From a virus: a stretch of DNA of 64,000 nt. Numbering within the stretch: the stretch's first letter is position 1; every line of letters begins with the position of its first letter. The notes beneath the pieces were generated by a model. It did not search any database and was not told the DNA's origin. It was given only the letters and a program-made list of their open reading frames with translations. The stretch is taken from IMG/VR virus record IMGVR_UViG_3300030060_005313, positions 1 to 64,000 of that record; one strand, written 5' to 3'. Of the stretch, positions 1-64,000 are shown in pieces. A program made the position numbers and the translations under genes.

Positions 1-2311
1 TGGTGCGGGTGATGCTCGTATCAATGTTCGTGGATTCAACCAACGGAATGTAGCTGTCATGATTAATGGTGTTCCCCAGAATGATATGGAGAACGGATGG
101 GTATATTGGTCTAATTGGGATGGAGTAGGAGATGCTACTTCTTCAATTCAGATGCAAAGAGGCCTATCAGCCGTGAATCTTGCTACACCATCCATTGGTG
201 GAACGATGAACATAATAACAGATCCTGCCTCTCTTGAAAAGGGTGGTAAGTTCAAACAAGAAACTGGTAATAATGGTTTCTTAAAAACAACCTTAAATTA
301 CAATTCAGGTTTGATTGGTGATAAACTAGCATTAAGTGGAACGATAGTTCGTAAAACTGGTGATGGTTTAATTGATGGAACTTGGACAGATGCGTGGGCT
401 TACTATGTTGGTGGTTCATACGCTGTTAGTGATGACCAAAGGTTTGAGTTATATGCAATTGGTGCTCCACAAAGACATGGACAGAACCTATACAAACAGA
501 ATATTGCTACCTACTCACAAGAGTTGGCTACAGATATTGGGTTTGATGATGAAGGTAATGGCTACGACCCAACAGCATTTGCTGAAGGTGAGAAGTTTGA
601 AACCGAAAAAGGTAGGTTCTTTAACCAAAATTGGAACACAATTGATTCTGAATACAAAGGCCAACAGTATTGGTATATGTATGGAGAAGGTGGATTATTC
701 GGCGGTGGATTACAGGATAGATATAGTCCTAATCTACTAAACGAAAGAGAAAACTTCTTCCATAAACCATTAGTGAACCTTAACCATTTCTATGATGTCA
801 ATGACCAAGTTAGATTGAGTTCTATCTTGTATTGGAGTGGTGGTTCTGGTGGTGGTACTGGTACTTACGGAAGTGTATCAAGAGCTCCAGCAGTTGAGGG
901 TTCGCCTTGGTATGCAAGTTCACCGTGGACATGGGATTGGAATGCTGAGATTGCTCAGAACTCTGCTAATGTAGATTCTGCATGGTCAGAAACCGAAAAC
1001 CGTTCCACAGGTATACTTCGTAATTCAATCAATAGACAAAACACCTATGGTTTAATCTCAAAGTTAAACTATGATGTAAATGATGAACTTGAAGTTCAAG
1101 TTGGTATTGATTGGAGAACTGCTGGAATCGAACATGCTAGAGAAGTTCGTGATTTACTTGGTGGGGACTACTATGTAGACTACGCTGATGACAATGCAGC
1201 AGATGGTAAGAAAGTTGGTTTAGGTGATATTATTGCCTACCATAACAATACCACGGTTGATTGGTTCGGTGCTTTCGTACAAGGTAAATACGACATTGCT
1301 AAGTTCAACCTATATGGTATGGGTGGGGTATCCACAATTGGATATTCTTATCAAGACCATTTTTCTATTGAGAAGGAACTTGTAGAAGCTCCATCCATCA
1401 CAACCTTTCAAGTAAAGGGTGGTGGTGTTTATAATCTTGATGACAGATTATCAGCTTTTGCTAATCTTGGATACGTTCAGAAACCACCAATCTTAGACAA
1501 TGTTATTGACTACGATGGTAATGTTTCTTCCAATCCTGATAATGAGAAGTTCACATCAGCAGAAGTTGGTGGTTCATACAGAAGTGACAAAGTTGCCGTT
1601 AAGGGTAGTTATTACAATACTCAATGGAAGGATAGAAACCTAACTCGTAATGTAGAGACAGGTGCTGGTGATTCAGGTGATACTGATATCATTTATCTTA
1701 CTGGTGTCAACCAAAGTCATAGTGGTGTTGAGGTAGAGGCTAAAGTTGCCCTACACGAGATGGTTGATGTAGACTTTGCTTTCAGTAAAGGTAATTGGTT
1801 CTTCGATGGAGATGCCAAAGGTGATTACTTAGAACAAGAGTATAATGAAGATGGTCAGATTATCGGACAGATGACAACCGAATATGTTTATGCTCTTAAT
1901 AATCTAAAAGTTGGTGATATGCCACAAACTGCTTATGTTGGTGGTTTAACACTAAAACCAATCAAAGGAATGAACATTCAAGGATTGTTAAAAATCTATG
2001 ATGACAATTATGCTGATTGGTCACCAGCTTCTCGTGAGGTAACAGGTGAAGAGGATAGAGCTCAAGTTTGGAAAGCTCCTGGCTATAACAAACTCGACCT
2101 ACACTTATCATACAAACTACCAGAGGTCGCTGGTCTAGATATGACTTTACATGGTCATGTCTTTAATGCTCTTGACAATGTATATGTTCAAGACGCTACT
2201 GATAACAGTAAGTACAATGGGTTCGGTGATAAACTTCACTTGGCTCATAATGCTGAAGTATTTTTGGGAACACCAAGATACTACAACATAGGACTTAGTG
2301 TTAATTTCTAA
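1..2311 (+). CDS. TonB-dependent outer-membrane receptor (5' end outside window)
   Basis: Frame is open from base 2 (GAGDARINVRGFNQRNVAVMINGVP, a plug-domain signature). It continues with IQMQRG and IGGTMNIIT plug motifs and amphipathic beta-strands, ending PRYYNIGLSVNF with terminal Phe. Confidence 0.92.
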   Translation, partial: GAGDARINVRGFNQRNVAVMINGVPQNDMENGWVYWSNWDGVGDATSSIQMQRGLSAVNLATPSIGGTMNIITDPASLEKGGKFKQETGNNGFLKTTLNYNSGLIGDKLALSGTIVRKTGDGLIDGTWTDAWAYYVGGSYAVSDDQRFELYAIGAPQRHGQNLYKQNIATYSQELATDIGFDDEGNGYDPTAFAEGEKFETEKGRFFNQNWNTIDSEYKGQQYWYMYGEGGLFGGGLQDRYSPNLLNERENFFHKPLVNLNHFYDVNDQVRLSSILYWSGGSGGGTGTYGSVSRAPAVEGSPWYASSPWTWDWNAEIAQNSANVDSAWSETENRSTGILRNSINRQNTYGLISKLNYDVNDELEVQVGIDWRTAGIEHAREVRDLLGGDYYVDYADDNAADGKKVGLGDIIAYHNNTTVDWFGAFVQGKYDIAKFNLYGMGGVSTIGYSYQDHFSIEKELVEAPSITTFQVKGGGVYNLDDRLSAFANLGYVQKPPILDNVIDYDGNVSSNPDNEKFTSAEVGGSYRSDKVAVKGSYYNTQWKDRNLTRNVETGAGDSGDTDIIYLTGVNQSHSGVEVEAKVALHEMVDVDFAFSKGNWFFDGDAKGDYLEQEYNEDGQIIGQMTTEYVYALNNLKVGDMPQTAYVGGLTLKPIKGMNIQGLLKIYDDNYADWSPASREVTGEEDRAQVWKAPGYNKLDLHLSYKLPEVAGLDMTLHGHVFNALDNVYVQDATDNSKYNGFGDKLHLAHNAEVFLGTPRYYNIGLSVNF

Positions 2312-2322
2312 AATGATGACTT

Positions 2323-2349
2323 GGGGGATTGAAATATATCCCCCTTTTT
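2323..2349 (+). terminator. Rho-independent terminator
   Basis: GGGGGAT-tgaaatat-ATCCCCC followed by TTTTT just after the receptor stop. Confidence 0.85.
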
Positions 2350-2362
2350 ATCAAAAAAGTAC

Positions 2363-2391
2363 TTGACTTATTCATATTTTATTCGTAGCTT
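2363..2391 (+). promoter_or_regulatory. Early sigma70-type promoter upstream of DNA polymerase
   Basis: TTGACT-N17-TAGCTT with upstream A-tract; member of a 15-copy motif family in this window. Confidence 0.8.
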
Positions 2392-2423
2392 TAAACATGG
2401 AAAATGGGGATTTTACAACCTAA

Positions 2424-4922
2424 ATGTATCAGAATATTTATTTCGACCAAAGAAAACAACAAGTCCATATATGGGATGATGAAAAAGGTTATTTTGTAAT
2501 ACCATACAGAAAATATGCTTATGTAAAAGATAGGCTTGGTACTTACATATCTTTATATGGAGATAAACTTAAAAAAATTAAAAAGTGGGATAACGAAACA
2601 CCGAATCTATTTGAATCTGATGTACCACCTGAAACCAGAATTTTAGTAGACCAATATACAGATAGTGAAGATACATCAAAAGGTCATGTAATTATGACAA
2701 TTGATATTGAGGTTGAAGTTACAGATGGTTTTCCAGACATACATAAAGCAGATAACAAAATAACTTCTATCGCTATACATTCTTCTTCAGATGATATCTA
2801 CTATACTTTGGTACTAGACCCAAAAGATAATCTAAAACTAAAGTCACATGACAACGTAGAGATAGAAACATTTGAGAATGAGTTTGAACTGTTACAAAAA
2901 TTTTATATGATTTACCTAAAGATAAAACCAACCATAATAACAGGCTGGAACATAGATGGTTTTGATATGCCTTATCTTTACAAAAGAAGTTCTAATATTG
3001 TTGGTAGTAATGTTGCTGATTTACTCTCACCAATCAGAATAGTTAATTGGAATAAACATAGGAAGAGGTATATGTTCGCTGGTGTTAGTTGTTTGGACTA
3101 TCTTGCACTGTACAAACTTTTTACCTACACACAATTATCATCTTATAGATTGGATGCTGTTGCTGAGTTTGAGTTGGGCGAGAATAAGATAGAGTATACT
3201 GGCACACTAAATGATTTGTATGAGAATGATATAGATAAGTTCGTGGAATATAATATACATGATGTTCGACTTGTAAAAAGATTGAATGATAAATTAGATT
3301 TTATCGAAATGGCTCGTGGTGTATGTCACGTAGGTCACGTTCCTTATGAAGATGTTTACTTTTCTTCTCGTTACTTAGAAGGTGCAATATTAGTTTACCT
3401 AAGAAAAATAGGTGTAGTGGCTCCCAACAAACCACCAAGACCTGAAAGGTTAGAAGGTGGAGATAAGTTCACAGGTGCTTATGTACAACCACCACAAAAA
3501 GGTAAACATGATTGGGTGTTTGATTTAGATATTACTTCTATGTATCCATCAGTTATTATGTCTCTAAATATATCACCTGAAACTAAAATTGGTAAACTTG
3601 CTGGTTGGGATGCTGAGGAGTTTATAAGGGGAACTAAGAAAACTTACACATTGTTATCTAATGGTAGAGAAAAAGGAAGATTAACAGAAACAGAGTTAAG
3701 AGATTTCTTCGATAAAAATAATGTCTCAGTATCTTCTAATGGTGTACTATACAGAAATGATAAGCAAGGACTGATACCTGCATTGTTATCAAAATGGTTC
3801 GATACTCGCGTGGAGTACAGAAAGTTGATGAAGAAGTTCGGTGATGCAGGTGATGAACAGAAGTATACTTACTTTAAAAGTCGTCAGTTAATTCAGAAGG
3901 TTGTACTTAATTCTTTATATGGTGTATTAGGACTATCGGTATTCAGATTCTATGATTTAGATAATGCAGAAGCTACTACCCTTACAGGTCAAGAACTAAT
4001 TAAATTTACCAAGAAGATTGGTAACTATTTTTACAACAACGCATTAGAAACTAATAATGAAGATTATTGTATTTACATAGATACTGATTCAGTATTCTAT
4101 TCGGCTTTACCAATTGTACAAAAAAGATTTCCTAATAAGGAATTTACAGAAACCAGAATGAGTAAGATTATTTTGGATGTTGCTGATGAGATGCAGACAT
4201 ACCTAAACAAATCTTATGATTATTTTGGTAAGAAGTTTTTGAACTTAGACAAACATAGGTTTGAGATAAAGCAGGAGTTGATTGCTAAGTCAGGTTTGTT
4301 CATTGTGAAGAAACGATATGGTATGAAGATTATCAATGACAATGGAGTAAAAGTAAACAAACTGCATGTAAAAGGTTTGGACTTGGTTCGTAGTAACTTT
4401 CCAAAGGCTATGGGGCAGTTGTTAAAAGATGTGTTAGAAGATATACTTGCAAACGTACCCAAAGATAAGATTGATGAAAGAATTATAAACTTTAAAGAGT
4501 CAATGAAATTAGTAGACTTTGATAAGATAGCGATGCCCACTGGTGTTAGAAATCTAAAAAAGTATAGTGCTGGTAAGAGTGGTAACTTCACTCAGTTTGC
4601 GAAAGGTTCGCCAGCTCATGTTAAGGCAGCCATAAACTATAATGATTTAATGAAACACTTTGGAGTATTCAAAAAATATGAACCTATATCAGAAGCAGAA
4701 AAGATAAAATGGGTTTATCTGAAACAAAATGAATTAGGTTTAGAGTCTTGTGGATATAAGGGTTACGATGATCCTCCACAAATAATAGACTTCATAAAAA
4801 CTTTTATAGACCATAAGAAAATGTATTCACAAATGCTTGAGAAAAAGATAACACTTTTTTATGAAACTTTAAAATGGAATGAACCAGTTAATAAAAAAAC
4901 ATCTATGGAAAGATTTTTTTAG
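2424..4922 (+). CDS. polB: Family B DNA polymerase (T4 gp43-like)
   Basis: Exonuclease motifs DIEV, GWNIDGFD, YNIHD; polymerase motifs DITSMYPS, KVVLNSLYG, YIDTDS, KKRY; C-terminal SMERFF resembles a phage clamp-binding tail. Confidence 0.97.
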   Translation: MYQNIYFDQRKQQVHIWDDEKGYFVIPYRKYAYVKDRLGTYISLYGDKLKKIKKWDNETPNLFESDVPPETRILVDQYTDSEDTSKGHVIMTIDIEVEVTDGFPDIHKADNKITSIAIHSSSDDIYYTLVLDPKDNLKLKSHDNVEIETFENEFELLQKFYMIYLKIKPTIITGWNIDGFDMPYLYKRSSNIVGSNVADLLSPIRIVNWNKHRKRYMFAGVSCLDYLALYKLFTYTQLSSYRLDAVAEFELGENKIEYTGTLNDLYENDIDKFVEYNIHDVRLVKRLNDKLDFIEMARGVCHVGHVPYEDVYFSSRYLEGAILVYLRKIGVVAPNKPPRPERLEGGDKFTGAYVQPPQKGKHDWVFDLDITSMYPSVIMSLNISPETKIGKLAGWDAEEFIRGTKKTYTLLSNGREKGRLTETELRDFFDKNNVSVSSNGVLYRNDKQGLIPALLSKWFDTRVEYRKLMKKFGDAGDEQKYTYFKSRQLIQKVVLNSLYGVLGLSVFRFYDLDNAEATTLTGQELIKFTKKIGNYFYNNALETNNEDYCIYIDTDSVFYSALPIVQKRFPNKEFTETRMSKIILDVADEMQTYLNKSYDYFGKKFLNLDKHRFEIKQELIAKSGLFIVKKRYGMKIINDNGVKVNKLHVKGLDLVRSNFPKAMGQLLKDVLEDILANVPKDKIDERIINFKESMKLVDFDKIAMPTGVRNLKKYSAGKSGNFTQFAKGSPAHVKAAINYNDLMKHFGVFKKYEPISEAEKIKWVYLKQNELGLESCGYKGYDDPPQIIDFIKTFIDHKKMYSQMLEKKITLFYETLKWNEPVNKKTSMERFF

Positions 4923-4971
4923 TTTTGGGGATTTCAAACAATAGTTATAATTAACATAGGAGAAATAGGTT

Positions 4972-5688
4972 ATGCAAAAAATAATGTTGAATAGGTTTAT
5001 CGACAAATACTATTTGGGCGGTAATTGTTCATCAGTTGTTATTAAGAGCACAGGAAACCAATTGTCTACAAGATTTATTACGGGAGATAAAAATCTTCTT
5101 GGTGAGTTAAAGTTGGATGGATGGTCTTTCGATGAAATAGAAATGGGTGTATATAATACAGAGCAGTTAGTTAAGTTACTATCTGTATTATCAGATAATA
5201 TAGGGATGGACTTGATGAAGGTTGGTGATAAGGCAGTTTCACTTAAACTATCTGATAGTAAATCAACTGTAAACTATATGCTCTCTGATTTGTCTGTTAT
5301 CAATACACCACCGAACTTAAAAGAGATACCTAACTTTGAGTTGAAAATCAAAGTTGATTCCTCATTTATGAATAAGTTCATAGCTGGTAAGTCTGCACTT
5401 CCTGAAACAGATAACTTTACTATTATTACCACAGATAATGATTGTAAGGTTGTAATTGGTTACGCTGAAATTAACACAAATCGTGTTACTCTTCCTGTTG
5501 AAACAGATGAAGTGAGTAAGATTGATAATGTTTCTTTCAACGCAAATCTTTTTAAAGATGTATTGGTTGCTAACAAAGAATGTGAAAGTGCAACTTTGGA
5601 AGTATCATCAGAAGGATTAGCCAGAATCAATTTTAAGATAGATGACTATGATGCAACATACTATCTTGTCGCTGAAACAGATGTGTAA
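4972..5688 (+). CDS. Sliding clamp (T4 gp45-like)
   Basis: 238 aa; lies between PolB and clamp loader; C-terminal LEVSSEGLARINF...YYLVAE matches the gp45/PCNA-type terminus. Confidence 0.8.
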   Translation: MQKIMLNRFIDKYYLGGNCSSVVIKSTGNQLSTRFITGDKNLLGELKLDGWSFDEIEMGVYNTEQLVKLLSVLSDNIGMDLMKVGDKAVSLKLSDSKSTVNYMLSDLSVINTPPNLKEIPNFELKIKVDSSFMNKFIAGKSALPETDNFTIITTDNDCKVVIGYAEINTNRVTLPVETDEVSKIDNVSFNANLFKDVLVANKECESATLEVSSEGLARINFKIDDYDATYYLVAETDV

Positions 5689-6447
5689 ATGGAATCTTAT
5701 GTAGACAAAACAAAAATATCTTTAAGGCCAGTTCACAAAAAACTGGCCAAAGATATGATTGTAAAAAACCACTATAGTAAGAAATTTTCTGCTTGTAGAT
5801 ATACACTTGGTGTATTCAATAAATCTACAGAACATAAATTCTTTGGTGGTGAAACAGAGGATTTTATAGGTGTTGCATGTTATGGGTTTCCGGTTGGTAG
5901 AAGAGTTATTGGTTCAATATTCAAAGAGGAAATTATAGAGAATAAAAATATCTTAGAGTTGAAAAGATTATTTATTCACGATGGATATGGGAAGAACATA
6001 GAGTCGTATGTAATATCATCCTCATTTAAGTGGTTGAAACAATATGCTCCAGACATAAAAGTTCTGATATCATATGCTGATCCTGAACAGAGTCATGATG
6101 GTGCTATATATCAAGCCACAAATTGGATATATCAAGGTTGTGGTGATTTTCAATTAGCACCAACATACTCACTCAGACTTAAAGAGGGTGATGATTGGAT
6201 GCATAGTAGAAATGTTTATTCTAAGTTTGGTTCAGCTGCACCTGAGAAGTTGAAGAAATCAATTGGACATGATTTTTGGTTAAAGAAAGAAGCTAGTAAA
6301 CATAGATACATTTATTTTCTTGGTAATAAAAAGGAAAATAGACACTTCAAAAAAATGATGAAACATCCTATAATGGATTATCCTAAAAATTACAAACATG
6401 ATGTTGAAATAACAAAAGTTGAGGTTAATAATACAAAATGGCAATAG
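5689..6447 (+). CDS. Mom-like (GNAT-fold) DNA adenine modification protein
   Basis: KNHYSK, ILELKRL, NIESYVIS, ISYADPEQSHDGAIYQATNWIYQG and terminal KHRYIYFL motifs typical of Mom-family proteins. Confidence 0.75.
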   Translation: MESYVDKTKISLRPVHKKLAKDMIVKNHYSKKFSACRYTLGVFNKSTEHKFFGGETEDFIGVACYGFPVGRRVIGSIFKEEIIENKNILELKRLFIHDGYGKNIESYVISSSFKWLKQYAPDIKVLISYADPEQSHDGAIYQATNWIYQGCGDFQLAPTYSLRLKEGDDWMHSRNVYSKFGSAAPEKLKKSIGHDFWLKKEASKHRYIYFLGNKKENRHFKKMMKHPIMDYPKNYKHDVEITKVEVNNTKWQ

Positions 6448-7358
6448 AACATAGCTTGTGGGTTGAAAAGTACAGACCACTAGAGTTAGAAAATTATATC
6501 GGAAACGAACATCTAAAAAGTAAAGTAAGGGTTTACTTGGAAAGTGGTGATATGCCACACTTGTTATTGTTTGGTAGAGCTGGTACTGGTAAAACGACTC
6601 TTGCAAAGATGTTGGTAAACAGTATAGATTGTGATTATCTATACATAAATGCTTCAGATGAAAATAATGTGGAGACAGTTAGAACTAAAGTTAAGAACTT
6701 TGCTTCTACTATTGGTTTCAAAGATATGAAGATTATAATCTTAGATGAGTGTGATTATATTACACCAAACGCTCAGGCTGCACTTCGTAATCTTATGGAA
6801 ACATTCTCTAAACATTGTAGGTTTATACTTACCTGTAATTTTGTAGAGAGAGTAATAGACCCAATTCAAAGTCGTTGTCAATCATTTCAAATAATACCAC
6901 CTGATAGAAAAGATGTTGCACTGCACCTAAGTCAAATACTGAAGAACGAAAATGTTACATTCAAAAATTCTGATATCGCTACAATAGTTAATGGCGGGTA
7001 TCCTGATATCAGAAGAGTTATAAATGCAACACAAAGACAGGTTGTAGATGAAAAGTTAGTAATAGATAAACAATCTATGTTTGAAAATGATTATAAGATA
7101 ACATTGATAGAGATTCTAAAGAATGAAAACAAAAGAGAATCTTTCAAAAAAATAAGAAAACTTTTAGCAGATAGTAAAGTTACAGATTTTTCTGATGGGT
7201 TCAGACTATTATATGATACATTAGATGATTGGGCCGTAGGACATACTGCGGAAGTTATACTTACTCTTGCTGAAGGGCAAAGGGATGACATAGTTGTGGT
7301 TGATAAGGAAATAAACTTTATGGCTACAATGGTAAAAATACTAACAATAATAAAGTGA
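6438..7358 (+). CDS. Clamp loader AAA+ subunit (T4 gp44 / RFC small subunit-like)
   Basis: LWVEKYRP, Walker A GRAGTGKT, INASDE, Walker B IILDECD, AQAALRNLME, SRC motif. Confidence 0.95.
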   Translation: MAIEHSLWVEKYRPLELENYIGNEHLKSKVRVYLESGDMPHLLLFGRAGTGKTTLAKMLVNSIDCDYLYINASDENNVETVRTKVKNFASTIGFKDMKIIILDECDYITPNAQAALRNLMETFSKHCRFILTCNFVERVIDPIQSRCQSFQIIPPDRKDVALHLSQILKNENVTFKNSDIATIVNGGYPDIRRVINATQRQVVDEKLVIDKQSMFENDYKITLIEILKNENKRESFKKIRKLLADSKVTDFSDGFRLLYDTLDDWAVGHTAEVILTLAEGQRDDIVVVDKEINFMATMVKILTIIK

Positions 7359-7365
7359 GGTTAAT

Positions 7366-7611
7366 ATGAATATGAAACCACAAAAACCAATACCACAACC
7401 AAAGGCACAAGTTGAAGTAGATTTATCAGAAGCAGAAACTTTAAAATGTGATGAGTGTGGTAATTATACTTTTATACAAAGTTTTTTCTTAAAAAGAATT
7501 TCACCAATAGTTTCTCCTACAGGAAAAGAAGCTATAGTACCAATACAGGCATTTGCATGTGGTAATTGTGGTAAAGTTCCAGACAATATGAAATCACAAT
7601 TAGATGGCTAA
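7366..7611 (+). CDS. Small zinc-ribbon protein
   Basis: CDEC...CGNC pairs; SD GAGG upstream. Confidence 0.7.
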   Translation: MNMKPQKPIPQPKAQVEVDLSEAETLKCDECGNYTFIQSFFLKRISPIVSPTGKEAIVPIQAFACGNCGKVPDNMKSQLDG

Positions 7612-8041
7612 ATCATTATTCAACCATATCAAACAAATTACTGATGTCCAGAATCCTAATTATTGGGATGATATTTCAGATGAAGATAAAAAGAGTTGGT
7701 CTAATTATATGGTAAATAGATTTTTGTCTATGAAAATGGATTGGATAGACATTGTTAATGAAGTTCAAAAGTATGATTTGGAGCCAGAAATAGTTTACAA
7801 ATTATATACTAACATATTTCCGAAAGGAAAACAATGGTTAAAGTATATTAAAGGAGATAAGAAAATGAAATATCCAAAATGGGTTTACGAAATAGTTTCC
7901 AAACACTTACAATGTAGTATGAGAGAAGCTAGTGATGCTGTAGAGATGTATGATATATCACATGGTGGACAATCAGAGTTAATAGATATACTTATGAAGT
8001 ATGGTAAGACAGAGCAGGAGTGTCGTAAGATAGGATTATGA
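7604..8041 (+). CDS. Clamp loader small subunit (T4 gp62-like)
   Basis: SLFNHIKQI...YMVNRFLSM...IVNEVQKY...PKGKQWLKYIK pattern; downstream of the gp44-like gene. Confidence 0.65.
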   Translation: MAKSLFNHIKQITDVQNPNYWDDISDEDKKSWSNYMVNRFLSMKMDWIDIVNEVQKYDLEPEIVYKLYTNIFPKGKQWLKYIKGDKKMKYPKWVYEIVSKHLQCSMREASDAVEMYDISHGGQSELIDILMKYGKTEQECRKIGL

Positions 8042-8658
8042 GTGTAACAGATTTTACAGTTGAGTATACTAATAGAAAGGCTGTAAAGGGTTTTATTGAA
8101 AAACACCACTATTCACAAAATATAAATGGTATACAATCATATCATCACTTTGGTTTATATACGGAAGGCAATTTCGGATTACCTAAAATGATAGGTGCAA
8201 TGTTGTACGGTATACCATCGATGCCAGCTACTGCTACTAAATATAATCCCATTAATCCTAACAGATGTATGGAGCTAAGAAGACTGGTTTGTATCGATGA
8301 TACGCCAAAGAATACGGAGAGTTATTTTGTAGGTAAAACTTTAAGATGGCTAAAGACAAATACCGATGTAGAAGTTGTAGTATCATTCGCCGACCAACAC
8401 TATGGTCATTCAGGTATAATTTACAAGGCAAGTAATTTTGAATATTTAGGTGAAACGGCTAAGGCAAGAATACTGATGGTTGATGGTAAAGAATATCATG
8501 CTAGGTCATTAAATCAAAAGGCAAGACCTTATGGTAGAGAATTAAAAAGGCGATTCGATGAGGGTGACGAAAATATATTTTATGTTTCCAGAAAACCTAA
8601 ACATATTTATGTATACTATCTCAATAAAAAAATCAAAAGAAAAATAAAAAAAGCTTGA
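8038..8658 (+). CDS. Second Mom-like DNA modification protein
   Basis: KHHYSQ, MELRRLVC, PKNTESYFVG, VSFADQHYGHSGIIYKASNFEYLG, KHIYVYYL; paralogous to 5689..6447. Confidence 0.75.
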   Translation: MSVTDFTVEYTNRKAVKGFIEKHHYSQNINGIQSYHHFGLYTEGNFGLPKMIGAMLYGIPSMPATATKYNPINPNRCMELRRLVCIDDTPKNTESYFVGKTLRWLKTNTDVEVVVSFADQHYGHSGIIYKASNFEYLGETAKARILMVDGKEYHARSLNQKARPYGRELKRRFDEGDENIFYVSRKPKHIYVYYLNKKIKRKIKKA

Positions 8659-8683
8659 CTTTATCGAAAATAATTCGTAGCTT
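8655..8683 (+). promoter_or_regulatory. Early sigma70-type promoter
   Basis: TTGACT-N17-TAGCTT. Confidence 0.8.
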
Positions 8684-8706
8684 TAATAGTTAAATCGAGG
8701 ATAATA

Positions 8707-9090
8707 ATGAAAAGTATAAAAGAATCGAAAAGTGTATCCTATACGGAAAGTGTTCATCCTGTTGTAGAACAGATGGAAAAGGAATGGCCAGAGATGACTG
8801 CTGAGTTCAAAAGGTTACAGAGAGAACAATATGAATTGTTCCTTAAAAAACAACATGACTATGGGCCTGGTAATATTTCTGTTGGAACTATGTTACAAAC
8901 AACGGATGAAGTTCATCTTGCATTGACAGGTTTGTGGTTTCGTATGAATGATAAGATACAAAGACTCAAAAATATGTTGATGAGTAAAAGGGAATCTGCA
9001 GTTGATGAACCTATGGAAGATGCATACTTAGATGTTAGTAATTATGGTATTATGGCTACAATAGTTAAGAATGGTAAGTGGGGTAAATGA
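8707..9090 (+). CDS. Nucleotide-modification-associated domain protein (DUF1599/Nmad1-like)
   Basis: KKQHDYGPGNI...RMNDKIQRLKN...EPMEDAYLDVSNYGIM motif pattern. Confidence 0.7.
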   Translation: MKSIKESKSVSYTESVHPVVEQMEKEWPEMTAEFKRLQREQYELFLKKQHDYGPGNISVGTMLQTTDEVHLALTGLWFRMNDKIQRLKNMLMSKRESAVDEPMEDAYLDVSNYGIMATIVKNGKWGK

Positions 9091-9713
9091 AAAATAAAGT
9101 TGTAGTATGTATACCGACACACGGAAGTGTATCAGCTTTACTATTTGGACAGTGGATAGGATTATCAGCTTGGTGTACTAAGAAGAATATACCAATCGTC
9201 ACCATAGAAAACAGAACACATAATGATGCCAGAAATTGGTTGGCAACTGCTGGTGGTGGTTTTCAAAAACCAAATCAATTAATTAATCAAGTCGATTACA
9301 TAATATGGATTGATTCAGATCAGGTGTTTAGCGTTGAAGATTTAGAGAAATTGATAGATTGTGATGAGAAGTTTTGTACTGGTTGGTATTTAAAAGGTGA
9401 TACACCGATGGTTGCAAGATGGGATGAAAAAACATTTCTTAAAACAGGTACTATGGATTTTCTCACAAAAGAAGAATTAAACAAAGCTAAGGGTGAGTTG
9501 ATAGAGGTATCTTATTGTGGATTCGGATTCACAAAAACCCACGTGGATTTGTTCAAAGAACTCACCTATCCGTTTTTTACCAATAAAATAGTTCAAATAG
9601 GAGACTACAGAGAAAATGTTTCAGAAGATGCAAGCTTCTGTTTAGATGTTAGTATTAAACCGAAAGTAATAACAGACTTAAAAGTAGGTCATTTAAAAGA
9701 GATGGTTATTTAA
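9087..9713 (+). CDS. GT-A fold glycosyltransferase-like protein
   Basis: VCIPT, NDARN, WIDSD (DxD), GFGF, SEDASFC, VGH. Confidence 0.75.
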   Translation: MKNKVVVCIPTHGSVSALLFGQWIGLSAWCTKKNIPIVTIENRTHNDARNWLATAGGGFQKPNQLINQVDYIIWIDSDQVFSVEDLEKLIDCDEKFCTGWYLKGDTPMVARWDEKTFLKTGTMDFLTKEELNKAKGELIEVSYCGFGFTKTHVDLFKELTYPFFTNKIVQIGDYRENVSEDASFCLDVSIKPKVITDLKVGHLKEMVI

Positions 9714-10550
9714 TTGAAAAAAATAAGTTATAGTCAATACTCATTGTGGAAACAATGCCCTTATCAATGGAAACTACAATATGTTGATGGTATCAGAGAT
9801 TATACCGATAGTATTCACACTTTATTTGGAACTTCAATGCATGAAGTGATACAAGCATTCGTTACTGTAATGTATAATGATACTATTAAAGTTGCAGAAC
9901 AGTTACCTCTTGAGGATATGTTGAGGACAAGGATGAAACGTAACTTTGAGGAGATTGTAAAGGGTAATGGCGGTGAAATGTTTTGTACCGAAAAGGACAT
10001 GGTAGAATTTTACACACATGGAGTACAGATATTAGACTTTCTGAAAAAGAGAAGGGCTCAGTATTTTAGTAAAAAAGGTTACGAACTATTAGGAATAGAA
10101 GTTCCTTTGAACTTTGAACTTTCTGATAATTTGAAATTTGTTGGTTACATAGACTTAGTAATAAAAGATACCGTAAGAGATGTAATAAAAATTTACGATA
10201 TCAAGACTTCAACTATGGGCTGGAATAAGTATATGAAAGCAGATATTAATAAAACCGATCAGTTGCTACTTTACAAACAATTCTATTCCAAGCAGTTCAA
10301 TCATCCTATCGAAAAGATTGAGGTTGAGTACTTTATAGTAAAGAGAAAACTGTATGAAAATTTAGACTTTCCACAAAAGAGAGTACAAAAGTTCGTACCC
10401 GCAAATGGGAAACCCAGTATGAACAAAATGATTACTAGATTCAAAGAATTTTTAGATGAAACTTACGATGATAAAGGAGAATTTAAGAATGTTAATTACC
10501 AAAAGTGTATTGGGAAGTGTAAAGCTTATAACAAATGTAAAGATTTGTAA
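9714..10550 (+). CDS. PD-(D/E)XK nuclease (RecB/Cas4-like)
   Basis: ISYSQ...CP, FGTSMHE, GYIDL...IYDIKT, QLLLY and C-terminal Cys cluster; TTG start. Confidence 0.85.
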   Translation: MKKISYSQYSLWKQCPYQWKLQYVDGIRDYTDSIHTLFGTSMHEVIQAFVTVMYNDTIKVAEQLPLEDMLRTRMKRNFEEIVKGNGGEMFCTEKDMVEFYTHGVQILDFLKKRRAQYFSKKGYELLGIEVPLNFELSDNLKFVGYIDLVIKDTVRDVIKIYDIKTSTMGWNKYMKADINKTDQLLLYKQFYSKQFNHPIEKIEVEYFIVKRKLYENLDFPQKRVQKFVPANGKPSMNKMITRFKEFLDETYDDKGEFKNVNYQKCIGKCKAYNKCKDL

Positions 10551-10576
10551 TATTTATTGATACAACGGAGATAACA

Positions 10577-10999
10577 ATGAAAGTTAATTTAAGAATGAAC
10601 TTATCTGATTTTATAGATACAACCATAGAAGCCGAAGTTATGTCTAAATTAGAAATAATACATAAGGATGCTATAAAATACTACTTAACTTTATGGTATC
10701 CTGATGGTAAAATAAAACCTACAAGATTAAAAAAGTTCATACTTGATTACGAAAAGAGTCTTCATTTAAAAACTAATATAATAGTTGGTAGTGATTTGAA
10801 GCCAAATCAATTTATTTGGTTCGATTTAACCAATGAAGGTGGTATTGCTAATAATCAATCTAGATTTGAATATGTCTATAAAAATCAAGAAAGTATGTTA
10901 GTTGGATTAGATGAGTTTCATAAGTGTGCTAAATTCTGTACATCAGAAAAACCAAGAAAACAAAAAAGGAATGACTATGAAAGTAGCGATAGTAGGTAG
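10577..10999 (+). CDS. Hypothetical protein
   Basis: 140 aa ORF with GGAG SD, in operon context. Confidence 0.65.
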   Translation: MKVNLRMNLSDFIDTTIEAEVMSKLEIIHKDAIKYYLTLWYPDGKIKPTRLKKFILDYEKSLHLKTNIIVGSDLKPNQFIWFDLTNEGGIANNQSRFEYVYKNQESMLVGLDEFHKCAKFCTSEKPRKQKRNDYESSDSR

Positions 11000-11378
11000 T
11001 AGGTTCTACACAAACAAAAGAAAAATTCAAGAGTTTGTTTTTAAACTTAAAGAAAGATGGGGTGACGAACTCGAAGTAGTAAGTGGTGGACAAAGAGAAG
11101 GGGCTGATGGATATGCAAAAAAATATGCCTTAGAGTTTGAGGTAAAGTATTCTGAGTTTCCACCCGCGCATTATAGTCATAATATACATTGTGTTCTACC
11201 AAGATTTAGATATGGAAAAGCTTTCTATAAAAACAACTATCACAAAAGAAACGAACAGATAGCAGAATATTGTGATAAAATGGTTGCATTTCTCCCAAAA
11301 AACACCATTACGAATGGAACAAAAAGTGCTTTAAATGAAGCCAGAAAATTAGGAAAAAAATTCGTGATAATAAACTAA
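10977..11378 (+). CDS. SLOG family (DprA/YspA/DUF2493-like) nucleotide-binding protein
   Basis: MKVAIVGSR, VVSGG..EGADGYA, RNEQIAEYCD, GTKSAL; start moved to the ATG after AGGA. Confidence 0.8.
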   Translation: MKVAIVGSRFYTNKRKIQEFVFKLKERWGDELEVVSGGQREGADGYAKKYALEFEVKYSEFPPAHYSHNIHCVLPRFRYGKAFYKNNYHKRNEQIAEYCDKMVAFLPKNTITNGTKSALNEARKLGKKFVIIN

Positions 11379-11386
11379 TTCCTATA

Positions 11387-11394
11387 TATTTATA
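11387..11394 (+). promoter_or_regulatory. Candidate late-promoter motif TATTTATA
   Basis: Intergenic TATTTATA ~20 nt before a gene start; recurs at several intergenic sites. Confidence 0.5.
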
Positions 11395-11415
11395 TATGTA
11401 TATATGGAGTAAGAT

Positions 11416-11610
11416 ATGGAGAATGTGAAATTAACCTCTGTAAAGTTATTGAAAGATTTATATAAAAAATTCAAATTATCAACATTAGATGATAACTTTA
11501 CACTGCAAAAGTTAGTAAATAGGTCTATGGATTTATATGTTCATAATCAAGACTTTCAAAGACAAATAAATGAATGGCAAAATTTAAAACCAAGTGGGAG
11601 TAAATTATGA
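11416..11610 (+). CDS. Ribbon-helix-helix-like small DNA-binding protein
   Basis: LTSVKL strand followed by two helices (LYKKFK, LQKLVNRSMDLY). Confidence 0.5.
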   Translation: MENVKLTSVKLLKDLYKKFKLSTLDDNFTLQKLVNRSMDLYVHNQDFQRQINEWQNLKPSGSKL

Positions 11611-11861
11611 GTTTAAACTTTAGAGATGATTTGATTAAAGCTAGTGAGAAACATTTCGAATCACACATTGAAAAGCATAGAATAAATGTTGAAATACTGT
11701 TCGAAAATCAAGTTGGTGTTGCTGAACATCCAGATATAATGGAAACGATAGAAAAAGAATTAGCTCTTATTTCAGAGTACGAAGATAAGTTAGAAGTTCT
11801 AAGAAAGTATTTTAAAAGTGGTTGGGCAGCTGGAAAAAAGAAAGAGGTTTTAAATGGCTAA
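11607..11861 (+). CDS. Conserved phage hypothetical protein
   Basis: KHRINVEI...VGVAEHPDIMETIEKEL pattern recalled from T4-like phages; overlapping start/stop. Confidence 0.6.
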   Translation: MSLNFRDDLIKASEKHFESHIEKHRINVEILFENQVGVAEHPDIMETIEKELALISEYEDKLEVLRKYFKSGWAAGKKKEVLNG

Positions 11862-13245
11862 AAAGAAAATATTACTCTTATCAGATGATTTGAGAATGCA
11901 TAGTGGTATTGCAACTATGTCTCGTACATTTGTTTTGGGTACGTTACAACATTACGATTGGGTTCAGATTGGTGGAGCTATCAAACATCCTGAAGAGGGT
12001 AAGATTGTTGATATGAATGAATCCGTAAGAAAAGATACTGGTATAAAAGATGCAAGTTTAAGAGTCTATCCTATATCAGGTTATGGTAATCAGGAACTAT
12101 TACGAAATGTTATTGATAGAGAAAATCCAGATGCTATTTTACATTATACAGACCCAAGATTTTGGGAGTGGTTATATCAAATGGAGCATGAGATAAGACA
12201 ACACATTCCTATATTTTATTACAATATTTGGGATGACTTACCTTATCCAATGTGGAACGAGCCATTTTACGAAAGTTGTGATTTGATTATGAACATTTCT
12301 AAACAGACAGTCAATATTGTCAATAATGTTTGTAAGGATAAACCACGTACCAAAACAGATAATACTTACATACCTCATGGAATAAATTCAGAAAACTTTT
12401 ATCCCGTAGACAAAAATCATAAGGAGTGGGGTAACTTTTTAAGTTTCAAACGTAACGCTACTCATAATAAAGATTATGATTTTATAGTGTTTTGGAATAA
12501 TAGAAACATTCGTAGAAAGTTACCAGGTGATGTTATTATGGCTTACAAAACATTTTGTGATATGTTACCAAAAGAACAGGCGGAGAAATGTTTACTAATA
12601 ATGCACACCGCACCAAGAGATGAAAATGGTACAGATTTACCCGCAGTGGTTGAATCCGTTTGTGCCGATTATGATGTGATATTTTCAACAGCAAAACTGA
12701 ATGATAGAGACCTGTGTTTTCTATACAATGTTGCTGATGTCACAATTAATATGGCATCTAATGAAGGATTTGGATTGGGGACTTGTGAATCTTTGATGTG
12801 TGGTACACCAATATCAGTTAATGTTACTGGTGGGTTACAAGACCAATGTGGGTTTAAATATAAAGATAAGTTACTAACCTATGAAGATTACAGCTGGATA
12901 CATTCATTACATGATGAGAAAAAGTGGAAAGATAATTCCGACTTGACTTGGGGTGATTGGGTAAAACCAGTTTGGCCTTCCAACAGAAGTTTGCAAGGTT
13001 CGATTCCAACACCATACATCTTTGATGATAGACCACGATTTGAAGACTTTGCCGATGTTATTAAACAATGGTACGATATGGATTCAGATAAGAGAAAGGA
13101 ATGTGGTATTAAGGGTTACGAATTTGTTATGAGTGATGATGCTATGATGAGTGCAAAGGCTATGTCTAATTTATTCATTGAACATATGGATAAAGGCATG
13201 GAAGAGTGGAAACCAAGAAAACGTTTTACAATGATAGAGGCTTAA
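11854..13245 (+). CDS. GT-B (GT4-like) glycosyltransferase
   Basis: KKILLLSDD..SGIA, IPHGIN, NRNIRRK, NEGFGLGTCESLMCGTP. Confidence 0.88.
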   Translation: MAKKKILLLSDDLRMHSGIATMSRTFVLGTLQHYDWVQIGGAIKHPEEGKIVDMNESVRKDTGIKDASLRVYPISGYGNQELLRNVIDRENPDAILHYTDPRFWEWLYQMEHEIRQHIPIFYYNIWDDLPYPMWNEPFYESCDLIMNISKQTVNIVNNVCKDKPRTKTDNTYIPHGINSENFYPVDKNHKEWGNFLSFKRNATHNKDYDFIVFWNNRNIRRKLPGDVIMAYKTFCDMLPKEQAEKCLLIMHTAPRDENGTDLPAVVESVCADYDVIFSTAKLNDRDLCFLYNVADVTINMASNEGFGLGTCESLMCGTPISVNVTGGLQDQCGFKYKDKLLTYEDYSWIHSLHDEKKWKDNSDLTWGDWVKPVWPSNRSLQGSIPTPYIFDDRPRFEDFADVIKQWYDMDSDKRKECGIKGYEFVMSDDAMMSAKAMSNLFIEHMDKGMEEWKPRKRFTMIEA

Positions 13246-13246
13246 G

Positions 13247-14590
13247 ATGAAACCATTAGTACTATTTACAGGCCCGGTTGTCACAAGAAGTGGTTATGGG
13301 GCACACGCAAGAGACTTAGTTAAGTCTTTAATAAAGATGGATAAATTTGAAATACATATAAATTCTTTGAGATGGGGAAATACACCTTGGAATGCCCTTA
13401 ATTTACAGAATGAGGAAGATAAACTTATTTTGGATAGAATATTAAAAGAGCCAAATCTACCAAGAGAACCAGATATTCATATACAAGTTAGTATACCATC
13501 AGAGTTTACACCACTAGCAAAGTATAATATTGGTGTTACTGCTGGTATGGAAAATACTGCACCAGTACCCTCTTGGGTAGATGGGATGAATAAGATGGAT
13601 ATGGTAATTTGTACTTCTAACTTTACCAGAGATACATTCAAAAAAGTTGTATATGAACAAATAGATAAAAATACAAATCAGAAAACAGGTGAATTGAGAG
13701 TAGTTAAACCTATGGAAGTTTTGTTTGAGGGTGTTGATACTAACATATATAAACAAACAAAGGAGTTCTCAAAAGATTTAGTAGATGAAATGAATATGAT
13801 TAAAGAGAAGTTTTGTTTTCTATATGTTGGACATTGGCTGCAGGGTGATTTAGGACAAGATAGAAAAGATACAGGTATGTTAGTCAAAACATTCTTAGAA
13901 AAATTCAAAAATGTAAAGCGACCACCGGCTCTAATTATGAAAACAAGCTCAGCAACATTTTCTGTAATTGACAGAAGAGATATTTTGAAAAGAATAGACA
14001 TGATTAAGAAAACTGTAAAAGGTGATTTACCACCGGTTTATTTATTACATGGGGATTTAGAAGATGATGAGATGAATCAACTGTACAATCATCCGAAAGT
14101 TAAAGCTATGGTTACATTTACAAAGGGTGAAGGATTTGGTCGTCCATTACTAGAAGCTTCTATTGCAGCAAAACCTATAATCGCTTCCAATTGGAGTGGT
14201 CATTTAGATTTCCTAAATAAAAAACATAGTGTATTATTACCAGGTAATCTAACAAAAGTTCATAAATCAGCTTTACCGAAAGATTATTTAGTTGAAAATG
14301 CACAATGGTTTACAGTAAATTATCAATATGCTGCACAGATTATGATGGATATGTTTAAAAACTATAGAAAGTATACATTTAATGCTAAGAAACAATCGAT
14401 GGTAAATAAAGGTAAATTTAGTTTAGATAGTATGTCTAAAGTATTAAAAAATATATTAGATAAGCACTTACCTGAATATGTACCACAGCCACAAGCTGTT
14501 GATTTAAAATTACCTGATTTAAAGTTGGTTTCGGATAGTAAACCACTTACACCTGTAGAGACAAAACTTCCAAAACTAAAGAGGTCATAA
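13247..14590 (+). CDS. GT-B (GT4-like) glycosyltransferase
   Basis: GPVVTRSGYG, EGVD, DRKD, GEGFGRPLLEA...PIIASNWSGHLDF. Confidence 0.88.
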   Translation: MKPLVLFTGPVVTRSGYGAHARDLVKSLIKMDKFEIHINSLRWGNTPWNALNLQNEEDKLILDRILKEPNLPREPDIHIQVSIPSEFTPLAKYNIGVTAGMENTAPVPSWVDGMNKMDMVICTSNFTRDTFKKVVYEQIDKNTNQKTGELRVVKPMEVLFEGVDTNIYKQTKEFSKDLVDEMNMIKEKFCFLYVGHWLQGDLGQDRKDTGMLVKTFLEKFKNVKRPPALIMKTSSATFSVIDRRDILKRIDMIKKTVKGDLPPVYLLHGDLEDDEMNQLYNHPKVKAMVTFTKGEGFGRPLLEASIAAKPIIASNWSGHLDFLNKKHSVLLPGNLTKVHKSALPKDYLVENAQWFTVNYQYAAQIMMDMFKNYRKYTFNAKKQSMVNKGKFSLDSMSKVLKNILDKHLPEYVPQPQAVDLKLPDLKLVSDSKPLTPVETKLPKLKRS

Positions 14591-15054
14591 TGGAACAAAA
14601 AACTAATTGTCCACTTTGTGAGGACTTACATAACAATTGTTTTGTAGAACAAACAGAGGTAAAGGGAGAACCATTCGAATCATATCTTTGTTTTGGTTGT
14701 GGTATGACTACAAATTCTTATATGGCTATAGATAGTGAAAAACTTGAAACTATGGTAAGTGGTAATACTCAATTAATGAATGACTTGAAAATTATAGATG
14801 ATGAAAGAGGATTAGTTTGGTTTCCGTCAGTAATCAATATGGGAGAAAAGGGTATAATTTATCCAGACGGAAAGCAGAGTGATTGGTATTGGCATTATGC
14901 TAAGGTTATCGACATACCTGAAGAAGAGAGAGAACAGTATGAAGGACACAGTAAAAGATTAGATATAGAAAATCCTCAGATATTTGGACAGTTTGAATTT
15001 ATGAAAGCATGTACTGCTATGGGTATAGTTAAAGATATGGGTCCTGAAGAATGA
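14590..15054 (+). CDS. Cys-containing (zinc-binding) hypothetical protein
   Basis: CPLC...C...CFGC. Confidence 0.6.
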   Translation: MEQKTNCPLCEDLHNNCFVEQTEVKGEPFESYLCFGCGMTTNSYMAIDSEKLETMVSGNTQLMNDLKIIDDERGLVWFPSVINMGEKGIIYPDGKQSDWYWHYAKVIDIPEEEREQYEGHSKRLDIENPQIFGQFEFMKACTAMGIVKDMGPEE

Positions 15055-15512
15055 GAGATTTAACAACTTGGAATAAAGTTAGACCGGGTGATATCATATC
15101 ATTTAGATATCCGACTAGAGGTCAGTTAAAACTAAATACTCTTTTAATTTTTTCTATCAATGTTCCTGTAAATACAAAAGCTGGTTCAAAAAGACATCTG
15201 AGAGGTATGAAATTAGAGGAAAGGAACAGACCTTTTATAGATCTAAGATGGGTTAATCAGGTATCCAAAGTAGGACAACTTCAATTGGTTAAAAAAACAA
15301 CAAATACAGAAGCAATACTTAAATTAGCAGTCTCAAACTATCAGATTGGTGAGAGAACAGATGATACTGAATTTAATGCTTTGAGAAACTTTTTATCCGA
15401 AACAAATTCTTATCGTACTTATGACTATGATATCGCTAAAAAGTATCAAGTCTATTTTGAGCCGGTAATAGTTCCACCCTCTTTAATAAAGGAATTAGCT
15501 GGTGAAGATTAG
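15051..15512 (+). CDS. Hypothetical protein
   Basis: 153 aa ORF with ATGA overlap. Confidence 0.6.
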   Translation: MRDLTTWNKVRPGDIISFRYPTRGQLKLNTLLIFSINVPVNTKAGSKRHLRGMKLEERNRPFIDLRWVNQVSKVGQLQLVKKTTNTEAILKLAVSNYQIGERTDDTEFNALRNFLSETNSYRTYDYDIAKKYQVYFEPVIVPPSLIKELAGED

Positions 15513-17094
15513 TTATGGTATTACAGTCCACAATGAGGCTGATGAGTTAAATAAGTTATTAGATGTTTTACTTGATAAGATTGATGATGAAGATGAGGTT
15601 GTAGTATGTGTTGATGGTGAAGATGATGCCGTAAGATTTGAACTAGATATTTATTCTAAAGTTTTCAATGATTCTAATAAGTTTATGAAAATTTATCAAA
15701 GAAAACTAGATGGGGATTTTGCAGCTCATAAGAATTCAGTTATAGAAAATTCGACAGGCGATTATATTTTTCATATTGATGCTGATGAATATCCAAATGA
15801 AATATTACTACAACAATTAAAAAAAATATTGGAAATGAATGATGTTGATTTAATTTGGATACCTCGCGTGAATACTGTTGAAGGTATGACACAACAAGAT
15901 ATACAAAAGTGGGGATGGAGAATATCGGAAAACAATTGGGTAAACTATCCTGATTATCAAAGTAGGGTGTTTCGTAATCATAAAGATATTAGATGGACTA
16001 GACCATTACATGAACATATAGTTGGAGCAAAAACATATGCTCATTTACCACCTCATGAACAGTTAAGTTTATACCATCCAAAAACCATACAGAAACAAAC
16101 TGAACAAAATATTTTTTACAATAAGAACTTCAGTGCGGACATGAATGTTAGGGGTGGTGTAAAAAAAAACTTTGAACCGATTTCATTAGAATATTTTCTA
16201 AGTATGGAGGTCGCAAGTGGTGGCCCTTCCAAAGTAATACTAAACCGATACGACAAGCTCAAAACTGTAAAAGATGTTGTTGAGTTTTATTCAATTAAGG
16301 ATAATATAAAATTAGTAGAAAAAGAGTTGAAACCAAATAACTGGCAATATTTCAATTGTATGTTAGCGGAGTTCAGACATAACGTTGCTGACCACCATCA
16401 GTTAGGTTGGGAAAATATGACTAAAGAATATTATGAATCGCTTGACTTAATGACAGATGAAGAGATAGAGTTATTCAACAAAACTAATCCGGTAGAGTTT
16501 GACAATGGTTTAATGAAGCATGGTTATCATAGAGGTTATGCTATGATTGGTAGGTTAGTTGCAGGTAAACCTTACATACCATTGTATATGGAAAAAGAGA
16601 AGATATATAATATACCTTGGAAAAACGATAATAAAATTAGAATCAATAATCCTATGTATAATATCAGATGTCTGAACGAACTTAATGATTTAGATAAGAA
16701 CGAATATTGCTTAACTCAATCTAGTATATTAGCACTGATGGGATTAAGACAGAATAATGATGTTGATATAATTATCAGTTCTAAGTTGAGAAGTCAGTTG
16801 GGAATTGGTAATCAATATATGAAGAAGGGTAACATAGAAATATTCTCACCTAACTACGATAAGTTTATGATTAATGGTGTTAACAATGATGATGACTTAA
16901 TTGAAAATTTTACATTCAAATTTGAGGGATATAAATTTTTAGAGCCAAGATTTTATTTCAGTAGGAAACATAGAAACGATGAAAAGAATAGAAATGATTG
17001 GGAAGGTATAAAAAGGTTTTACAAGATGGAGACTTACAGAGGCTATCCATTTTCTAACTGTAACATAGATAAATGGGGGTTTGAATATTTATGA
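15502..17094 (+). CDS. GT2 glycosyltransferase fused to uncharacterised C-terminal domains
   Basis: KISYGITVHNE, DFAAHKN, FHIDADE, PDYQSR, LHEHI in the first ~215 aa, then ~310 aa of unrelated sequence. Confidence 0.8.
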   Translation: MKISYGITVHNEADELNKLLDVLLDKIDDEDEVVVCVDGEDDAVRFELDIYSKVFNDSNKFMKIYQRKLDGDFAAHKNSVIENSTGDYIFHIDADEYPNEILLQQLKKILEMNDVDLIWIPRVNTVEGMTQQDIQKWGWRISENNWVNYPDYQSRVFRNHKDIRWTRPLHEHIVGAKTYAHLPPHEQLSLYHPKTIQKQTEQNIFYNKNFSADMNVRGGVKKNFEPISLEYFLSMEVASGGPSKVILNRYDKLKTVKDVVEFYSIKDNIKLVEKELKPNNWQYFNCMLAEFRHNVADHHQLGWENMTKEYYESLDLMTDEEIELFNKTNPVEFDNGLMKHGYHRGYAMIGRLVAGKPYIPLYMEKEKIYNIPWKNDNKIRINNPMYNIRCLNELNDLDKNEYCLTQSSILALMGLRQNNDVDIIISSKLRSQLGIGNQYMKKGNIEIFSPNYDKFMINGVNNDDDLIENFTFKFEGYKFLEPRFYFSRKHRNDEKNRNDWEGIKRFYKMETYRGYPFSNCNIDKWGFEYL

Positions 17095-18659
17095 TAATAT
17101 CACATAAACATAAGTTTATCTTTATGAAAACCAGAAAGACAGCTGGTACAAGTATTCAGACTGCATTAACAGATATTTGTGGGCCTGATGACATTATATC
17201 CTCTGATATAGATACTGTTGGTAGAAATGAAGATAAATCTTGTTGGGATGGTCATCCACATCCACACCTTTGGGATGTTAAGAATTTAGTTGGTGAAGAG
17301 ATTTTTAATAGTTACTTCAAATTTGCATTTATAAGAAACCCCTTTGATGTAACAGTTTCAAGATTCTTTTGGAATGTTAAAGGTAAAGGACAGAAAGGTT
17401 ATGAACTAACAAAAGATGGATTCACCAAATGGATTGATGAATATACATCTCAATTTATTTTCCATAAAGCTGAGTACTTTCCTATTAACTTAGCATATCC
17501 CTTTTTGTATAGTCACAATTTTGTCAATCCAAACACATTCGAAAGATTAGGTCCTGACATCAGGCAACTAGCATTTGATGTTGATTTTGTTGGTAGGTTT
17601 GAAAACTTAGTTGATGATTTTGATTATGTATGTAATAAGTTAGGTTTAGGAAAGATAAGTTTACCACAAAAGAAAACAGGTATGAGAGACAAAAGAGATT
17701 TCAGAGAAATGTATACTGATGAGTCTATGAAAAAAGTTGAGAATGTATTCGCAGAAGACTTACTAACTTTAGGATATTCATTTCAACAAGACCTAACTCT
17801 AAGTAAAAGAAGTGTTTTGATTGACAGAAATATATTCAAAGATTCAGACATAAATATTAATGGTGCAAGTATAATCAAAGTTCCAGATTGGTTAGAAAAT
17901 TCATTAGGTAAATACTATCTCTACTTCGCAAGTCATACAGGAAAGTACATTAGACTAGCATATTCGGATAACCTGATGGGTCCTTATTCTATCTATAGAG
18001 ATGGTAGCCTAAATATTAGTCAGACAAATTGTAAAAGTCACATCGCTAGTCCTGATGTACATATAGATGGCGAAAAAATATTAATGTATTATCACGGAGA
18101 TTTGGAGGATGGACAAAAGTCATTTCTATCTACATCTACAGATGGTATAAATTTTGAAACCGATAATAAGGTTTTAGGAGAGTTTTACTTTAGAGTATTT
18201 AAGTATAAAGATAAAGTATATTCTATTGCAAAAAATAAAAATGAGGATTCGGTAATATATCAATCGGATTCTTACAATGGGGAGTTCAAAAGAATATTTA
18301 ATATACTACCTAACTCAAGACATACTGCAGTTTATATAAAAGATGATTACCTCTACATATTTTATACAGTTGTAAAAGACGCACCTGAATCAATATACTA
18401 TTGTAAACTAAAGCTCTCGGAAAGTATAGAAGATTGGGAAGTAATTTCTAATAATCGTTTAACAATACCTCAATACAGATATGAAGGTGGTGGTTCTCAG
18501 ATAATGCCAAGTAATTTTGGTTCAGCCACATTAAGATATGGTAACATACCACTAAATGAACTAAGAGACCCATGCATTTTTGAGGATGATGATTTATATT
18601 TGTTGTATACCTTTAGTGGAGAAGCAGGTATAGCTATAGGAAAATTAAATTATGAATAA
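17091..18659 (+). CDS. Sulfotransferase (family 2) fused to a GH43-like beta-propeller domain
   Basis: N-terminal FIFMKTRKTAGTS and FIRNPFD..VSRF PAPS-binding motifs; C-terminal GKYYLYFA, HIASPDV, ELRDPCIF blades. Confidence 0.8.
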   Translation: MIISHKHKFIFMKTRKTAGTSIQTALTDICGPDDIISSDIDTVGRNEDKSCWDGHPHPHLWDVKNLVGEEIFNSYFKFAFIRNPFDVTVSRFFWNVKGKGQKGYELTKDGFTKWIDEYTSQFIFHKAEYFPINLAYPFLYSHNFVNPNTFERLGPDIRQLAFDVDFVGRFENLVDDFDYVCNKLGLGKISLPQKKTGMRDKRDFREMYTDESMKKVENVFAEDLLTLGYSFQQDLTLSKRSVLIDRNIFKDSDININGASIIKVPDWLENSLGKYYLYFASHTGKYIRLAYSDNLMGPYSIYRDGSLNISQTNCKSHIASPDVHIDGEKILMYYHGDLEDGQKSFLSTSTDGINFETDNKVLGEFYFRVFKYKDKVYSIAKNKNEDSVIYQSDSYNGEFKRIFNILPNSRHTAVYIKDDYLYIFYTVVKDAPESIYYCKLKLSESIEDWEVISNNRLTIPQYRYEGGGSQIMPSNFGSATLRYGNIPLNELRDPCIFEDDDLYLLYTFSGEAGIAIGKLNYE

Positions 18660-19419
18660 TGTAGTATTTCAAGTAAATATTAAAGGACATAGAGTTAAAG
18701 AAGAGTTTGAGTACTCTACTAAATCTTGGGCAAATTGGTGTAAGAAGAATGATTACTCTCACTTTGTCTTAGAAGAACCAATACAAAACTTAGAATATAT
18801 GAATGCAAACTGGCATAAGTTCTATGTTTTAAGTATGTTAGAAAATGAAGGTATAGACTACGAAAGTGTTTGTATTGTTGATGCAGATACAATAGTTCAT
18901 CCAGATTGTCCTGATTTTTTCGAAATGGTTGGTGATAAATTTGGAGTCGTACAAAGTGATGGTTGTTATGAATGGGTAAATCGTAGTATAGAGAAATATA
19001 GAGAACATTTATTTCCATCAATAGAGCTTAAAACTTGGGAGTATTTTAATAGTGGTTTTATGGTACTGAATAAAAAACACTCAAAGTTTTGTCAAGATGT
19101 CTACAGATTTTATCATAAGAAAAGAGATGAGTTAGTTTACGCACAAAAGACTTTTATGGTAGGCACAGACCAAACACCTATAAATTATTTAACAAGACAG
19201 TTTAATTTGGAGTTAAAATGGTTACCTAATGCCTATAATTTACACGACCCATACAGAAAAAGTTTACTACACATAGACTCTTCGAATTGGTGGCCAGACA
19301 CATTAGACAATTTATTTAACTCTGGTTGGGTTTACCACTTTAATGCGATACCACAGAATCCTATGGGTAGAGATGCTGGTTATTGGATGAAGAGAACATA
19401 TGGGGAGTTATACAAATGA
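18652..19419 (+). CDS. GT8-like glycosyltransferase
   Basis: IVDADTIV (DxD), YFNSGFMV, DQTPINY, YHFN. Confidence 0.8.
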   Translation: MNNVVFQVNIKGHRVKEEFEYSTKSWANWCKKNDYSHFVLEEPIQNLEYMNANWHKFYVLSMLENEGIDYESVCIVDADTIVHPDCPDFFEMVGDKFGVVQSDGCYEWVNRSIEKYREHLFPSIELKTWEYFNSGFMVLNKKHSKFCQDVYRFYHKKRDELVYAQKTFMVGTDQTPINYLTRQFNLELKWLPNAYNLHDPYRKSLLHIDSSNWWPDTLDNLFNSGWVYHFNAIPQNPMGRDAGYWMKRTYGELYK

Positions 19420-20327
19420 AAGTAGTATTTTTTTCAGAGAGTCAAATTAATGGTAAGGTGCCACGAGATTTTCCTAATGCAAGAACAGAGTATGCTTGGA
19501 TGATGGCTTTAGATGCTCCACATTACAACATAAACAACATACCAAATAAAAAGTTTGATTTGGGTATTGTTATAATACCAAAGAATAATCCAAACATAGA
19601 TTTAGATTCATTCAGAGAGTGTTGTGATAAGGTCGCAGTAATGCAGGAAGGGCCACATTGGTTCTTCCAAGACTATTCTGTATCGCAACAATTTCATTAT
19701 TTTAATTTACTAATGAGTGCAGATTGGGTTTATTGTCACAACGAAAGCGATGTTCAGTATTTTTTAGGACTTGGTTGTAAAGACATTAGAGTAATGAGAA
19801 GTCTTATGATACCTGAAGGATTAGCACCAAGAAGTGAGTGGGGAAATGACACAATAATTGGTGGTAACTTTGTTAGTTGGTATGGTGGTTTTGATTCATA
19901 TATAGTGGCTAGAGGAATAGGTAATTCTATTTGGGCACCATCTATGGGTAGGAAACAAGAACAAGAAGACATGATAGAAGATATTAGCTATATGTCATAT
20001 ATGAATTGGAGAAATTGGATTACAGCACTTGGTCAGTTTAATATTGGAATTCATTTGATGAGAACACACGCCGCAGGAACATTCGCAATGAATTGTGCAT
20101 TTCATGAGATACCTTGTATTGGTTACAAAGGATTGGACACACAAGAAATACTACATCCATTAACTACAGTAGATGTTGGAGACTTAAAAACTGCAAATGG
20201 AATTGCTAAAAAACTTAGAGATGATGAAAAATTCTATAAATTATGTAGTCACACAATTAGAAAAAGATTTAAAGGGTATTATACAGAAGACGCTTGGAAA
20301 GAAAATTGGAGAGTTACAAATAAATGA
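19416..20327 (+). CDS. Putative glycosyltransferase (GT-B-like)
   Basis: GIHLM...AGTFAMNCAFHEIPCIG C-terminal motif; inside glycan cluster; ATGA overlap start. Confidence 0.55.
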   Translation: MKVVFFSESQINGKVPRDFPNARTEYAWMMALDAPHYNINNIPNKKFDLGIVIIPKNNPNIDLDSFRECCDKVAVMQEGPHWFFQDYSVSQQFHYFNLLMSADWVYCHNESDVQYFLGLGCKDIRVMRSLMIPEGLAPRSEWGNDTIIGGNFVSWYGGFDSYIVARGIGNSIWAPSMGRKQEQEDMIEDISYMSYMNWRNWITALGQFNIGIHLMRTHAAGTFAMNCAFHEIPCIGYKGLDTQEILHPLTTVDVGDLKTANGIAKKLRDDEKFYKLCSHTIRKRFKGYYTEDAWKENWRVTNK

Positions 20328-21256
20328 AAACATTCTTCAGAATAACCAATAACAAAGTTTATGGTATTCAAAGAGAACACTTAGGATTTCCATCTGATAA
20401 TCCAGCTTACATACCCGATGATTACTTAAATAATAGAGAATTTGTAATTATGAGAACCTGTCATGGTATTGGTGATTGGTGTATAATATCAGCGATACCA
20501 AGACTACTTAAGCAAAAGTATTCTGATTGTAAGGTTTATATACCATCTAGTAAAATGTTAAAAACTCTTTTTGGAGATATGTTAAATAATTGGGGATATG
20601 GTACATTTGATGCTAGTACAATTTCAAAGGTTGTATTTGAAAACAATCCATATGTCGATGATTTTATAGATGAGTATCGTGGTGAGGTTTTTCACGACCA
20701 CTATAAGATATTTGATGTTACTAAAGATGAAGTGCCTCTAACTGAACAAATGATGAGATTCTGGCAATTAAAAGATGAGGAGATGGTTGATACCACACCG
20801 GATTTCTATCCCACAAAAAAAGAGGAAGAATTCAAAATAAAATTTAATTTGGAACATAAGTTAGATAATTATTCTTATATATCAGTTTCATCTACATTTG
20901 AAACCACATCTAACGCTAAGTTATTAATCGACAAAATAAAAGAAAAAGATACAGATAATATGAAATGGTTATACTACGGTGAAGTTCCCCTCAAAGAATC
21001 TAAGTTGAATTTTTTGAATGGGATTGAAATTAAACCTATGAATCTAACCATAAGAGAGCAACAGACTTTGAAGATAAATGCAAACTACAATTTCGGTAAC
21101 GAAACAGGTATGAATCTTTGGACTCCTAAGTACTCAAAAACCTATATCATAGGAAATAAATCATATGGTCCAGTTCATGGTGGTAAGAATGAAGGTAAAC
21201 TAAGAAAGAGACCATTTAAGAGTGGTAATTTCATTAACAAAGTGGAGTATTTATGA
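20324..21256 (+). CDS. Putative GT9-like glycosyltransferase
   Basis: RTCHGIGD...IPRLLKQKY and FENNPYVD motifs resemble a heptosyltransferase-like N-domain. Confidence 0.55.
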   Translation: MKTFFRITNNKVYGIQREHLGFPSDNPAYIPDDYLNNREFVIMRTCHGIGDWCIISAIPRLLKQKYSDCKVYIPSSKMLKTLFGDMLNNWGYGTFDASTISKVVFENNPYVDDFIDEYRGEVFHDHYKIFDVTKDEVPLTEQMMRFWQLKDEEMVDTTPDFYPTKKEEEFKIKFNLEHKLDNYSYISVSSTFETTSNAKLLIDKIKEKDTDNMKWLYYGEVPLKESKLNFLNGIEIKPMNLTIREQQTLKINANYNFGNETGMNLWTPKYSKTYIIGNKSYGPVHGGKNEGKLRKRPFKSGNFINKVEYL

Positions 21257-21561
21257 GATATTGTTTTGATATTGATGGGACTATATGTACAACAGATTGC
21301 GAGTATGATGATGCTGTACCATATACAGAAGTTATTGAATGGATAAATAAAAAGTATGACGAGGGACATCACATACAACTTTACACATCTCGTGGAACTT
21401 CTTCAGGTATAGATTGGTTTGATTTTACATTAAAACAGATTGAAGGTTGGGGTGTAAAATATAATGGTTTGAAATTAGGTAAACCTGCTTATGACTTATT
21501 TGTAGATGATAGAGCGATGAACAATAAAGATTGGTATAAAAAAGAAGGAATCAAAATTTGA
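21253..21561 (+). CDS. HAD-family phosphatase (capsule-cluster type)
   Basis: FDIDGTI, YTSRG, GKP..DLFVDDRA. Confidence 0.85.
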   Translation: MRYCFDIDGTICTTDCEYDDAVPYTEVIEWINKKYDEGHHIQLYTSRGTSSGIDWFDFTLKQIEGWGVKYNGLKLGKPAYDLFVDDRAMNNKDWYKKEGIKI

Positions 21562-22508
21562 ACATATTGATTTCTTGTGCAGGTGGCCCAGCAGCCGTTG
21601 GTATAATAAAATCTGTAGCTGAGTTTAATGATAGTACACACAAAGTTGTTGCAATAGATTGTGACGAACTTTCAGTTGGTTTTCATTTGGCAGACAAAAG
21701 TTATGTAGTTCCGTTTTCAGTTGAAGATAATTTTTGGAAGGAAGTTCTCAAAGTTATTAGATATGAGAAAATAGATTTGGTGATACCTACAGGTGATGCA
21801 GACATTGTTCACTTTTCAAAAAACAAAAATGTTTTAAAGAAAATGGGCGTTACTGTTTTTATGTCAGATTATAAGACTATTAAGATTTGTCAAGACAAAC
21901 TTCTCTTTTACAAATATCTTGTTAAGAATGGGTTAGAAAATCTTCTACCTAAAACAACAACAGATTGTAGGAAAATTGATTTACCAATACTTTGTAAGCC
22001 AAAAAGAGGTAGTGGTAGTAGAGGTATAGAATTGTGGGAAACAGAGTCTCAAATAAAGGAGTTGGATAAAATAGAAAATCTACATTACAGTAGTGATTAT
22101 ATATTTCAAGAGTATCTGCCAGGTAATGAATATACAATAGATGTTCTATGTGATTTGAAAGGTGAGATACTATCAATTGTACCAAGACAAAGACTACAGA
22201 TAAAAGCTGGTATATCCTCTAAAGGTAAAATAATCAGAGACAAAATAATAGAAGATAGTTGTAGAATACTCTGTAAAAAACTAGGAGTGAAAGGGCCTGT
22301 TTGTATTCAGATGAAAGAAGATATAAATGGTGTACCAAAGTTTGTGGAAATAAATCCACGTGTAGGTGGTGGTACTTATTTTGCTACTCTTGCAGGTGTT
22401 AACTTTATGAAAATAATTTTGGATATGATGAATAACGATGATATTTATATAGAGGAGCCTGAAGAAATAACGGTTTTAAGATATTACGAAGAGGTTGTAG
22501 TCAAGTGA
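21558..22508 (+). CDS. ATP-grasp enzyme (CarB-like, glycan modification)
   Basis: NILISCAG, CQDK, KPKRGSGSRG, QEYLPGNEYTID, EINPRVGG. Confidence 0.85.
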   Translation: MNILISCAGGPAAVGIIKSVAEFNDSTHKVVAIDCDELSVGFHLADKSYVVPFSVEDNFWKEVLKVIRYEKIDLVIPTGDADIVHFSKNKNVLKKMGVTVFMSDYKTIKICQDKLLFYKYLVKNGLENLLPKTTTDCRKIDLPILCKPKRGSGSRGIELWETESQIKELDKIENLHYSSDYIFQEYLPGNEYTIDVLCDLKGEILSIVPRQRLQIKAGISSKGKIIRDKIIEDSCRILCKKLGVKGPVCIQMKEDINGVPKFVEINPRVGGGTYFATLAGVNFMKIILDMMNNDDIYIEEPEEITVLRYYEEVVVK

Positions 22509-23131
22509 ATAAATTTTTGAATTTAGATAATGTCTTATGTTTATCGCCACATCCTGATGATGTAGAGTATGGTATGTTAGGTAGCATAATTAAACATAAG
22601 GATACTAATTTTCACATAATGGTATTCTCAATTGGTGGTGATTTTGATGTTTCGTCTAATAAGAGTAGACAAACTGAGTGTCAGGTTATTTGGGATAAAT
22701 TGCAGAATGTTACTGGTACTTTTCTATATGATACACATTTATCAGTATTAACAGAGGATGAGCTAGTAAACAAAATAGATAATTTTAATCAGAACACTCA
22801 AATTAAATGGGATGCAATATTCTGTCCACCTAAAGAAGACTCTCACTTTGAACATAAAATGATTAATTCAATAGTACCAGCTTGTGTAAGAAGATTAGAT
22901 TGTGGTATTATAGATTATAGAACACCAAGTACCTTAGAAAATTGGATACCTAATTTATATGTTGAAGTAGACATAGAAGAAAAGTCAGAGTTGTTAAAAT
23001 CATTTGAATCACAATCAAACAAATCATTTTTTAATAAAGGCCCTTTAGAAGTATTCCATACAAATTACAATTGTAAAAAAAGAGGGATAGATTTCGTAGA
23101 AACTTACAGAATAGAGAGACTATATGATTAA
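22505..23131 (+). CDS. PIG-L family deacetylase
   Basis: LSPHPDDVEYG, DSHFEH, SFESQ. Confidence 0.85.
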   Translation: MNKFLNLDNVLCLSPHPDDVEYGMLGSIIKHKDTNFHIMVFSIGGDFDVSSNKSRQTECQVIWDKLQNVTGTFLYDTHLSVLTEDELVNKIDNFNQNTQIKWDAIFCPPKEDSHFEHKMINSIVPACVRRLDCGIIDYRTPSTLENWIPNLYVEVDIEEKSELLKSFESQSNKSFFNKGPLEVFHTNYNCKKRGIDFVETYRIERLYD

Positions 23132-24083
23132 CAAAAGAATTATGATTATTGGTGGTACAGGAGCTTTGGGGAAACAACTAACCAAAAGGTGGGAAGTCGG
23201 TAATGAAATACTAATATTTTCTAGAAATGAACACAAGCAAGAGGAAATGAAAAGAACATATCCTAATGCATTATATCGTATCGGAGATGTAAAAGATAAA
23301 GAATCAATACTAAGAAGTATGTATGAGTTTGAACCTAGTGTTATTGTTAATACCGCCGCACTTAAAACAGTTTGGGTTGCACAAGATAATCCATACGAAT
23401 CAATACAGACTAATATCATAGGACATCAGTATCTAATTGATTGTGTTAGGGAATGTAGACATCAAATAGAGTCTCTAATGTTTATATCAACAGACAAAGC
23501 CTGTAGTCCTGTGAATGTGTATGGTATGAGTAAGAGTATAGCAGAACAAATGTATGTGAACTTTGCAAAACAACAATCAGATATTAAGGTTGCACTTTGT
23601 CGTTATGGTAATGTTTTGGATTCAACCGGTTCACTAATACCTGTTTTCAAAGATATGATTGAGAGAGGTGTTCAGAGTTTACCAATTACAAACTATGATA
23701 TGACGAGGTTTTTGATAACTCTGAATGAAGCAATTGATTTGATTGAATGGTCGTATCAATCACCAGATTCACACGGAAAGATAATTGTTCCTAAATTACC
23801 ATCTATGAAAATTGTGGATTTTGCTAGTGCTATTGCAACATCAATGAGTGAATCCGGAATGAAATTCCATAAGATACCAATTAGAGATGGTGAAAAGCTC
23901 CACGAGGAGATGATAAGTTCTATAGAGATGCAGAGAGTAGAGGATACAGAATCAGATAAGTATTTATCAATAGGTTACAGAAGAATCAATGAGGATTACA
24001 ATCACAAACCTTTGAATTCTCAGTATCACCTTATAGATAGTGATGAAGCATTTATGTTTTTAGTTAATAAAGGAGTATTATGA
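23124..24083 (+). CDS. UDP-GlcNAc 4,6-dehydratase (FnlA/CapE/PseB-like)
   Basis: GGTGALG, FSRNE, AALK, STDKA, YGMSK, RYGNV..S.GS, MTRF, GEKLHEEM. Confidence 0.85.
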   Translation: MINKRIMIIGGTGALGKQLTKRWEVGNEILIFSRNEHKQEEMKRTYPNALYRIGDVKDKESILRSMYEFEPSVIVNTAALKTVWVAQDNPYESIQTNIIGHQYLIDCVRECRHQIESLMFISTDKACSPVNVYGMSKSIAEQMYVNFAKQQSDIKVALCRYGNVLDSTGSLIPVFKDMIERGVQSLPITNYDMTRFLITLNEAIDLIEWSYQSPDSHGKIIVPKLPSMKIVDFASAIATSMSESGMKFHKIPIRDGEKLHEEMISSIEMQRVEDTESDKYLSIGYRRINEDYNHKPLNSQYHLIDSDEAFMFLVNKGVL

Positions 24084-25174
24084 AAGTAGGTATTACAGGC
24101 TCTAATGGTTTCATAGGATATCACTTATGGGTTCATCTAAAATATTTAACTAAACCAATCGATGATTTAGAAGTAATCAAATTAAGTAGAGATTTAAAAG
24201 AAGTCGGCAAGTGTGATGTAGTGGTTCATTTAGCAGAAAAGAATAGGGGGGATGAGGATGAGATATACCATAATAACATATCATCTGCAAGTACATTAGC
24301 ATCCACAATGAATGGTAATCAACGAATATTATATGCCTCTTCAATACATGAAGATGATGATTCAGTATTTGGAAGATATAGAAAACAAAATAAAAAGATG
24401 TTTAAGAGTTGGGCAAAATCTACTGGTGGTTCATTTTCGTCATTGAGAATACCTAATGTTTTTGGCCCATTCTGTAAACCAAATTACAACTCTTTCATTG
24501 CAACCTTTTGCCACAAACTAATAAATGATGAGGAGATACAGGCTAACTCTAATGAGGTTGATTTAGTGTACGTTCAAAATCTGTGTAGACAAATTATGGA
24601 AATAATATTGGAGAGAGGTTGTGCAGGATATGAGGAAAGTTACACTATACAATCAGATGTTAGATATAGTGTTCAGTATGTTTACACTAAACTAGCTATG
24701 TTCAAAAAGAGATATGTCGATAATAATATAATACCAGATGTACACAAACCATATAATACATTCGAATTAGATTTATTCAACACATTTAGGTCACACCTAA
24801 CCAACAGACTAATCACTATGAATAGTAATTCAGATGATAGAGGATACTTATCTGAAACTATTAAAACTGATACGGGTGGGCAATCATTCTTTTCAACCAC
24901 CAAACCAGGTTACATCAGAGGACAACATTTTCATATGAGAAAATTAGAAAGATTTTGTGTCTTAAAGGGTAACGCTGATATTAATCTAAGGAAGATTGGA
25001 ACAGATGAAGTAATCACTTACAAAGTTTCAGGTAGTAAAACACAATATATAGATATGCCGTTATTTTACACCCACAATATCACACCATCAGATAACAAAG
25101 AAATAATAACATTATTTTGGACTAATGAATTGTTAGACAAAAATGATACAGATACCTATTGGGAGGATGTTTAA
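24080..25174 (+). CDS. FnlB/CapF/WbjC-like SDR reductase with C-terminal cupin
   Basis: TGSNGFIG, PNVFGPFCKPNYNSFIATFC, SDDRG, TKPGYIRGQHFH..KLERF, YTHNI, DTYWEDV. Confidence 0.88.
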   Translation: MKVGITGSNGFIGYHLWVHLKYLTKPIDDLEVIKLSRDLKEVGKCDVVVHLAEKNRGDEDEIYHNNISSASTLASTMNGNQRILYASSIHEDDDSVFGRYRKQNKKMFKSWAKSTGGSFSSLRIPNVFGPFCKPNYNSFIATFCHKLINDEEIQANSNEVDLVYVQNLCRQIMEIILERGCAGYEESYTIQSDVRYSVQYVYTKLAMFKKRYVDNNIIPDVHKPYNTFELDLFNTFRSHLTNRLITMNSNSDDRGYLSETIKTDTGGQSFFSTTKPGYIRGQHFHMRKLERFCVLKGNADINLRKIGTDEVITYKVSGSKTQYIDMPLFYTHNITPSDNKEIITLFWTNELLDKNDTDTYWEDV

Positions 25175-25848
25175 TGGGATATTCAATGAGAGAACTCACA
25201 AAAATAGTTCCTTTACTATCAGAACATTCGGATAAAACCGTAATGTGTGAGCTTGGTAACAGTTATATAAAAGGAAAGGAAGTTGTAAATTGGTTATATT
25301 CTCAAGACTTCGAACTTGCACGTGATATACCTATAGGTGGTGAACAACATAATAAAGGTATAGTTTCTAAACATCTTTGGGAAGGAATCGGTTATGAATA
25401 TCTGTCAATAGATATGAATAAATTAGATGGTGCACATTATTTTGATTTAAGAAAGAAACTACCTACCTATCTGAAGAATGATTTTGATATAGTTTTAGAT
25501 ATAGGCACTATAGAACATGTAGACAATCAGTATATGGCTTTTTTTAATGTTGATTATATGACTAAAGTTGGTGGTATAAACATACACTTTTTACCAAAGG
25601 TTGGTACCTGGCCTCAACATTGTAGGTATTATTTTGATACTGATAATTTTGAAAAATTGGCAGACATTTGTGGTTACGATATTTTGAACATATCGGAGGA
25701 ATATCATGATGCAGGTACGTGGATTTTTGCTGCTTTGGTTAAAGGAGATAAAGAATTTCCAACCGAAGAAGAATTTAAAACTGTTGGTATACATTATACA
25801 GATCAGATGTCATTTGATAGAAAAATATATCCGTACGCATATGAATAG
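25174..25848 (+). CDS. Class I SAM-dependent methyltransferase
   Basis: CELGN, SIDMN, FDIVLDIGTIEHV, KVGG. Confidence 0.75.
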   Translation: MGYSMRELTKIVPLLSEHSDKTVMCELGNSYIKGKEVVNWLYSQDFELARDIPIGGEQHNKGIVSKHLWEGIGYEYLSIDMNKLDGAHYFDLRKKLPTYLKNDFDIVLDIGTIEHVDNQYMAFFNVDYMTKVGGINIHFLPKVGTWPQHCRYYFDTDNFEKLADICGYDILNISEEYHDAGTWIFAALVKGDKEFPTEEEFKTVGIHYTDQMSFDRKIYPYAYE

Positions 25849-27592
25849 AATAGATTTAAAAAATATAGAAAATGAGTTACTAAAGTGTGAAATTGTTTTA
25901 GATAAATGGGGTAGAATTGCATATGGTGTTAATCAATCTCGAAAGGTACTCTATGATAGAAAGAGAAATCTGTACTACAAAATATTTGATAAAGAATATT
26001 GTCGTAGAGAAAATTTTATAAGAGCTGTTAAAGCTGGTTACTTCGAAGAGGTGGCTCCTGCTCTTCTGTCACTAATAGTAGATGGTGATGATATAGTCGG
26101 TTATATTTGTGAAGGTGGAGAGACATTAACTACACCTAATTCTATTCACATATTACAAGAAAAACTATTAAAGTTGGTAGATAATACTAAACTATTCTAT
26201 TATGATTTAGTGCCACAAAACATAGTCGTAATGAGAAATACTGGAAAACTAAGTCTTATAGATTTAGAGAGTGTATATCATATAGATGAGCTATACAGAA
26301 TAGATAAACACAAAGCTGTGGTAAAACCAGTCGAATATTTTAAAGAATTAGAAAATAAATGGAGAGAAAACATGGATAAGGTTATCAGTTTTATACAACC
26401 TAGTAGAAATAACTTAAAGTATCTAAAGTGGAGTTATGACTCTATCAGAAAGAATTTAGGATACCGACATGAGATATGTTGGGCAGATGATTTCTCTGAT
26501 GATGGAACTTGGGAGTGGATGCAAGAGATTGCAGAAAAGGATAAGAACGTAAAGATACATAGAAACGATGGGCCAACCAGACTAGGACACACAATACTAT
26601 ATGATACGTTAATAAATAATTATGCAACTAATGATATCGTTATGATATATCATGCCGATATGTATGCCTGTCCAAAATTAGATGAAGAGGTTCTCAAACA
26701 TTTGGAACCAGGTAAGGTGGTAAGTGCAACTCGTATAGAACCACCACTACATCCTGATGGGCCAGAAAAGATACTCAAAGACTTTGGTATAGAACCTGAA
26801 GAATTTGATGAGTTTGGTTTGATGAGATTTTTAGACGAGGGAGTGGATTATAGTAAAAAACCCACCAATGGTATATTTGCACCTTGGGCTATATATAAAG
26901 AGGACTTCCAATCAATAGGTGGTCACGACCCATTATATGCACCACAATCAAAAGAAGATTCCGATATATTTAATCGATTCAAATTGAACGGGTATGAGTT
27001 AATTCAGACTTGGAAAGGGTTTGTATATCATATGACTTGTAGAGGTAGTAGATTCAAAGATGGTGCTATGAGAAATCCAGCTGGACAGGTCTTTATGAAA
27101 GGCAGGGAATCATCAGAGTGGTTAGCTCAAAATCTAAGAAGTACTCGTAACTTTATTCGTAAATGGGGCCATATGGTACAACATGACCACCTATTACATC
27201 CTGTTATACCACCAAAATATGATATAGCATTTGTTGCGTATCGTTGTAGTAAAAAGATACTCTATGAATTAGAACCTTGGTGTAATGTTGTATATTTAGA
27301 TTTGAGTGATTCGGATGGTATGGCTGAGTACAAACGAGAAGAACAGCCAAACACATCATTCGAATTAGACGAAAGAATAAAATTGTATGGTAATAGTAAG
27401 ATATCAGAGCTACATGATATTTGTGTCGAATTTGATGCAGATAAACTTACACCAGAAAATTTTCAAACTATTGTAAACCTATCAGCTATAATTCAGAATA
27501 GTGGACAGGTAGGAGTCATGCAGTATGATATATTCAAATTTTTTATAAATTCTTTAGATACATACGAAAAAGATTTAATTTTAGTCAAATAA
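25841..27592 (+). CDS. Kinase-like domain fused to GT2 glycosyltransferase
   Basis: N-part YYKIF, YYDLVPQNI, LIDLES (kinase-fold motifs); from 26372 ISFIQPSRN, ADDFSDDGT, HADM, EDSD, YHMTCRGSR. Confidence 0.8.
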   Translation: MNRIDLKNIENELLKCEIVLDKWGRIAYGVNQSRKVLYDRKRNLYYKIFDKEYCRRENFIRAVKAGYFEEVAPALLSLIVDGDDIVGYICEGGETLTTPNSIHILQEKLLKLVDNTKLFYYDLVPQNIVVMRNTGKLSLIDLESVYHIDELYRIDKHKAVVKPVEYFKELENKWRENMDKVISFIQPSRNNLKYLKWSYDSIRKNLGYRHEICWADDFSDDGTWEWMQEIAEKDKNVKIHRNDGPTRLGHTILYDTLINNYATNDIVMIYHADMYACPKLDEEVLKHLEPGKVVSATRIEPPLHPDGPEKILKDFGIEPEEFDEFGLMRFLDEGVDYSKKPTNGIFAPWAIYKEDFQSIGGHDPLYAPQSKEDSDIFNRFKLNGYELIQTWKGFVYHMTCRGSRFKDGAMRNPAGQVFMKGRESSEWLAQNLRSTRNFIRKWGHMVQHDHLLHPVIPPKYDIAFVAYRCSKKILYELEPWCNVVYLDLSDSDGMAEYKREEQPNTSFELDERIKLYGNSKISELHDICVEFDADKLTPENFQTIVNLSAIIQNSGQVGVMQYDIFKFFINSLDTYEKDLILVK

Positions 27593-27608
27593 ATATATAT
27601 ATATTATT

Positions 27609-27842
27609 ATGATGTATTACATATTATTCAACGAAAAGTCTGAAGACTTATGGGATGAAAACACATTAGGTGAGGAGTCTTTCGGTACTTTTTACACAGG
27701 ATTAGGTTATATTGCGTTAAATAAAATCGTACAAACAGAACCAGAGTTATTAGCCAGAATTAAGATTAAGGACGAGAAGGGAAGGGATTATTCGGTAACA
27801 GAATTCCTAGATAGTTTACAAAAATGGAAAATAATCACTTGA
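27609..27842 (+). CDS. Hypothetical protein
   Basis: 77 aa ORF after an AT-rich spacer. Confidence 0.55.
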   Translation: MMYYILFNEKSEDLWDENTLGEESFGTFYTGLGYIALNKIVQTEPELLARIKIKDEKGRDYSVTEFLDSLQKWKIIT

Positions 27843-27867
27843 CTTTATCAAATATTATGTGTAGCTT
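27839..27867 (+). promoter_or_regulatory. Early sigma70-type promoter
   Basis: TTGACT-N17-TAGCTT followed directly by AAGGAG. Confidence 0.8.
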
Positions 27868-27880
27868 AAGGAGTTATTAA

Positions 27881-28054
27881 ATGGCTAAATATGACTATTA
27901 TGAAGACCTAGAAGAACAGGCGTATCAAGACAGTATAACACCCAAGAAAAAACCAAAAAAACAAAAAAAGAATTGGAGTGAAGATGTATCCAAAAAAAAG
28001 TTTGATTATCGTAAAAAAGATAATAAGTACAGTAATAATCCTAAACGTATTTAA
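27881..28054 (+). CDS. Small acidic/basic bipartite protein (57 aa, not in ORF track)
   Basis: Promoter plus AAGGAG SD; MAKYDYYEDLEEQAYQDSITPKKKPKKQKK... Confidence 0.65.
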   Translation: MAKYDYYEDLEEQAYQDSITPKKKPKKQKKNWSEDVSKKKFDYRKKDNKYSNNPKRI

Positions 28055-28625
28055 TGCTTGTGAATCAAAGTTAGAACCATATTCTCACGACGAATATACT
28101 TATAATGGAGAAGAGGTTGCTTATGAGATAACTCATAATGATACGATCGAAGACGATGTTGTGGAAGACACTCTTTCAAGATTGCAGTTTGAAGTGTTAA
28201 CAGATTTGGAAATGGACTCTAATGGTTACTACAGATTACAAATAGATACGACAAACTGGCAAACTCTATACAGATTTAGTGGTAGAGTAACTAGAGATAG
28301 TCTACCATGTAGGGTTATAGAGTTTGGATGGTACTCAGCTCATCATTGGATAATAGGTGATACTTTAGGATATGTTATCGCTAACAATGGTTTATCTGAT
28401 GACATGGTTTACGTTGGATATGATACAACATACTTGACTTGGTTTAACGGATTCGAAGTACCAATAGTAAATGGTAGTTCCTATTCAAATGATGATGGAG
28501 AAGTAAATACTATGATTGCACCAGTTCAAACTATGATTGGAGATACTATAAACATATCTTACGGATTTTGGGATAATTGGAGATTGGAAGAAACACGAGG
28601 TTTTTTTGAAATTATTTTAGATTAA
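27978..28625 (+). CDS. Putative lipoprotein
   Basis: Basic N-terminus, hydrophobic stretch, FNAC lipobox-like; similar to 40257..40742. Confidence 0.6.
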   Translation: MKMYPKKSLIIVKKIISTVIILNVFNACESKLEPYSHDEYTYNGEEVAYEITHNDTIEDDVVEDTLSRLQFEVLTDLEMDSNGYYRLQIDTTNWQTLYRFSGRVTRDSLPCRVIEFGWYSAHHWIIGDTLGYVIANNGLSDDMVYVGYDTTYLTWFNGFEVPIVNGSSYSNDDGEVNTMIAPVQTMIGDTINISYGFWDNWRLEETRGFFEIILD

Positions 28626-28635
28626 GGAGTTTACT

Positions 28636-28833
28636 ATGGAAAAACTTATTAAAGAGGTTTTGGATAAATATAATAGTGGTAGGAAGAAACTACCTAATCA
28701 AGATTTGGCTAGACTAATAGTTGCACATATCAGAGTTGGTATAGATGGTAAAAAAGGCTGGTTCTTAGATTTAAGTGATCACCAAGGACAATATGATAGG
28801 GAACGTGAACTAATAGCTGAGTATGAAAGATGA
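28636..28833 (+). CDS. Hypothetical protein
   Basis: AAGGAG SD, 65 aa. Confidence 0.6.
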   Translation: MEKLIKEVLDKYNSGRKKLPNQDLARLIVAHIRVGIDGKKGWFLDLSDHQGQYDRERELIAEYER

Positions 28834-29135
28834 AATGGGTATTAGTTAATAGATTTGATGAGATAGTCGATACCTGTGAAATAGCTAGTGGAGTAGGTGT
28901 ATCAGGTGCAAAAACTTACTTCAGAAAAAGAAAACAAATGGATGTCGAATCCTTTGATAAGCTATGGAAAGTGATGAGTAAAACAGAGTACGATAGAGTA
29001 TTTAAGAACAACCTATATGATAGACAGATGGGTAAGATGAAATACGAATGGTGGAAGGATGAAGAGACTTATTTAGACATAGAAGCACCAATTACCAAAA
29101 GTGGAGAAAGTAATGGCGGGAAAACAAAAGGGTAG
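28830..29135 (+). CDS. Hypothetical protein
   Basis: ATGA overlap, 101 aa. Confidence 0.6.
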   Translation: MKWVLVNRFDEIVDTCEIASGVGVSGAKTYFRKRKQMDVESFDKLWKVMSKTEYDRVFKNNLYDRQMGKMKYEWWKDEETYLDIEAPITKSGESNGGKTKG

Positions 29136-29304
29136 GAGAAGATACCTATCCCCATCACAAGAAAAAGAATTAGAAATATTAGCTACAGAGATAGAGGCTG
29201 AAGCTATTCAAATGAAAATAGACTATGAGGAAAACCCTTCAGAAGATAGTGGTAGTGTCGTAGTAATACATCAAGAATCAGAACTTTTAGATGAGGAAGA
29301 ATAA
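29113..29304 (+). CDS. Small acidic hypothetical protein
   Basis: GGAG SD before ATG 29113. Confidence 0.55.
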   Translation: MAGKQKGRRRYLSPSQEKELEILATEIEAEAIQMKIDYEENPSEDSGSVVVIHQESELLDEEE

Positions 29305-29526
29305 ATGATAATTACAACATTAGGATGGTTATGGATAGGTATATTAGTTGGTTCTACAGCTGGTTTAGTTTGGTCTACTATATACTATACGAGAAAGATA
29401 GGTACTTTAGAGGATGAAATAAAAACTCTTAGAGGGACTAGAAATGTACTGAAGGATGAGCTAATTAAATTAAACAATTCACCTAAACCCAAACCAAGAA
29501 GTAGACGTAAGGGATATAAAAAATAA
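29305..29526 (+). CDS. Small membrane protein (TM + coiled coil + basic tail)
   Basis: N-terminal hydrophobic helix. Confidence 0.6.
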   Translation: MIITTLGWLWIGILVGSTAGLVWSTIYYTRKIGTLEDEIKTLRGTRNVLKDELIKLNNSPKPKPRSRRKGYKK

Positions 29527-29566
29527 TATATAATATATTTATATGTAAATATAATGGAGATTCCAA

Positions 29567-29848
29567 GTGAATGCAAATGATAGAAAAGAGTTTGAGATAG
29601 TACACCTAAAGATAGACGAACTCAAAAAAGACATTACTGAACTAAAGAATGAGATGAGTAAGGCACATTCAAAGACAGATGAATCTCTAAGTTTTATAAA
29701 AGAAAACCTATTCAATCCAAATCAGGGATTATGGGCTGAAACCAAATTAAATAGTCAATTCAGAGAGAACTCACAGAAGTGGAGAGGGATAGTCGGTACG
29801 GGGTTTGTCGGATTGTTCCTCAAACAATTGTGGGATATGATGAATTGA
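29567..29848 (+). CDS. Coiled-coil protein with C-terminal TM segment
   Basis: TATTTATA at 29536-29543 and GGAG SD upstream; C-terminal hydrophobic helix. Confidence 0.6.
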   Translation: MNANDRKEFEIVHLKIDELKKDITELKNEMSKAHSKTDESLSFIKENLFNPNQGLWAETKLNSQFRENSQKWRGIVGTGFVGLFLKQLWDMMN

Positions 29849-30113
29849 AGACGTGTGAATACGTGTATCGCTTGACATTGTTGACACATGGTAAAATCTT
29901 CTAACGAAGATTTCACAGAATAGGGTTATATCAGCCTCCCCCATCCTCATTAACTTTTCCAAAAAAATCATACCCTTTTCTTAAAATTTTTAATCGATTA
30001 ATCGGAAGATACCTAAGAGATTTAGGTGATTGAAAAAAATATCTAATCTAATCAAATTCTAACACAATTTATCCTAATATTTTGAAATGAGCCCACTATT
30101 TATCTAAAAGGGA

Positions 30114-30452
30114 ATGAGCCCTTTGTTAATCCGAAACCCGTTAGTTGTGAGAAATAGAATGTTATTGAATATACTGCTTAGTTCGTTATTATTCATCACC
30201 AAAGAACCCGAGGTCATCAAACCCATTGAGATTAAACCGGATGATGTAAGTCCATCCCAAATCGGTTTAGCCATAGTAGAATTTGTAATAGATAGACGGG
30301 GTGAGGTAGGTGAGGTTAACGTTATAGATACATTTGATTTGAAGATAATCCCCCTATTGGAAGAAGCCGTAAGAAGAATGGAATTTAAACCAGGTATGCA
30401 GAATGGTGTACCGGTAGAGGTGAGGTATAGGTTACCAATAGAATTCAAATGA
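30114..30452 (+). CDS. TonB C-terminal domain protein
   Basis: GLAIVEFVIDRRGEV, EEAVRRMEFKPGMQNGVPVEVRYRLPIEF is the TonB_C signature; N-terminal hydrophobic anchor. Confidence 0.85.
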   Translation: MSPLLIRNPLVVRNRMLLNILLSSLLFITKEPEVIKPIEIKPDDVSPSQIGLAIVEFVIDRRGEVGEVNVIDTFDLKIIPLLEEAVRRMEFKPGMQNGVPVEVRYRLPIEFK

Positions 30453-30769
30453 GGTGGTTGGTCTTCTCAGTCTTACTGCTCTTCGGTTGTCAAGACACTA
30501 GAGTTGGTGAGGCTGAGGAGATTGATATATTCTATAGTAGTCAAAGCATATGTGACTGCCATAGAAGTGGTGTAGAGGTTTTAGAAAGCCTGATAGATAA
30601 GGGTGATGAGGTATATAGAACAATGTTTCAGGAATTAAGAGCAAATTGTTTGAGTAAGTACGGTACTGGTTTGTTTACTCCTAGCTGGTGTAATAATCCT
30701 GATTATATTGGAGAACTGATAGACAGCCTGTATACCATAGGGATAGATATAAACGGTCCCTATCCATAA
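30449..30769 (+). CDS. Putative lipoprotein, Cys-rich
   Basis: MRWLVFSVLLLFGC lipobox. Confidence 0.65.
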   Translation: MRWLVFSVLLLFGCQDTRVGEAEEIDIFYSSQSICDCHRSGVEVLESLIDKGDEVYRTMFQELRANCLSKYGTGLFTPSWCNNPDYIGELIDSLYTIGIDINGPYP

Positions 30770-30811
30770 ATAATTTCATATGCTATAAGATTCTGTAAGT
30801 AGGTTAACCCT

Positions 30812-30845
30812 ATTGGGGGGAGACATAAACCGAGCTCCCCCCAAT
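30812..30845. other. GC-rich hairpin
   Basis: ATTGGGGGGAG-N12-CTCCCCCCAAT, with no U-tract. Confidence 0.6.
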
Positions 30846-31157
30846 TATCACCACTCCATACTATTTATATATACCATTGTTATAGTACTTCAGGGGAGAA
30901 GGGCTATCGATTATATAGGATTTTATTTAGTATTAATTTTTATTGTATTGCCCATATTTTATGCATGGTGGAGAGATTCCTAAACCCAAATCCCCTTTGA
31001 CACACCTTAACCCATTCTTACCCACTTTTTGACACTATCACCTATTTATTATTAGAAGATATTGGTTATTATATACTACGTGTATGTCAGTATGACATAT
31101 TTTTTTAGCCAAGCATTTTAATAAACTGTGTGTGTCATATTGTCAGGAGGTGACGAA

Positions 31158-31673
31158 ATGCCAAAGAATTTAAGCAAGGATAGGATGGTTTGGGCCATTA
31201 ATGAGACTACTTCTATGAGACAGGCGGCTGTGTTATTAGGAGTAGCCTATAATACTTTTAAAAAGTATGCTAAGATGTATGAGCTGTGGAAACCTAATAT
31301 GGATGGGCCTAGAGCTAAAAGTGGTCTTCCACGTGGCTTTAAGCCGGTAGAAATAGCCGATATACTCTCCGGTAAGAACCCCGATTACTCTACAGCTAAG
31401 TTACAGTATCGGTTGGTTCGGGAAGGTTATCTGGAGGAGTGTTGTAGCAACTGTGGATATGATGAATATAGGCCGGCTGATATGACCAAGCCACTCCAAT
31501 TAGACTATCTGGATGATGATTCTACCAATAAAGAATTTAGCAACCTCCGCTTATTGTGTTATAACTGTTATTATCTACTGAAATTGAACCGAAATGAGCC
31601 CTCTGTACCCTCAAATGTGAAGACTTTTACCGAAGCAATCAACAAAGCCTTCTCCACCGACCCAACTGAGTAG
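31158..31673 (+). CDS. HTH + degenerate HNH-like protein
   Basis: AGGAGG SD; SMRQAAVLLGVAYNTFKKYAK (HTH); CSNC...LQLDYLDDDSTNKEFSNLRLLCYNCYY (HNH scaffold lacking the His residues). Confidence 0.75.
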   Translation: MPKNLSKDRMVWAINETTSMRQAAVLLGVAYNTFKKYAKMYELWKPNMDGPRAKSGLPRGFKPVEIADILSGKNPDYSTAKLQYRLVREGYLEECCSNCGYDEYRPADMTKPLQLDYLDDDSTNKEFSNLRLLCYNCYYLLKLNRNEPSVPSNVKTFTEAINKAFSTDPTE

Positions 31674-31697
31674 CGAATCCTAATCTCAATACCCCTA

Positions 31698-31727
31698 AGC
31701 TTAACGCATTTTTGCCATATGAGTCAA
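31698..31727 (-). promoter_or_regulatory. Early-type promoter on minus strand, antisense to the HNH-like gene
   Basis: Reverse complement reads agacTTGACT-N18-TAAGCTtagggg, close to the copy at 33365. Confidence 0.65.
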
Positions 31728-31800
31728 GTCTTTTCTTATATTTTTATGCGGCTTATCGACTGCACGCGGCTAATTAATTGAAAAAAAGTTAAAAAACCCC

Positions 31801-31829
31801 TTGACTTTTAGCTTATTTCTTCGTAGCTT
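31801..31829 (+). promoter_or_regulatory. Early sigma70-type promoter
   Basis: TTGACT-N17-TAGCTT with upstream A-tract. Confidence 0.8.
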
Positions 31830-31852
31830 AAAGGGTAATAATTAAGGAATAT

Positions 31853-32008
31853 ATGATGTATAAGAATTTAGTAGAAAACCCATTCGGAGATATAGTCGAG
31901 AGAACTGATTACGGTACTCATAAGAATCAGTTAAATCTGTTCGATAATCTTAATGAGATAGTCGAGGAGAATAGAACGGCCAACGATATACTAAATTTCT
32001 TATTTTAA
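31853..32008 (+). CDS. 51-aa early protein with QLNLF motif (not in ORF track)
   Basis: Promoter plus AAGGA SD; MMYKNLVENPFGDIVERTDYGTHKNQLNLFDNLNEIVEENRTANDILNFLF. Confidence 0.7.
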   Translation: MMYKNLVENPFGDIVERTDYGTHKNQLNLFDNLNEIVEENRTANDILNFLF

Positions 32009-32026
32009 AATAATTGAAAAAAACCC

Positions 32027-32055
32027 TTGACTTTTAGCAAAATTCTTCGTAGCTT
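32027..32055 (+). promoter_or_regulatory. Early sigma70-type promoter
   Basis: TTGACT-N17-TAGCTT; near-duplicate of the 31801 unit. Confidence 0.8.
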
Positions 32056-32061
32056 AAGGGG

Positions 32062-32280
32062 TAATGATTAAGGAAATAACAATGAATTAGTGAGAAAAGA
32101 TTTAAAGAGAACATGACTTGGCTAAGACTTAATCTCTTCGCGGTGTTCTCTGAGTGGGGCTAGGGTTAAGAGCCACCGTCTGTCACTTTGTCTGACATCT
32201 GGAGCCCCAAAGATTTACTTTGTTATTGGTTAGGTGTGGCTGAGAGGTTTCCTCCTTATTCCCTCTCAGCCACTTTTTTT
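32062..32280 (+). ncRNA. Candidate structured non-coding RNA (~220 nt)
   Basis: Bounded by its own promoter and terminator; only a minigene at the 5' end; stems AGAGAACA/TGTTCTCT, GGGGCT/AGCCCC, TGTCA/TGACA. Confidence 0.6.
32236..32280 (+). terminator. Rho-independent terminator with CCTCCTTA loop
   Basis: GTGGCTGAGAGG-tttcctccttattc-CCTCTCAGCCAC-TTTTTTT, a 12-bp perfect stem. Confidence 0.88.
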
Positions 32281-32334
32281 ATTAACTCGGTTAGCTAAAA
32301 TATATTTTGCTACGCAAGGATGATATTTATATAT

Positions 32335-32523
32335 ATGAAAGACTTTAAACGATTACAGACACTTATTAACCAGATGGAGACAGACCTCATCATGCTCTAT
32401 CAGAGCGGGGAGGTCATAGAGTTCATGAAGGAAGACCCCGAGTACATAGCGGTATCGATGGTTAGTCTAATACTGGATAGGGAGCACTTCCTACAGCTAG
32501 GTATGGTGGTGGGGGAGGCATGA
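32335..32523 (+). CDS. Hypothetical protein
   Basis: ATG just after TATTTATA (32324-32331). Confidence 0.5.
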   Translation: MKDFKRLQTLINQMETDLIMLYQSGEVIEFMKEDPEYIAVSMVSLILDREHFLQLGMVVGEA

Positions 32524-32702
32524 CAGAGTGACAGAGCTGGGGGCCATGCCGTAGCATTAAGTCGTTAATCGCGAGCAGGTGACATATTGTCACACGCTCA
32601 TGCTGAAGCGTATATAGAGGCAAAATTTTTTTCCCTATAGTAATTGATAAAACTTTCGTATCATAATGATAAAAAATAATTAGCGTAGGGTATAGGGTAC
32701 TT

Positions 32703-32948
32703 ATGAAAATAGATTGGAAAAACTTATCGGGTGTAGTTGGGTTTATTGTGGCACTTTCAGGAGGTTACTATAAGCTCTCCTCTGACAGCCAACAGTTAGT
32801 AAAGGAGCAGATAGTTATTCAGAAGGCTGAGAAGGCTCGTTGGCAGATAGACTCTCTTCGTATAGAACGTAAGTTTAAGGAGTTGAGATGGGAGATGCAA
32901 GACTCACTCAGAATGGAGATAGCTAAGTTAGAGGATAAGTTGAGATGA
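32703..32948 (+). CDS. Small TM + coiled-coil protein
   Basis: N-terminal hydrophobic helix, heptad-like C-terminus. Confidence 0.6.
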   Translation: MKIDWKNLSGVVGFIVALSGGYYKLSSDSQQLVKEQIVIQKAEKARWQIDSLRIERKFKELRWEMQDSLRMEIAKLEDKLR

Positions 32949-33022
32949 TATATTTTTTATTTGGTTGTATATTATTCTGTATAACACTATGTATATATCT
33001 TATGATTAGTATGGATTAACCG

Positions 33023-33199
33023 ATGTGGTTTAGGATTAAGGCAAAAGATTTATCTATTGATAAACAGAATGGTGGTAGGTGGATAACGTTTTGGCTTTGG
33101 GGAGATAGTGAAGACCATATTAGAGATATATTAGATAGTAAAGGCCACCATGACCCTATTGAATACATTATCCAAGATAAACCAAGTTTTGTTGACTAA
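33023..33199 (+). CDS. Hypothetical 58-aa protein (not in ORF track)
   Basis: MWFRIKAKDLSIDKQNGGRWITFWLWG...; weak GGA SD. Confidence 0.45.
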   Translation: MWFRIKAKDLSIDKQNGGRWITFWLWGDSEDHIRDILDSKGHHDPIEYIIQDKPSFVD

Positions 33200-33364
33200 T
33201 GATAAATTTTTTATTACATATCTACCTCAAATTTCGCCAATGGCTACTCCCAACTAAATACAAGACAATACACGTTTATAGCGATGACAATTGTCGAACC
33301 GACACCGAAGGTGGACCATATAAGGTACTAATCAAAAAAAAATAAAAAAAGTTTCCCAAAAGAC

Positions 33365-33394
33365 TTGACTTGAATGCGGCTTAAGCGTTAACTT
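33365..33394 (+). promoter_or_regulatory. Early-type promoter (variant)
   Basis: TTGACT-N18-TAACTT with long upstream A-tracts. Confidence 0.7.
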
Positions 33395-33444
33395 AGGGGG
33401 CCACTAAAAGGCTGTTTTTTTAACACTTAATAAAAGGAGTTCAA

Positions 33445-33723
33445 ATGAACTATTCAATAACACTCAACACTTGGAAGCTACCAAACATCAAGCTAGGAGA
33501 TTCTTACCAGTACGGTGAGAAGAAACATAAGATTGGTGAGATTCGAAAGAATGATTTGGTCTTGGTTAAGAGATTCAAAAACTACTATCAGATGACGAAA
33601 GGAAATCACTACGAGACATATGTCTTGAAAGCGACTTCTAACTCTTTCAAACCGGTTCAGACGAATAGTGTTCGAATCCAAAACTCTTGGAGTCGGTACT
33701 TCGATTGTGTGAGGGTTTCATAA
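33445..33723 (+). CDS. Early hypothetical protein
   Basis: AAGGAG SD; flanked by promoter and terminator. Confidence 0.7.
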   Translation: MNYSITLNTWKLPNIKLGDSYQYGEKKHKIGEIRKNDLVLVKRFKNYYQMTKGNHYETYVLKATSNSFKPVQTNSVRIQNSWSRYFDCVRVS

Positions 33724-33732
33724 CTCTCAAAG

Positions 33733-33764
33733 ATAGGATGGGTTTCGGCCCATCCTATTTTTTT
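33733..33764 (+). terminator. Rho-independent terminator
   Basis: ATAGGATGGGT-TTCG-GCCCATCCTAT-TTTTTT. Confidence 0.9.
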
Positions 33765-33799
33765 GCCCAAAATTATTTTAACTTTTTTTAAAAAAAGAC

Positions 33800-33829
33800 T
33801 TGACTCGTATGGCGTTTTATATATAGCTT
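33800..33829 (+). promoter_or_regulatory. Early sigma70-type promoter
   Basis: TTGACT-N18-TAGCTT. Confidence 0.78.
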
Positions 33830-33834
33830 AAGGC

Positions 33835-34035
33835 ATGATAAAAAGGGAAAAAATAATGAAAACAAATCAAATCGAAAGAGGTGAGTGGCTTGACAAAACT
33901 GTCTTCTTTAATGGAGTTATGGGTTCTGTTGTAGACCATTGTAATGGACGGTTTCTCGTCTGTTTTCACGATGCTGTAAATACTCACTTGTGGGAACACA
34001 AGTGGATTGATAATCAACTTTTAGTGTGGGGTTAA
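33835..34035 (+). CDS. Early hypothetical protein (alternative start 33856)
   Basis: ATG at the predicted TSS and a second in-frame SD-led ATG. Confidence 0.6.
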   Translation: MIKREKIMKTNQIERGEWLDKTVFFNGVMGSVVDHCNGRFLVCFHDAVNTHLWEHKWIDNQLLVWG

Positions 34036-34036
34036 A

Positions 34037-34369
34037 ATGAACGAAACAATTTATAATAAAAATCATATGATTGGTGTTGAAGAATTAGAACCACCATTCA
34101 GAGAAGTTACATTTGATAACCTAATGTTAGAGTTCTGTAACGACTACGATAGAAGTGAGTGTGATGATTTTGCAGTAGTTTGGGATATGGTTGATGAAGA
34201 ACTTCACATTAAACAGATATACAACCATGATACTGGTGAGATTTATTGGGAAGATAATTTTCCTGAACTTGTAGGTTGTGGAGTCCTCGGTAGGGATTGG
34301 ACTATAGGTGATGAGATACTCTATTGTAGTCTTCTAATGTGGGGCGAAATGGAACAAACAATTGCGTAA
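34037..34369 (+). CDS. Acidic early hypothetical protein
   Basis: 110 aa, D/E-rich. Confidence 0.65.
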   Translation: MNETIYNKNHMIGVEELEPPFREVTFDNLMLEFCNDYDRSECDDFAVVWDMVDEELHIKQIYNHDTGEIYWEDNFPELVGCGVLGRDWTIGDEILYCSLLMWGEMEQTIA

Positions 34370-34387
34370 AAAAAATTAAAAAAAGAC

Positions 34388-34417
34388 TTGACTCGTATTG
34401 CATTTTTGTATTAGCTT
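34388..34417 (+). promoter_or_regulatory. Early sigma70-type promoter
   Basis: TTGACT-N18-TAGCTT. Confidence 0.78.
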
Positions 34418-34422
34418 AAGGC

Positions 34423-34677
34423 ATGATAAATGAGGAAAATATGAAAAACATAATCAAATTAGAAAGTATCGGAACTGCATTAAATATGAAAACCGGCATG
34501 ACTCATCCGATAAATGCCGATGGTACTATTGACTTTTATGAAGGAGTAGCATGTCACATTCTCTATGATGAGCCTGGTGTTCCAGGTGGTTTCAATGAGG
34601 ATGGTTTTGAGTTGTATGACTTGGCTGATTTAAAAGATAGGGAAGTCATCGAAGAATATTTAGAAACAACAAAGTAA
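34423..34677 (+). CDS. Early hypothetical protein (alternative start 34441)
   Basis: ATG at the predicted TSS plus GAGGA-led in-frame ATG. Confidence 0.6.
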   Translation: MINEENMKNIIKLESIGTALNMKTGMTHPINADGTIDFYEGVACHILYDEPGVPGGFNEDGFELYDLADLKDREVIEEYLETTK

Positions 34678-34689
34678 AAGGAAAAAATA

Positions 34690-35061
34690 ATGGCTTATAT
34701 GAATCAAGAAAAGAAAAAAGAGTTAGCTCCAAAAATTAAACAGGCTTTGAAAAAGCATAATATGAAGGGAACTCTTTCTGTTGATAATTACTCTACTTTA
34801 AGGTTGACTCTTCAATCTGGTCCTATCGACTTTAAGTATGTTGGTCAGGATGGTAGGACTATTAGAAATATAAATGAGTATTGGTATCAAGACCACTTCA
34901 AAGATAATCCTGAAGCACTTGCTTTCTTATCAGAAGTTATTCCAGCGATGAATAATGGAAACCACGATAACTCTGATATAATGACAGATTACTTTGATGT
35001 CGGTTGGTATATCTCTGTTAACCTTGGTAAGTGGGATAAACCTTATATAGTTAATGCGTAA
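34690..35061 (+). CDS. Conserved phage protein, LPD29-like
   Basis: NHDNSDIMTDYFDVGWY motif resembles large-polyvalent-protein-associated domain 29. Confidence 0.55.
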   Translation: MAYMNQEKKKELAPKIKQALKKHNMKGTLSVDNYSTLRLTLQSGPIDFKYVGQDGRTIRNINEYWYQDHFKDNPEALAFLSEVIPAMNNGNHDNSDIMTDYFDVGWYISVNLGKWDKPYIVNA

Positions 35062-35479
35062 TAAAGAAAGATTTAAAAAAGAGATTAGGGCTCTTAGAAC
35101 TGTACTTATGGATGAGCCCTACTGTAAATCGTTAGGTAGCTTTCATACCTTTGTAGCTGATATGCATGTAGCATTAGTATCTGATAGAAGGATTACAGAT
35201 AAGATGCAAAGCAGTATTCAAAAGATTATTGATAACTATCATAGGTTAAATCAGCCTGATATTAGAACAAAGAGATTACAAATTATGGATAAGATGGATA
35301 TGTTGTCCAAAAAATTAGAGCAGTGTGATTACCACAAGTTATATAGGATGGAAAAGCAGGAAGTTATAGATAGTATGAAGAGGTGGGTATCAAGAACCGG
35401 TAAGTTGACTAAGGGGCAAATGGTATATTGTAATAAACTTTTTAAACAATTTAATAAAAAAATTCAAAAAAGAGCTTGA
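35054..35479 (+). CDS. Basic helical hypothetical protein
   Basis: 141 aa with two similar halves (ITDKMQ / LTKGQM). Confidence 0.6.
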   Translation: MRNKERFKKEIRALRTVLMDEPYCKSLGSFHTFVADMHVALVSDRRITDKMQSSIQKIIDNYHRLNQPDIRTKRLQIMDKMDMLSKKLEQCDYHKLYRMEKQEVIDSMKRWVSRTGKLTKGQMVYCNKLFKQFNKKIQKRA

Positions 35480-35521
35480 CTTTTAGCAAAAGTTTTTGTA
35501 GCTTTAGCCGTTAAATAAAGG
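35475..35521 (+). repeat. 47-bp direct repeat copy 1 (promoter + SD unit)
   Basis: cttgacttttagcaaaagtttttgtagctttagccgttaaataaagg, identical to 35742..35788; contains TTGACT-N17-TAGCTT. Confidence 0.92.
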
Positions 35522-35530
35522 AAATAAATA

Positions 35531-35734
35531 ATGGAAACATATCAAATCAATGGAATAACAGTTTGTGGAGAAATCAAGTGGACTAGAATTGGAGAGCCAG
35601 TTGATATGGATAATGACTACGAGATGGCTAGGGTTTACGGAATGGATATTACTGGTAGAGGGTATTGTGCCGTAGGATATATTGAAGATGGTCTCATAGA
35701 TGACATCGTTGATGAAACTTTTGAAATACTTTAA
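35531..35734 (+). CDS. Small acidic early protein
   Basis: Lies between the two 47-bp repeats; similar to 36550..36807. Confidence 0.7.
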   Translation: METYQINGITVCGEIKWTRIGEPVDMDNDYEMARVYGMDITGRGYCAVGYIEDGLIDDIVDETFEIL

Positions 35735-35741
35735 AAAAGTA

Positions 35742-35788
35742 CTTGACTTTTAGCAAAAGTTTTTGTAGCTTTAGCCGTTAAATAAAGG
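35742..35788 (+). repeat. 47-bp direct repeat copy 2 (promoter + SD unit)
   Basis: Identical to 35475..35521. Confidence 0.92.
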
Positions 35789-35797
35789 GAAAAAATA

Positions 35798-35941
35798 ATG
35801 AAAACAATTTTTGAAGAAATACAAAATGATATGGATGAGTTCTTCGCAGAGATAGATGCTATCATCGGTAGGGAACCTGAGATGACAGATGAAGAAGCTG
35901 AACACTTGGAAATGAAAGCGGAGTTGGCTCATGGAATTTAA
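35798..35941 (+). CDS. 47-aa acidic early protein (not in ORF track)
   Basis: Promoter plus SD; MKTIFEEIQNDMDEFFAEIDAIIGREPEMTDEEAEHLEMKAELAHGI. Confidence 0.65.
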   Translation: MKTIFEEIQNDMDEFFAEIDAIIGREPEMTDEEAEHLEMKAELAHGI

Positions 35942-36287
35942 TCAGGCTGTAGATAATTTACTTATAGGGATTGGAGATGACTATACCAGATGGTCTTCAC
36001 CATTAAAAACTGATGAGCAGAATATGGTTGATATTAAGACTAGGATGATTGGTGAATTCAAAGATGGTATCAAAATTAGGAGTGGTAAGAAGTATGTAAA
36101 AGTTATCACCGGTTCTTCTGTTTGGGGTTTCATCGCTAAAGAAGATGGAGTTCACAAAGGAATACCACATAAGAAAGGTGATGTCTTCAAAGCCGCTGGT
36201 TGGGCAGCTCCGGCTAAATGGGCTAGAGGAAGTATTTTTGACAATAACACAAATTGGTTCAGATGGACTGGACCTAATTACTTGTAA
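35931..36287 (+). CDS. Conserved phage early protein
   Basis: GKKYVKVI...SVWGFI...GDVFKAAGWAAPAKWARGSIF...WTGPNYL, a motif recalled from T4-like phages. Confidence 0.7.
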   Translation: MEFNQAVDNLLIGIGDDYTRWSSPLKTDEQNMVDIKTRMIGEFKDGIKIRSGKKYVKVITGSSVWGFIAKEDGVHKGIPHKKGDVFKAAGWAAPAKWARGSIFDNNTNWFRWTGPNYL

Positions 36288-36297
36288 GGAGTAAAGT

Positions 36298-36492
36298 ATG
36301 ATAAATCCAAAAGATGAAGCCATCTTAGATATGATGGCTGATGAAATCGAAGTCAGTAACGAACTAATCGCTGATAACAGCGACTATGTTGATTACCTTC
36401 TCAATGAGAGGAAGGATGGTTACTCAGGTGATTATGAGTCATCTGATGTACTAGAGTTTGATGAAACAGATGACGAGTGGTATCTTGACTAA
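36298..36492 (+). CDS. Highly acidic small protein
   Basis: 22 of 64 residues are D/E, only 3 K/R; AAGGAG SD. Confidence 0.7.
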   Translation: MINPKDEAILDMMADEIEVSNELIADNSDYVDYLLNERKDGYSGDYESSDVLEFDETDDEWYLD

Positions 36493-36511
36493 AAAAATAT
36501 TAAAAAAAGAC

Positions 36512-36541
36512 TTGACTTATATTGCAATTCTTTTGTAGCTT
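36512..36541 (+). promoter_or_regulatory. Early sigma70-type promoter
   Basis: TTGACT-N18-TAGCTT. Confidence 0.78.
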
Positions 36542-36549
36542 TAAACGTA

Positions 36550-36807
36550 ATGAAAAGGAAAAATATGATACACAAATTAGTTCATGAAACAGTAAACATT
36601 AAAGGATGGGACATAGTTGGTTCTATCGATTGGACAATTGGTGATGAAACCGAATTACCATTTGAAGATCATCAACCTGATAAGACATTACATTACATCA
36701 ATGGATATGATAAGGCTGGAACATCAGTTAGTTGTATCGGTGAAGTAGTTAATGGTACAGTTGTAGATGTATTTTTTGATTATTTAATTGCTAAATATAA
36801 TAACTAA
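36550..36807 (+). CDS. Early hypothetical protein (alternative start 36565)
   Basis: Similar to 35531..35734. Confidence 0.65.
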   Translation: MKRKNMIHKLVHETVNIKGWDIVGSIDWTIGDETELPFEDHQPDKTLHYINGYDKAGTSVSCIGEVVNGTVVDVFFDYLIAKYNN

Positions 36808-36825
36808 AACAAAGGAGTATGTTAA

Positions 36826-37095
36826 ATGACATATGTATATGAGTACACCGTAAATGAAGACAATGTTAAAGTGGAGTATTGCTTTAGTTCTGTCTCAGAC
36901 GAAATCAAAGTGGTTGATATGTGGGTTAATGGAAAGTTCCATAGGACTAATTGGATGAGCCACGAAGGTAGAGCCCTATTGATGGCGAGGTTAGAACTTG
37001 ATATGGAGAATAGGATGTGTGGTACTTTGGATGACGTAACTGTTGGAACTGAAATTGATTTAGATAGAGATATACCGGAGATTGGAATTGCTTAA
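36826..37095 (+). CDS. Hypothetical protein
   Basis: AAGGAG SD. Confidence 0.65.
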   Translation: MTYVYEYTVNEDNVKVEYCFSSVSDEIKVVDMWVNGKFHRTNWMSHEGRALLMARLELDMENRMCGTLDDVTVGTEIDLDRDIPEIGIA

Positions 37096-37351
37096 AGAAA
37101 TATTAGATAGACTCGTAGATATAGAAGTTCAGTTAGATGACGCTTACTACAACCTACCTGAGTATGATGCTAACTCAGAAGGTAAGGGTTATATAGATGG
37201 TGCAAGGTGTGACTTGTACCATCTAAAAGATGAAATCGAAAAACGTATTTTAACCGAAAAAAGTTTAGACCCAATGAACAGGTTTGATGGTGAGGATGTC
37301 ACGCTTGATGAGGTTATGAATACATCACCAACATTAGCTAAAGGATTATAA
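37082..37351 (+). CDS. Acidic helical hypothetical protein
   Basis: GGAG SD before TTG start. Confidence 0.6.
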   Translation: MELLKEILDRLVDIEVQLDDAYYNLPEYDANSEGKGYIDGARCDLYHLKDEIEKRILTEKSLDPMNRFDGEDVTLDEVMNTSPTLAKGL

Positions 37352-37472
37352 CAATGTGGAATGATATAGCGACACTAATAGTTTTCAATTGGATACCAGT
37401 ATCTATGATTGTAATTGCATCTTGGTTATTCGTAGAGTTGGTTAAATACGAACATAGGAGAAAAGATAATCA

Positions 37473-37691
37473 ATGAACCTATTAGAAGCAATTATAGAAA
37501 AGTTTGATGGTGTTATCATAGAAGATAACCAATGGACTGTTGAAGGTTCTAATGGCAAACGGTACATTGTGGAATGGGATAAGTATAATAAAAAATACAG
37601 TTGTCAATGTAAAGGTTATATTTATAGAAAGAAGTGCAGACACATAACAGAACTATCAGAATCTTTTAGGAGACATTATGCAGTTAGATAA
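37473..37691 (+). CDS. SWIM zinc-finger protein
   Basis: VEGSNGKRYIV...SCQCKGYIYRKKCRHI (CxC-n-CxH). Confidence 0.8.
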   Translation: MNLLEAIIEKFDGVIIEDNQWTVEGSNGKRYIVEWDKYNKKYSCQCKGYIYRKKCRHITELSESFRRHYAVR

Positions 37692-37977
37692 TATAGACCA
37701 CGTTGCTATACAAGTTACACACATAGCTAGGGGTGTAGCTTTTTATAAAAAGAATTTTAATTGTGAAGTAGAATATGAAGACCAATCTTGGGCATTACTG
37801 AAATTCGAAAACACAAAACTAGCTTTAGTATTACCCGCAGAACACCCGCCACATATTGCAATTATAGATGATGAATTAGAAGGTGGAGATGTACATAGGG
37901 ATGGTAGCCGTTCTAAGTACGAACATGATGGCTATGGGAATATGGTAGAAATAATTACTTATAAGGATGTAAAATGA
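37678..37977 (+). CDS. VOC/glyoxalase family protein
   Basis: IDHVAIQV...FYKKNF...HIA...DGYGNMVEI. Confidence 0.8.
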   Translation: MQLDNIDHVAIQVTHIARGVAFYKKNFNCEVEYEDQSWALLKFENTKLALVLPAEHPPHIAIIDDELEGGDVHRDGSRSKYEHDGYGNMVEIITYKDVK

Positions 37978-38149
37978 AAGACAAAATAAAAATAAATGAT
38001 GTTGTTGAATTTAAGGCATCTTCACTTGGAAAAGGGACTATAGTTTCCGTACCTAATGAAGATACTCATATGTATACGGTTAGGCTAGGTATACAGGATA
38101 TAAATGGTAAACATATTAGTTGTACCGAACATTACTTTAAGGTAGTTGA

Positions 38150-38362
38150 ATGATTGAAATTCAAAAGAACCGAAGAGAGACAATCAGAATCTCTGAGTCG
38201 GAATACGAAGGTCACAAGTTCATTGATTTGCGAATTTGGTATGATGATAACGGAGAAATGAAACCGACAAAAAAAGGTATATCATTCAATCCTAATATTG
38301 CAAAAGAAGTCATCGAAGGAATACTGAAAACAGTAGAGGAGTCAGATTGGAAAAACTTCTAA
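38150..38362 (+). CDS. PC4/YdbC-like ssDNA-binding protein
   Basis: SEYEGHKFIDLRIWY...KPTKKGISF. Confidence 0.85.
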   Translation: MIEIQKNRRETIRISESEYEGHKFIDLRIWYDDNGEMKPTKKGISFNPNIAKEVIEGILKTVEESDWKNF

Positions 38363-38706
38363 CTAATAAATTGTATTGGGCTATTGTGGCACAGATTATC
38401 GGTGGCGTAACCGCTTTCTTTCAGTTGCAAGGTTGGGTTGTTTGGCCTGATAAACCGTTTCTGAAATCTATATGGTGGTTATACTTAACAAGCATTGTTA
38501 TAGCACCACTATTCTTTTGGAGTACAAAATGGTCTTACGAACACTTTGGTGCTTTTTGGAATATGAGGTTAGCGGGATTTGGTATTAGTACAATAATATT
38601 TGGTTTGTTGGCTTGGAGTCTAATAGGTGAAATACCAACACTAAAAACTATGATTAGTCTTTTATTAGCATTAGCTATAATCTTAATACAAATTAGTAAT
38701 CTTTGA
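38347..38706 (+). CDS. Four-TM membrane protein (SMR/DMT-like)
   Basis: Four hydrophobic helices, GE motif before the last helix. Confidence 0.55.
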   Translation: MEKLLTNKLYWAIVAQIIGGVTAFFQLQGWVVWPDKPFLKSIWWLYLTSIVIAPLFFWSTKWSYEHFGAFWNMRLAGFGISTIIFGLLAWSLIGEIPTLKTMISLLLALAIILIQISNL

Positions 38707-38717
38707 GGAGAATTGAA

Positions 38718-39113
38718 ATGAAAAATTTATCTAAAATACACATTATAATTGCAATACTTGCTTTTATATTTGGGACTCAACTTAGAGGACAGACATTTAG
38801 TTATGATAAAGTTTCAGACTTTGAACTGAAACCTATGCCACCTGAATTAGTTCCATATCAGATTGTACCATTAGATCCTGTACCTGATTGTAGATTGGAA
38901 ATGGGTATTGAATTAATATATCCTCAAAGTATTATGAATCTACCAGAACCACAACGTGAAGAAACATTAGAGATTATTTACAAAAGAGTAGCATTCGAGA
39001 TATCGAATCCTGAGAAATCTGCTGGTTTATTTCAAATTGATGGACAGATGTATCATTTAATCAGAATACCTTACACAGGTGCTTCTAACTTTTGGGGTTG
39101 GGAATATGATTGA
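38718..39113 (+). CDS. Secreted hypothetical protein
   Basis: GAGGAG SD, signal-peptide-like N-terminus. Confidence 0.6.
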   Translation: MKNLSKIHIIIAILAFIFGTQLRGQTFSYDKVSDFELKPMPPELVPYQIVPLDPVPDCRLEMGIELIYPQSIMNLPEPQREETLEIIYKRVAFEISNPEKSAGLFQIDGQMYHLIRIPYTGASNFWGWEYD

Positions 39114-39420
39114 GTATATCTTATTAGGGGTATTTGCTCCAATAATTTTAAACCTAATGCATCTATTAGTTGGATTGTATGTGGTTACACAACGAGGTAA
39201 CATGATGTCATTAGGATTTACTGGTATTAGTTTTCTCACCAAAACCGTTGCCATGTTATTTTTGACTTGGTTGGGTGTTGGGTTCTTAGGATTGGTTATG
39301 GCTATCTTTATACCATTACTCACATTCTTTTGGTTTTTTACACATATAGTCGAGGCATTTGTAATACAACACTATATGAAAGAAAATGTTCCAAAAGAAT
39401 TACAAAGGATGCAAATATGA
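39106..39420 (+). CDS. Membrane protein
   Basis: Three hydrophobic helices. Confidence 0.6.
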   Translation: MIEYILLGVFAPIILNLMHLLVGLYVVTQRGNMMSLGFTGISFLTKTVAMLFLTWLGVGFLGLVMAIFIPLLTFFWFFTHIVEAFVIQHYMKENVPKELQRMQI

Positions 39421-39640
39421 TTTATTTATTTATCGGAGTCATAATACTTATATTAACAATGCAAATTAGAAATGGATGGAAGTGGTAATGGGTTGGTGGA
39501 TGAGATTACAGTTTACTTCTTGGTGGAGTAAATTTATGGAATGGAGATTAGACAGGCAATCAAAGAAGTTTGCTAAAGAGTTAAAAAGAAAAAATTATCA
39601 ACCACGACAGCCGTGGGATAATGGAATATGGAGATAGAAT

Positions 39641-39964
39641 GTGGCATATAATTACTTTAAAGGTATACCAGAATTACCTGAGTATGCTAGAGAAAAAAGA
39701 AAAAGACCACCGATGGTGGCAGTTGTTGATGAGGATAATTGTACGGGATGTCAAGCATGCGTTCCTTTCTGTCCTGTGGATTGTATTGAGCCAGTAGCTA
39801 GTGATAAGTATGAATGGCCGGTTATTCCTCCTGTACAGGTTAGGTTTAATGAGTGTACTGGATGTCAGGTATGTGCAAGGGTTTGTACAAAGTTTACTTG
39901 GGATGCGATAAGAATGTTGAAAACAGATACATTTGAAGAATTATATCAATTTGAGGTAGATTAA
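39641..39964 (+). CDS. 2x[4Fe-4S] ferredoxin (RnfB C-terminal-like)
   Basis: CTGCQACVPFCP and CTGCQVCARVC. Confidence 0.9.
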   Translation: MAYNYFKGIPELPEYAREKRKRPPMVAVVDEDNCTGCQACVPFCPVDCIEPVASDKYEWPVIPPVQVRFNECTGCQVCARVCTKFTWDAIRMLKTDTFEELYQFEVD

Positions 39965-40260
39965 TGAAAACAAAGGTTATATTATTATTTTTATTTTTAA
40001 TTGGTTGTAATGAGAAATCGTTAGAACCTGAAACTTTTGAAATAAAAGATAAGATTACAAAAAATATACATATATTTAGGAAAGAACCTAAATTAAAAAA
40101 GAGCATCTTATATTGTATAAAAGATAAAGAGCGTAAGGTGGTTTGGGTAGATTGGCATCCCGACCAAACACCAGAATTTACATATAGAGTTGATTCCTAT
40201 GCAAATTATATAGAGAGAACTTGGGTAGAGCAACATTACGGATATAGGATAGCACCTTGA
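39964..40260 (+). CDS. Putative lipoprotein
   Basis: MKTKVILLFLFLIGC lipobox. Confidence 0.65.
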   Translation: MKTKVILLFLFLIGCNEKSLEPETFEIKDKITKNIHIFRKEPKLKKSILYCIKDKERKVVWVDWHPDQTPEFTYRVDSYANYIERTWVEQHYGYRIAP

Positions 40261-40742
40261 AAAAATTAAGTTGGTTATTGGTACTATTTTGTTGTGATGA
40301 TAGAATAGAAAAACCTGATAAGGCTAATGTAATTGTGACGGTGTTAAGAATAGATAGGATTGAGATACAAGATAATATATGGATTACACCAGCACCGATG
40401 TGGGGGCACTTAGAATCGATGGATACGCCTGTTGATAGGTTAGTGGTTCATTGGTGGAGTAACATGTATTGGGATGAGGATGATTCAAGTGGTCATTATA
40501 GATTACTACCAAACAGAAGAAACAAAGCAATACGGTATGATAACTTTGGTAACAGAGATACGATGGATGTAAATGTAGATACTCTGAGATGGATTACAGA
40601 TGAATATTCTACTGTAGATAGTCTAGGATATTTTTACAATACACTAACACCTACAAAGATGATGCAAGATAGATTTATGAAATTATATTGGAGTATCGAA
40701 AATACATTGATAGATTCACAAACAATATTTTTAATGGATTAG
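40257..40742 (+). CDS. Putative lipoprotein
   Basis: MKKLSWLLVLFCC; similar to 27978..28625. Confidence 0.6.
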   Translation: MKKLSWLLVLFCCDDRIEKPDKANVIVTVLRIDRIEIQDNIWITPAPMWGHLESMDTPVDRLVVHWWSNMYWDEDDSSGHYRLLPNRRNKAIRYDNFGNRDTMDVNVDTLRWITDEYSTVDSLGYFYNTLTPTKMMQDRFMKLYWSIENTLIDSQTIFLMD

Positions 40743-40850
40743 AAATGAATAAACAACATAGGAGTAAAAAATGACATTAGGATTAGGAATAACAGTAGCA
40801 ATATTATTATTAACATTTTGGTTGTATAGAGATGATTTGAGGAACTGGTA

Positions 40851-41084
40851 GTGAAAGAGTTTCCTCAAAAAGAAGCTTACATATTATTTGGCGACCAACT
40901 AAATAAGATTATGAAATGTCTCTATATACTGAAAAGTAGAAATGACGATGTTGATGGTTTATCACGTTTTATCGAACAATTAGAAACCATGCCATCATAT
41001 GATGATATGCTTAGTAAGTTTGAAGATTCGGATGATGATTTAGAAGACCTTTTGAATGGTTTTGGATTAACATTACCAGATTGA
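40851..41084 (+). CDS. Hypothetical protein
   Basis: GAGGA SD, GTG start. Confidence 0.55.
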   Translation: MKEFPQKEAYILFGDQLNKIMKCLYILKSRNDDVDGLSRFIEQLETMPSYDDMLSKFEDSDDDLEDLLNGFGLTLPD

Positions 41085-41281
41085 TTATGAAGAAAAAATT
41101 AAAACACGATGTGGATTCTACAATAGTTGATTTGATAATGGAACATTATAATATACAATCTTTTAGTGGTATGAAAGAAAACTTGACTGGTGAAGAGTTT
41201 GACAGAATACTAGAGGTTGCAAAAGAAATGTATTATATGGATATGTTGAAAAGTGTTAAGCACAACATGCCACGAAGCTGA
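41081..41281 (+). CDS. Hypothetical protein
   Basis: 66 aa ORF in operon. Confidence 0.5.
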   Translation: MIMKKKLKHDVDSTIVDLIMEHYNIQSFSGMKENLTGEEFDRILEVAKEMYYMDMLKSVKHNMPRS

Positions 41282-41414
41282 TGTATTATTTACTAAAGAT
41301 AAAATGGCTTGTTGAAGATATAATTAATTTTGTATATCAGGCTTTACAACTATACTTATATAGTAGACATTTAAAAATGAGAATTGAAAAAAATAACTTT
41401 GGGAGAAGAGAAGA

Positions 41415-41894
41415 ATGGTAAATCTAAATATAAAAATATTAGAAGAGTCAGTAAGAAGATACTATGACACAAGTAAAGGCTGGTCACATGTACGGAAAAG
41501 AAAACCTGATGGGTATAAAGGTGATGCCGGTTTTGATTTGTACTTTCCAGATCAACATTTAGTCTGTGCACATGAAACCGCGTTGATACCATTAGGTATT
41601 GCTGGAGAAATGACAGATGAATATGTACCGATTAGTTACTATGTCACACCAAGAAGTAGTATTTACAAAACACCACTTAGAATGGCTAACTCAATCGGCG
41701 TAATGGATAGTGGGTATCGTGGTGAGTATATGGTACCTGTTGATAATAATTCTGATGAAGACTATATGATTAAACCTGGTGAAAGATTGTTTCAAGTAAT
41801 CCATCCTTTGCTAATACCATTCACTACAAAGATAGTCGATAGATTATCAAAATCAGAAAGAGGTGAAGGTGGATTTGGGAGTACTGGTAAATGA
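41415..41894 (+). CDS. dut: Trimeric dUTPase
   Basis: AGFDL, PRSS, GVMDSGYRGE, GERLFQ, RGEGGFGSTG. Confidence 0.95.
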   Translation: MVNLNIKILEESVRRYYDTSKGWSHVRKRKPDGYKGDAGFDLYFPDQHLVCAHETALIPLGIAGEMTDEYVPISYYVTPRSSIYKTPLRMANSIGVMDSGYRGEYMVPVDNNSDEDYMIKPGERLFQVIHPLLIPFTTKIVDRLSKSERGEGGFGSTGK

Positions 41895-42053
41895 GTAACG
41901 AAGTATTAGCAATAATCATAGCAATAATAATTATGGTGCCTGCAATATTGTTTTATGAGTTTATAGTTATCAGAAATTATGCTGATAAGTTTTTACCACC
42001 AACAGTATTGAGTTTATTCTCAAATGGAAACCCAAGAAACTTAGATAAGAAAA

Positions 42054-42245
42054 ATGAAAAAAATAAGACATCATAAATTACCAATAACCTTAGAATCAGC
42101 AGACCACCTAACACCTGATATGTTGAAGGCCATACAAATACAGATGGCAGAATACAGTTGGGATGATTGGATTGATGAGGATGGTAACTGGTTCAAATAT
42201 TGGAACAAACCAAACCCTAAACAAATGGAGTTATTCAATGGATAA
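42054..42245 (+). CDS. Small protein with C-terminal QMELF
   Basis: 63 aa; ends PKQMELFNG. Confidence 0.55.
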   Translation: MKKIRHHKLPITLESADHLTPDMLKAIQIQMAEYSWDDWIDEDGNWFKYWNKPNPKQMELFNG

Positions 42246-42483
42246 CCAATTACAAGAATTATTAACAATCACTATGGAAGAGTGTGGTGAATTAATTCAG
42301 GCTTGTAGTAAAGCCATACGATGCGATGATTATCATATGAATAAAAAGCTGATTGAAGAGGTTGGTGATGTCATGTGTATGATTGAATTGTTACAACAAT
42401 ATGATTTGGTCTCTTATCAGGAAATAGATGAGAGAGTAATAGAGAAAAGAAAGAAACTAGAGAAATGGAGTAATTTAATATGA
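42238..42483 (+). CDS. MazG-like NTP pyrophosphohydrolase
   Basis: MEECGELIQACSK...LIEEVGDV; GGAG SD before ATG 42238. Confidence 0.8.
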   Translation: MDNQLQELLTITMEECGELIQACSKAIRCDDYHMNKKLIEEVGDVMCMIELLQQYDLVSYQEIDERVIEKRKKLEKWSNLI

Positions 42484-43421
42484 ACATAGGTTATGCCTGT
42501 ATTAATATGCAATTGTCATACCCACAAAAGTATGGTGGTAAAGAGAAAGGTGTAAAACCAATCACCACAGGTCGTAGTATGATTAAAAGAACTTTTGAGT
42601 CTAAAGGTTTAGATTATGCTAGTGAACTTGCATTAGCTAATGCTATGGATTTGGACAGAATCATTGATTGGAATATACTTAACGGTTACAATTTTTTCCG
42701 TATCACATCAGGTCTTGCACCTTGGAAATCGGAATACGAATGGGACGACTTAAAAGATATATCTACAATCAGAACTTACCTACGTTCTGCGGGTATTAAA
42801 TGCGATACTCATAATGTTAGGATTACATCTCATCCTGGTCCTTTCAATGTATTGACATCCCCACACGAACACGTTGTAGAAAATTGTGTTGGTGATTTAA
42901 CTGATCATGGAGATACTTTTGATATGATGAATTTAAGTCGCACACCCTACAACAAAATTAATATTCACATTGGTGGTGCATATGGAGACAAACCAAAATC
43001 AATGGAAAGATTCTGTAAGAACTTTGAAAGGTTACCAGAATCAGTTCAGAGTAGATTGACAGTTGAGAATGATGACAAAGCATCAATGTATTCAGTAAAG
43101 GAGTTATATGATGGAGTATATAAACGTATCGGTATTCCTATTGTTTTCGATTATCATCACCACAAGTTTTGCACAGGTGGATTATCAGAAAGAGAAGCTT
43201 TGGAATTGGCTTGTTCTACTTGGCCCAAAGGTATTACACCAGTTGTCCACTATAGCGAAAGTCGCAGTAAGGAACGACTTGACGAATCAATTAGACCCCA
43301 AGCACATTCTGATTATGTTTACGAGTATATTGATACTTATGATAATGATGTTGATATTATGATTGAAGCAAAACACAAAGAGCTAGCTGTACAGAGATAC
43401 AAAGAGTTACATATAAACTAA
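42480..43421 (+). CDS. uvsE: UV-damage endonuclease
   Basis: IGYACIN, FFRITS, SHPGPFNVL, NIHIGG, LTVENDD, VFDYHHH, HYSE, AHSD, IMIEAKHKE. Confidence 0.95.
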   Translation: MNIGYACINMQLSYPQKYGGKEKGVKPITTGRSMIKRTFESKGLDYASELALANAMDLDRIIDWNILNGYNFFRITSGLAPWKSEYEWDDLKDISTIRTYLRSAGIKCDTHNVRITSHPGPFNVLTSPHEHVVENCVGDLTDHGDTFDMMNLSRTPYNKINIHIGGAYGDKPKSMERFCKNFERLPESVQSRLTVENDDKASMYSVKELYDGVYKRIGIPIVFDYHHHKFCTGGLSEREALELACSTWPKGITPVVHYSESRSKERLDESIRPQAHSDYVYEYIDTYDNDVDIMIEAKHKELAVQRYKELHIN

Positions 43422-43440
43422 TAATTTTTTAGTTTCTTCA

Positions 43441-43448
43441 TATTTATA
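43441..43448 (+). promoter_or_regulatory. Candidate late-promoter motif TATTTATA
   Basis: Intergenic, heads the basic modular protein cluster. Confidence 0.5.
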
Positions 43449-43473
43449 ATTGTATAGATTTATGGAGATTACT

Positions 43474-44712
43474 GTGACCAAAAATGAATTTAGAAATTTA
43501 GTTGTATCTGAACTTAAAGATTATTTAGAAGCTAAAATGAGTTCAGAAGAAGCTAAAGTCCTACAGTTTCTAATCAAACACGGTGCCAACCCAAAAGAAG
43601 CAGAAAAAGATGTTAAGAAACATTTTAAAAATGCTAAAAGAATTTGGAGAGGTTCTACTCCTGCAAAACTTGCAAATAAAATTTCCTTTCTAGCAGCAAA
43701 CGAATCCATTACAGAATCCCATCACGATAAAAAAGAAGGTAAGATGGCTAAGTACGATGCAAAAGAAATAGCCGAAGATTCTATTGCTGTTTTTAAAATG
43801 ATAGATAAAGATATGGATTTACCTGAATGGTTAGAAGCTAAGATTACAAAGTCAGCAGACTATATGAATTCAGTAAAAGATTATCTAACTCACCATATGA
43901 AAAGTGATGATAGTGATAATGAGAATCAGTCTCAAAACGAAGATATGAAAAATACTTCTAATATGATGAAGTCTGTTCGTAAAGGACCCAAAGTCGGACC
44001 TTGGGATATCATTGTAAGTAAAAATAATAAGATAGTAAAAAGAGTACTTGTAAAAAATCTAAAAGAGATACCAGCAGAAATGTCTGATTTGAGAGACAAG
44101 TATCCAAACCATGTTATCGGTATAGAATCTAAAGCAGGTAAGATAGTTTACAGAGAAGGAACTTGTGGTTATGGAGTAGATGGTAAGTTAGGAGAAGAAC
44201 CAGCAGGTCCTCATCTACTTAATAAAAGAAGATTACTAAAGTCTAAGAAGAAAAAATTTGATTTAGATGAAGCTTGTCAAAAAGGATATATGACACATCC
44301 TACTCGTAAAACTAAAATTATGTTTGGTAAACGATATAGGAATTGTGTTAAGAAAGAAGGGGCTGATACCACAGTTACTTTAGAACAAGCAGAACAAATT
44401 GCAGATAATATTTGTGTAAATTGTGGTGACTTTACAAATGAAAATTTAAGGAAGTGGTTCAAACAGAAATGGGTGAACATCGGAAAGAAAAAGAAGGGTG
44501 GTGGACATCCTCCTTGTGGTACAAGTGGTAAGAAGAGAGGGTATGCTAAATGTGTTCCAGCTTCTAAAGCTGCTAGTATGACAAAGAAACAAAAGGCAAG
44601 TGCTACTCGTAGAAAGAGAGCAGCTCAAAATAAGAAAGGTAGAGGTGGTACATCATCACTCAAAGGTGGTGGTAAGAAACCAATATACGTTTCTACTAAG
44701 CCTAAGAAATGA
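43474..44712 (+). CDS. Modular basic protein (candidate virion-internal polyprotein)
   Basis: GGAG SD + GTG; unrelated modules separated by Glu-ending linkers; includes DLPEWLEAKIT and LRKWFKQKWV...KCVP modules. Confidence 0.75.
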   Translation: MTKNEFRNLVVSELKDYLEAKMSSEEAKVLQFLIKHGANPKEAEKDVKKHFKNAKRIWRGSTPAKLANKISFLAANESITESHHDKKEGKMAKYDAKEIAEDSIAVFKMIDKDMDLPEWLEAKITKSADYMNSVKDYLTHHMKSDDSDNENQSQNEDMKNTSNMMKSVRKGPKVGPWDIIVSKNNKIVKRVLVKNLKEIPAEMSDLRDKYPNHVIGIESKAGKIVYREGTCGYGVDGKLGEEPAGPHLLNKRRLLKSKKKKFDLDEACQKGYMTHPTRKTKIMFGKRYRNCVKKEGADTTVTLEQAEQIADNICVNCGDFTNENLRKWFKQKWVNIGKKKKGGGHPPCGTSGKKRGYAKCVPASKAASMTKKQKASATRRKRAAQNKKGRGGTSSLKGGGKKPIYVSTKPKK

Positions 44713-44713
44713 T

Positions 44714-45148
44714 ATGATTAAACTACAAGACTTATTAGAACAAAAATACAAAGAGTGTCCACCAGCAACACAAGATGTAAAGTTGAATACTCAGAATAGA
44801 GATATCACAACTAGAGACTTTAACTATGGTCCTCAAGATGTAGATAATCCAGGTGACTATTGGGAGAAAGTTGCTAAGAGGTGGAATACTGAAGTAGAGA
44901 ACGTTAACAAATCTTTATGTGGTAATTGTGTTGCATTTGATATTTCACCAAGAATGTTAGAGTGTATGCCAGGTGAAGTGTCAGATGATTCAGGTCATTT
45001 AGGATACTGTTGGATGCATCATTTCAAATGTCACTCTAAACGTAGTTGTCATACTTGGGCTAAAGGTGGTCCTATAAAAGATGATAGGGTTTCTTACATT
45101 TGGGGTAAGAAGGCCTTTGGTGGAAAAGATGCCAAAGAAGTGGAGTAA
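44714..45148 (+). CDS. MIKL-leader Cys-rich protein
   Basis: MIKLQDLLE leader; CPPATQD...CGNC...GYCWMHHFKCHSKRSCHTW. Confidence 0.75.
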   Translation: MIKLQDLLEQKYKECPPATQDVKLNTQNRDITTRDFNYGPQDVDNPGDYWEKVAKRWNTEVENVNKSLCGNCVAFDISPRMLECMPGEVSDDSGHLGYCWMHHFKCHSKRSCHTWAKGGPIKDDRVSYIWGKKAFGGKDAKEVE

Positions 45149-46745
45149 AAAATACAAACGAAGTATTGATTGTAATAACCCAAAAGGATTTAGTCAAAAG
45201 GCACATTGTGCTGGAAGAAAGAAGAAGGAGAACGTAATGAGTTCAAAGTTAGAAGAGCTAGTAGGTAAACCAATTACAGAAGAACAATTTGATGAAGCCG
45301 CAGGTAAGAAAGATGCGTGCTACCACAAAGTCAAAGCTCGTTACGATGTATGGCCATCAGCTTACGCGAGTGGAGCACTTGTCAAGTGTCGTAAGGTAGG
45401 TGCTAAGAATTGGGGTAATAAATCCAAAAAAGAAGGTGTCAATGAACAGAGTTGGCATAAAGATTTCAAAGGATATAGTGATAAAGAACTAAAAGTTATT
45501 TCTAAATTTATTATGTTGAGTGATAAAGGTATTGATGGTGTTATCAAAATGTCTAAGAAAAAAGCTTTTAAACCTATGATAAAAAAAATGGCACAAAAAG
45601 GATTACATGAAAATGTGAATGAAGTTGATGCCGCTACTCAAAAGAAGATAGATAAACTTAGAGCAGATAAGAAAAGGCAAATTGATCTTCAAAAGAGAGT
45701 AAAAGATTTTCAAATGAGGGCTACAGTAGGTAAAAAAATTGACAGTCTTAATAGACAAATTCGTAAACTTCGTGGAGAAGGCTTAGATGATTTAAAAGCA
45801 TTACCAAAAGACCTAAAGAAAAGTATTAAAAAAAGTAGGGAAGAAAATGTAAATGAAGCCAGAGATCCTATTATAGATAAAATGGACAGAAAAACAAAAA
45901 TTACTTTTTCTAAAAGTTTGAGTCCAAGACTAAATCACTTAAAAGGTAAGACTCTTACAGTTGTCAAAAAAGGTATTAATCTTTTTAACGTATTGCCTGA
46001 TGGTGCTAAGTATAATCCAGCAAATGTCAGAACGATAGAAGCACCAGTGCTTTTGAGAATGATGAAGAATAGAGCTATAACAAAAATTATCGATGGTAAA
46101 GGTAAGGTTCTTCACAACGTAAGAGAGGGAGTATTAAAAGAGAATCCAGCTGCAATAGCCGCTGCTCAGAGAATGGTTGTACAGAATAAATCAGGTAATA
46201 AGATATCTGTAAATACTGCACGTCAATCTTCATATGCACAAAAAGATCCTTCGACACATAAGAAAGCTAAAAGTTTGTTTCAGAGAATTAAAGATAAATT
46301 TAAAAAGAAAGAATCCGTAGATGAAGCCAGAGGAACTTGTTGGGTAGGATACCAACAAAAAGGTATGAAGGAAAAGAATGGTAGAATGGTGCCTAATTGT
46401 GTAAAAGAAATAATCGAAATATTCTATGAAGAAAATGGAGAGGGACACGGATACACATTTGAACATATAAAAGAAAATAATTTAAATGAAGCCGAATACC
46501 AAGGTAGAAAAGTGAAGTTAGGGAAGATAATGCAAGGTGATGTAAAGAAGTTCAAAGTATATGTTAAGAATCCAAAAGGTAATGTAGTTAAGGTTAACTT
46601 TGGACAAGGTGGTGATGCTAAAGGTGGAACAATGAGAATCAGAAAATCCAATCCTAAGGCAAGAGCTAATTTTAGAGCGAGACATAATTGTGATAACCCA
46701 GGGCCAAGACATAAGGCCAGATATTGGAGTTGCAGAAAATGGTAA
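45129..46745 (+). CDS. Modular basic protein (candidate virion-internal polyprotein)
   Basis: Modules KWSKKYKRSIDCNNPKGFSQKAHC, DACYHKVK...WPSAYASGALVKCRK, CWVGY...PNCV, AEYQGRKVKL...FRARHNC...RYWSC, linked by EGVNE/ENVNE/ESVDE/NLNE. Confidence 0.8.
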   Translation: MPKKWSKKYKRSIDCNNPKGFSQKAHCAGRKKKENVMSSKLEELVGKPITEEQFDEAAGKKDACYHKVKARYDVWPSAYASGALVKCRKVGAKNWGNKSKKEGVNEQSWHKDFKGYSDKELKVISKFIMLSDKGIDGVIKMSKKKAFKPMIKKMAQKGLHENVNEVDAATQKKIDKLRADKKRQIDLQKRVKDFQMRATVGKKIDSLNRQIRKLRGEGLDDLKALPKDLKKSIKKSREENVNEARDPIIDKMDRKTKITFSKSLSPRLNHLKGKTLTVVKKGINLFNVLPDGAKYNPANVRTIEAPVLLRMMKNRAITKIIDGKGKVLHNVREGVLKENPAAIAAAQRMVVQNKSGNKISVNTARQSSYAQKDPSTHKKAKSLFQRIKDKFKKKESVDEARGTCWVGYQQKGMKEKNGRMVPNCVKEIIEIFYEENGEGHGYTFEHIKENNLNEAEYQGRKVKLGKIMQGDVKKFKVYVKNPKGNVVKVNFGQGGDAKGGTMRIRKSNPKARANFRARHNCDNPGPRHKARYWSCRKW

Positions 46746-46969
46746 ATGAAAAAGATAATGCGTATCCAAATATAAGTAGACATTCTAGTTTTTTAATAGA
46801 TGATATGTTAGATGATTCTGCTCAACTCTATGATAAGTATGAAGTAGCAAAGTTAATAAAATCGTTAGTAAGAGATGGAATGGATAAGAATTATTTAATT
46901 AAACTGTACAGAAAAAATCCTATGAAATTTTCAGATGAATTAGAAGATATAAAGAAGTCCTCACGATGA
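46724..46969 (+). CDS. Hypothetical protein
   Basis: Fills a gap in the operon; exact start uncertain. Confidence 0.5.
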   Translation: MELQKMVNEKDNAYPNISRHSSFLIDDMLDDSAQLYDKYEVAKLIKSLVRDGMDKNYLIKLYRKNPMKFSDELEDIKKSSR

Positions 46970-47439
46970 TTAAACTAAAAAAACTACTAACAGAAGCACC
47001 TCAAATTAAGAAGGTAAAGAATGTTTCCGTACAATACTTTGGTGCAGAATATGCTGGTGAGATGGCTTTCTCAGGATACTTTAGAAAAGCATGGTTGTAT
47101 GAAAAAGATAATGGTGAATGGTTTGCTATAGTGATTACCAAAAATAAGAATAGGTATCAGATTGAATTAGGTAAACACAAAAATAAATTAAGTGCAGATA
47201 AGGCAGCAGAAAAAATCATTAAAAGAAATCTTAATAAATTTGAATCTGTAAATGAAAAGATGAATCCACGAAGATACTCTGAGATAAAAGGTCAGGCTAG
47301 GTATCTTGCTATGGAAATGAAATCTTTAAACAAAGCTATCAGAACTCAAGATGAAGATTTAATTGTAGATAGTATAGATTACATATTAGGTAAAGCAAAA
47401 ATGATGAAAGAAATCTTAGGGGATAAGAGATATGATTAA
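46966..47439 (+). CDS. MIKL-leader basic protein (two modules)
   Basis: MIKLKKLLTE leader; internal ESVNE linker. Confidence 0.75.
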   Translation: MIKLKKLLTEAPQIKKVKNVSVQYFGAEYAGEMAFSGYFRKAWLYEKDNGEWFAIVITKNKNRYQIELGKHKNKLSADKAAEKIIKRNLNKFESVNEKMNPRRYSEIKGQARYLAMEMKSLNKAIRTQDEDLIVDSIDYILGKAKMMKEILGDKRYD

Positions 47440-47866
47440 ACTAAAAGAATTACTAAAAGAAAGTTTCTATGTTGCATTAGTATCAAAACCACGTACAGGA
47501 AACTTTAACAAACCGGTTGGAAATTTTAAACTAATGTCTAAGGGTAGAGCTGCTGGTTTAGCTGCTCAGTCTGCTGAGAAAATATTAAAATCTGAAATAG
47601 GTAGAAACTTATCTAGAGAAGCTGCGGAGAATGCAAAGGTAGTTGCAACATATGATGAGAAAGGTGTTCATCACGGAAGAATCAATATGGGCCCAAGAAG
47701 ATTTGTGAGTGCAATTGCAGCCGAAGTAGATATAGAAGAAAGAAAATTCGGTATGAACATATCCAATAAATCTATACAGGTTACTAAAAATATGGATATG
47801 GTAATTGGAAAGACACAAAAAGATGTTGAGAAAATGTTAAAAAACAAATATAAAGTTAAAGTATGA
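47432..47866 (+). CDS. MIKL-leader basic protein
   Basis: MIKLKELLKE leader. Confidence 0.75.
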   Translation: MIKLKELLKESFYVALVSKPRTGNFNKPVGNFKLMSKGRAAGLAAQSAEKILKSEIGRNLSREAAENAKVVATYDEKGVHHGRINMGPRRFVSAIAAEVDIEERKFGMNISNKSIQVTKNMDMVIGKTQKDVEKMLKNKYKVKV

Positions 47867-48237
47867 TTAAACTAAAAGATTTACTATTAGAAAAGAAATT
47901 AACTGATAAGGATATCAATGTTGGTGACGCATATCATAGAAAGACGCATGTTGGTTATGTGGTTAGTTTTGTATATGGTAAAAATAGTTATGGTAGTTGG
48001 ACAACAATAGAATATCAATTTAAACCACAATACGGAAAACCAGGATTTATGGGAGTAGGATTTGGATCTGCTACAGGAGTTAATGGTTATGGTAAATGGC
48101 CAAAGGTTAAAGTTACTTCTAAAATGAAAAAGGAAATGATTAAGACTTTACAAGATAAGAATTCAGAAGAAGTGGATGTATTAATACGAAATGATTTACG
48201 ATTATCCAATGTATTGAGTTGGGTTAAGAGATTATGA
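47863..48237 (+). CDS. MIKL-leader basic protein
   Basis: MIKLKDLLLE leader. Confidence 0.75.
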   Translation: MIKLKDLLLEKKLTDKDINVGDAYHRKTHVGYVVSFVYGKNSYGSWTTIEYQFKPQYGKPGFMGVGFGSATGVNGYGKWPKVKVTSKMKKEMIKTLQDKNSEEVDVLIRNDLRLSNVLSWVKRL

Positions 48238-48256
48238 TAAAAACACAACATAGATA

Positions 48257-48496
48257 GTGGACACAAAAATAAAGGATAAGTTAATATCCCTCAAAAGTAA
48301 AGGACCTGTAAAAGGTTTACCGGAAGATGTAGCTAAAGCCGTAGATACATTTATAAAACAAGCAATCATAGTTGGAGAGTATGAATTAGATTACCTACCA
48401 CATCAGTATGTAGAAAATCTTTTAAAAACATTATCGAAATATCCTGAGTATAATGTTTTGACGCTTCAACTAATAAACATATTAAATAGAGATTAA
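48257..48496 (+). CDS. Hypothetical protein
   Basis: 79 aa ORF. Confidence 0.5.
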   Translation: MDTKIKDKLISLKSKGPVKGLPEDVAKAVDTFIKQAIIVGEYELDYLPHQYVENLLKTLSKYPEYNVLTLQLINILNRD

Positions 48497-48570
48497 ACCA
48501 TAGTATATATTATATTTATAGTTAAAGGTAGAACCTCAGTTTTTAACTATAAACATAAGGAGATATCACT

Positions 48571-49401
48571 ATGGATAAATCCAAGGTAAAGACGGTTACA
48601 CAAATCAAGTCTAATCAACCCTGTGAAAACAAACGACAAGCTCTGTCACAAATTAAAAGAATAGATTGGAGGTCATTAGAGTTTAGAACACCTAATCAGA
48701 AAGGTTTCTATCATACTATTAGTAGAAATGATGTTACTTTTTCAGTAGGCCCAGCGGGTTGTGGTAAGACATTTTTAGCTACACATTATGCGTTGAAAAA
48801 TCTTGCAAAAGGTAAGTATGATAAGATGGTAATTACTAAACCGCTTGTAGAAGTGGATGGTGAAAAGATGGGATATTTACCTGGTGATATAGATGAAAAA
48901 ACCGCACCATACATGATGTCATTATATTATAATATGGAACAGATTATTGGAAAGCAAAGATTGGAAGTTCTGAAGAAAGCTGGTGTAGTACAGGTTATAC
49001 CACTAGCTTATATGAGAGGTTTAACATTGACTGATAGTATAGTAGTCTTAGATGAGGCACAGAATGCAACACCTGCACAAATAAAAACTTTCATAACCCG
49101 TATAGGTAGTGGGAGTAAATATATAGTTTGTGGGGATTTAATGCAATCGGATATTAGAAAAGAAAATGGTTTAGAAGATTCAATTAAGAGATTTACGGGA
49201 ATTAGAAGAGTTGGATTCAGTCAGTTTGATTTAGAAGATGTTGTTAGGCATCCTATAGTTGCAGAGCTATTGGAAAGATATCAAGATGATTATGAGTTAG
49301 GTTCATTATCTGCAGAAGAAACTCTTTCTATGTGGATACAGAAACAAACATTTGATGAACCACAGATTAATAATAGATACTTTTACAAAATAAGGAATTA
49401 A
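48571..49401 (+). CDS. phoH: PhoH-like ATPase
   Basis: GPAGCGKT, MGYLPGD, LAYMRG, LDEAQN, GDLMQSD, VVRHPIV; TATTTATA at 48513-48520 upstream. Confidence 0.95.
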   Translation: MDKSKVKTVTQIKSNQPCENKRQALSQIKRIDWRSLEFRTPNQKGFYHTISRNDVTFSVGPAGCGKTFLATHYALKNLAKGKYDKMVITKPLVEVDGEKMGYLPGDIDEKTAPYMMSLYYNMEQIIGKQRLEVLKKAGVVQVIPLAYMRGLTLTDSIVVLDEAQNATPAQIKTFITRIGSGSKYIVCGDLMQSDIRKENGLEDSIKRFTGIRRVGFSQFDLEDVVRHPIVAELLERYQDDYELGSLSAEETLSMWIQKQTFDEPQINNRYFYKIRN

Positions 49402-49402
49402 T

Positions 49403-49624
49403 ATGAAAGTTATGTACGCAAAAAGAGTTCCACCTGGTGATAGGTGGAAGATAGAAAATGACGTATACGATTCACTAACAGAATGTTTGAATCAAATATT
49501 CTTAACTGAAGGTGTTACAACGTTTGAAGTTGATGCTGGTAAGGGAGAGATATTTATTGATGATGGTAAAGAAGCTCCTAAGCCACCACCTAAGACTTGG
49601 GATCTATACGGAGAAAAAGAATGA
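49403..49624 (+). CDS. Hypothetical protein
   Basis: AKRVPPGDRW motif, AAGGA SD. Confidence 0.6.
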   Translation: MKVMYAKRVPPGDRWKIENDVYDSLTECLNQIFLTEGVTTFEVDAGKGEIFIDDGKEAPKPPPKTWDLYGEKE

Positions 49625-49860
49625 AAGATAACGTAGTATACAATAATGCAGATAATATGGTAATGGTTAAAACAAATGGTGACGAGATTAATGTAATATG
49701 TAATACTGAGAAACAGATAGATCAAGTAGTAAAAAAATTATCTACTGATACCTGTTTATTATCTGGCTATGAAGAATGGGATAAAGGAAAGGATAAAAAA
49801 TGGATTTTAAAATTTTTGGTATGTGATCCAGAGTATGAATTGATACCTGAACTAAATTAA
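49621..49860 (+). CDS. Hypothetical protein
   Basis: GGAG SD, ATGA overlap. Confidence 0.55.
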   Translation: MKDNVVYNNADNMVMVKTNGDEINVICNTEKQIDQVVKKLSTDTCLLSGYEEWDKGKDKKWILKFLVCDPEYELIPELN

Positions 49861-49917
49861 TTTTTTATCGAACTGATATTTATAATTGTAATAATGTTTC
49901 AAACAAGGAGACTAAAA

Positions 49918-50133
49918 ATGAAAAACGTACTTAAATTAATATTGTCATTAGTAATTATGTTTGGTGCTGTTCCAACAGTTCAAGCTGTTCCAGCTCAAGC
50001 ATGTGAGATGACTTGTGAAATGGCATGTGCTGATGAAGATATTAAAAAGAAGAAAAAGAAAAAGAAGAAAATCGGTGGTAAAGGAAAGAAGAAGAAGAAA
50101 GGATTCTTTTCAAAAGTATTCGGGAGTAAATAA
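49918..50133 (+). CDS. Secreted peptide with CEMxC repeat and poly-Lys tail
   Basis: AAGGAG SD; signal peptide; CEMTCEMAC then KKKKKKKKKIGGKGKKKKKGFFSKVFGSK; TATTTATA at 49877-49884. Confidence 0.65.
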   Translation: MKNVLKLILSLVIMFGAVPTVQAVPAQACEMTCEMACADEDIKKKKKKKKKIGGKGKKKKKGFFSKVFGSK

Positions 50134-50426
50134 TGAATAATCCATTAACTAAACTATACAGTTGGCAAGTAAATAGTGGACAGTTAGATGGATGGACATC
50201 TTATCATTTGGCGGCTGGATTATTTATAGCCAAAGTCGCCCAATGGTTAGGTGCTTCTGATTTATGGGCAGTTCTTTGGGTTCTAATAATAGGTGTTGCT
50301 TGGGAAATATTTGAGGTATACATCGAAGGTATGGAAGAAACATATGGTACACGAAAGAAGTGGGCTTGGAATACAGCGGCCGATATTATCGTAGAAGTTG
50401 GTGCAGCTTGGTGGATGGTACTATAA
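50133..50426 (+). CDS. Small membrane protein (VanZ/DUF2585-like)
   Basis: SYHLAAG...IGVAWEIFE...NTAADII. Confidence 0.6.
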   Translation: MNNPLTKLYSWQVNSGQLDGWTSYHLAAGLFIAKVAQWLGASDLWAVLWVLIIGVAWEIFEVYIEGMEETYGTRKKWAWNTAADIIVEVGAAWWMVL

Positions 50427-50479
50427 TGTGTGATTGTTGTAATTGTTGTGATTGTGGATGTGATTGTGATTCTTGTTAA
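50426..50479 (+). CDS. 17-aa Cys-rich micropeptide (metallothionein-like)
   Basis: TAATG overlap with the upstream stop; MCDCCNCCDCGCDCDSC. Confidence 0.5.
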   Translation: MCDCCNCCDCGCDCDSC

Positions 50480-50494
50480 CTTTAGGAGAAAATA

Positions 50495-51781
50495 ATGTTG
50501 AAGAAACTTATGATGGGTTTACTATTAACTACATCATTACTTAGTCAAAATATAGTTGGGGACTTTTTTAAGTATTCTACTGCATATGCTAGTTTTAGTC
50601 TGAATGCTCCACGCTATCAGGACGATAGATTTGCTATTATAGGGGGATTGAGTACAGGCCAGTTAGAAATCAGTAGGGACAAGAGAGAATTAAAACCTGA
50701 TTTCCAAACATCATTCGGTTTAAGAAAGATTGGTAGATTTCAATACGAACCAAAAAGAGGTGTAAAGTCTGCTGGTAAAGGTGGTACTTGGTATGATGGT
50801 TCAGAACAGAATGCTAATGAAAGTGCCACATTTGGTCCTGTTAAAGGCTGGGAGTACTTAATTAAATTGTCAGAAGGTAGACAATGGGGCAATGATTATG
50901 TTAATAGAGAATTTTGGCTAAGATATATTGGTGATTATTTGATGGCTAAAGTTGGTGTTACTGAATTAGGATTAGAGGATATCAAATATACACAAGGTGA
51001 TATTAGACTTCATCTAACACCTGAAGCATTAAATGATAAATTTCATTTATCTATTGGTGTGAAACATAGACAACATCCTGTATATGGATTTGATGCGATG
51101 GTATTGGATACAACTTGGTACAGAGGTGAATGGTGGAAGTTTGCTGAGAAAGCATTTGGTATAGACGATAATGCTTGGTTTACACAAGAGTACTATGAGA
51201 ACGGAGATTTGGATGTTCAGTTGTATGAGTTAGATCCTGAGACTGGTGAACTAAGACCAATTGAAGGTGGTGGTCCTTTTTGGAATGACGATGGTAGATT
51301 TGTTGGAGTTGACTGGTTGTGGAGAGACCAAGATGGTAGAATCTTTGCTTATACGGACAGAGAGTATTTCTTATATCACTTTCCTGGTATGTTAGAAGAA
51401 TATATCGGTGGAGTCAAGAAAAGTTTGGGTAGTCAAAACGAAACCTCATTAGTGTTGGGTATTGATTTTTATCACTATGGAGAAAATTGGTGGTTACATA
51501 CTTGGGGAAATTGGTTACCTTATCACTACGGACATACAACACATGCATATCACAATGCAGCCCATTACAGAAAACACAAAGATGATGGTGGCAAACCACA
51601 TGAGTTTATGTTTATGGACAAAATGTGGCATAGTTGGAATGACTATGATATGGGTGCAATATTCGGAGTAAAGGTTCAGGATAATCTTGGAGTCTTTGCT
51701 GAAGGAAGATATTTGTATTATTGGGAGAGACCAGCATACGATATCAAATTAGGAATTAATTATCAATTTATGGGATTTTAA
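50495..51781 (+). CDS. Outer-membrane beta-barrel-like protein
   Basis: Signal peptide; aromatic amphipathic strands; ends LGVFAEGRYLYYW...IKLGINYQFMGF. Confidence 0.65.
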   Translation: MLKKLMMGLLLTTSLLSQNIVGDFFKYSTAYASFSLNAPRYQDDRFAIIGGLSTGQLEISRDKRELKPDFQTSFGLRKIGRFQYEPKRGVKSAGKGGTWYDGSEQNANESATFGPVKGWEYLIKLSEGRQWGNDYVNREFWLRYIGDYLMAKVGVTELGLEDIKYTQGDIRLHLTPEALNDKFHLSIGVKHRQHPVYGFDAMVLDTTWYRGEWWKFAEKAFGIDDNAWFTQEYYENGDLDVQLYELDPETGELRPIEGGGPFWNDDGRFVGVDWLWRDQDGRIFAYTDREYFLYHFPGMLEEYIGGVKKSLGSQNETSLVLGIDFYHYGENWWLHTWGNWLPYHYGHTTHAYHNAAHYRKHKDDGGKPHEFMFMDKMWHSWNDYDMGAIFGVKVQDNLGVFAEGRYLYYWERPAYDIKLGINYQFMGF

Positions 51782-51782
51782 A

Positions 51783-52391
51783 ATGACACACGAGGAAATA
51801 TACAATACAGTAAGAATGATTTGCGGTTCACTACTAATGGTAGGAATGTTAATAATACCAAGTTGTGAAGATGAAATAGTAGAAGAGGAAATTGTTTTAG
51901 AACCATCTATGCAACTTTGGGTAAATGGTGATTACATAGACCCATATACTTACTATGCACAAATAAATACTTATGGTGAAAAAGTTTTAGGTGATGATGG
52001 TAAGATTAAAAAATTATTCGTTCTACACCTACAAAGAGAAGTAGGTAGAGTTTTACCAGAGTTAGAACACTATGCTGGTATATGGTATGATGAAGATGGA
52101 GAAGACAATGCTATGTTAATTGATCCTGGTTTGTATTTGAACTACGGTCCGACAGATACATTGTCTCATACAAGAGAACAAACAATGAACATGGAGATTA
52201 TTGGTAGTTTTGATTACACAGAATTTGCACAATCAGAAATATACATAAATAATGACAATAAAATTTCTGGTATGGCAAATGGTAAATTTTACAATCCATA
52301 TAGAGATGAAATGCAGATTGGCTTATTAATTTTTGAGAATATAGAAATAGGAACAGATCCAGACGCAACGTTTTACACTGGTGGAAATTAA
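51783..52391 (+). CDS. Putative lipoprotein
   Basis: Hydrophobic N-region ending IIPSC, acidic tether. Confidence 0.6.
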   Translation: MTHEEIYNTVRMICGSLLMVGMLIIPSCEDEIVEEEIVLEPSMQLWVNGDYIDPYTYYAQINTYGEKVLGDDGKIKKLFVLHLQREVGRVLPELEHYAGIWYDEDGEDNAMLIDPGLYLNYGPTDTLSHTREQTMNMEIIGSFDYTEFAQSEIYINNDNKISGMANGKFYNPYRDEMQIGLLIFENIEIGTDPDATFYTGGN

Positions 52392-52395
52392 ATAA

Positions 52396-53031
52396 ATGAA
52401 TGGTGATATAAAAATAGGTAAGTTACTATGTGATGAAGATATAATCACTAAAAGACAACTGAACAAAGCACTACAGTCTCAGGTAAAAGGTGATAAACGC
52501 ACAATTGGTGAAATTTTAGTTGATTTAGGTTTTTGTGATTTCGATGATATTACTAATGCATTACTAAACCACGATTCTGATACTACACATCATGAAGAAA
52601 AAACTGAAGAAATACATCCTGAGTCAGAGACAGTCATAGAAGAACCTAAAGAAGAACCAAAGAAAAAAGAACCAATAGAACTAAGTGAAGATAAAGTATT
52701 AGATACTAAATTCACATTATCTGTACAAACAATGATAGCAGCTGGTACAGGTTTGGCATCATTGATTGGTATGTGGTATGCTTTACAAGCAGAAATAGAA
52801 GAGGCAAAGGAATTACCAGCCATTGATATAGAAAAGATTTTTTCGGATGAATATCCATCGAAACCTGAAGGTCATAATTGGCCTCGATCTTATGAACAAT
52901 ATAAAACACAAGTAGGCCAACTTCAAGAAGATATGGATGAAGTATTTGAACAGTTAGAGGAATATGAAGAAACCATAGATGAGTTGGAAAAACAAGTAAC
53001 TAATTTAAGGGTAAAAGTAGGGAGTAAATAA
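52396..53031 (+). CDS. MshEN/GspE-N-like domain + TM + coiled-coil protein
   Basis: KIGKLLCDEDIITKRQLNKALQSQ...RTIGEILVDLGFCDFDDITNAL tandem motif; TM MIAAGTGLASLIGMWYAL; acidic coiled coil. Confidence 0.75.
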   Translation: MNGDIKIGKLLCDEDIITKRQLNKALQSQVKGDKRTIGEILVDLGFCDFDDITNALLNHDSDTTHHEEKTEEIHPESETVIEEPKEEPKKKEPIELSEDKVLDTKFTLSVQTMIAAGTGLASLIGMWYALQAEIEEAKELPAIDIEKIFSDEYPSKPEGHNWPRSYEQYKTQVGQLQEDMDEVFEQLEEYEETIDELEKQVTNLRVKVGSK

Positions 53032-53405
53032 TGAAGTATTTAATAGGGCTATTAATATTCCTGTCTACTACACTAGCACAAGTAAATGACAAGAACTTTA
53101 AAGAAAAGATAAATGGTGGTATAGTCGTCGCCATTTTTACATCTGAATGGCAGGAACAAGAGTTAGATAAAAAAGTACTGAAAGGAGTAAAGGGGTATCA
53201 AGATTGTGAGATTATCTACGTTGCCAGTGAGCAAGCAAAAAAGGTTACTAAGAAACTAAGATTTAGAAACTTCCCATCGATTGCCCTATTCTTTGACGGA
53301 AGTAAAAAAGAAACTTGGAAGGCAGATATGGATGGCGAAGTTGATTGTTCTTCTAAAGATATAAAGGATGCAATAGACGATATGTTGGCAGAAGATGTAT
53401 TTTAA
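53031..53405 (+). CDS. Secreted thioredoxin-fold protein lacking CxxC
   Basis: Signal peptide; VNDKNFKEKI...VVAIFTSEWQ...FRNFPSIALFFDG. Confidence 0.7.
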   Translation: MKYLIGLLIFLSTTLAQVNDKNFKEKINGGIVVAIFTSEWQEQELDKKVLKGVKGYQDCEIIYVASEQAKKVTKKLRFRNFPSIALFFDGSKKETWKADMDGEVDCSSKDIKDAIDDMLAEDVF

Positions 53406-53418
53406 TGATACAATAATA

Positions 53419-53435
53419 GTGTAACAGGTGTAACA
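53419..53435. promoter_or_regulatory. Direct repeat, candidate upstream activator site
   Basis: GTGTAACA-g-GTGTAACA, ~120 bp upstream of a sigma54-type promoter. Confidence 0.4.
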
Positions 53436-53440
53436 TTTTG

Positions 53441-53468
53441 AAAACCTCACTTTTTAGTGGGGTTTTTT
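53441..53468 (+). terminator. Rho-independent terminator
   Basis: AAAACCTCAC-ttttta-GTGGGGTTTTTT. Confidence 0.75.
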
Positions 53469-53550
53469 GTTGCGTACTCTAAGTTATTAGTATATAGTAA
53501 TTTAAAAAACTAATAAGAAAAAAGTAAAAAAGTTTTCTATATTGCAAAGT

Positions 53551-53567
53551 TTGGTACAGTTATTGTA
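53551..53567 (+). promoter_or_regulatory. Sigma54-type (-24/-12) promoter of the pilin operon
   Basis: TTGGTACAGTTATTGTA: GG and GT separated by exactly 10 nt, matching TGGYAC-N5-TTGY. Confidence 0.6.
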
Positions 53568-53602
53568 CATATATAGGTAAATAACTAAATAGGAGAACTG
53601 AA

Positions 53603-54229
53603 ATGTTCAAAACAATCAAACGATATCTAAAGAGCACAAATGGTAACTCATTAGCTGAGTTCGCAGTAACAACTGCAATGATGGCTACATTGGCTACCAC
53701 TGCCGCACCTAAATTTTCTGGTGTTGGTGAAGGTGCTAAAGAGAAAAAGACAATGGCCGATATTGACAAAATTGTCAAGTCCGCTAATAACTTTTATAAC
53801 CAAAAAGTAACCGAAGAAGGTCGTGGGAGATTTCCTGGCCAAGTCAAGTATGATGAGGTTGTTGGTGGATATGCTTCCGATACACTTATTGTACAAGGTT
53901 TGGGTGGATTCACTTCTTACGAATCATCAGAGGGTTCTAATTGGGTTTCTGTATTTGGTACAACAACTGCAGGTGCTCAAGCTCCAAGTGGTCATAACAT
54001 TGATGTGTCAGAAGATGATAACAAAGATGGTTCATTTGATCCTTCCGTTGGTGCTGAAGAATTCTTAGACCAATTTGGTGGCAACCCAATCAAGACACCA
54101 TTTCAGGATGGTCATTACATCTATGCAGTAATCGCTGGTGGTGGAAGTGGTTCATCTTCTTATGCTCCAATCTTGTATGTCGCTGATTTAGAAAACCCAT
54201 CAAACTTCTTTAAGAAGTTACAGCCGTAG
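53603..54229 (+). CDS. Type IV pilin-like protein (atypical G|NSLAE site)
   Basis: Basic leader ending Gly, Glu at +5, hydrophobic helix ending APKF; AGGAG SD. Confidence 0.75.
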   Translation: MFKTIKRYLKSTNGNSLAEFAVTTAMMATLATTAAPKFSGVGEGAKEKKTMADIDKIVKSANNFYNQKVTEEGRGRFPGQVKYDEVVGGYASDTLIVQGLGGFTSYESSEGSNWVSVFGTTTAGAQAPSGHNIDVSEDDNKDGSFDPSVGAEEFLDQFGGNPIKTPFQDGHYIYAVIAGGGSGSSSYAPILYVADLENPSNFFKKLQP

Positions 54230-54239
54230 GAGATAGAAA

Positions 54240-54665
54240 ATGAAAAATCAGAAAGGATTCACATTAATAGAACTTATTATGGTTACAATCATTTTAGGTA
54301 TTTTGGCTGCTGTTGCTATTCCTCGATATATGACATCGGTTACGAAAGCAGAAGAAGCGGCTGAGGATGCGGTTATTAGTGCAATCAAAGCTGGTTTAGA
54401 AACTTATGCTGTAGAACAACTTATGGAAAATGGCCGTAGAAGTTGGCCTGATAATCCATGGGATGCTTTAGAAACTAAACCTGCTGGATACACTACGGAC
54501 GCTACTGATGCAGATGTTGATGGTGAGTGGACATACAATACCACTTCGAAAAAAATCACACATCAGCGTGGTGATAACTCTCGTGTAGGTTGGCAATATG
54601 ATGAAGGGGTACAAACAGGAGATGATGCTGCTGTTGGTACACTTGGTGTAAGAGCTGATTTGTAG
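54240..54665 (+). CDS. Type IV pilin / pseudopilin
   Basis: KG|FTLIELIMVTIILGILAAVAIPRY N-methylation motif. Confidence 0.95.
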   Translation: MKNQKGFTLIELIMVTIILGILAAVAIPRYMTSVTKAEEAAEDAVISAIKAGLETYAVEQLMENGRRSWPDNPWDALETKPAGYTTDATDADVDGEWTYNTTSKKITHQRGDNSRVGWQYDEGVQTGDDAAVGTLGVRADL

Positions 54666-54674
54666 GAGTTAACT

Positions 54675-55115
54675 ATGAGAAACTCTAAAGGGTTTACTCT
54701 GATAGAGTTGGTAGTAACTATTGCTTTAGTGGGGATACTCGTTGGTTCGGCTATCCCCACTTTTCATAGAGCGGTAAGTGAAACTCAGATATCAGTAAAT
54801 GTCTCTAATATGACAATCATAAAACAAACATTTATGCAATATTACTACGACAATCATATGAGCGGTAATCCACACTTTCCACAATTACCACAAGATAGCC
54901 TGATGGATGCTACATACCGACAAACTGTACTAGGGGATGGTAGAACACCTGATATGCTGTTTAGTGGAGATTTGCCTTACAATACAAATCAAAAGCCTTA
55001 TATTTATTATTGGGAAAACGATACGTTAAATGGATATGTGACTAAACGTATTATAATAAAAGATACAGACCCTGATAGTCCATCTTTTGAAAAAGAAGTA
55101 GTTGGAGAAATTTAG
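54675..55115 (+). CDS. Type IV pilin / pseudopilin
   Basis: KG|FTLIELVVTIALVGILVGSAIPTF. Confidence 0.93.
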   Translation: MRNSKGFTLIELVVTIALVGILVGSAIPTFHRAVSETQISVNVSNMTIIKQTFMQYYYDNHMSGNPHFPQLPQDSLMDATYRQTVLGDGRTPDMLFSGDLPYNTNQKPYIYYWENDTLNGYVTKRIIIKDTDPDSPSFEKEVVGEI

Positions 55116-55510
55116 TGAGTAAAGGCTTTACACTAATAGAAATATTAGTTGTGATTCTTTTGATTGGTATAATGAGTGCAATAGCAGTACCACGATTTGA
55201 GAAAAGAATCGAGCTAGAAGAATTAAAACACGAAAAGAAATTCACATATACATTATGGGAAGAGTTGGAAGTATATGCAAAGAAACAATATGAATTGACA
55301 GGTGAACAAAGTTGGCCTGAACATCCATTATCTGTTTTAGGTAGAACAAGAAATATAGTAGTCACTTATGATTTAGGAATACCTGATGATGATAATGAGT
55401 GGCAGTTTGATGGAACTAATTTATACCATAGGAGAATGAATAATGAAATCTGGTATTACCAATATAATCCCAATACTTTTTTTCTTTCTGAACATCCAAT
55501 TAGGCTATAG
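55115..55510 (+). CDS. Type IV pilin / pseudopilin
   Basis: KG|FTLIEILVVILLIGIMSAIAVPRF. Confidence 0.93.
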   Translation: MSKGFTLIEILVVILLIGIMSAIAVPRFEKRIELEELKHEKKFTYTLWEELEVYAKKQYELTGEQSWPEHPLSVLGRTRNIVVTYDLGIPDDDNEWQFDGTNLYHRRMNNEIWYYQYNPNTFFLSEHPIRL

Positions 55511-55832
55511 CGATACTACTGATATAGAATTAGATTTAGATGCCATGTGGGAGAATACTGTATGGGAAGAAATACAAGATGTAGTTGATGTAGGCTACGA
55601 AGTTGAGAAAGTAACAGATGTTGCTGGTGTTCGTGGAGCAGAGGCAGAAGACGAAGCATTAGCACTTTTATATTACAGAAAAAGTATGAAAGGATTATCC
55701 CTTTTAGATTTACAAAAGGCTTATGGTAAGTTAGTCAATAAAAGAGAAATTATGATAAAGGATGGGTTGAATACTAAAAAAATAGATGGTTTTATTATTA
55801 CATTAAAAGGAAAAATACAAAAAAAGTCTTGA
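55443..55832 (+). CDS. Secreted hypothetical protein
   Basis: Signal-peptide-like N-terminus; VAGVRGAEAED motif; last gene of the pilin operon. Confidence 0.6.
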   Translation: MKSGITNIIPILFFFLNIQLGYSDTTDIELDLDAMWENTVWEEIQDVVDVGYEVEKVTDVAGVRGAEAEDEALALLYYRKSMKGLSLLDLQKAYGKLVNKREIMIKDGLNTKKIDGFIITLKGKIQKKS

Positions 55833-55858
55833 CTTGTACTGCATTTATTTTGTAGCTT
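55829..55858 (+). promoter_or_regulatory. Early sigma70-type promoter
   Basis: TTGACT-N18-TAGCTT; ATG follows after 6 nt. Confidence 0.78.
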
Positions 55859-55864
55859 TACTAT

Positions 55865-56389
55865 ATGAATGAATGTAAAAAATGTCAAGCTGAAATGGAT
55901 AAACATCGTCTTCACTTGGGTTACTCAGAATGTGTTGAGTGTTCAAGTGTAAAGAAGTATGTGTCTCATACCATATACCCACACAAAACAGGTGCTTGGG
56001 TACAACCAGTTTCAGAAGAACAATCAGAAAATTTAAGTAGGTTAGATAGAAGGGGCGTTGGTGGTTCTAAGAAAGCAAAAGGTGTTTTTGCAGATAAGAG
56101 TTGGGATAGATTTTTGGAGAACTATCTTAATCCTAAACCACCTAAAAAGAAACATAAGTCAAAGCCAGTAGTAAATATCTTTATTCCAATAAAAGAAGCT
56201 ATGAAAAAAGTTATTGATGAGTTTGATAGCTATGGATATGAATCTGCTTGTCAACTTACACAATCACTATATTCTGAAGATAAAATTAGTCTTGTAAGTA
56301 AATCAAAAATCATAAATGAATTGTCAAGTCTACAAATGATGACAACTAAACAAAGAAAGTTTATGAAAAAACTTCAAAATAATCCTTGA
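55865..56389 (+). CDS. N-terminal zinc-finger protein (DksA/TraR-like C4 finger)
   Basis: CKKC...HRLHLGYSECVECS; no SD, apparently leaderless. Confidence 0.6.
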   Translation: MNECKKCQAEMDKHRLHLGYSECVECSSVKKYVSHTIYPHKTGAWVQPVSEEQSENLSRLDRRGVGGSKKAKGVFADKSWDRFLENYLNPKPPKKKHKSKPVVNIFIPIKEAMKKVIDEFDSYGYESACQLTQSLYSEDKISLVSKSKIINELSSLQMMTTKQRKFMKKLQNNP

Positions 56390-56415
56390 CTCGCATTGCA
56401 TTTTATTCGTAGCTT
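56386..56415 (+). promoter_or_regulatory. Early sigma70-type promoter
   Basis: TTGACT-N18-TAGCTT. Confidence 0.78.
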
Positions 56416-56438
56416 AACATATCAATTAAAGGAAAAAT

Positions 56439-58478
56439 ATGACAAAGATAAAACACAATTTTAATCCGATGGCTTTACGAGAGAGACACTCTGCAAGTTC
56501 TCGGACTAACAACTATTCATCTTTTTGGTTAGATGAGGGTTGGGATACCACCGGTTCTATCTTCGATGATGAAGAGAAGAAAAAAGGTGTAGACTTAGTT
56601 GCATTGGCCTCTTATCGTAGAGCCATTAGTAATTTTGTTTCTATTGTAACCGGTGAGTCTGATATCAAAGTTACTTTCAATTCACATGGAGATAGTTATA
56701 CTGATGGTAAGTCAGTTGTTATCTCTTCTAAATTAGATGATAAACTATTTGACTCAACTGTTGGTTTGGCTCTTCACGAAGGTTCTCACATCAAACTATC
56801 AGATTTCGATTTTCTAAAAAATCTTACTGGTCACATACCAACCACACTACTCGATCAAGCTACTAAAATTGGTACTGACTATTTTACAGATGTTAAAAAT
56901 CTACTTAACTATGTAGAAGATAGGAGAATTGATTACTTTGTATTCTCAAACTCACCTGGTTATAAAGGTTACTATCATTCAATGTATGATAAGTATTTTC
57001 ATTCAAAAGTAATCGATAAGGCTCTCTTAACTACTGAATACACTTCATTAGATTTAGATTCATATATGTTCAGAATTATCAATCTTACTAATAAGAATTC
57101 AGACTTAGATGCTCTACCAGGTTTGAGAAAAATATACAATACTATCTTTAGCAAAGTAAAAACATTATCTTCAACCAGTGAGTCTTTCTACATCGCTTGT
57201 AAAGTTTATCAAATCATTTTAGATAACATTACTCCAAAGTCAAAAATTGATGGTAATCAGGTTCCACAACCATCTGATGATGGTAACGGTAATGAGTCTT
57301 TAGATTCCTCTGGTGATAGTAATGATACTAAAGATTCTTCCGAAGAATCTGTTTCTCAATCTCAACAACCTTCCGATAAACCAGAATTATCAGATAATCA
57401 GAAAAAGCAACTTGAAAATGCAATTAGAAAGCAAAAGAAATTTATGGATGGTGATATTCAAAAGAAAAAGTTGACTAAGAAAGATAAGGCGGCTATGGAT
57501 ACTGTTGAATCATCCGGTATGAGTTACGTTGATGTCGCTGGTGTTACTGATAGATGGACAGGTAAAAAGACTCCCACTAAGGTTTTGATGGTTAAAAAGT
57601 TCAACAAAGCTTTGGCTGAGTCTGATACAATCGGTATGATTTCTAATCCATCATATTCTTGGTATCGTGATGAAAACAAAGAAGCTATCGATAAGGGTTT
57701 GGTTATGGGTACTATCTTAGGTAGAAAGCTTCAGGTTCGTGGTGAGTCTCGTGAGACTAAGTGGTCTAGAAAAGATAGTGGTAGAATTGATAAGAGATTG
57801 ATTGCTGAGTTGGGTTTTGGTAATGATAGAATCTTCCACACTTCTTTTGTAGAACAATACTCAGATGCTTTCTTACATATCTCAGTTGACGCTAGTGGTT
57901 CGATGGGCGGAGATAAGTGGACAAATACTCAAACTTCAGTAGTCGCAATTGCTAAGGCTTGTTCAATGATAAACAATGTTGATTTAGTTATTTCATACAG
58001 AAGTACTCAAACTTCCGGTGGTAGATACAATAGAGGTGGTAAGACTTATCCACTAATGTTGATTGCTTATGATTCTAGAGTTGACAAAATTAACAAAATC
58101 AAAAATCTATTTCCTCTATTACATCCTGCAGGTACTACACCAGAGGGTTTATGTTTTGAGGCTGTGATGAAAGAAATTGAAGTTGGTTCAAATGATAAGG
58201 ATTCTTACTTTCTTAATTTTTCAGATGGGATGCCGATGTTTTCTAATGATGATATTGATTACAATTGGGATACGGCAATTAATCATACTTCTAAAATGGT
58301 TAAAGAAATCAAAGGTCGCGGTGTAAAAGTTCTTAGTTACTTTATCGGTGGTAGATATGATTCACATGACGAAAAAGGTACATTCACAAAAATGTACGGT
58401 TCTGATGCTGAGTACATCGATGTAACTTCTGTTCTTCCAGTTGCAAAAACAATGAATAAGAAATTCTTACAGAAGTAA
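56439..58478 (+). CDS. HExxH metallopeptidase-like + vWA domain protein (CobT-like)
   Basis: SYTDGK, LHEGSH, NYVEDRRID, acidic linker, MIDAS DASGSM, GTTPEG, FSDG. Confidence 0.88.
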   Translation: MTKIKHNFNPMALRERHSASSRTNNYSSFWLDEGWDTTGSIFDDEEKKKGVDLVALASYRRAISNFVSIVTGESDIKVTFNSHGDSYTDGKSVVISSKLDDKLFDSTVGLALHEGSHIKLSDFDFLKNLTGHIPTTLLDQATKIGTDYFTDVKNLLNYVEDRRIDYFVFSNSPGYKGYYHSMYDKYFHSKVIDKALLTTEYTSLDLDSYMFRIINLTNKNSDLDALPGLRKIYNTIFSKVKTLSSTSESFYIACKVYQIILDNITPKSKIDGNQVPQPSDDGNGNESLDSSGDSNDTKDSSEESVSQSQQPSDKPELSDNQKKQLENAIRKQKKFMDGDIQKKKLTKKDKAAMDTVESSGMSYVDVAGVTDRWTGKKTPTKVLMVKKFNKALAESDTIGMISNPSYSWYRDENKEAIDKGLVMGTILGRKLQVRGESRETKWSRKDSGRIDKRLIAELGFGNDRIFHTSFVEQYSDAFLHISVDASGSMGGDKWTNTQTSVVAIAKACSMINNVDLVISYRSTQTSGGRYNRGGKTYPLMLIAYDSRVDKINKIKNLFPLLHPAGTTPEGLCFEAVMKEIEVGSNDKDSYFLNFSDGMPMFSNDDIDYNWDTAINHTSKMVKEIKGRGVKVLSYFIGGRYDSHDEKGTFTKMYGSDAEYIDVTSVLPVAKTMNKKFLQK

Positions 58479-58663
58479 TGATTACTAAGGTTTTAAAATG
58501 GTTACACAACAGAAAACTAAACACGCCAATGTGTCCTTGTGGGTGGAAAATGATTCCATCCACTCGGAAACATTTTGAACAATATTGGACATGCAAATGG
58601 AAAGAATGCACTTGGGAAGCATTTGCGACAACAAGCTATAGAATTAGATTTTGGAAATCGTAA
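58478..58663 (+). CDS. Small zinc-finger protein
   Basis: CPCG...CKWKEC; TAATG overlap. Confidence 0.5.
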   Translation: MITKVLKWLHNRKLNTPMCPCGWKMIPSTRKHFEQYWTCKWKECTWEAFATTSYRIRFWKS

Positions 58664-58842
58664 ATGGGATTTTTACTACATTCAAAAATGGTTAGGGATA
58701 TGGTTCAAATTTTTCTAACAAAGTATATAGAAGAGTGTCGAGAAAATGATTCAACAGACCATACACAATTTGTAAAGGACTTATTCAAGTATTTGCGATA
58801 TGGAGAATTATCAAAAAACTTTAAAAAAAATGAAAAAAGTAC

Positions 58843-58872
58843 TTGACTCATGTGCAATTTTATTCGTAGCTT
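58843..58872 (+). promoter_or_regulatory. Early sigma70-type promoter
   Basis: TTGACT-N18-TAGCTT. Confidence 0.78.
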
Positions 58873-58877
58873 AAGGT

Positions 58878-60074
58878 ATGATTTTGAGAGATAAAACAAA
58901 CAACTTAACAAAAGGAAAAAACAATATGTCAAACGTTGTTGTAAAAATAGAAATGTCGGGTAACCGATATAATGCATGGGATGCTGATGGTAATAAATTC
59001 ACATCTCAAATTGGTAATGGTACTAGGAAAAGTGCCTTCCAAAAAGGTATGGCTCTTGAACAAAGAGTCAATAAAAATGGTAAAACTTTTTGGTGGAAAG
59101 TTCCGATGTCAGTTTTTGAGGCTTCCACCGCACCAGTAATCAATACCACTGGTATTGACATCCCTACCGATCATGAGGAAGTTTTGAACTTCATTCACAC
59201 TTCATATAACATCAAGCCACAAGGTTTAGTTATGAAAGAACTAAAGTGGAAGTACTTAGTTCGTTCTGCTGTTCGTGGTAAGAATATTCTGATGACAGGT
59301 CCTGCGGGTTGTGGTAAGACAATGGCAGCTAAGTCATTGGTTAACTCACTTGACAGACCAGACTTCTACTTCAACTTGGGTGCAACTCAAGACCCCAGAG
59401 CCACCTTGATTGGTAATGTACACTTCGATAAAAAGAAAGGTACTTACTTTTCAGAATCTCTGTTTGTCAAAGCGATTCAAACTCCAAATGCAGTTATCCT
59501 ATTGGACGAGTTGAGTCGAGCCCATCCTGATGCTTGGAATATTCTAATGACAGTTTTAGATAGTGGTCAGAGATATCTCAGACTTGATGAGTCTGATGGT
59601 CAAGACACTATCAATGTGGCTGAAGGTGTTACTTTTGTCGCTACTGCTAATATTGGAAATGAGTATACATCTACCAGAGTTATGGATAAGGCTCTAATGG
59701 ATAGATTCATTATTGTTGAGATGGATGTGTTGAACTCTGAAGAAGAACATGGATTACTTAACTATATGTTCCCTCATGTTGATTCAGACTTACTAAAGTC
59801 TGTCGCCGAGATTTCAACTTTGACTCGTAATGAGGCTAAGTCTGAGTCAGGTAGGTTGTCAACTGGTATTTCAACCAGAACTTCGGTTGAGATTGCTGGA
59901 CTACTCTTCGATGGTTTCAGATTAGATGAGGCGGCAGAAGTTACTGTCTATCCTCAGTTTTCTGATGATGGTGGACTTGAGTCTGAGAGAACTTATGTGA
60001 AGCAGTTGGTTCAAAAGTATGTTTCTGATGGTTCTTCCGATGACTTATTTAATGAAGAAGAGTTAGATTCTTAA
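58878..60074 (+). CDS. MoxR/CobS-like AAA+ ATPase (alternative start 58926)
   Basis: GPAGCGKT, LLDELSRA, ATANIG, MDKALMDRF, STR sensor. Confidence 0.92.
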   Translation: MILRDKTNNLTKGKNNMSNVVVKIEMSGNRYNAWDADGNKFTSQIGNGTRKSAFQKGMALEQRVNKNGKTFWWKVPMSVFEASTAPVINTTGIDIPTDHEEVLNFIHTSYNIKPQGLVMKELKWKYLVRSAVRGKNILMTGPAGCGKTMAAKSLVNSLDRPDFYFNLGATQDPRATLIGNVHFDKKKGTYFSESLFVKAIQTPNAVILLDELSRAHPDAWNILMTVLDSGQRYLRLDESDGQDTINVAEGVTFVATANIGNEYTSTRVMDKALMDRFIIVEMDVLNSEEEHGLLNYMFPHVDSDLLKSVAEISTLTRNEAKSESGRLSTGISTRTSVEIAGLLFDGFRLDEAAEVTVYPQFSDDGGLESERTYVKQLVQKYVSDGSSDDLFNEEELDS

Positions 60075-60083
60075 TTCTCTCTG

Positions 60084-60137
60084 AGACACCATACTGGTGT
60101 CTATGGGGGTCGGGTTTTTTCCTTTTTCCTGGCCCCC
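60084..60137 (+). other. Two tandem hairpins after the MoxR gene
   Basis: AGACACCA-tac-TGGTGTCT, then GGGGGTCGGG-ttttttccttttt-CCTGGCCCCC. Confidence 0.6.
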
Positions 60138-60166
60138 TAAAAAAATTAAAAAGGATGGAGTAAACG

Positions 60167-60454
60167 ATGAAGAAAAAAACGTGGAGTGATTACGAAACAT
60201 TTCTGGTAATTGCACATAAGACAAAAAATTTACCACCTAACTATACAGCATATTTACAGTATAAAGCCGTATTAGAATTTGTAACAGGTATAGCCAATAG
60301 TAATGGCGATGTATTTTCTTATAAAGGTAATATTTATAATAAGAAGATAACATCTGGTCAAGCTATGCATATTTTAAATGCACACAATAGTTGTAAGTTT
60401 GATTCTAATTTAATAATTTGTGCAAACCAGATTGGTGTACAATTCGGGAGATAA
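60167..60454 (+). CDS. Hypothetical protein
   Basis: GGAG SD, 95 aa. Confidence 0.55.
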   Translation: MKKKTWSDYETFLVIAHKTKNLPPNYTAYLQYKAVLEFVTGIANSNGDVFSYKGNIYNKKITSGQAMHILNAHNSCKFDSNLIICANQIGVQFGR

Positions 60455-60457
60455 GTT

Positions 60458-60844
60458 ATGGGTAAACAAGTAAAGAAACATGGATATAGTTGTAAGTTGG
60501 TTAGAGTGGTCGATGGTGACACTTGTGATGCTATGATAGATTTAGGATTTGATGTTTGGGTAAAAAACAGAATCAGATTTTATGGTGTTGATACTTGGGA
60601 AAGTAGAACCAGAGATTTAGAAGAAAAAGAAAAAGGTCTTGCTGCAAAAGCCTTCACTAAGGACCTTTTAGAAAATTCAGATGAAGGCAAGTTTTCAATC
60701 ATATCACATGGTAAAGGTAAATATGGTCGTGTACTTGGAGAGTTATTCGTTAAGGGACATGAAAAGTCAGTAAACGAATTACTCAAAGAACATGGACATG
60801 CCTATGAGTATCATGGGGAGAAGAAAAAAATATTTGGGAGTTAA
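60458..60844 (+). CDS. Thermonuclease (SNase-like)
   Basis: RVVDGDT, IRFYGVDTWE, KYGRVLG, VNELLKEHGHA. Confidence 0.88.
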   Translation: MGKQVKKHGYSCKLVRVVDGDTCDAMIDLGFDVWVKNRIRFYGVDTWESRTRDLEEKEKGLAAKAFTKDLLENSDEGKFSIISHGKGKYGRVLGELFVKGHEKSVNELLKEHGHAYEYHGEKKKIFGS

Positions 60845-61564
60845 AAAATGAGTGAAAGAGAAGAATCTGTCGTGCGGAGTCAGGCTATTCTCTTAATGAT
60901 GAGGAATTATTCAAAACCACGTATCATTAATAGAGTTGTGAAAAGATTTATAAGGTGTCTCAGGAATGGCCTGTGAAACAGATTAAATTAGAAGCAAAGG
61001 GAAAAAAAATATCTTTACTGGAGTTAAAACGAAAAGTTGGTCCTCCGGTAATAAATTTTAGAAAAAAAAGATAAGAGGTTATAATGCCAAAGAAAACAAA
61101 AGGTCAATTCGACCACTATAAAAAATGGACAACCGATGAAGGTTACACATTTGTAGCAGAAACTAAAAAAGATGCAATTGAGTATCTTAAACATATGGAA
61201 CATGCTGATTTAGGTAAACTCCGAGAAGTGACTAATGAAAGATAATTGTGTTTCCTGTAATGAAGAGACTATTTATAATAGAACGGACCATATTCATTTT
61301 AGAATAGGATATATTGAAGGTGCTGGTCAGTTATGTTTAGATTGTTATGACGAAATTTATGTAGGAGTTAAAAATGTCGATAAACCCAATGCAAAGGGAA
61401 ATCAAAAAAATAAAAAGTGAACTCTTTGAAATATCAAAGGGAATACATCAAATATTAGAATTGTTAAAAAAAGATGAAAAGTTTTCTGTACTAATAAAAG
61501 AAAGTGATACTACATCATTTTCTGATATGAGACACTTGATGGATTCTATGGAGGAAGAAGGATA

Positions 61565-61711
61565 ATGGCAAAGGCAAAAAGTTTTAACAATGAATCTAAA
61601 GAACAAAAGCGTAGAAAAAAGACTAGGCAAGGTTATGGACGTGGAACAAAATTTTCTACTAGAGTGGGTAGTAAAAGATTCAAGAAGAAACGACGAGGAC
61701 AGGGAAAATGA
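61565..61711 (+). CDS. 48-aa very basic protein ending RRGQGK (not in ORF track)
   Basis: AAGGA SD, TAATG and ATGA overlaps. Confidence 0.6.
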   Translation: MAKAKSFNNESKEQKRRKKTRQGYGRGTKFSTRVGSKRFKKKRRGQGK

Positions 61712-62033
61712 ATAGAAAAAGCTATAGAGTTTCAGAAACAATATCAACTGTCAATGGAACTCTTTATAAAGATGATTTAGTAGATTTTGAAAATATAGAG
61801 AGTAATGGTGATTGGAGAGTCAAAGATAAGATGGGTAAGATATGGTACATCAAAGAACAGCAACTTTCGTCTTCACCTGTAAGATTATCAAGAGAGGAGT
61901 CTAAAGATGAATAAATTAGAAAAAGTTATGGATGATTTCATCAGAATTATTTTAGGTGATAGAAGGGATGGTATCGATCGTAGAGTGAAAAAATCAAAAC
62001 GTAAACGCACTAGAAGAAAAGTGAGTAGACGAG

Positions 62034-62510
62034 ATGGATAGTAATTCCTTAGAAAAACGTATTTCTGATTTAGAGAAATTATCACATGAGCCACAAAACT
62101 ATCGTGAAAAATGCGAGGAGATGGAAAAAAGGATTGATAAGTTAGAAAGTAGAATAGACGAGTTTATGGATAATTGGGGACCTGATGTTCAGAGAAGGCG
62201 TGATGAAAGAGATGCAAGATGGGATGAGATGATTAGAGTTCTAACTGTTCAGGAAAGAAAAAGGGAAAAAGGGGAATTTGCAAAATATGATGGAGATGGT
62301 AAACCCCTCGACACAGCAGGATTTCCAATCAAGAAAATAAATTCATATTTGACTACTGATATAAAAGAAGTTGTAATGATTGGTGAGGAGGATGAAGATA
62401 AACAACATGACTTCGCTGAAGATTTAAAAGGTGATAGGTTGGTTAGCGAGTATAATAGAAATAGACCTTCTGAACAATGGGTAAAAAACGTAAATGAAAT
62501 TCCTAAGTAG
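62034..62510 (+). CDS. Coiled-coil hypothetical protein
   Basis: Repeated LEKRISDLEK / MEKRIDKLES. Confidence 0.6.
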   Translation: MDSNSLEKRISDLEKLSHEPQNYREKCEEMEKRIDKLESRIDEFMDNWGPDVQRRRDERDARWDEMIRVLTVQERKREKGEFAKYDGDGKPLDTAGFPIKKINSYLTTDIKEVVMIGEEDEDKQHDFAEDLKGDRLVSEYNRNRPSEQWVKNVNEIPK

Positions 62511-62817
62511 TTTTTTACTACTAACTTTTATATCCTGTACAAATTCACCAAATGGTGCTATTAATTTTAATACTACAGTATATTACATAGATGGTAAGTT
62601 CCATGAGGAAATACCTGAAGAATATATAATTAAGGCTTGGGGATATAGAATAACAGATGGTGTCGGTAAGGAACATACATACAGAGAAGAAGTTAACATA
62701 TCCCATCAGAGAAAAAGAACCATGTTTTGTACAATACATAGAAAATGGGAAGTAATAAAAGCTATGTATAATGGTAAAAAGTATCTTTACTGGGTATCAA
62801 ATCATAAACACAATTAG
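62494..62817 (+). CDS. Putative lipoprotein
   Basis: MKFLSSFLLLTFISC lipobox. Confidence 0.65.
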   Translation: MKFLSSFLLLTFISCTNSPNGAINFNTTVYYIDGKFHEEIPEEYIIKAWGYRITDGVGKEHTYREEVNISHQRKRTMFCTIHRKWEVIKAMYNGKKYLYWVSNHKHN

Positions 62818-62948
62818 GAGAAAATAATGGATATAGAGGCTTTAAATTATCTTGGATATGGAGAGGTATTCGAAATATCGTTATGGTTAGCGATTATGTA
62901 CGCAGGTAAATGTTATATAGATGATTTTTTCAATAGGAGATTAAAGTA

Positions 62949-63515
62949 ATGTTGGATAGTTTATTAGCTGGTGTGATGTTATTCAGTTCGTTTGCAGTTA
63001 GGACACCAAATGTGCAACCTAACCCTGATGACTACGAAGTCAGTATTGGTGCTAGTCACCCAACTTATTATTTCAATCGTCAATGGGAAAGAGAGTTGGG
63101 GACTAAGTATATTGATGATTTAGTTTGGGTTAAAATAGAAAATCATGTTTACTTTAAACCAGAATATATGAATAAAGAAAGCAAGAATGTTAAATATGCA
63201 AAGTTGGATTGGAGAAAAGAATGGCGAGGAACAACTTGGGGATTCACAACTCGTTCCATTGACGAAACTTTGAAACTATATGAAACATTTGCATCAGTAG
63301 GGTACACCAATAAAAAAACTTATTGGAAAAAGGTAGATGTTGAATTTTCTTTTGATGGGTATGCTCCACCTGAACAAAGTTTTGAGTATGAAAATAAATT
63401 CAAAGTTAGTTGGAAGCTGACAGATAAAGTTAGATTGTATAACTTAGGAGAAGTATCGAAATTAAAAGGTACTGAATTCTATAAAGCTAAGATAGGAATA
63501 GAGTATTCTTTATAA
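62949..63515 (+). CDS. Small outer-membrane beta-barrel-like protein
   Basis: Alternating aromatic strands, ends FYKAKIGIEYSL. Confidence 0.5.
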   Translation: MLDSLLAGVMLFSSFAVRTPNVQPNPDDYEVSIGASHPTYYFNRQWERELGTKYIDDLVWVKIENHVYFKPEYMNKESKNVKYAKLDWRKEWRGTTWGFTTRSIDETLKLYETFASVGYTNKKTYWKKVDVEFSFDGYAPPEQSFEYENKFKVSWKLTDKVRLYNLGEVSKLKGTEFYKAKIGIEYSL

Positions 63516-63538
63516 TCCGTTATATTTATATTTGTATA

Positions 63539-63871
63539 ATGGAGAAGTTTATGCCAGGTAAAAAATTGTATAGAGGAAATGAGGATAAAGTTATAGACCA
63601 AAAACATTTTATCAATACTAAGTTAGTAGAAATTATGGAGTACAGACAATCACGAAAGTGGTTTGTCAGTATTGCTGTAGTTGGTTTATTTTCTTTTATA
63701 CTTGCATTAATGATATACTTTATGGCTATGGGTAAGGATGTTACAGATGGGTGGAAAGAAATTTTACTGTTAATGTTGGGTGGCTTTGTAGGTTCATTTG
63801 CAAAAGTAATTGATTTCTGGTTTAACAATCAAGAAAATGACAATAAACTTTTAGAACATGCGGATGATTAA
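63539..63871 (+). CDS. Two-TM membrane protein (holin-like)
   Basis: Two TM helices, KVIDFWF motif; TATTTATA at 63523-63530 upstream. Confidence 0.55.
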   Translation: MEKFMPGKKLYRGNEDKVIDQKHFINTKLVEIMEYRQSRKWFVSIAVVGLFSFILALMIYFMAMGKDVTDGWKEILLLMLGGFVGSFAKVIDFWFNNQENDNKLLEHADD

Positions 63872-63873
63872 TT

Positions 63874-64000
63874 ATGAATATAGCAAGTATAGCTGGTCAC
63901 TTAGCATTTGGGCTAATAGCCTTTTCTTTTCTGGTCAAGGACATCTTATGGTTACGAGTTGTATCTATACTGGCGAGTCTCTTCTCAGTATTATATAATT
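63874..64000 (+). CDS. Membrane protein, Popeye/Crp-associated TM-like (3' truncated)
   Basis: MNIASIAGHLAFGLIAFSFLVKDILWLRVVSILASLFSVLYN. Confidence 0.55.
   Translation, partial: MNIASIAGHLAFGLIAFSFLVKDILWLRVVSILASLFSVLYN

What the first reader, a model, noticed from the sequence alone, without database searches (positions are those of the whole stretch)
52396..55832. Phage-encoded type IV pilin operon with an MshEN-domain membrane protein: candidate pilus-hijacking system
Seen: four consecutive prepilin-like genes (three G|FTLIE, one G|NSLAE) in a genome with a T4-type replisome. They are preceded by a protein with a tandem MshEN/GspE-N-like motif fused to a TM helix and coiled coil rather than to an ATPase, and by a secreted CxxC-less thioredoxin. 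No prepilin peptidase, PilB/PilT ATPase, PilC or secretin is in the window. Established: MshEN domains bind c-di-GMP on PilB/MshE/GspE ATPases, and pili are common phage receptors. Inference: the phage feeds its own pilins into the host machine to change the filament (superinfection exclusion, adhesion, grazing avoidance or DNA uptake). The ATPase-less MshEN protein may act as a decoy or c-di-GMP sink. The first MshEN repeat is degenerate (K for R, D for G), so ligand binding is uncertain.
Basis: partly seen in the sequence, partly recalled or inferred. Interest (0 to 1): 0.9.

Follow-up and report, generated by a model that had tools for sequence, protein, structure and literature searches.

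The report
Ocean phage carries host pilus genes
A large uncultured ocean phage carries five pilus genes copied, on-switch included, from its probable host (SAR406/Marinimicrobia bacteria) but none of the pilus-building machinery, so infected cells most likely build or re-coat their pili with phage-made subunits; beside them lies a separate, phage-specific membrane protein that imitates the signal-sensing head of the host's pilus motor.

Summary
53603-55510 encodes four consecutive prepilin-type proteins. Three pass Pfam N_methyl; the fourth is a pilin-fold family of its own. Upstream lie a 211-aa MshEN / TM / coiled-coil protein and a secreted CxxC-less thioredoxin-fold protein. The contig is viral (PolB, baseplate, terminase, portal).

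New here: the pilin cassette, including the exported 129-aa protein at 55443-55832, is a copy of genes from a type IV pilus cluster of Marinimicrobia (SAR406). Identity reaches 74%, the gene order is the same, and the same sigma-54-type promoter sits at the same distance. No PilD, PilB or secretin was found in five related viral records, which are 51-71% complete.

The MshEN protein is not part of that cassette. It belongs to a phage-core block (outer-membrane barrel, MshEN protein, Trx-like protein) found in all 42 related viral loci. The pilins were seen in only 17 of them. The two units are separated by a terminator.

Best reading: host-machine-dependent pilus remodelling. This has laboratory precedents (Pseudomonas prophage P-FimU, archaeal virus SNJ2). 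Whether the MshEN protein acts on pili is open.

The same scan already reached the SAR406/sigma-54 reading on other genomes of this phage group. This is a new variant of a known kind, of moderate interest.

The parts
50495..51781 (+). 428-aa exported protein, probably an outer-membrane beta-barrel. First gene of the phage-core envelope block.
   Evidence: Read from the sequence: N-terminal signal peptide and a C-terminal aromatic residue. No Pfam, PHROG or NCBIfam hit. The nearest named ESM-Atlas clusters are outer-membrane barrel families at score 0.93-0.94, a lead only. Present in 41 of 42 related viral loci by tblastn; the miss is a 3.7-kb locus with 22 bases upstream. Not found in 5 host genomes. 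dN/dS median 0.14.
51783..52391 (+). 202-aa lipoprotein-like protein. Variable member of the envelope block.
   Evidence: Hydrophobic leader ending in a Cys, read as a lipobox from the sequence. No family hit. Found by tblastn at 35-86% identity in most but not all related loci.
52396..53031 (+). MshEN211. Cytoplasmic four-helix MshEN_N-type domain (residues ~6-60), disordered acidic/Lys linker, one TM helix (~110-138), periplasmic conserved segment and coiled coil (to 211). No ATPase.
   Evidence: NF053729 at 41.4 bits, cut-off 38. PDB profile hits to PilF, PilB and MshE. AF2 N-terminal pLDDT 76-90. VIA top 5 rows are all T4P/T2SS ATPase N-domains, Z 8.6-6.2. 4,687 relatives at E<=1e-3 in metagenomes. 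dN/dS median 0.13. No full-length homolog in 301 genomes of the host phylum.
53031..53405 (+). Trx124. Secreted thioredoxin-fold protein without CxxC. Its start overlaps the stop of MshEN211.
   Evidence: Found by tblastn in 38 of 42 related loci; the other four loci end within 500 bases after the MshEN gene. Not found in 5 host genomes.
53440..53472 (+). Terminator-like hairpin followed by a T run. Ends the MshEN/Trx unit.
   Evidence: Read from the sequence. The consensus scan did not list it, because the stem contains a G-T pair.
53552..53567 (+). Sigma-54-type promoter element, TGGTAC-N5-TTGTA, 36 nt upstream of the first pilin's ATG.
   Evidence: The relaxed motif is present at the same relative place in 18 of 18 phage cassettes (window plus 17 loci). 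It is also present upstream of 71 of 85 host P208-type genes, mostly as canonical TGGCAC-N5-TTGCT. Those 71 are 71 of all 93 motif hits in 481 kb of host loci. Only 6 (+) and 2 (-) hits in the 125.6-kb phage record.
53603..54229 (+). P208. Pilin of a family of its own: 14-residue leader, G|NSLAEF, Glu5. Probably the major-pilin type of the host system.
   Evidence: Pilin fold. 317 representative clusters. 47 cellular loci at 39-70% identity, 20 of them titled Marinimicrobia or Neomarinimicrobiota. In hosts it is the first pilin gene after pilC, in tandem arrays of 1-5 copies. Phage copies nest inside the host clade. dN/dS median 0.19.
54240..54665 (+). pil141, a GspG/PilA-like prepilin (G|FTLIE).
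   Evidence: N_methyl 36.7 bits. GspG model 48 bits, below cut-off. Host homolog directly downstream of the P208 homolog in 23 of 47 cellular loci, at 51-78% identity (up to 74% in loci judged cellular).
54675..55115 (+). pil146, a prepilin (G|FTLIE).
   Evidence: N_methyl 35.4 bits. Host homolog next in order at 30-43% identity in most loci (29-66% over all; the 66% row is L095, a 3.7-kb contig that looks like phage DNA).
55115..55510 (+). pil131, a prepilin (G|FTLIE) with GTG start. A divergent paralog of the pil141 type.
   Evidence: N_methyl 26.8 bits. In most host loci it matches the same gene as pil141, at 27-43% identity. In L073, L074, L076 and L092 it matches a gene downstream of the pil141 homolog.
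55443..55832 (+). g129, a small exported protein. Last gene of the cassette.
   Evidence: Signal peptide read from the sequence. No family hit. Homolog at 52-64% identity in 5 of 5 host genomes, each about 10 kb beyond the secretin of the same pilus cluster.
55829..55858 (+). Phage promoter motif TTGACT-N18-TAGCTT. Marks the return to phage-type transcription units.
   Evidence: 13 matches in the window against 0.04 expected, all on the + strand. None lies between 36541 and 55829.

Best explanation
The region holds two separate units.

(1) Positions 53552-55832 are a five-gene cassette captured from the type IV pilus gene cluster of the phage's probable host, Marinimicrobia (SAR406). It has a major-pilin-type gene (P208) with its sigma-54-type promoter, three N-methyl prepilins and a small exported accessory protein.

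The phage encodes no prepilin peptidase, assembly ATPase, platform protein or secretin. The prepilins must therefore be cut by the host's PilD and polymerised by the host's PilB/PilC/secretin machine. Infected cells would then build or re-coat their pili with phage-made subunits.

The most likely benefit is inferred, not shown. A changed pilus surface could keep other pilus-binding phages off the infected cell, as shown for Pseudomonas prophage P-FimU. Keeping or boosting pilus-dependent attachment during a long infection is the second choice.

(2) Positions 50495-53405 are a phage-core envelope block: an outer-membrane barrel-like protein, a lipoprotein, MshEN211 and a redox-dead thioredoxin-fold protein. 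Its membrane protein carries only the c-di-GMP-binding four-helix half of the MshEN domain. In the host this motif is found only on the two PilB-type ATPases. The block is not tied to the pilins genetically. It may read or soak up host c-di-GMP, or mimic the PilB N-terminus.

Shown: homology, synteny, promoter conservation, absence of machinery genes in the records held, and purifying selection. Inferred: processing, assembly, the benefit, and any action of MshEN211.
For: Host origin
- A genome-contig scan with the P208 family found 47 loci. 20 are titled Marinimicrobia/Neomarinimicrobiota, 21 are unnamed bacteria and 6 carry other labels.
- Of 163 phage ORFs, only the cassette pilin genes (plus one short g129 match in L095) match these loci, so the loci are cellular.
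- The order P208, pil141, pil146 is kept in 23 of 47 loci; pil141 identity reaches 74%.
- g129 has a homolog in 5 of 5 host genomes in the same cluster.
- Phage P208 copies nest inside the host clade.

Host machine
- The order is response regulator, PilD, PilB (with MshEN), sigma-54 activator, PilC, then pilins.
- PilC lies upstream of the P208-type gene in 26 of 47 loci.
- A secretin and PilM/PilO-like genes lie on the same contig.

Promoter
- 18 of 18 phage cassettes and 71 of 85 host genes carry it at the same distance.

No machinery in the phage.

Not an assembly chimera
- The cassette is flanked by phage genes in 17 other viral contigs.
- Contigs from two other studies bridge the left junction: X2 at 53336-53707 and X3 at 53306-53611. 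X2 also bridges the right junction at 55709-56437, with 1-2 differing letters.

Selection: median dN/dS 0.19-0.39 for the five cassette genes.

Precedents: P-FimU and P-PilA (PMC12952977, passages read); SNJ2 (PMC12426801, abstract and discussion read).

MshEN unit. In hosts the motif is found only at PilB-type N-termini (9 hits, all in 559-590-aa frames). There is one GGDEF gene in each of the 4 host genomes searched, and no PilZ in 5 of 5.
Against: - No experiment exists. Processing, incorporation and any phenotype are unknown.
- The host call rests on shared genes only. I tested no CRISPR spacer or tRNA match, and found phage contigs in none of the host single-cell genomes fetched.
- The viral records are 51-71% complete, so machinery genes could lie in unseen parts.
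- The phage promoter has T for C in both elements (GGTAC, TTGTA). Some host copies share TTGTA. It may be weaker, or activator-independent.
- The tree forces at least two phage/host label changes, so the history is not one clean capture.
- dS is near saturation (0.84-1.4 for the cassette genes), so dN/dS values are rough.
- RNA-library contigs cover parts of the cassette, but such libraries can hold DNA, so transcription is not shown.
- For MshEN211, both 24-residue repeats fail positions of even the relaxed published motif. Repeat 1 has Cys at position 7 and an invariant Asp at the Gly position. Repeat 2 has Thr for Arg/Lys, Cys at position 12 and His at position 24. The spacer is 6 residues, not 5. 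The second, alpha/beta half of the MshEN domain is missing.
Confidence: 0.65

Rival explanations
1. The phage pilins are poison subunits. They enter the host machine but block or shorten pilus assembly. The infected cell loses its pili instead of being re-coated. The outcome is again superinfection exclusion, or detachment from particles.
For: pil131 has no separate ortholog in most host loci and is a divergent paralog at 27-43% identity. The P-FimU paper raises the same possibility for truncated P-PilA proteins of virulent Pseudomonas phages (PMC12952977, passage read). A membrane MshEN protein that competes with PilB would act in the same direction.
Against: All four proteins keep full-length pilin architecture with Glu5. 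P208 and pil141 are 50-74% identical to host proteins and under purifying selection along their whole length. A complete promoter plus an accessory gene looks like a working set rather than a single inhibitor.
Confidence: 0.15
2. The MshEN211 block has nothing to do with pili. The barrel, lipoprotein, bitopic coiled-coil protein and Trx-like protein form a trans-envelope device of the phage's own. It could be a spanin-like outer-membrane disruption system or an injection block. The MshEN head would be its cytoplasmic c-di-GMP or timing input.
For: The block is core in 42 of 42 related loci, whether or not pilins are present. MshEN211 has the topology of an i-spanin (TM plus periplasmic coiled coil) and follows a lipoprotein gene. 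Neither the barrel nor the Trx-like protein has a host relative.
Against: No lysis gene was recognised among the neighbours scanned here. Upstream are PhoH and small unknown ORFs; downstream are CobT-like and MoxR-like genes. Typical i-spanins have no ~105-residue cytoplasmic domain (recalled). In the host, the only proteins with this motif are the pilus ATPases.
Confidence: 0.35
3. The pilin segment is a host insert created by mis-assembly, or a recently picked-up passenger without function.
For: The genes are host-like and carry a host-type promoter. MAG bins contain short contigs that look like phage fragments: L076 and L095.
Against: The same cassette sits in the same place in 17 other viral contigs at 37-86% protein identity. 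Contigs from other studies bridge both junctions. All 18 phage copies share the TGGTA-N6-TTGTA variant of the promoter. dN/dS is well below 1.
Confidence: 0.03

Closest known systems
P-FimU and P-PilA: type IV pilus subunits encoded by Pseudomonas aeruginosa F10-like prophages, Xylella prophages and some virulent Pseudomonas phages (Sztanko et al., Cell Rep 2026, PMC12952977; summary and passages read)
   Same: Phage copies of host pilins with no machinery. P-FimU is incorporated by the host machine and blocks adsorption of pilus-tip-binding phages. The paper notes that some PilA-like genes occur in non-temperate phages.
   Different: Those are single genes, in Proteobacteria. Here there is a five-gene set (major-type pilin, three further pilins, an accessory protein) with a sigma-54-type promoter. 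It sits in a T4-like virulent-type ocean phage of an uncultured phylum. Nothing has been tested experimentally.
SNJ2 provirus pilins PilA1/PilA2 of Natrinema sp. J7 (Xiang et al., Cell Rep 2025, PMC12426801; abstract and discussion read)
   Same: Virus-encoded type IV pilins, acquired from host chromosomes, hijack the host secretion machinery and become surface filaments.
   Different: That is an archaeal, temperate pleolipovirus. Its pili serve as receptor for a second virus and aid biofilm formation and motility. No MshEN-type partner is described.
Phage inhibitors of the pilus motor or platform: Tip (D3112, PilB), PfsE (Pf, PilC), Zip (PilZ) (as cited in PMC12426801 discussion; Zip from the search listing). 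Aqs1 (PilB) is recalled.
   Same: Phage proteins that act on the PilB/PilC level to change piliation and exclude other phages. This is what MshEN211 would do if it is a PilB-N mimic or c-di-GMP sink.
   Different: None of these is an MshEN-domain protein or a bitopic membrane protein. No action of MshEN211 on pili has been shown.
MshEN domain of MshE, PilB and PilF ATPases (Wang et al., Nat Commun 2016, PMC5013675; passages read)
   Same: Tandem 24-residue repeats forming a four-helix bundle. The hydrophobic guanine-contacting positions are conserved (I7, L22, L26, I37, I52, L56 by my alignment to the motif).
   Different: Only the N-terminal half is present. It is fused to a TM helix and a periplasmic coiled coil instead of an ATPase or glycosyltransferase. 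Several motif positions deviate and the spacer is 6 residues.
PHROG 3433 'pilin' (moron category) and pilin genes annotated in Synechococcus phage ACG-2014f and in Vibrio phages
   Same: N-terminal prepilin motif in phage genomes.
   Different: The matches cover only the N-terminal 26-74% of pil141 at 30-52% identity. None has the P208-type gene, the cassette, or the MshEN211 or barrel genes. tblastn of the phage collection found no match for the latter two.

Membership tests
Type IV pilin / prepilin (class III signal peptide) | Short basic leader ending in Gly, then a hydrophobic N-terminal helix with Glu at +5 | tested here: met
   All four proteins: leaders of 6, 6, 4 and 14 residues; G|FTLIE three times and G|NSLAE once.
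Type IV pilin / prepilin (class III signal peptide) | Pfam N_methyl (PF07963) over the gathering score | tested here: met
   Met for 3 of 4: 36.7, 35.4 and 26.8 bits against 21.2. P208 gives no hit, so for P208 alone this feature is not met.
Type IV pilin / prepilin (class III signal peptide) | Pilin fold: long alpha-1 helix packed on a beta-sheet head | tested here: met
   Tested for P208 only. AF2 pTM 0.73. The top 19 of 19 VIA rows are pilins or pseudopilins, but Z is only 4.0-5.5. Foldseek found no PDB match at E<=0.001. The other three were not modelled.
Type IV pilin / prepilin (class III signal peptide) | Cleaved by a prepilin peptidase and assembled into a filament | not testable with these tools
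   Needs expression with the cognate PilD and machine.
MshEN domain (c-di-GMP receptor of MshE/PilB/GspE type) | Curated sequence model of the 53-residue binding motif | tested here: met
   NF053729 at 41.4 bits, cut-off 38. PDB profile hits to PilF, PilB and MshE.
MshEN domain (c-di-GMP receptor of MshE/PilB/GspE type) | Two 24-residue repeats fitting the relaxed pattern of Wang et al. 2016, joined by a 5-residue spacer | tested here: not met
   Repeat 1 fails at position 7 (Cys) and position 10 (invariant Asp). Repeat 2 fails at positions 1, 12 and 24. The spacer is 6 residues. The hydrophobic contact positions are kept.
MshEN domain (c-di-GMP receptor of MshE/PilB/GspE type) | Four-helix MshEN_N fold | tested here: met
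   VIA: 5htl Z 8.6, 8pdk Z 8.1, 6f8l Z 7.6, 2d28 Z 6.9, 7lkm Z 6.2, all over residues 1-63.
MshEN domain (c-di-GMP receptor of MshE/PilB/GspE type) | Second (alpha/beta) subdomain covered by Pfam PF05157 | tested here: not met
   No PF05157 hit at E<=1. Residues 62-109 are modelled as disordered. The host PilB does hit PF05157.
MshEN domain (c-di-GMP receptor of MshE/PilB/GspE type) | Binds c-di-GMP | not testable with these tools
   Needs ITC or DRaCALA on residues 1-65.
Thioredoxin (redox-active) | Thioredoxin fold with a CxxC active site | tested here: not met
   The fold is supported by profile (TXNDC5 E 2e-13). The CxxC position is replaced, and no Cys pair is conserved in 31 family members.
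Sigma-54-dependent promoter | GG at -24 and GC at -12 with fixed spacing, plus a bacterial enhancer-binding protein | tested here: inconclusive
   GG and the spacing are kept. The -12 reads GT, not GC, in all 18 phage copies, and some host copies share this. The activator gene is in the host cluster, not in the phage.
Phage pilin replacement for superinfection exclusion (P-FimU type) | The phage pilin is homologous to a host pilin, is incorporated by the host machine, and blocks adsorption of pilus-binding phages | not testable with these tools
   Homology to host pilins is met. Incorporation and exclusion need experiments.
Two-component spanin (considered for MshEN211 plus the lipoprotein) | Inner-membrane protein with a periplasmic coiled coil, paired with a small outer-membrane lipoprotein, in a lysis cassette | tested here: inconclusive
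   The topology fits. No endolysin or holin family was recognised in the neighbours scanned. The lipoprotein is 202 aa and poorly conserved.
MSHA-type pilus system (considered for the host cluster) | MshE-type ATPase with MshEN, ExeA/MshM-like AAA protein, TPR protein, MshL secretin, no PilT in the cluster | tested here: inconclusive
   An AAA_22+PilM fusion, PilO, a secretin and a TPR protein are present. All NCBIfam equivalogs (PilB, GspE, PilQ, MshL) score below their cut-offs. I therefore call it only a type IV filament system.

The most novel reading that the evidence does not exclude
MshEN211 is a phage-made receptor or decoy that plugs into the host's very small c-di-GMP circuit. That circuit has one GGDEF gene per genome. 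The MshEN motif occurs only on the two PilB-type ATPases, and no PilZ was found. By soaking up c-di-GMP at the membrane, or by mimicking the PilB N-terminus, MshEN211 would set the state of the host pilus motor during infection. In the sub-clade that also carries the pilin cassette, it would gate when phage pilins are extruded. This would be the first virus-encoded MshEN-type second-messenger effector.
Probability: 0.2. Interest if true: 0.8.

Novelty: new variant of a known kind. Interest (0 to 1): 0.55.

Why it matters
It gives a gene-based host assignment to SAR406/Marinimicrobia, a phylum without cultured members, for a very abundant ocean phage group. The group has 4,687 and 3,672 metagenomic relatives of two of its proteins.

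It extends phage pilin replacement, so far shown for single genes in Pseudomonas prophages and an archaeal provirus, to a whole promoter-bearing cassette in a T4-like ocean phage.

It also shows that the host keeps tandem arrays of diversified major-type pilins, each with its own sigma-54 promoter. That is the pattern expected if pili are a battleground with phages or grazers.

The ATPase-less, membrane-anchored MshEN protein is a concrete candidate for a viral c-di-GMP effector. It can be tested with a 65-residue domain.

Tried and rejected
- blastn of the region, and tblastn of MshEN211 and the 428-aa protein, against 50,697 phage records: no match.
- Foldseek of the P208 model against the PDB: nothing at E<=0.001. 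VIA-align gave the pilin rows instead.
- ESM-Atlas searches gave only viral unnamed clusters. For the 428-aa protein the nearest named clusters are weak outer-membrane-barrel leads. For MshEN211 residues 95-211 there was nothing useful.
- Complex prediction of MshEN211 (131-211) with Trx124 (18-124): score 0.01, verdict 'no answer'. This is not evidence either way.
- My first, strict sigma-54 regular expression found nothing. The relaxed one, allowing T for C, was then used, with its background counted.
- Read laying: only short Logan contigs were available.
  - Parts of the stretch have no cover in some runs, which proves nothing.
  - One X2 contig joins 53517 to 55127, skipping 1609 bases with 32 other letters between. 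The shorter side is only 24 letters, at 90% likeness, so I do not count it as a cassette-less variant.
  - One RNA-library contig begins at about 53578, where a sigma-54 start site would be expected. Contig ends cannot show a start, so this is a coincidence to test, not evidence.
- NCBIfam could not place the host machine in PilB, GspE or MshL equivalogs, so I dropped the label 'MSHA pilus'.
- Chimeric assembly and 'prophage or host island' were considered and rejected.
- Literature: searches (listings only, unless named above) showed no paper on a phage-encoded MshEN protein or on pilins in Marinimicrobia phages. Supplementary files were not opened and may list such genes.

Full report
THE SEQUENCE

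The window is the first 64 kb of a 125,608-bp linear IMG/VR virus record, estimated 68% complete. The record is viral:
- family-B DNA polymerase at 2424-4922;
- baseplate wedge, large terminase and portal further along the record;
- 153 of 163 called ORFs on one strand.

The terminase is nearest to Microcystis phage Mel-JY01 (58%) and Flavobacterium phage immuto (54%), and only 31-34% identical to T4-like cyanophages.

A phage-wide promoter motif, TTGACT-N17/18-TAGCTT, occurs 13 times on the + strand against 0.04 expected. None lies between 36.5 and 55.8 kb.

Four consecutive genes at 53603-55510 encode prepilin-type proteins.
- Three pass Pfam N_methyl. They are the only such matches in the record.
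- The first, P208, has a 14-residue leader, G|NSLAEF and Glu5, but no family hit.
- P208's AlphaFold2 model (pTM 0.73) is a helix-plus-head 'lollipop'. The top 19 of 19 VIA-align rows are pilins or pseudopilins, though Z is only 4.0-5.5. Foldseek found nothing significant.

The 211-aa protein upstream, MshEN211:
- passes NCBIfam's curated c-di-GMP motif model (41.4 bits, cut-off 38);
- matches the N-termini of PilF, PilB and MshE by profile;
- folds into four helices whose best structural match is MshE bound to c-di-GMP (Z 8.6);
- continues with a disordered linker, a TM helix and a long C-terminal helix.

The 124-aa protein is a secreted thioredoxin fold without CxxC.

WHERE THE PILINS COME FROM

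P208 defines a small family of 317 representative clusters. Scanning one genome per prokaryote species with an alignment of that family gave 47 loci at 39-70% identity:
- 20 are titled Candidatus Marinimicrobia or Neomarinimicrobiota, several of them single-cell genomes;
- 21 are unnamed bacteria;
- 6 carry other labels.

Of all 163 phage ORFs, only the cassette pilin genes (and one short g129 match in L095) match these loci, so the loci are cellular.

In 23 of 47 loci the P208 homolog is followed by a pil141 homolog (51-78%; up to 74% in loci judged cellular) and a pil146 homolog (30-43% in most).

Upstream, in 26 of 47 loci, lie in fixed order a response regulator, a prepilin peptidase, a PilB/GspE-type ATPase with an MshEN domain, a sigma-54 activator and a PilC/GspF platform protein.

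Downstream are up to ten more N_methyl pilins and a LamG-domain protein. Then come an AAA+PilM fusion, PilO, a secretin, a CHASE2-cyclase, an FG-GAP protein, a TPR protein and a 152-aa protein. That last protein is the homolog (52-64%) of the phage's g129, in 5 of 5 host genomes.

All five genes of the phage cassette therefore have relatives in one host pilus cluster. Hosts carry 1-5 tandem P208-type genes. In a tree of 74 such proteins, the 11 distinct phage sequences fall inside the clade of the host copy that precedes pil141. At least two phage/host label changes are forced.

THE SWITCH CAME ALONG

A relaxed sigma-54 pattern lies 75-142 nt upstream of the Gly-cleavage codon in all 18 phage cassettes (as TGGTA[CT]-N5-TTGTA). 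It also lies upstream of 71 of 85 host P208-type genes (mostly TGGCAC-N5-TTGCT). Those 71 sites are 71 of only 93 pattern hits in 481 kb of host DNA. The phage record has 8 hits in total.

The lead came from another first-reader note on this window (e1-6156896); the test is mine. The activator gene is in the host cluster, not in the phage.

NO MACHINERY IN THE PHAGE

There is no T2SSE match over cut-off, no Peptidase_A24 and no Secretin in this record or four relatives of 94-130 kb. tblastn with host PilD and PilC also found nothing. The records are 51-71% complete, so this is 'not found in what is held'.

NOT A CHIMERA

Seventeen other viral contigs hold the cassette downstream of the same phage genes. 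Contigs from two other studies bridge the left junction, and one bridges the right junction, with 1-2 differing letters. Median dN/dS against relatives is 0.19-0.39 for the cassette genes; dS is high, so this is rough.

THE MshEN PROTEIN IS A DIFFERENT UNIT

The barrel-like protein, MshEN211 and Trx124 occur in all 42 related viral loci. Exceptions are loci whose ends cut off the flanking gene.

The pilins are absent from at least 11 loci that hold >=7.9 kb downstream. A terminator-like hairpin at 53440-53472 separates the two units.

Neither the barrel nor Trx124 was found in five host genomes. In 301 genomes of the host phylum, nearly all matches of the MshEN211 profile were to the first ~60 residues of 570-600-aa PilB-type frames. 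Three short matches lay on small contigs or short frames. There was no full-length homolog.

In five host genomes the c-di-GMP motif occurs only on the two PilB-type ATPases (9 hits). There is one GGDEF gene in each of four genomes searched, and no PilZ in five; these MAGs are incomplete.

Against ligand binding, both repeats miss positions of even the relaxed published pattern, and the second MshEN subdomain is absent. In its favour, the hydrophobic contact positions that the paper found most important are kept.

HOW IT MOST LIKELY WORKS

Shown:
- a host-derived, selected, promoter-bearing pilin set in a phage without machinery;
- a host with the full machine.

Inferred:
- host sigma-54 RNA polymerase and its activator transcribe the cassette;
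- host PilD cuts the leaders;
- host PilB, PilC and secretin polymerise the subunits;
- the pilus of the infected cell is rebuilt or re-coated.

The benefit is most likely exclusion of pilus-binding phages. This was demonstrated for P-FimU (PMC12952977). It fits the host's arrays of diversified major-type pilins. Attachment is an alternative.

For MshEN211 I hold two readings about equally: a c-di-GMP/PilB-directed effector, or the cytoplasmic input of a pilus-independent envelope device. Here I saw no lysis gene among the neighbours.

COMPARISON AND NOVELTY

Virus-encoded pilins that use the host machine are known: P-FimU and P-PilA, and SNJ2.

New here are the five-gene cassette with its switch, the virulent-type T4-like ocean phage, the uncultured host phylum, and the ATPase-less membrane MshEN protein.

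Follow-up agents of this scan reached the same SAR406/sigma-54 reading on other genomes of this phage group. I saw those notes after my own. My literature searches found no paper on these genes. Supplements were not available.

Verdict: a real feature and a new variant of a known kind. Interest 0.55.

Noticed in passing
window 59-2311 (frame open from base 2): Another first-reader note (e1-6156903) calls this a phage-encoded TonB-dependent receptor. In my Pfam scan the 750-aa ORF matched no family at E<=0.001, so that reading needs a profile or fold test.
   Followed up: partly
window 11854-27592: A long run of glycosyltransferase genes (GT1, GT2) and a sulfotransferase-family gene inside the phage. 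This suggests surface-glycan remodelling alongside the pilin cassette.
   Followed up: no
window 56439-60074: A CobT-like 679-aa protein (phrog_5298 'cobalamin biosynthesis protein') and a MoxR/CbbQ-type AAA ATPase lie directly downstream of the cassette. They are also downstream in L017 and L024.
   Followed up: no
host loci L051, L053, L058, L070 (and others): Marinimicrobia genomes carry tandem arrays of up to five diversified P208-type pilin genes, most with their own sigma-54-type promoter. This looks like a pilin-variation locus.
   Followed up: partly
L103 6299-9208 (host genome G002): A CHASE2 adenylate/guanylate cyclase sits inside the host pilus cluster, between the secretin and an FG-GAP protein. 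This suggests cyclic-nucleotide control of the system in addition to c-di-GMP.
   Followed up: no
window 53578-53730: A contig from one RNA library (X19, record 4) begins at about 53578. That is 12 nt after the -12 element, where a sigma-54 start would be expected. Contig ends cannot prove a start; it is worth testing with raw reads.
   Followed up: no
window 53517 / 55127: One DNA contig of run X2 joins these two places with 32 other letters between, skipping P208, pil141 and pil146. The shorter side is only 24 letters. It may be a related phage with a different pilin set, or an artefact.
   Followed up: no
L076 and L095 (contigs binned in MAGs): These short contigs (2.7 and 3.7 kb) look like fragments of this phage group mis-binned into MAGs. 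L076 groups with phage sequences in the tree. L095 has a pil146 match at 66% and a g129 match. L095 sits in a MAG labelled Dehalococcoidia; L076 in one titled 'uncultured bacterium'.
   Followed up: partly
window 49894-50133: A 79-aa exported Cys-rich protein with a long poly-Lys tail lies just upstream of the envelope block. It has a weak NCBIfam hit to a Leptospira Cys-rich family, below cut-off.
   Followed up: no
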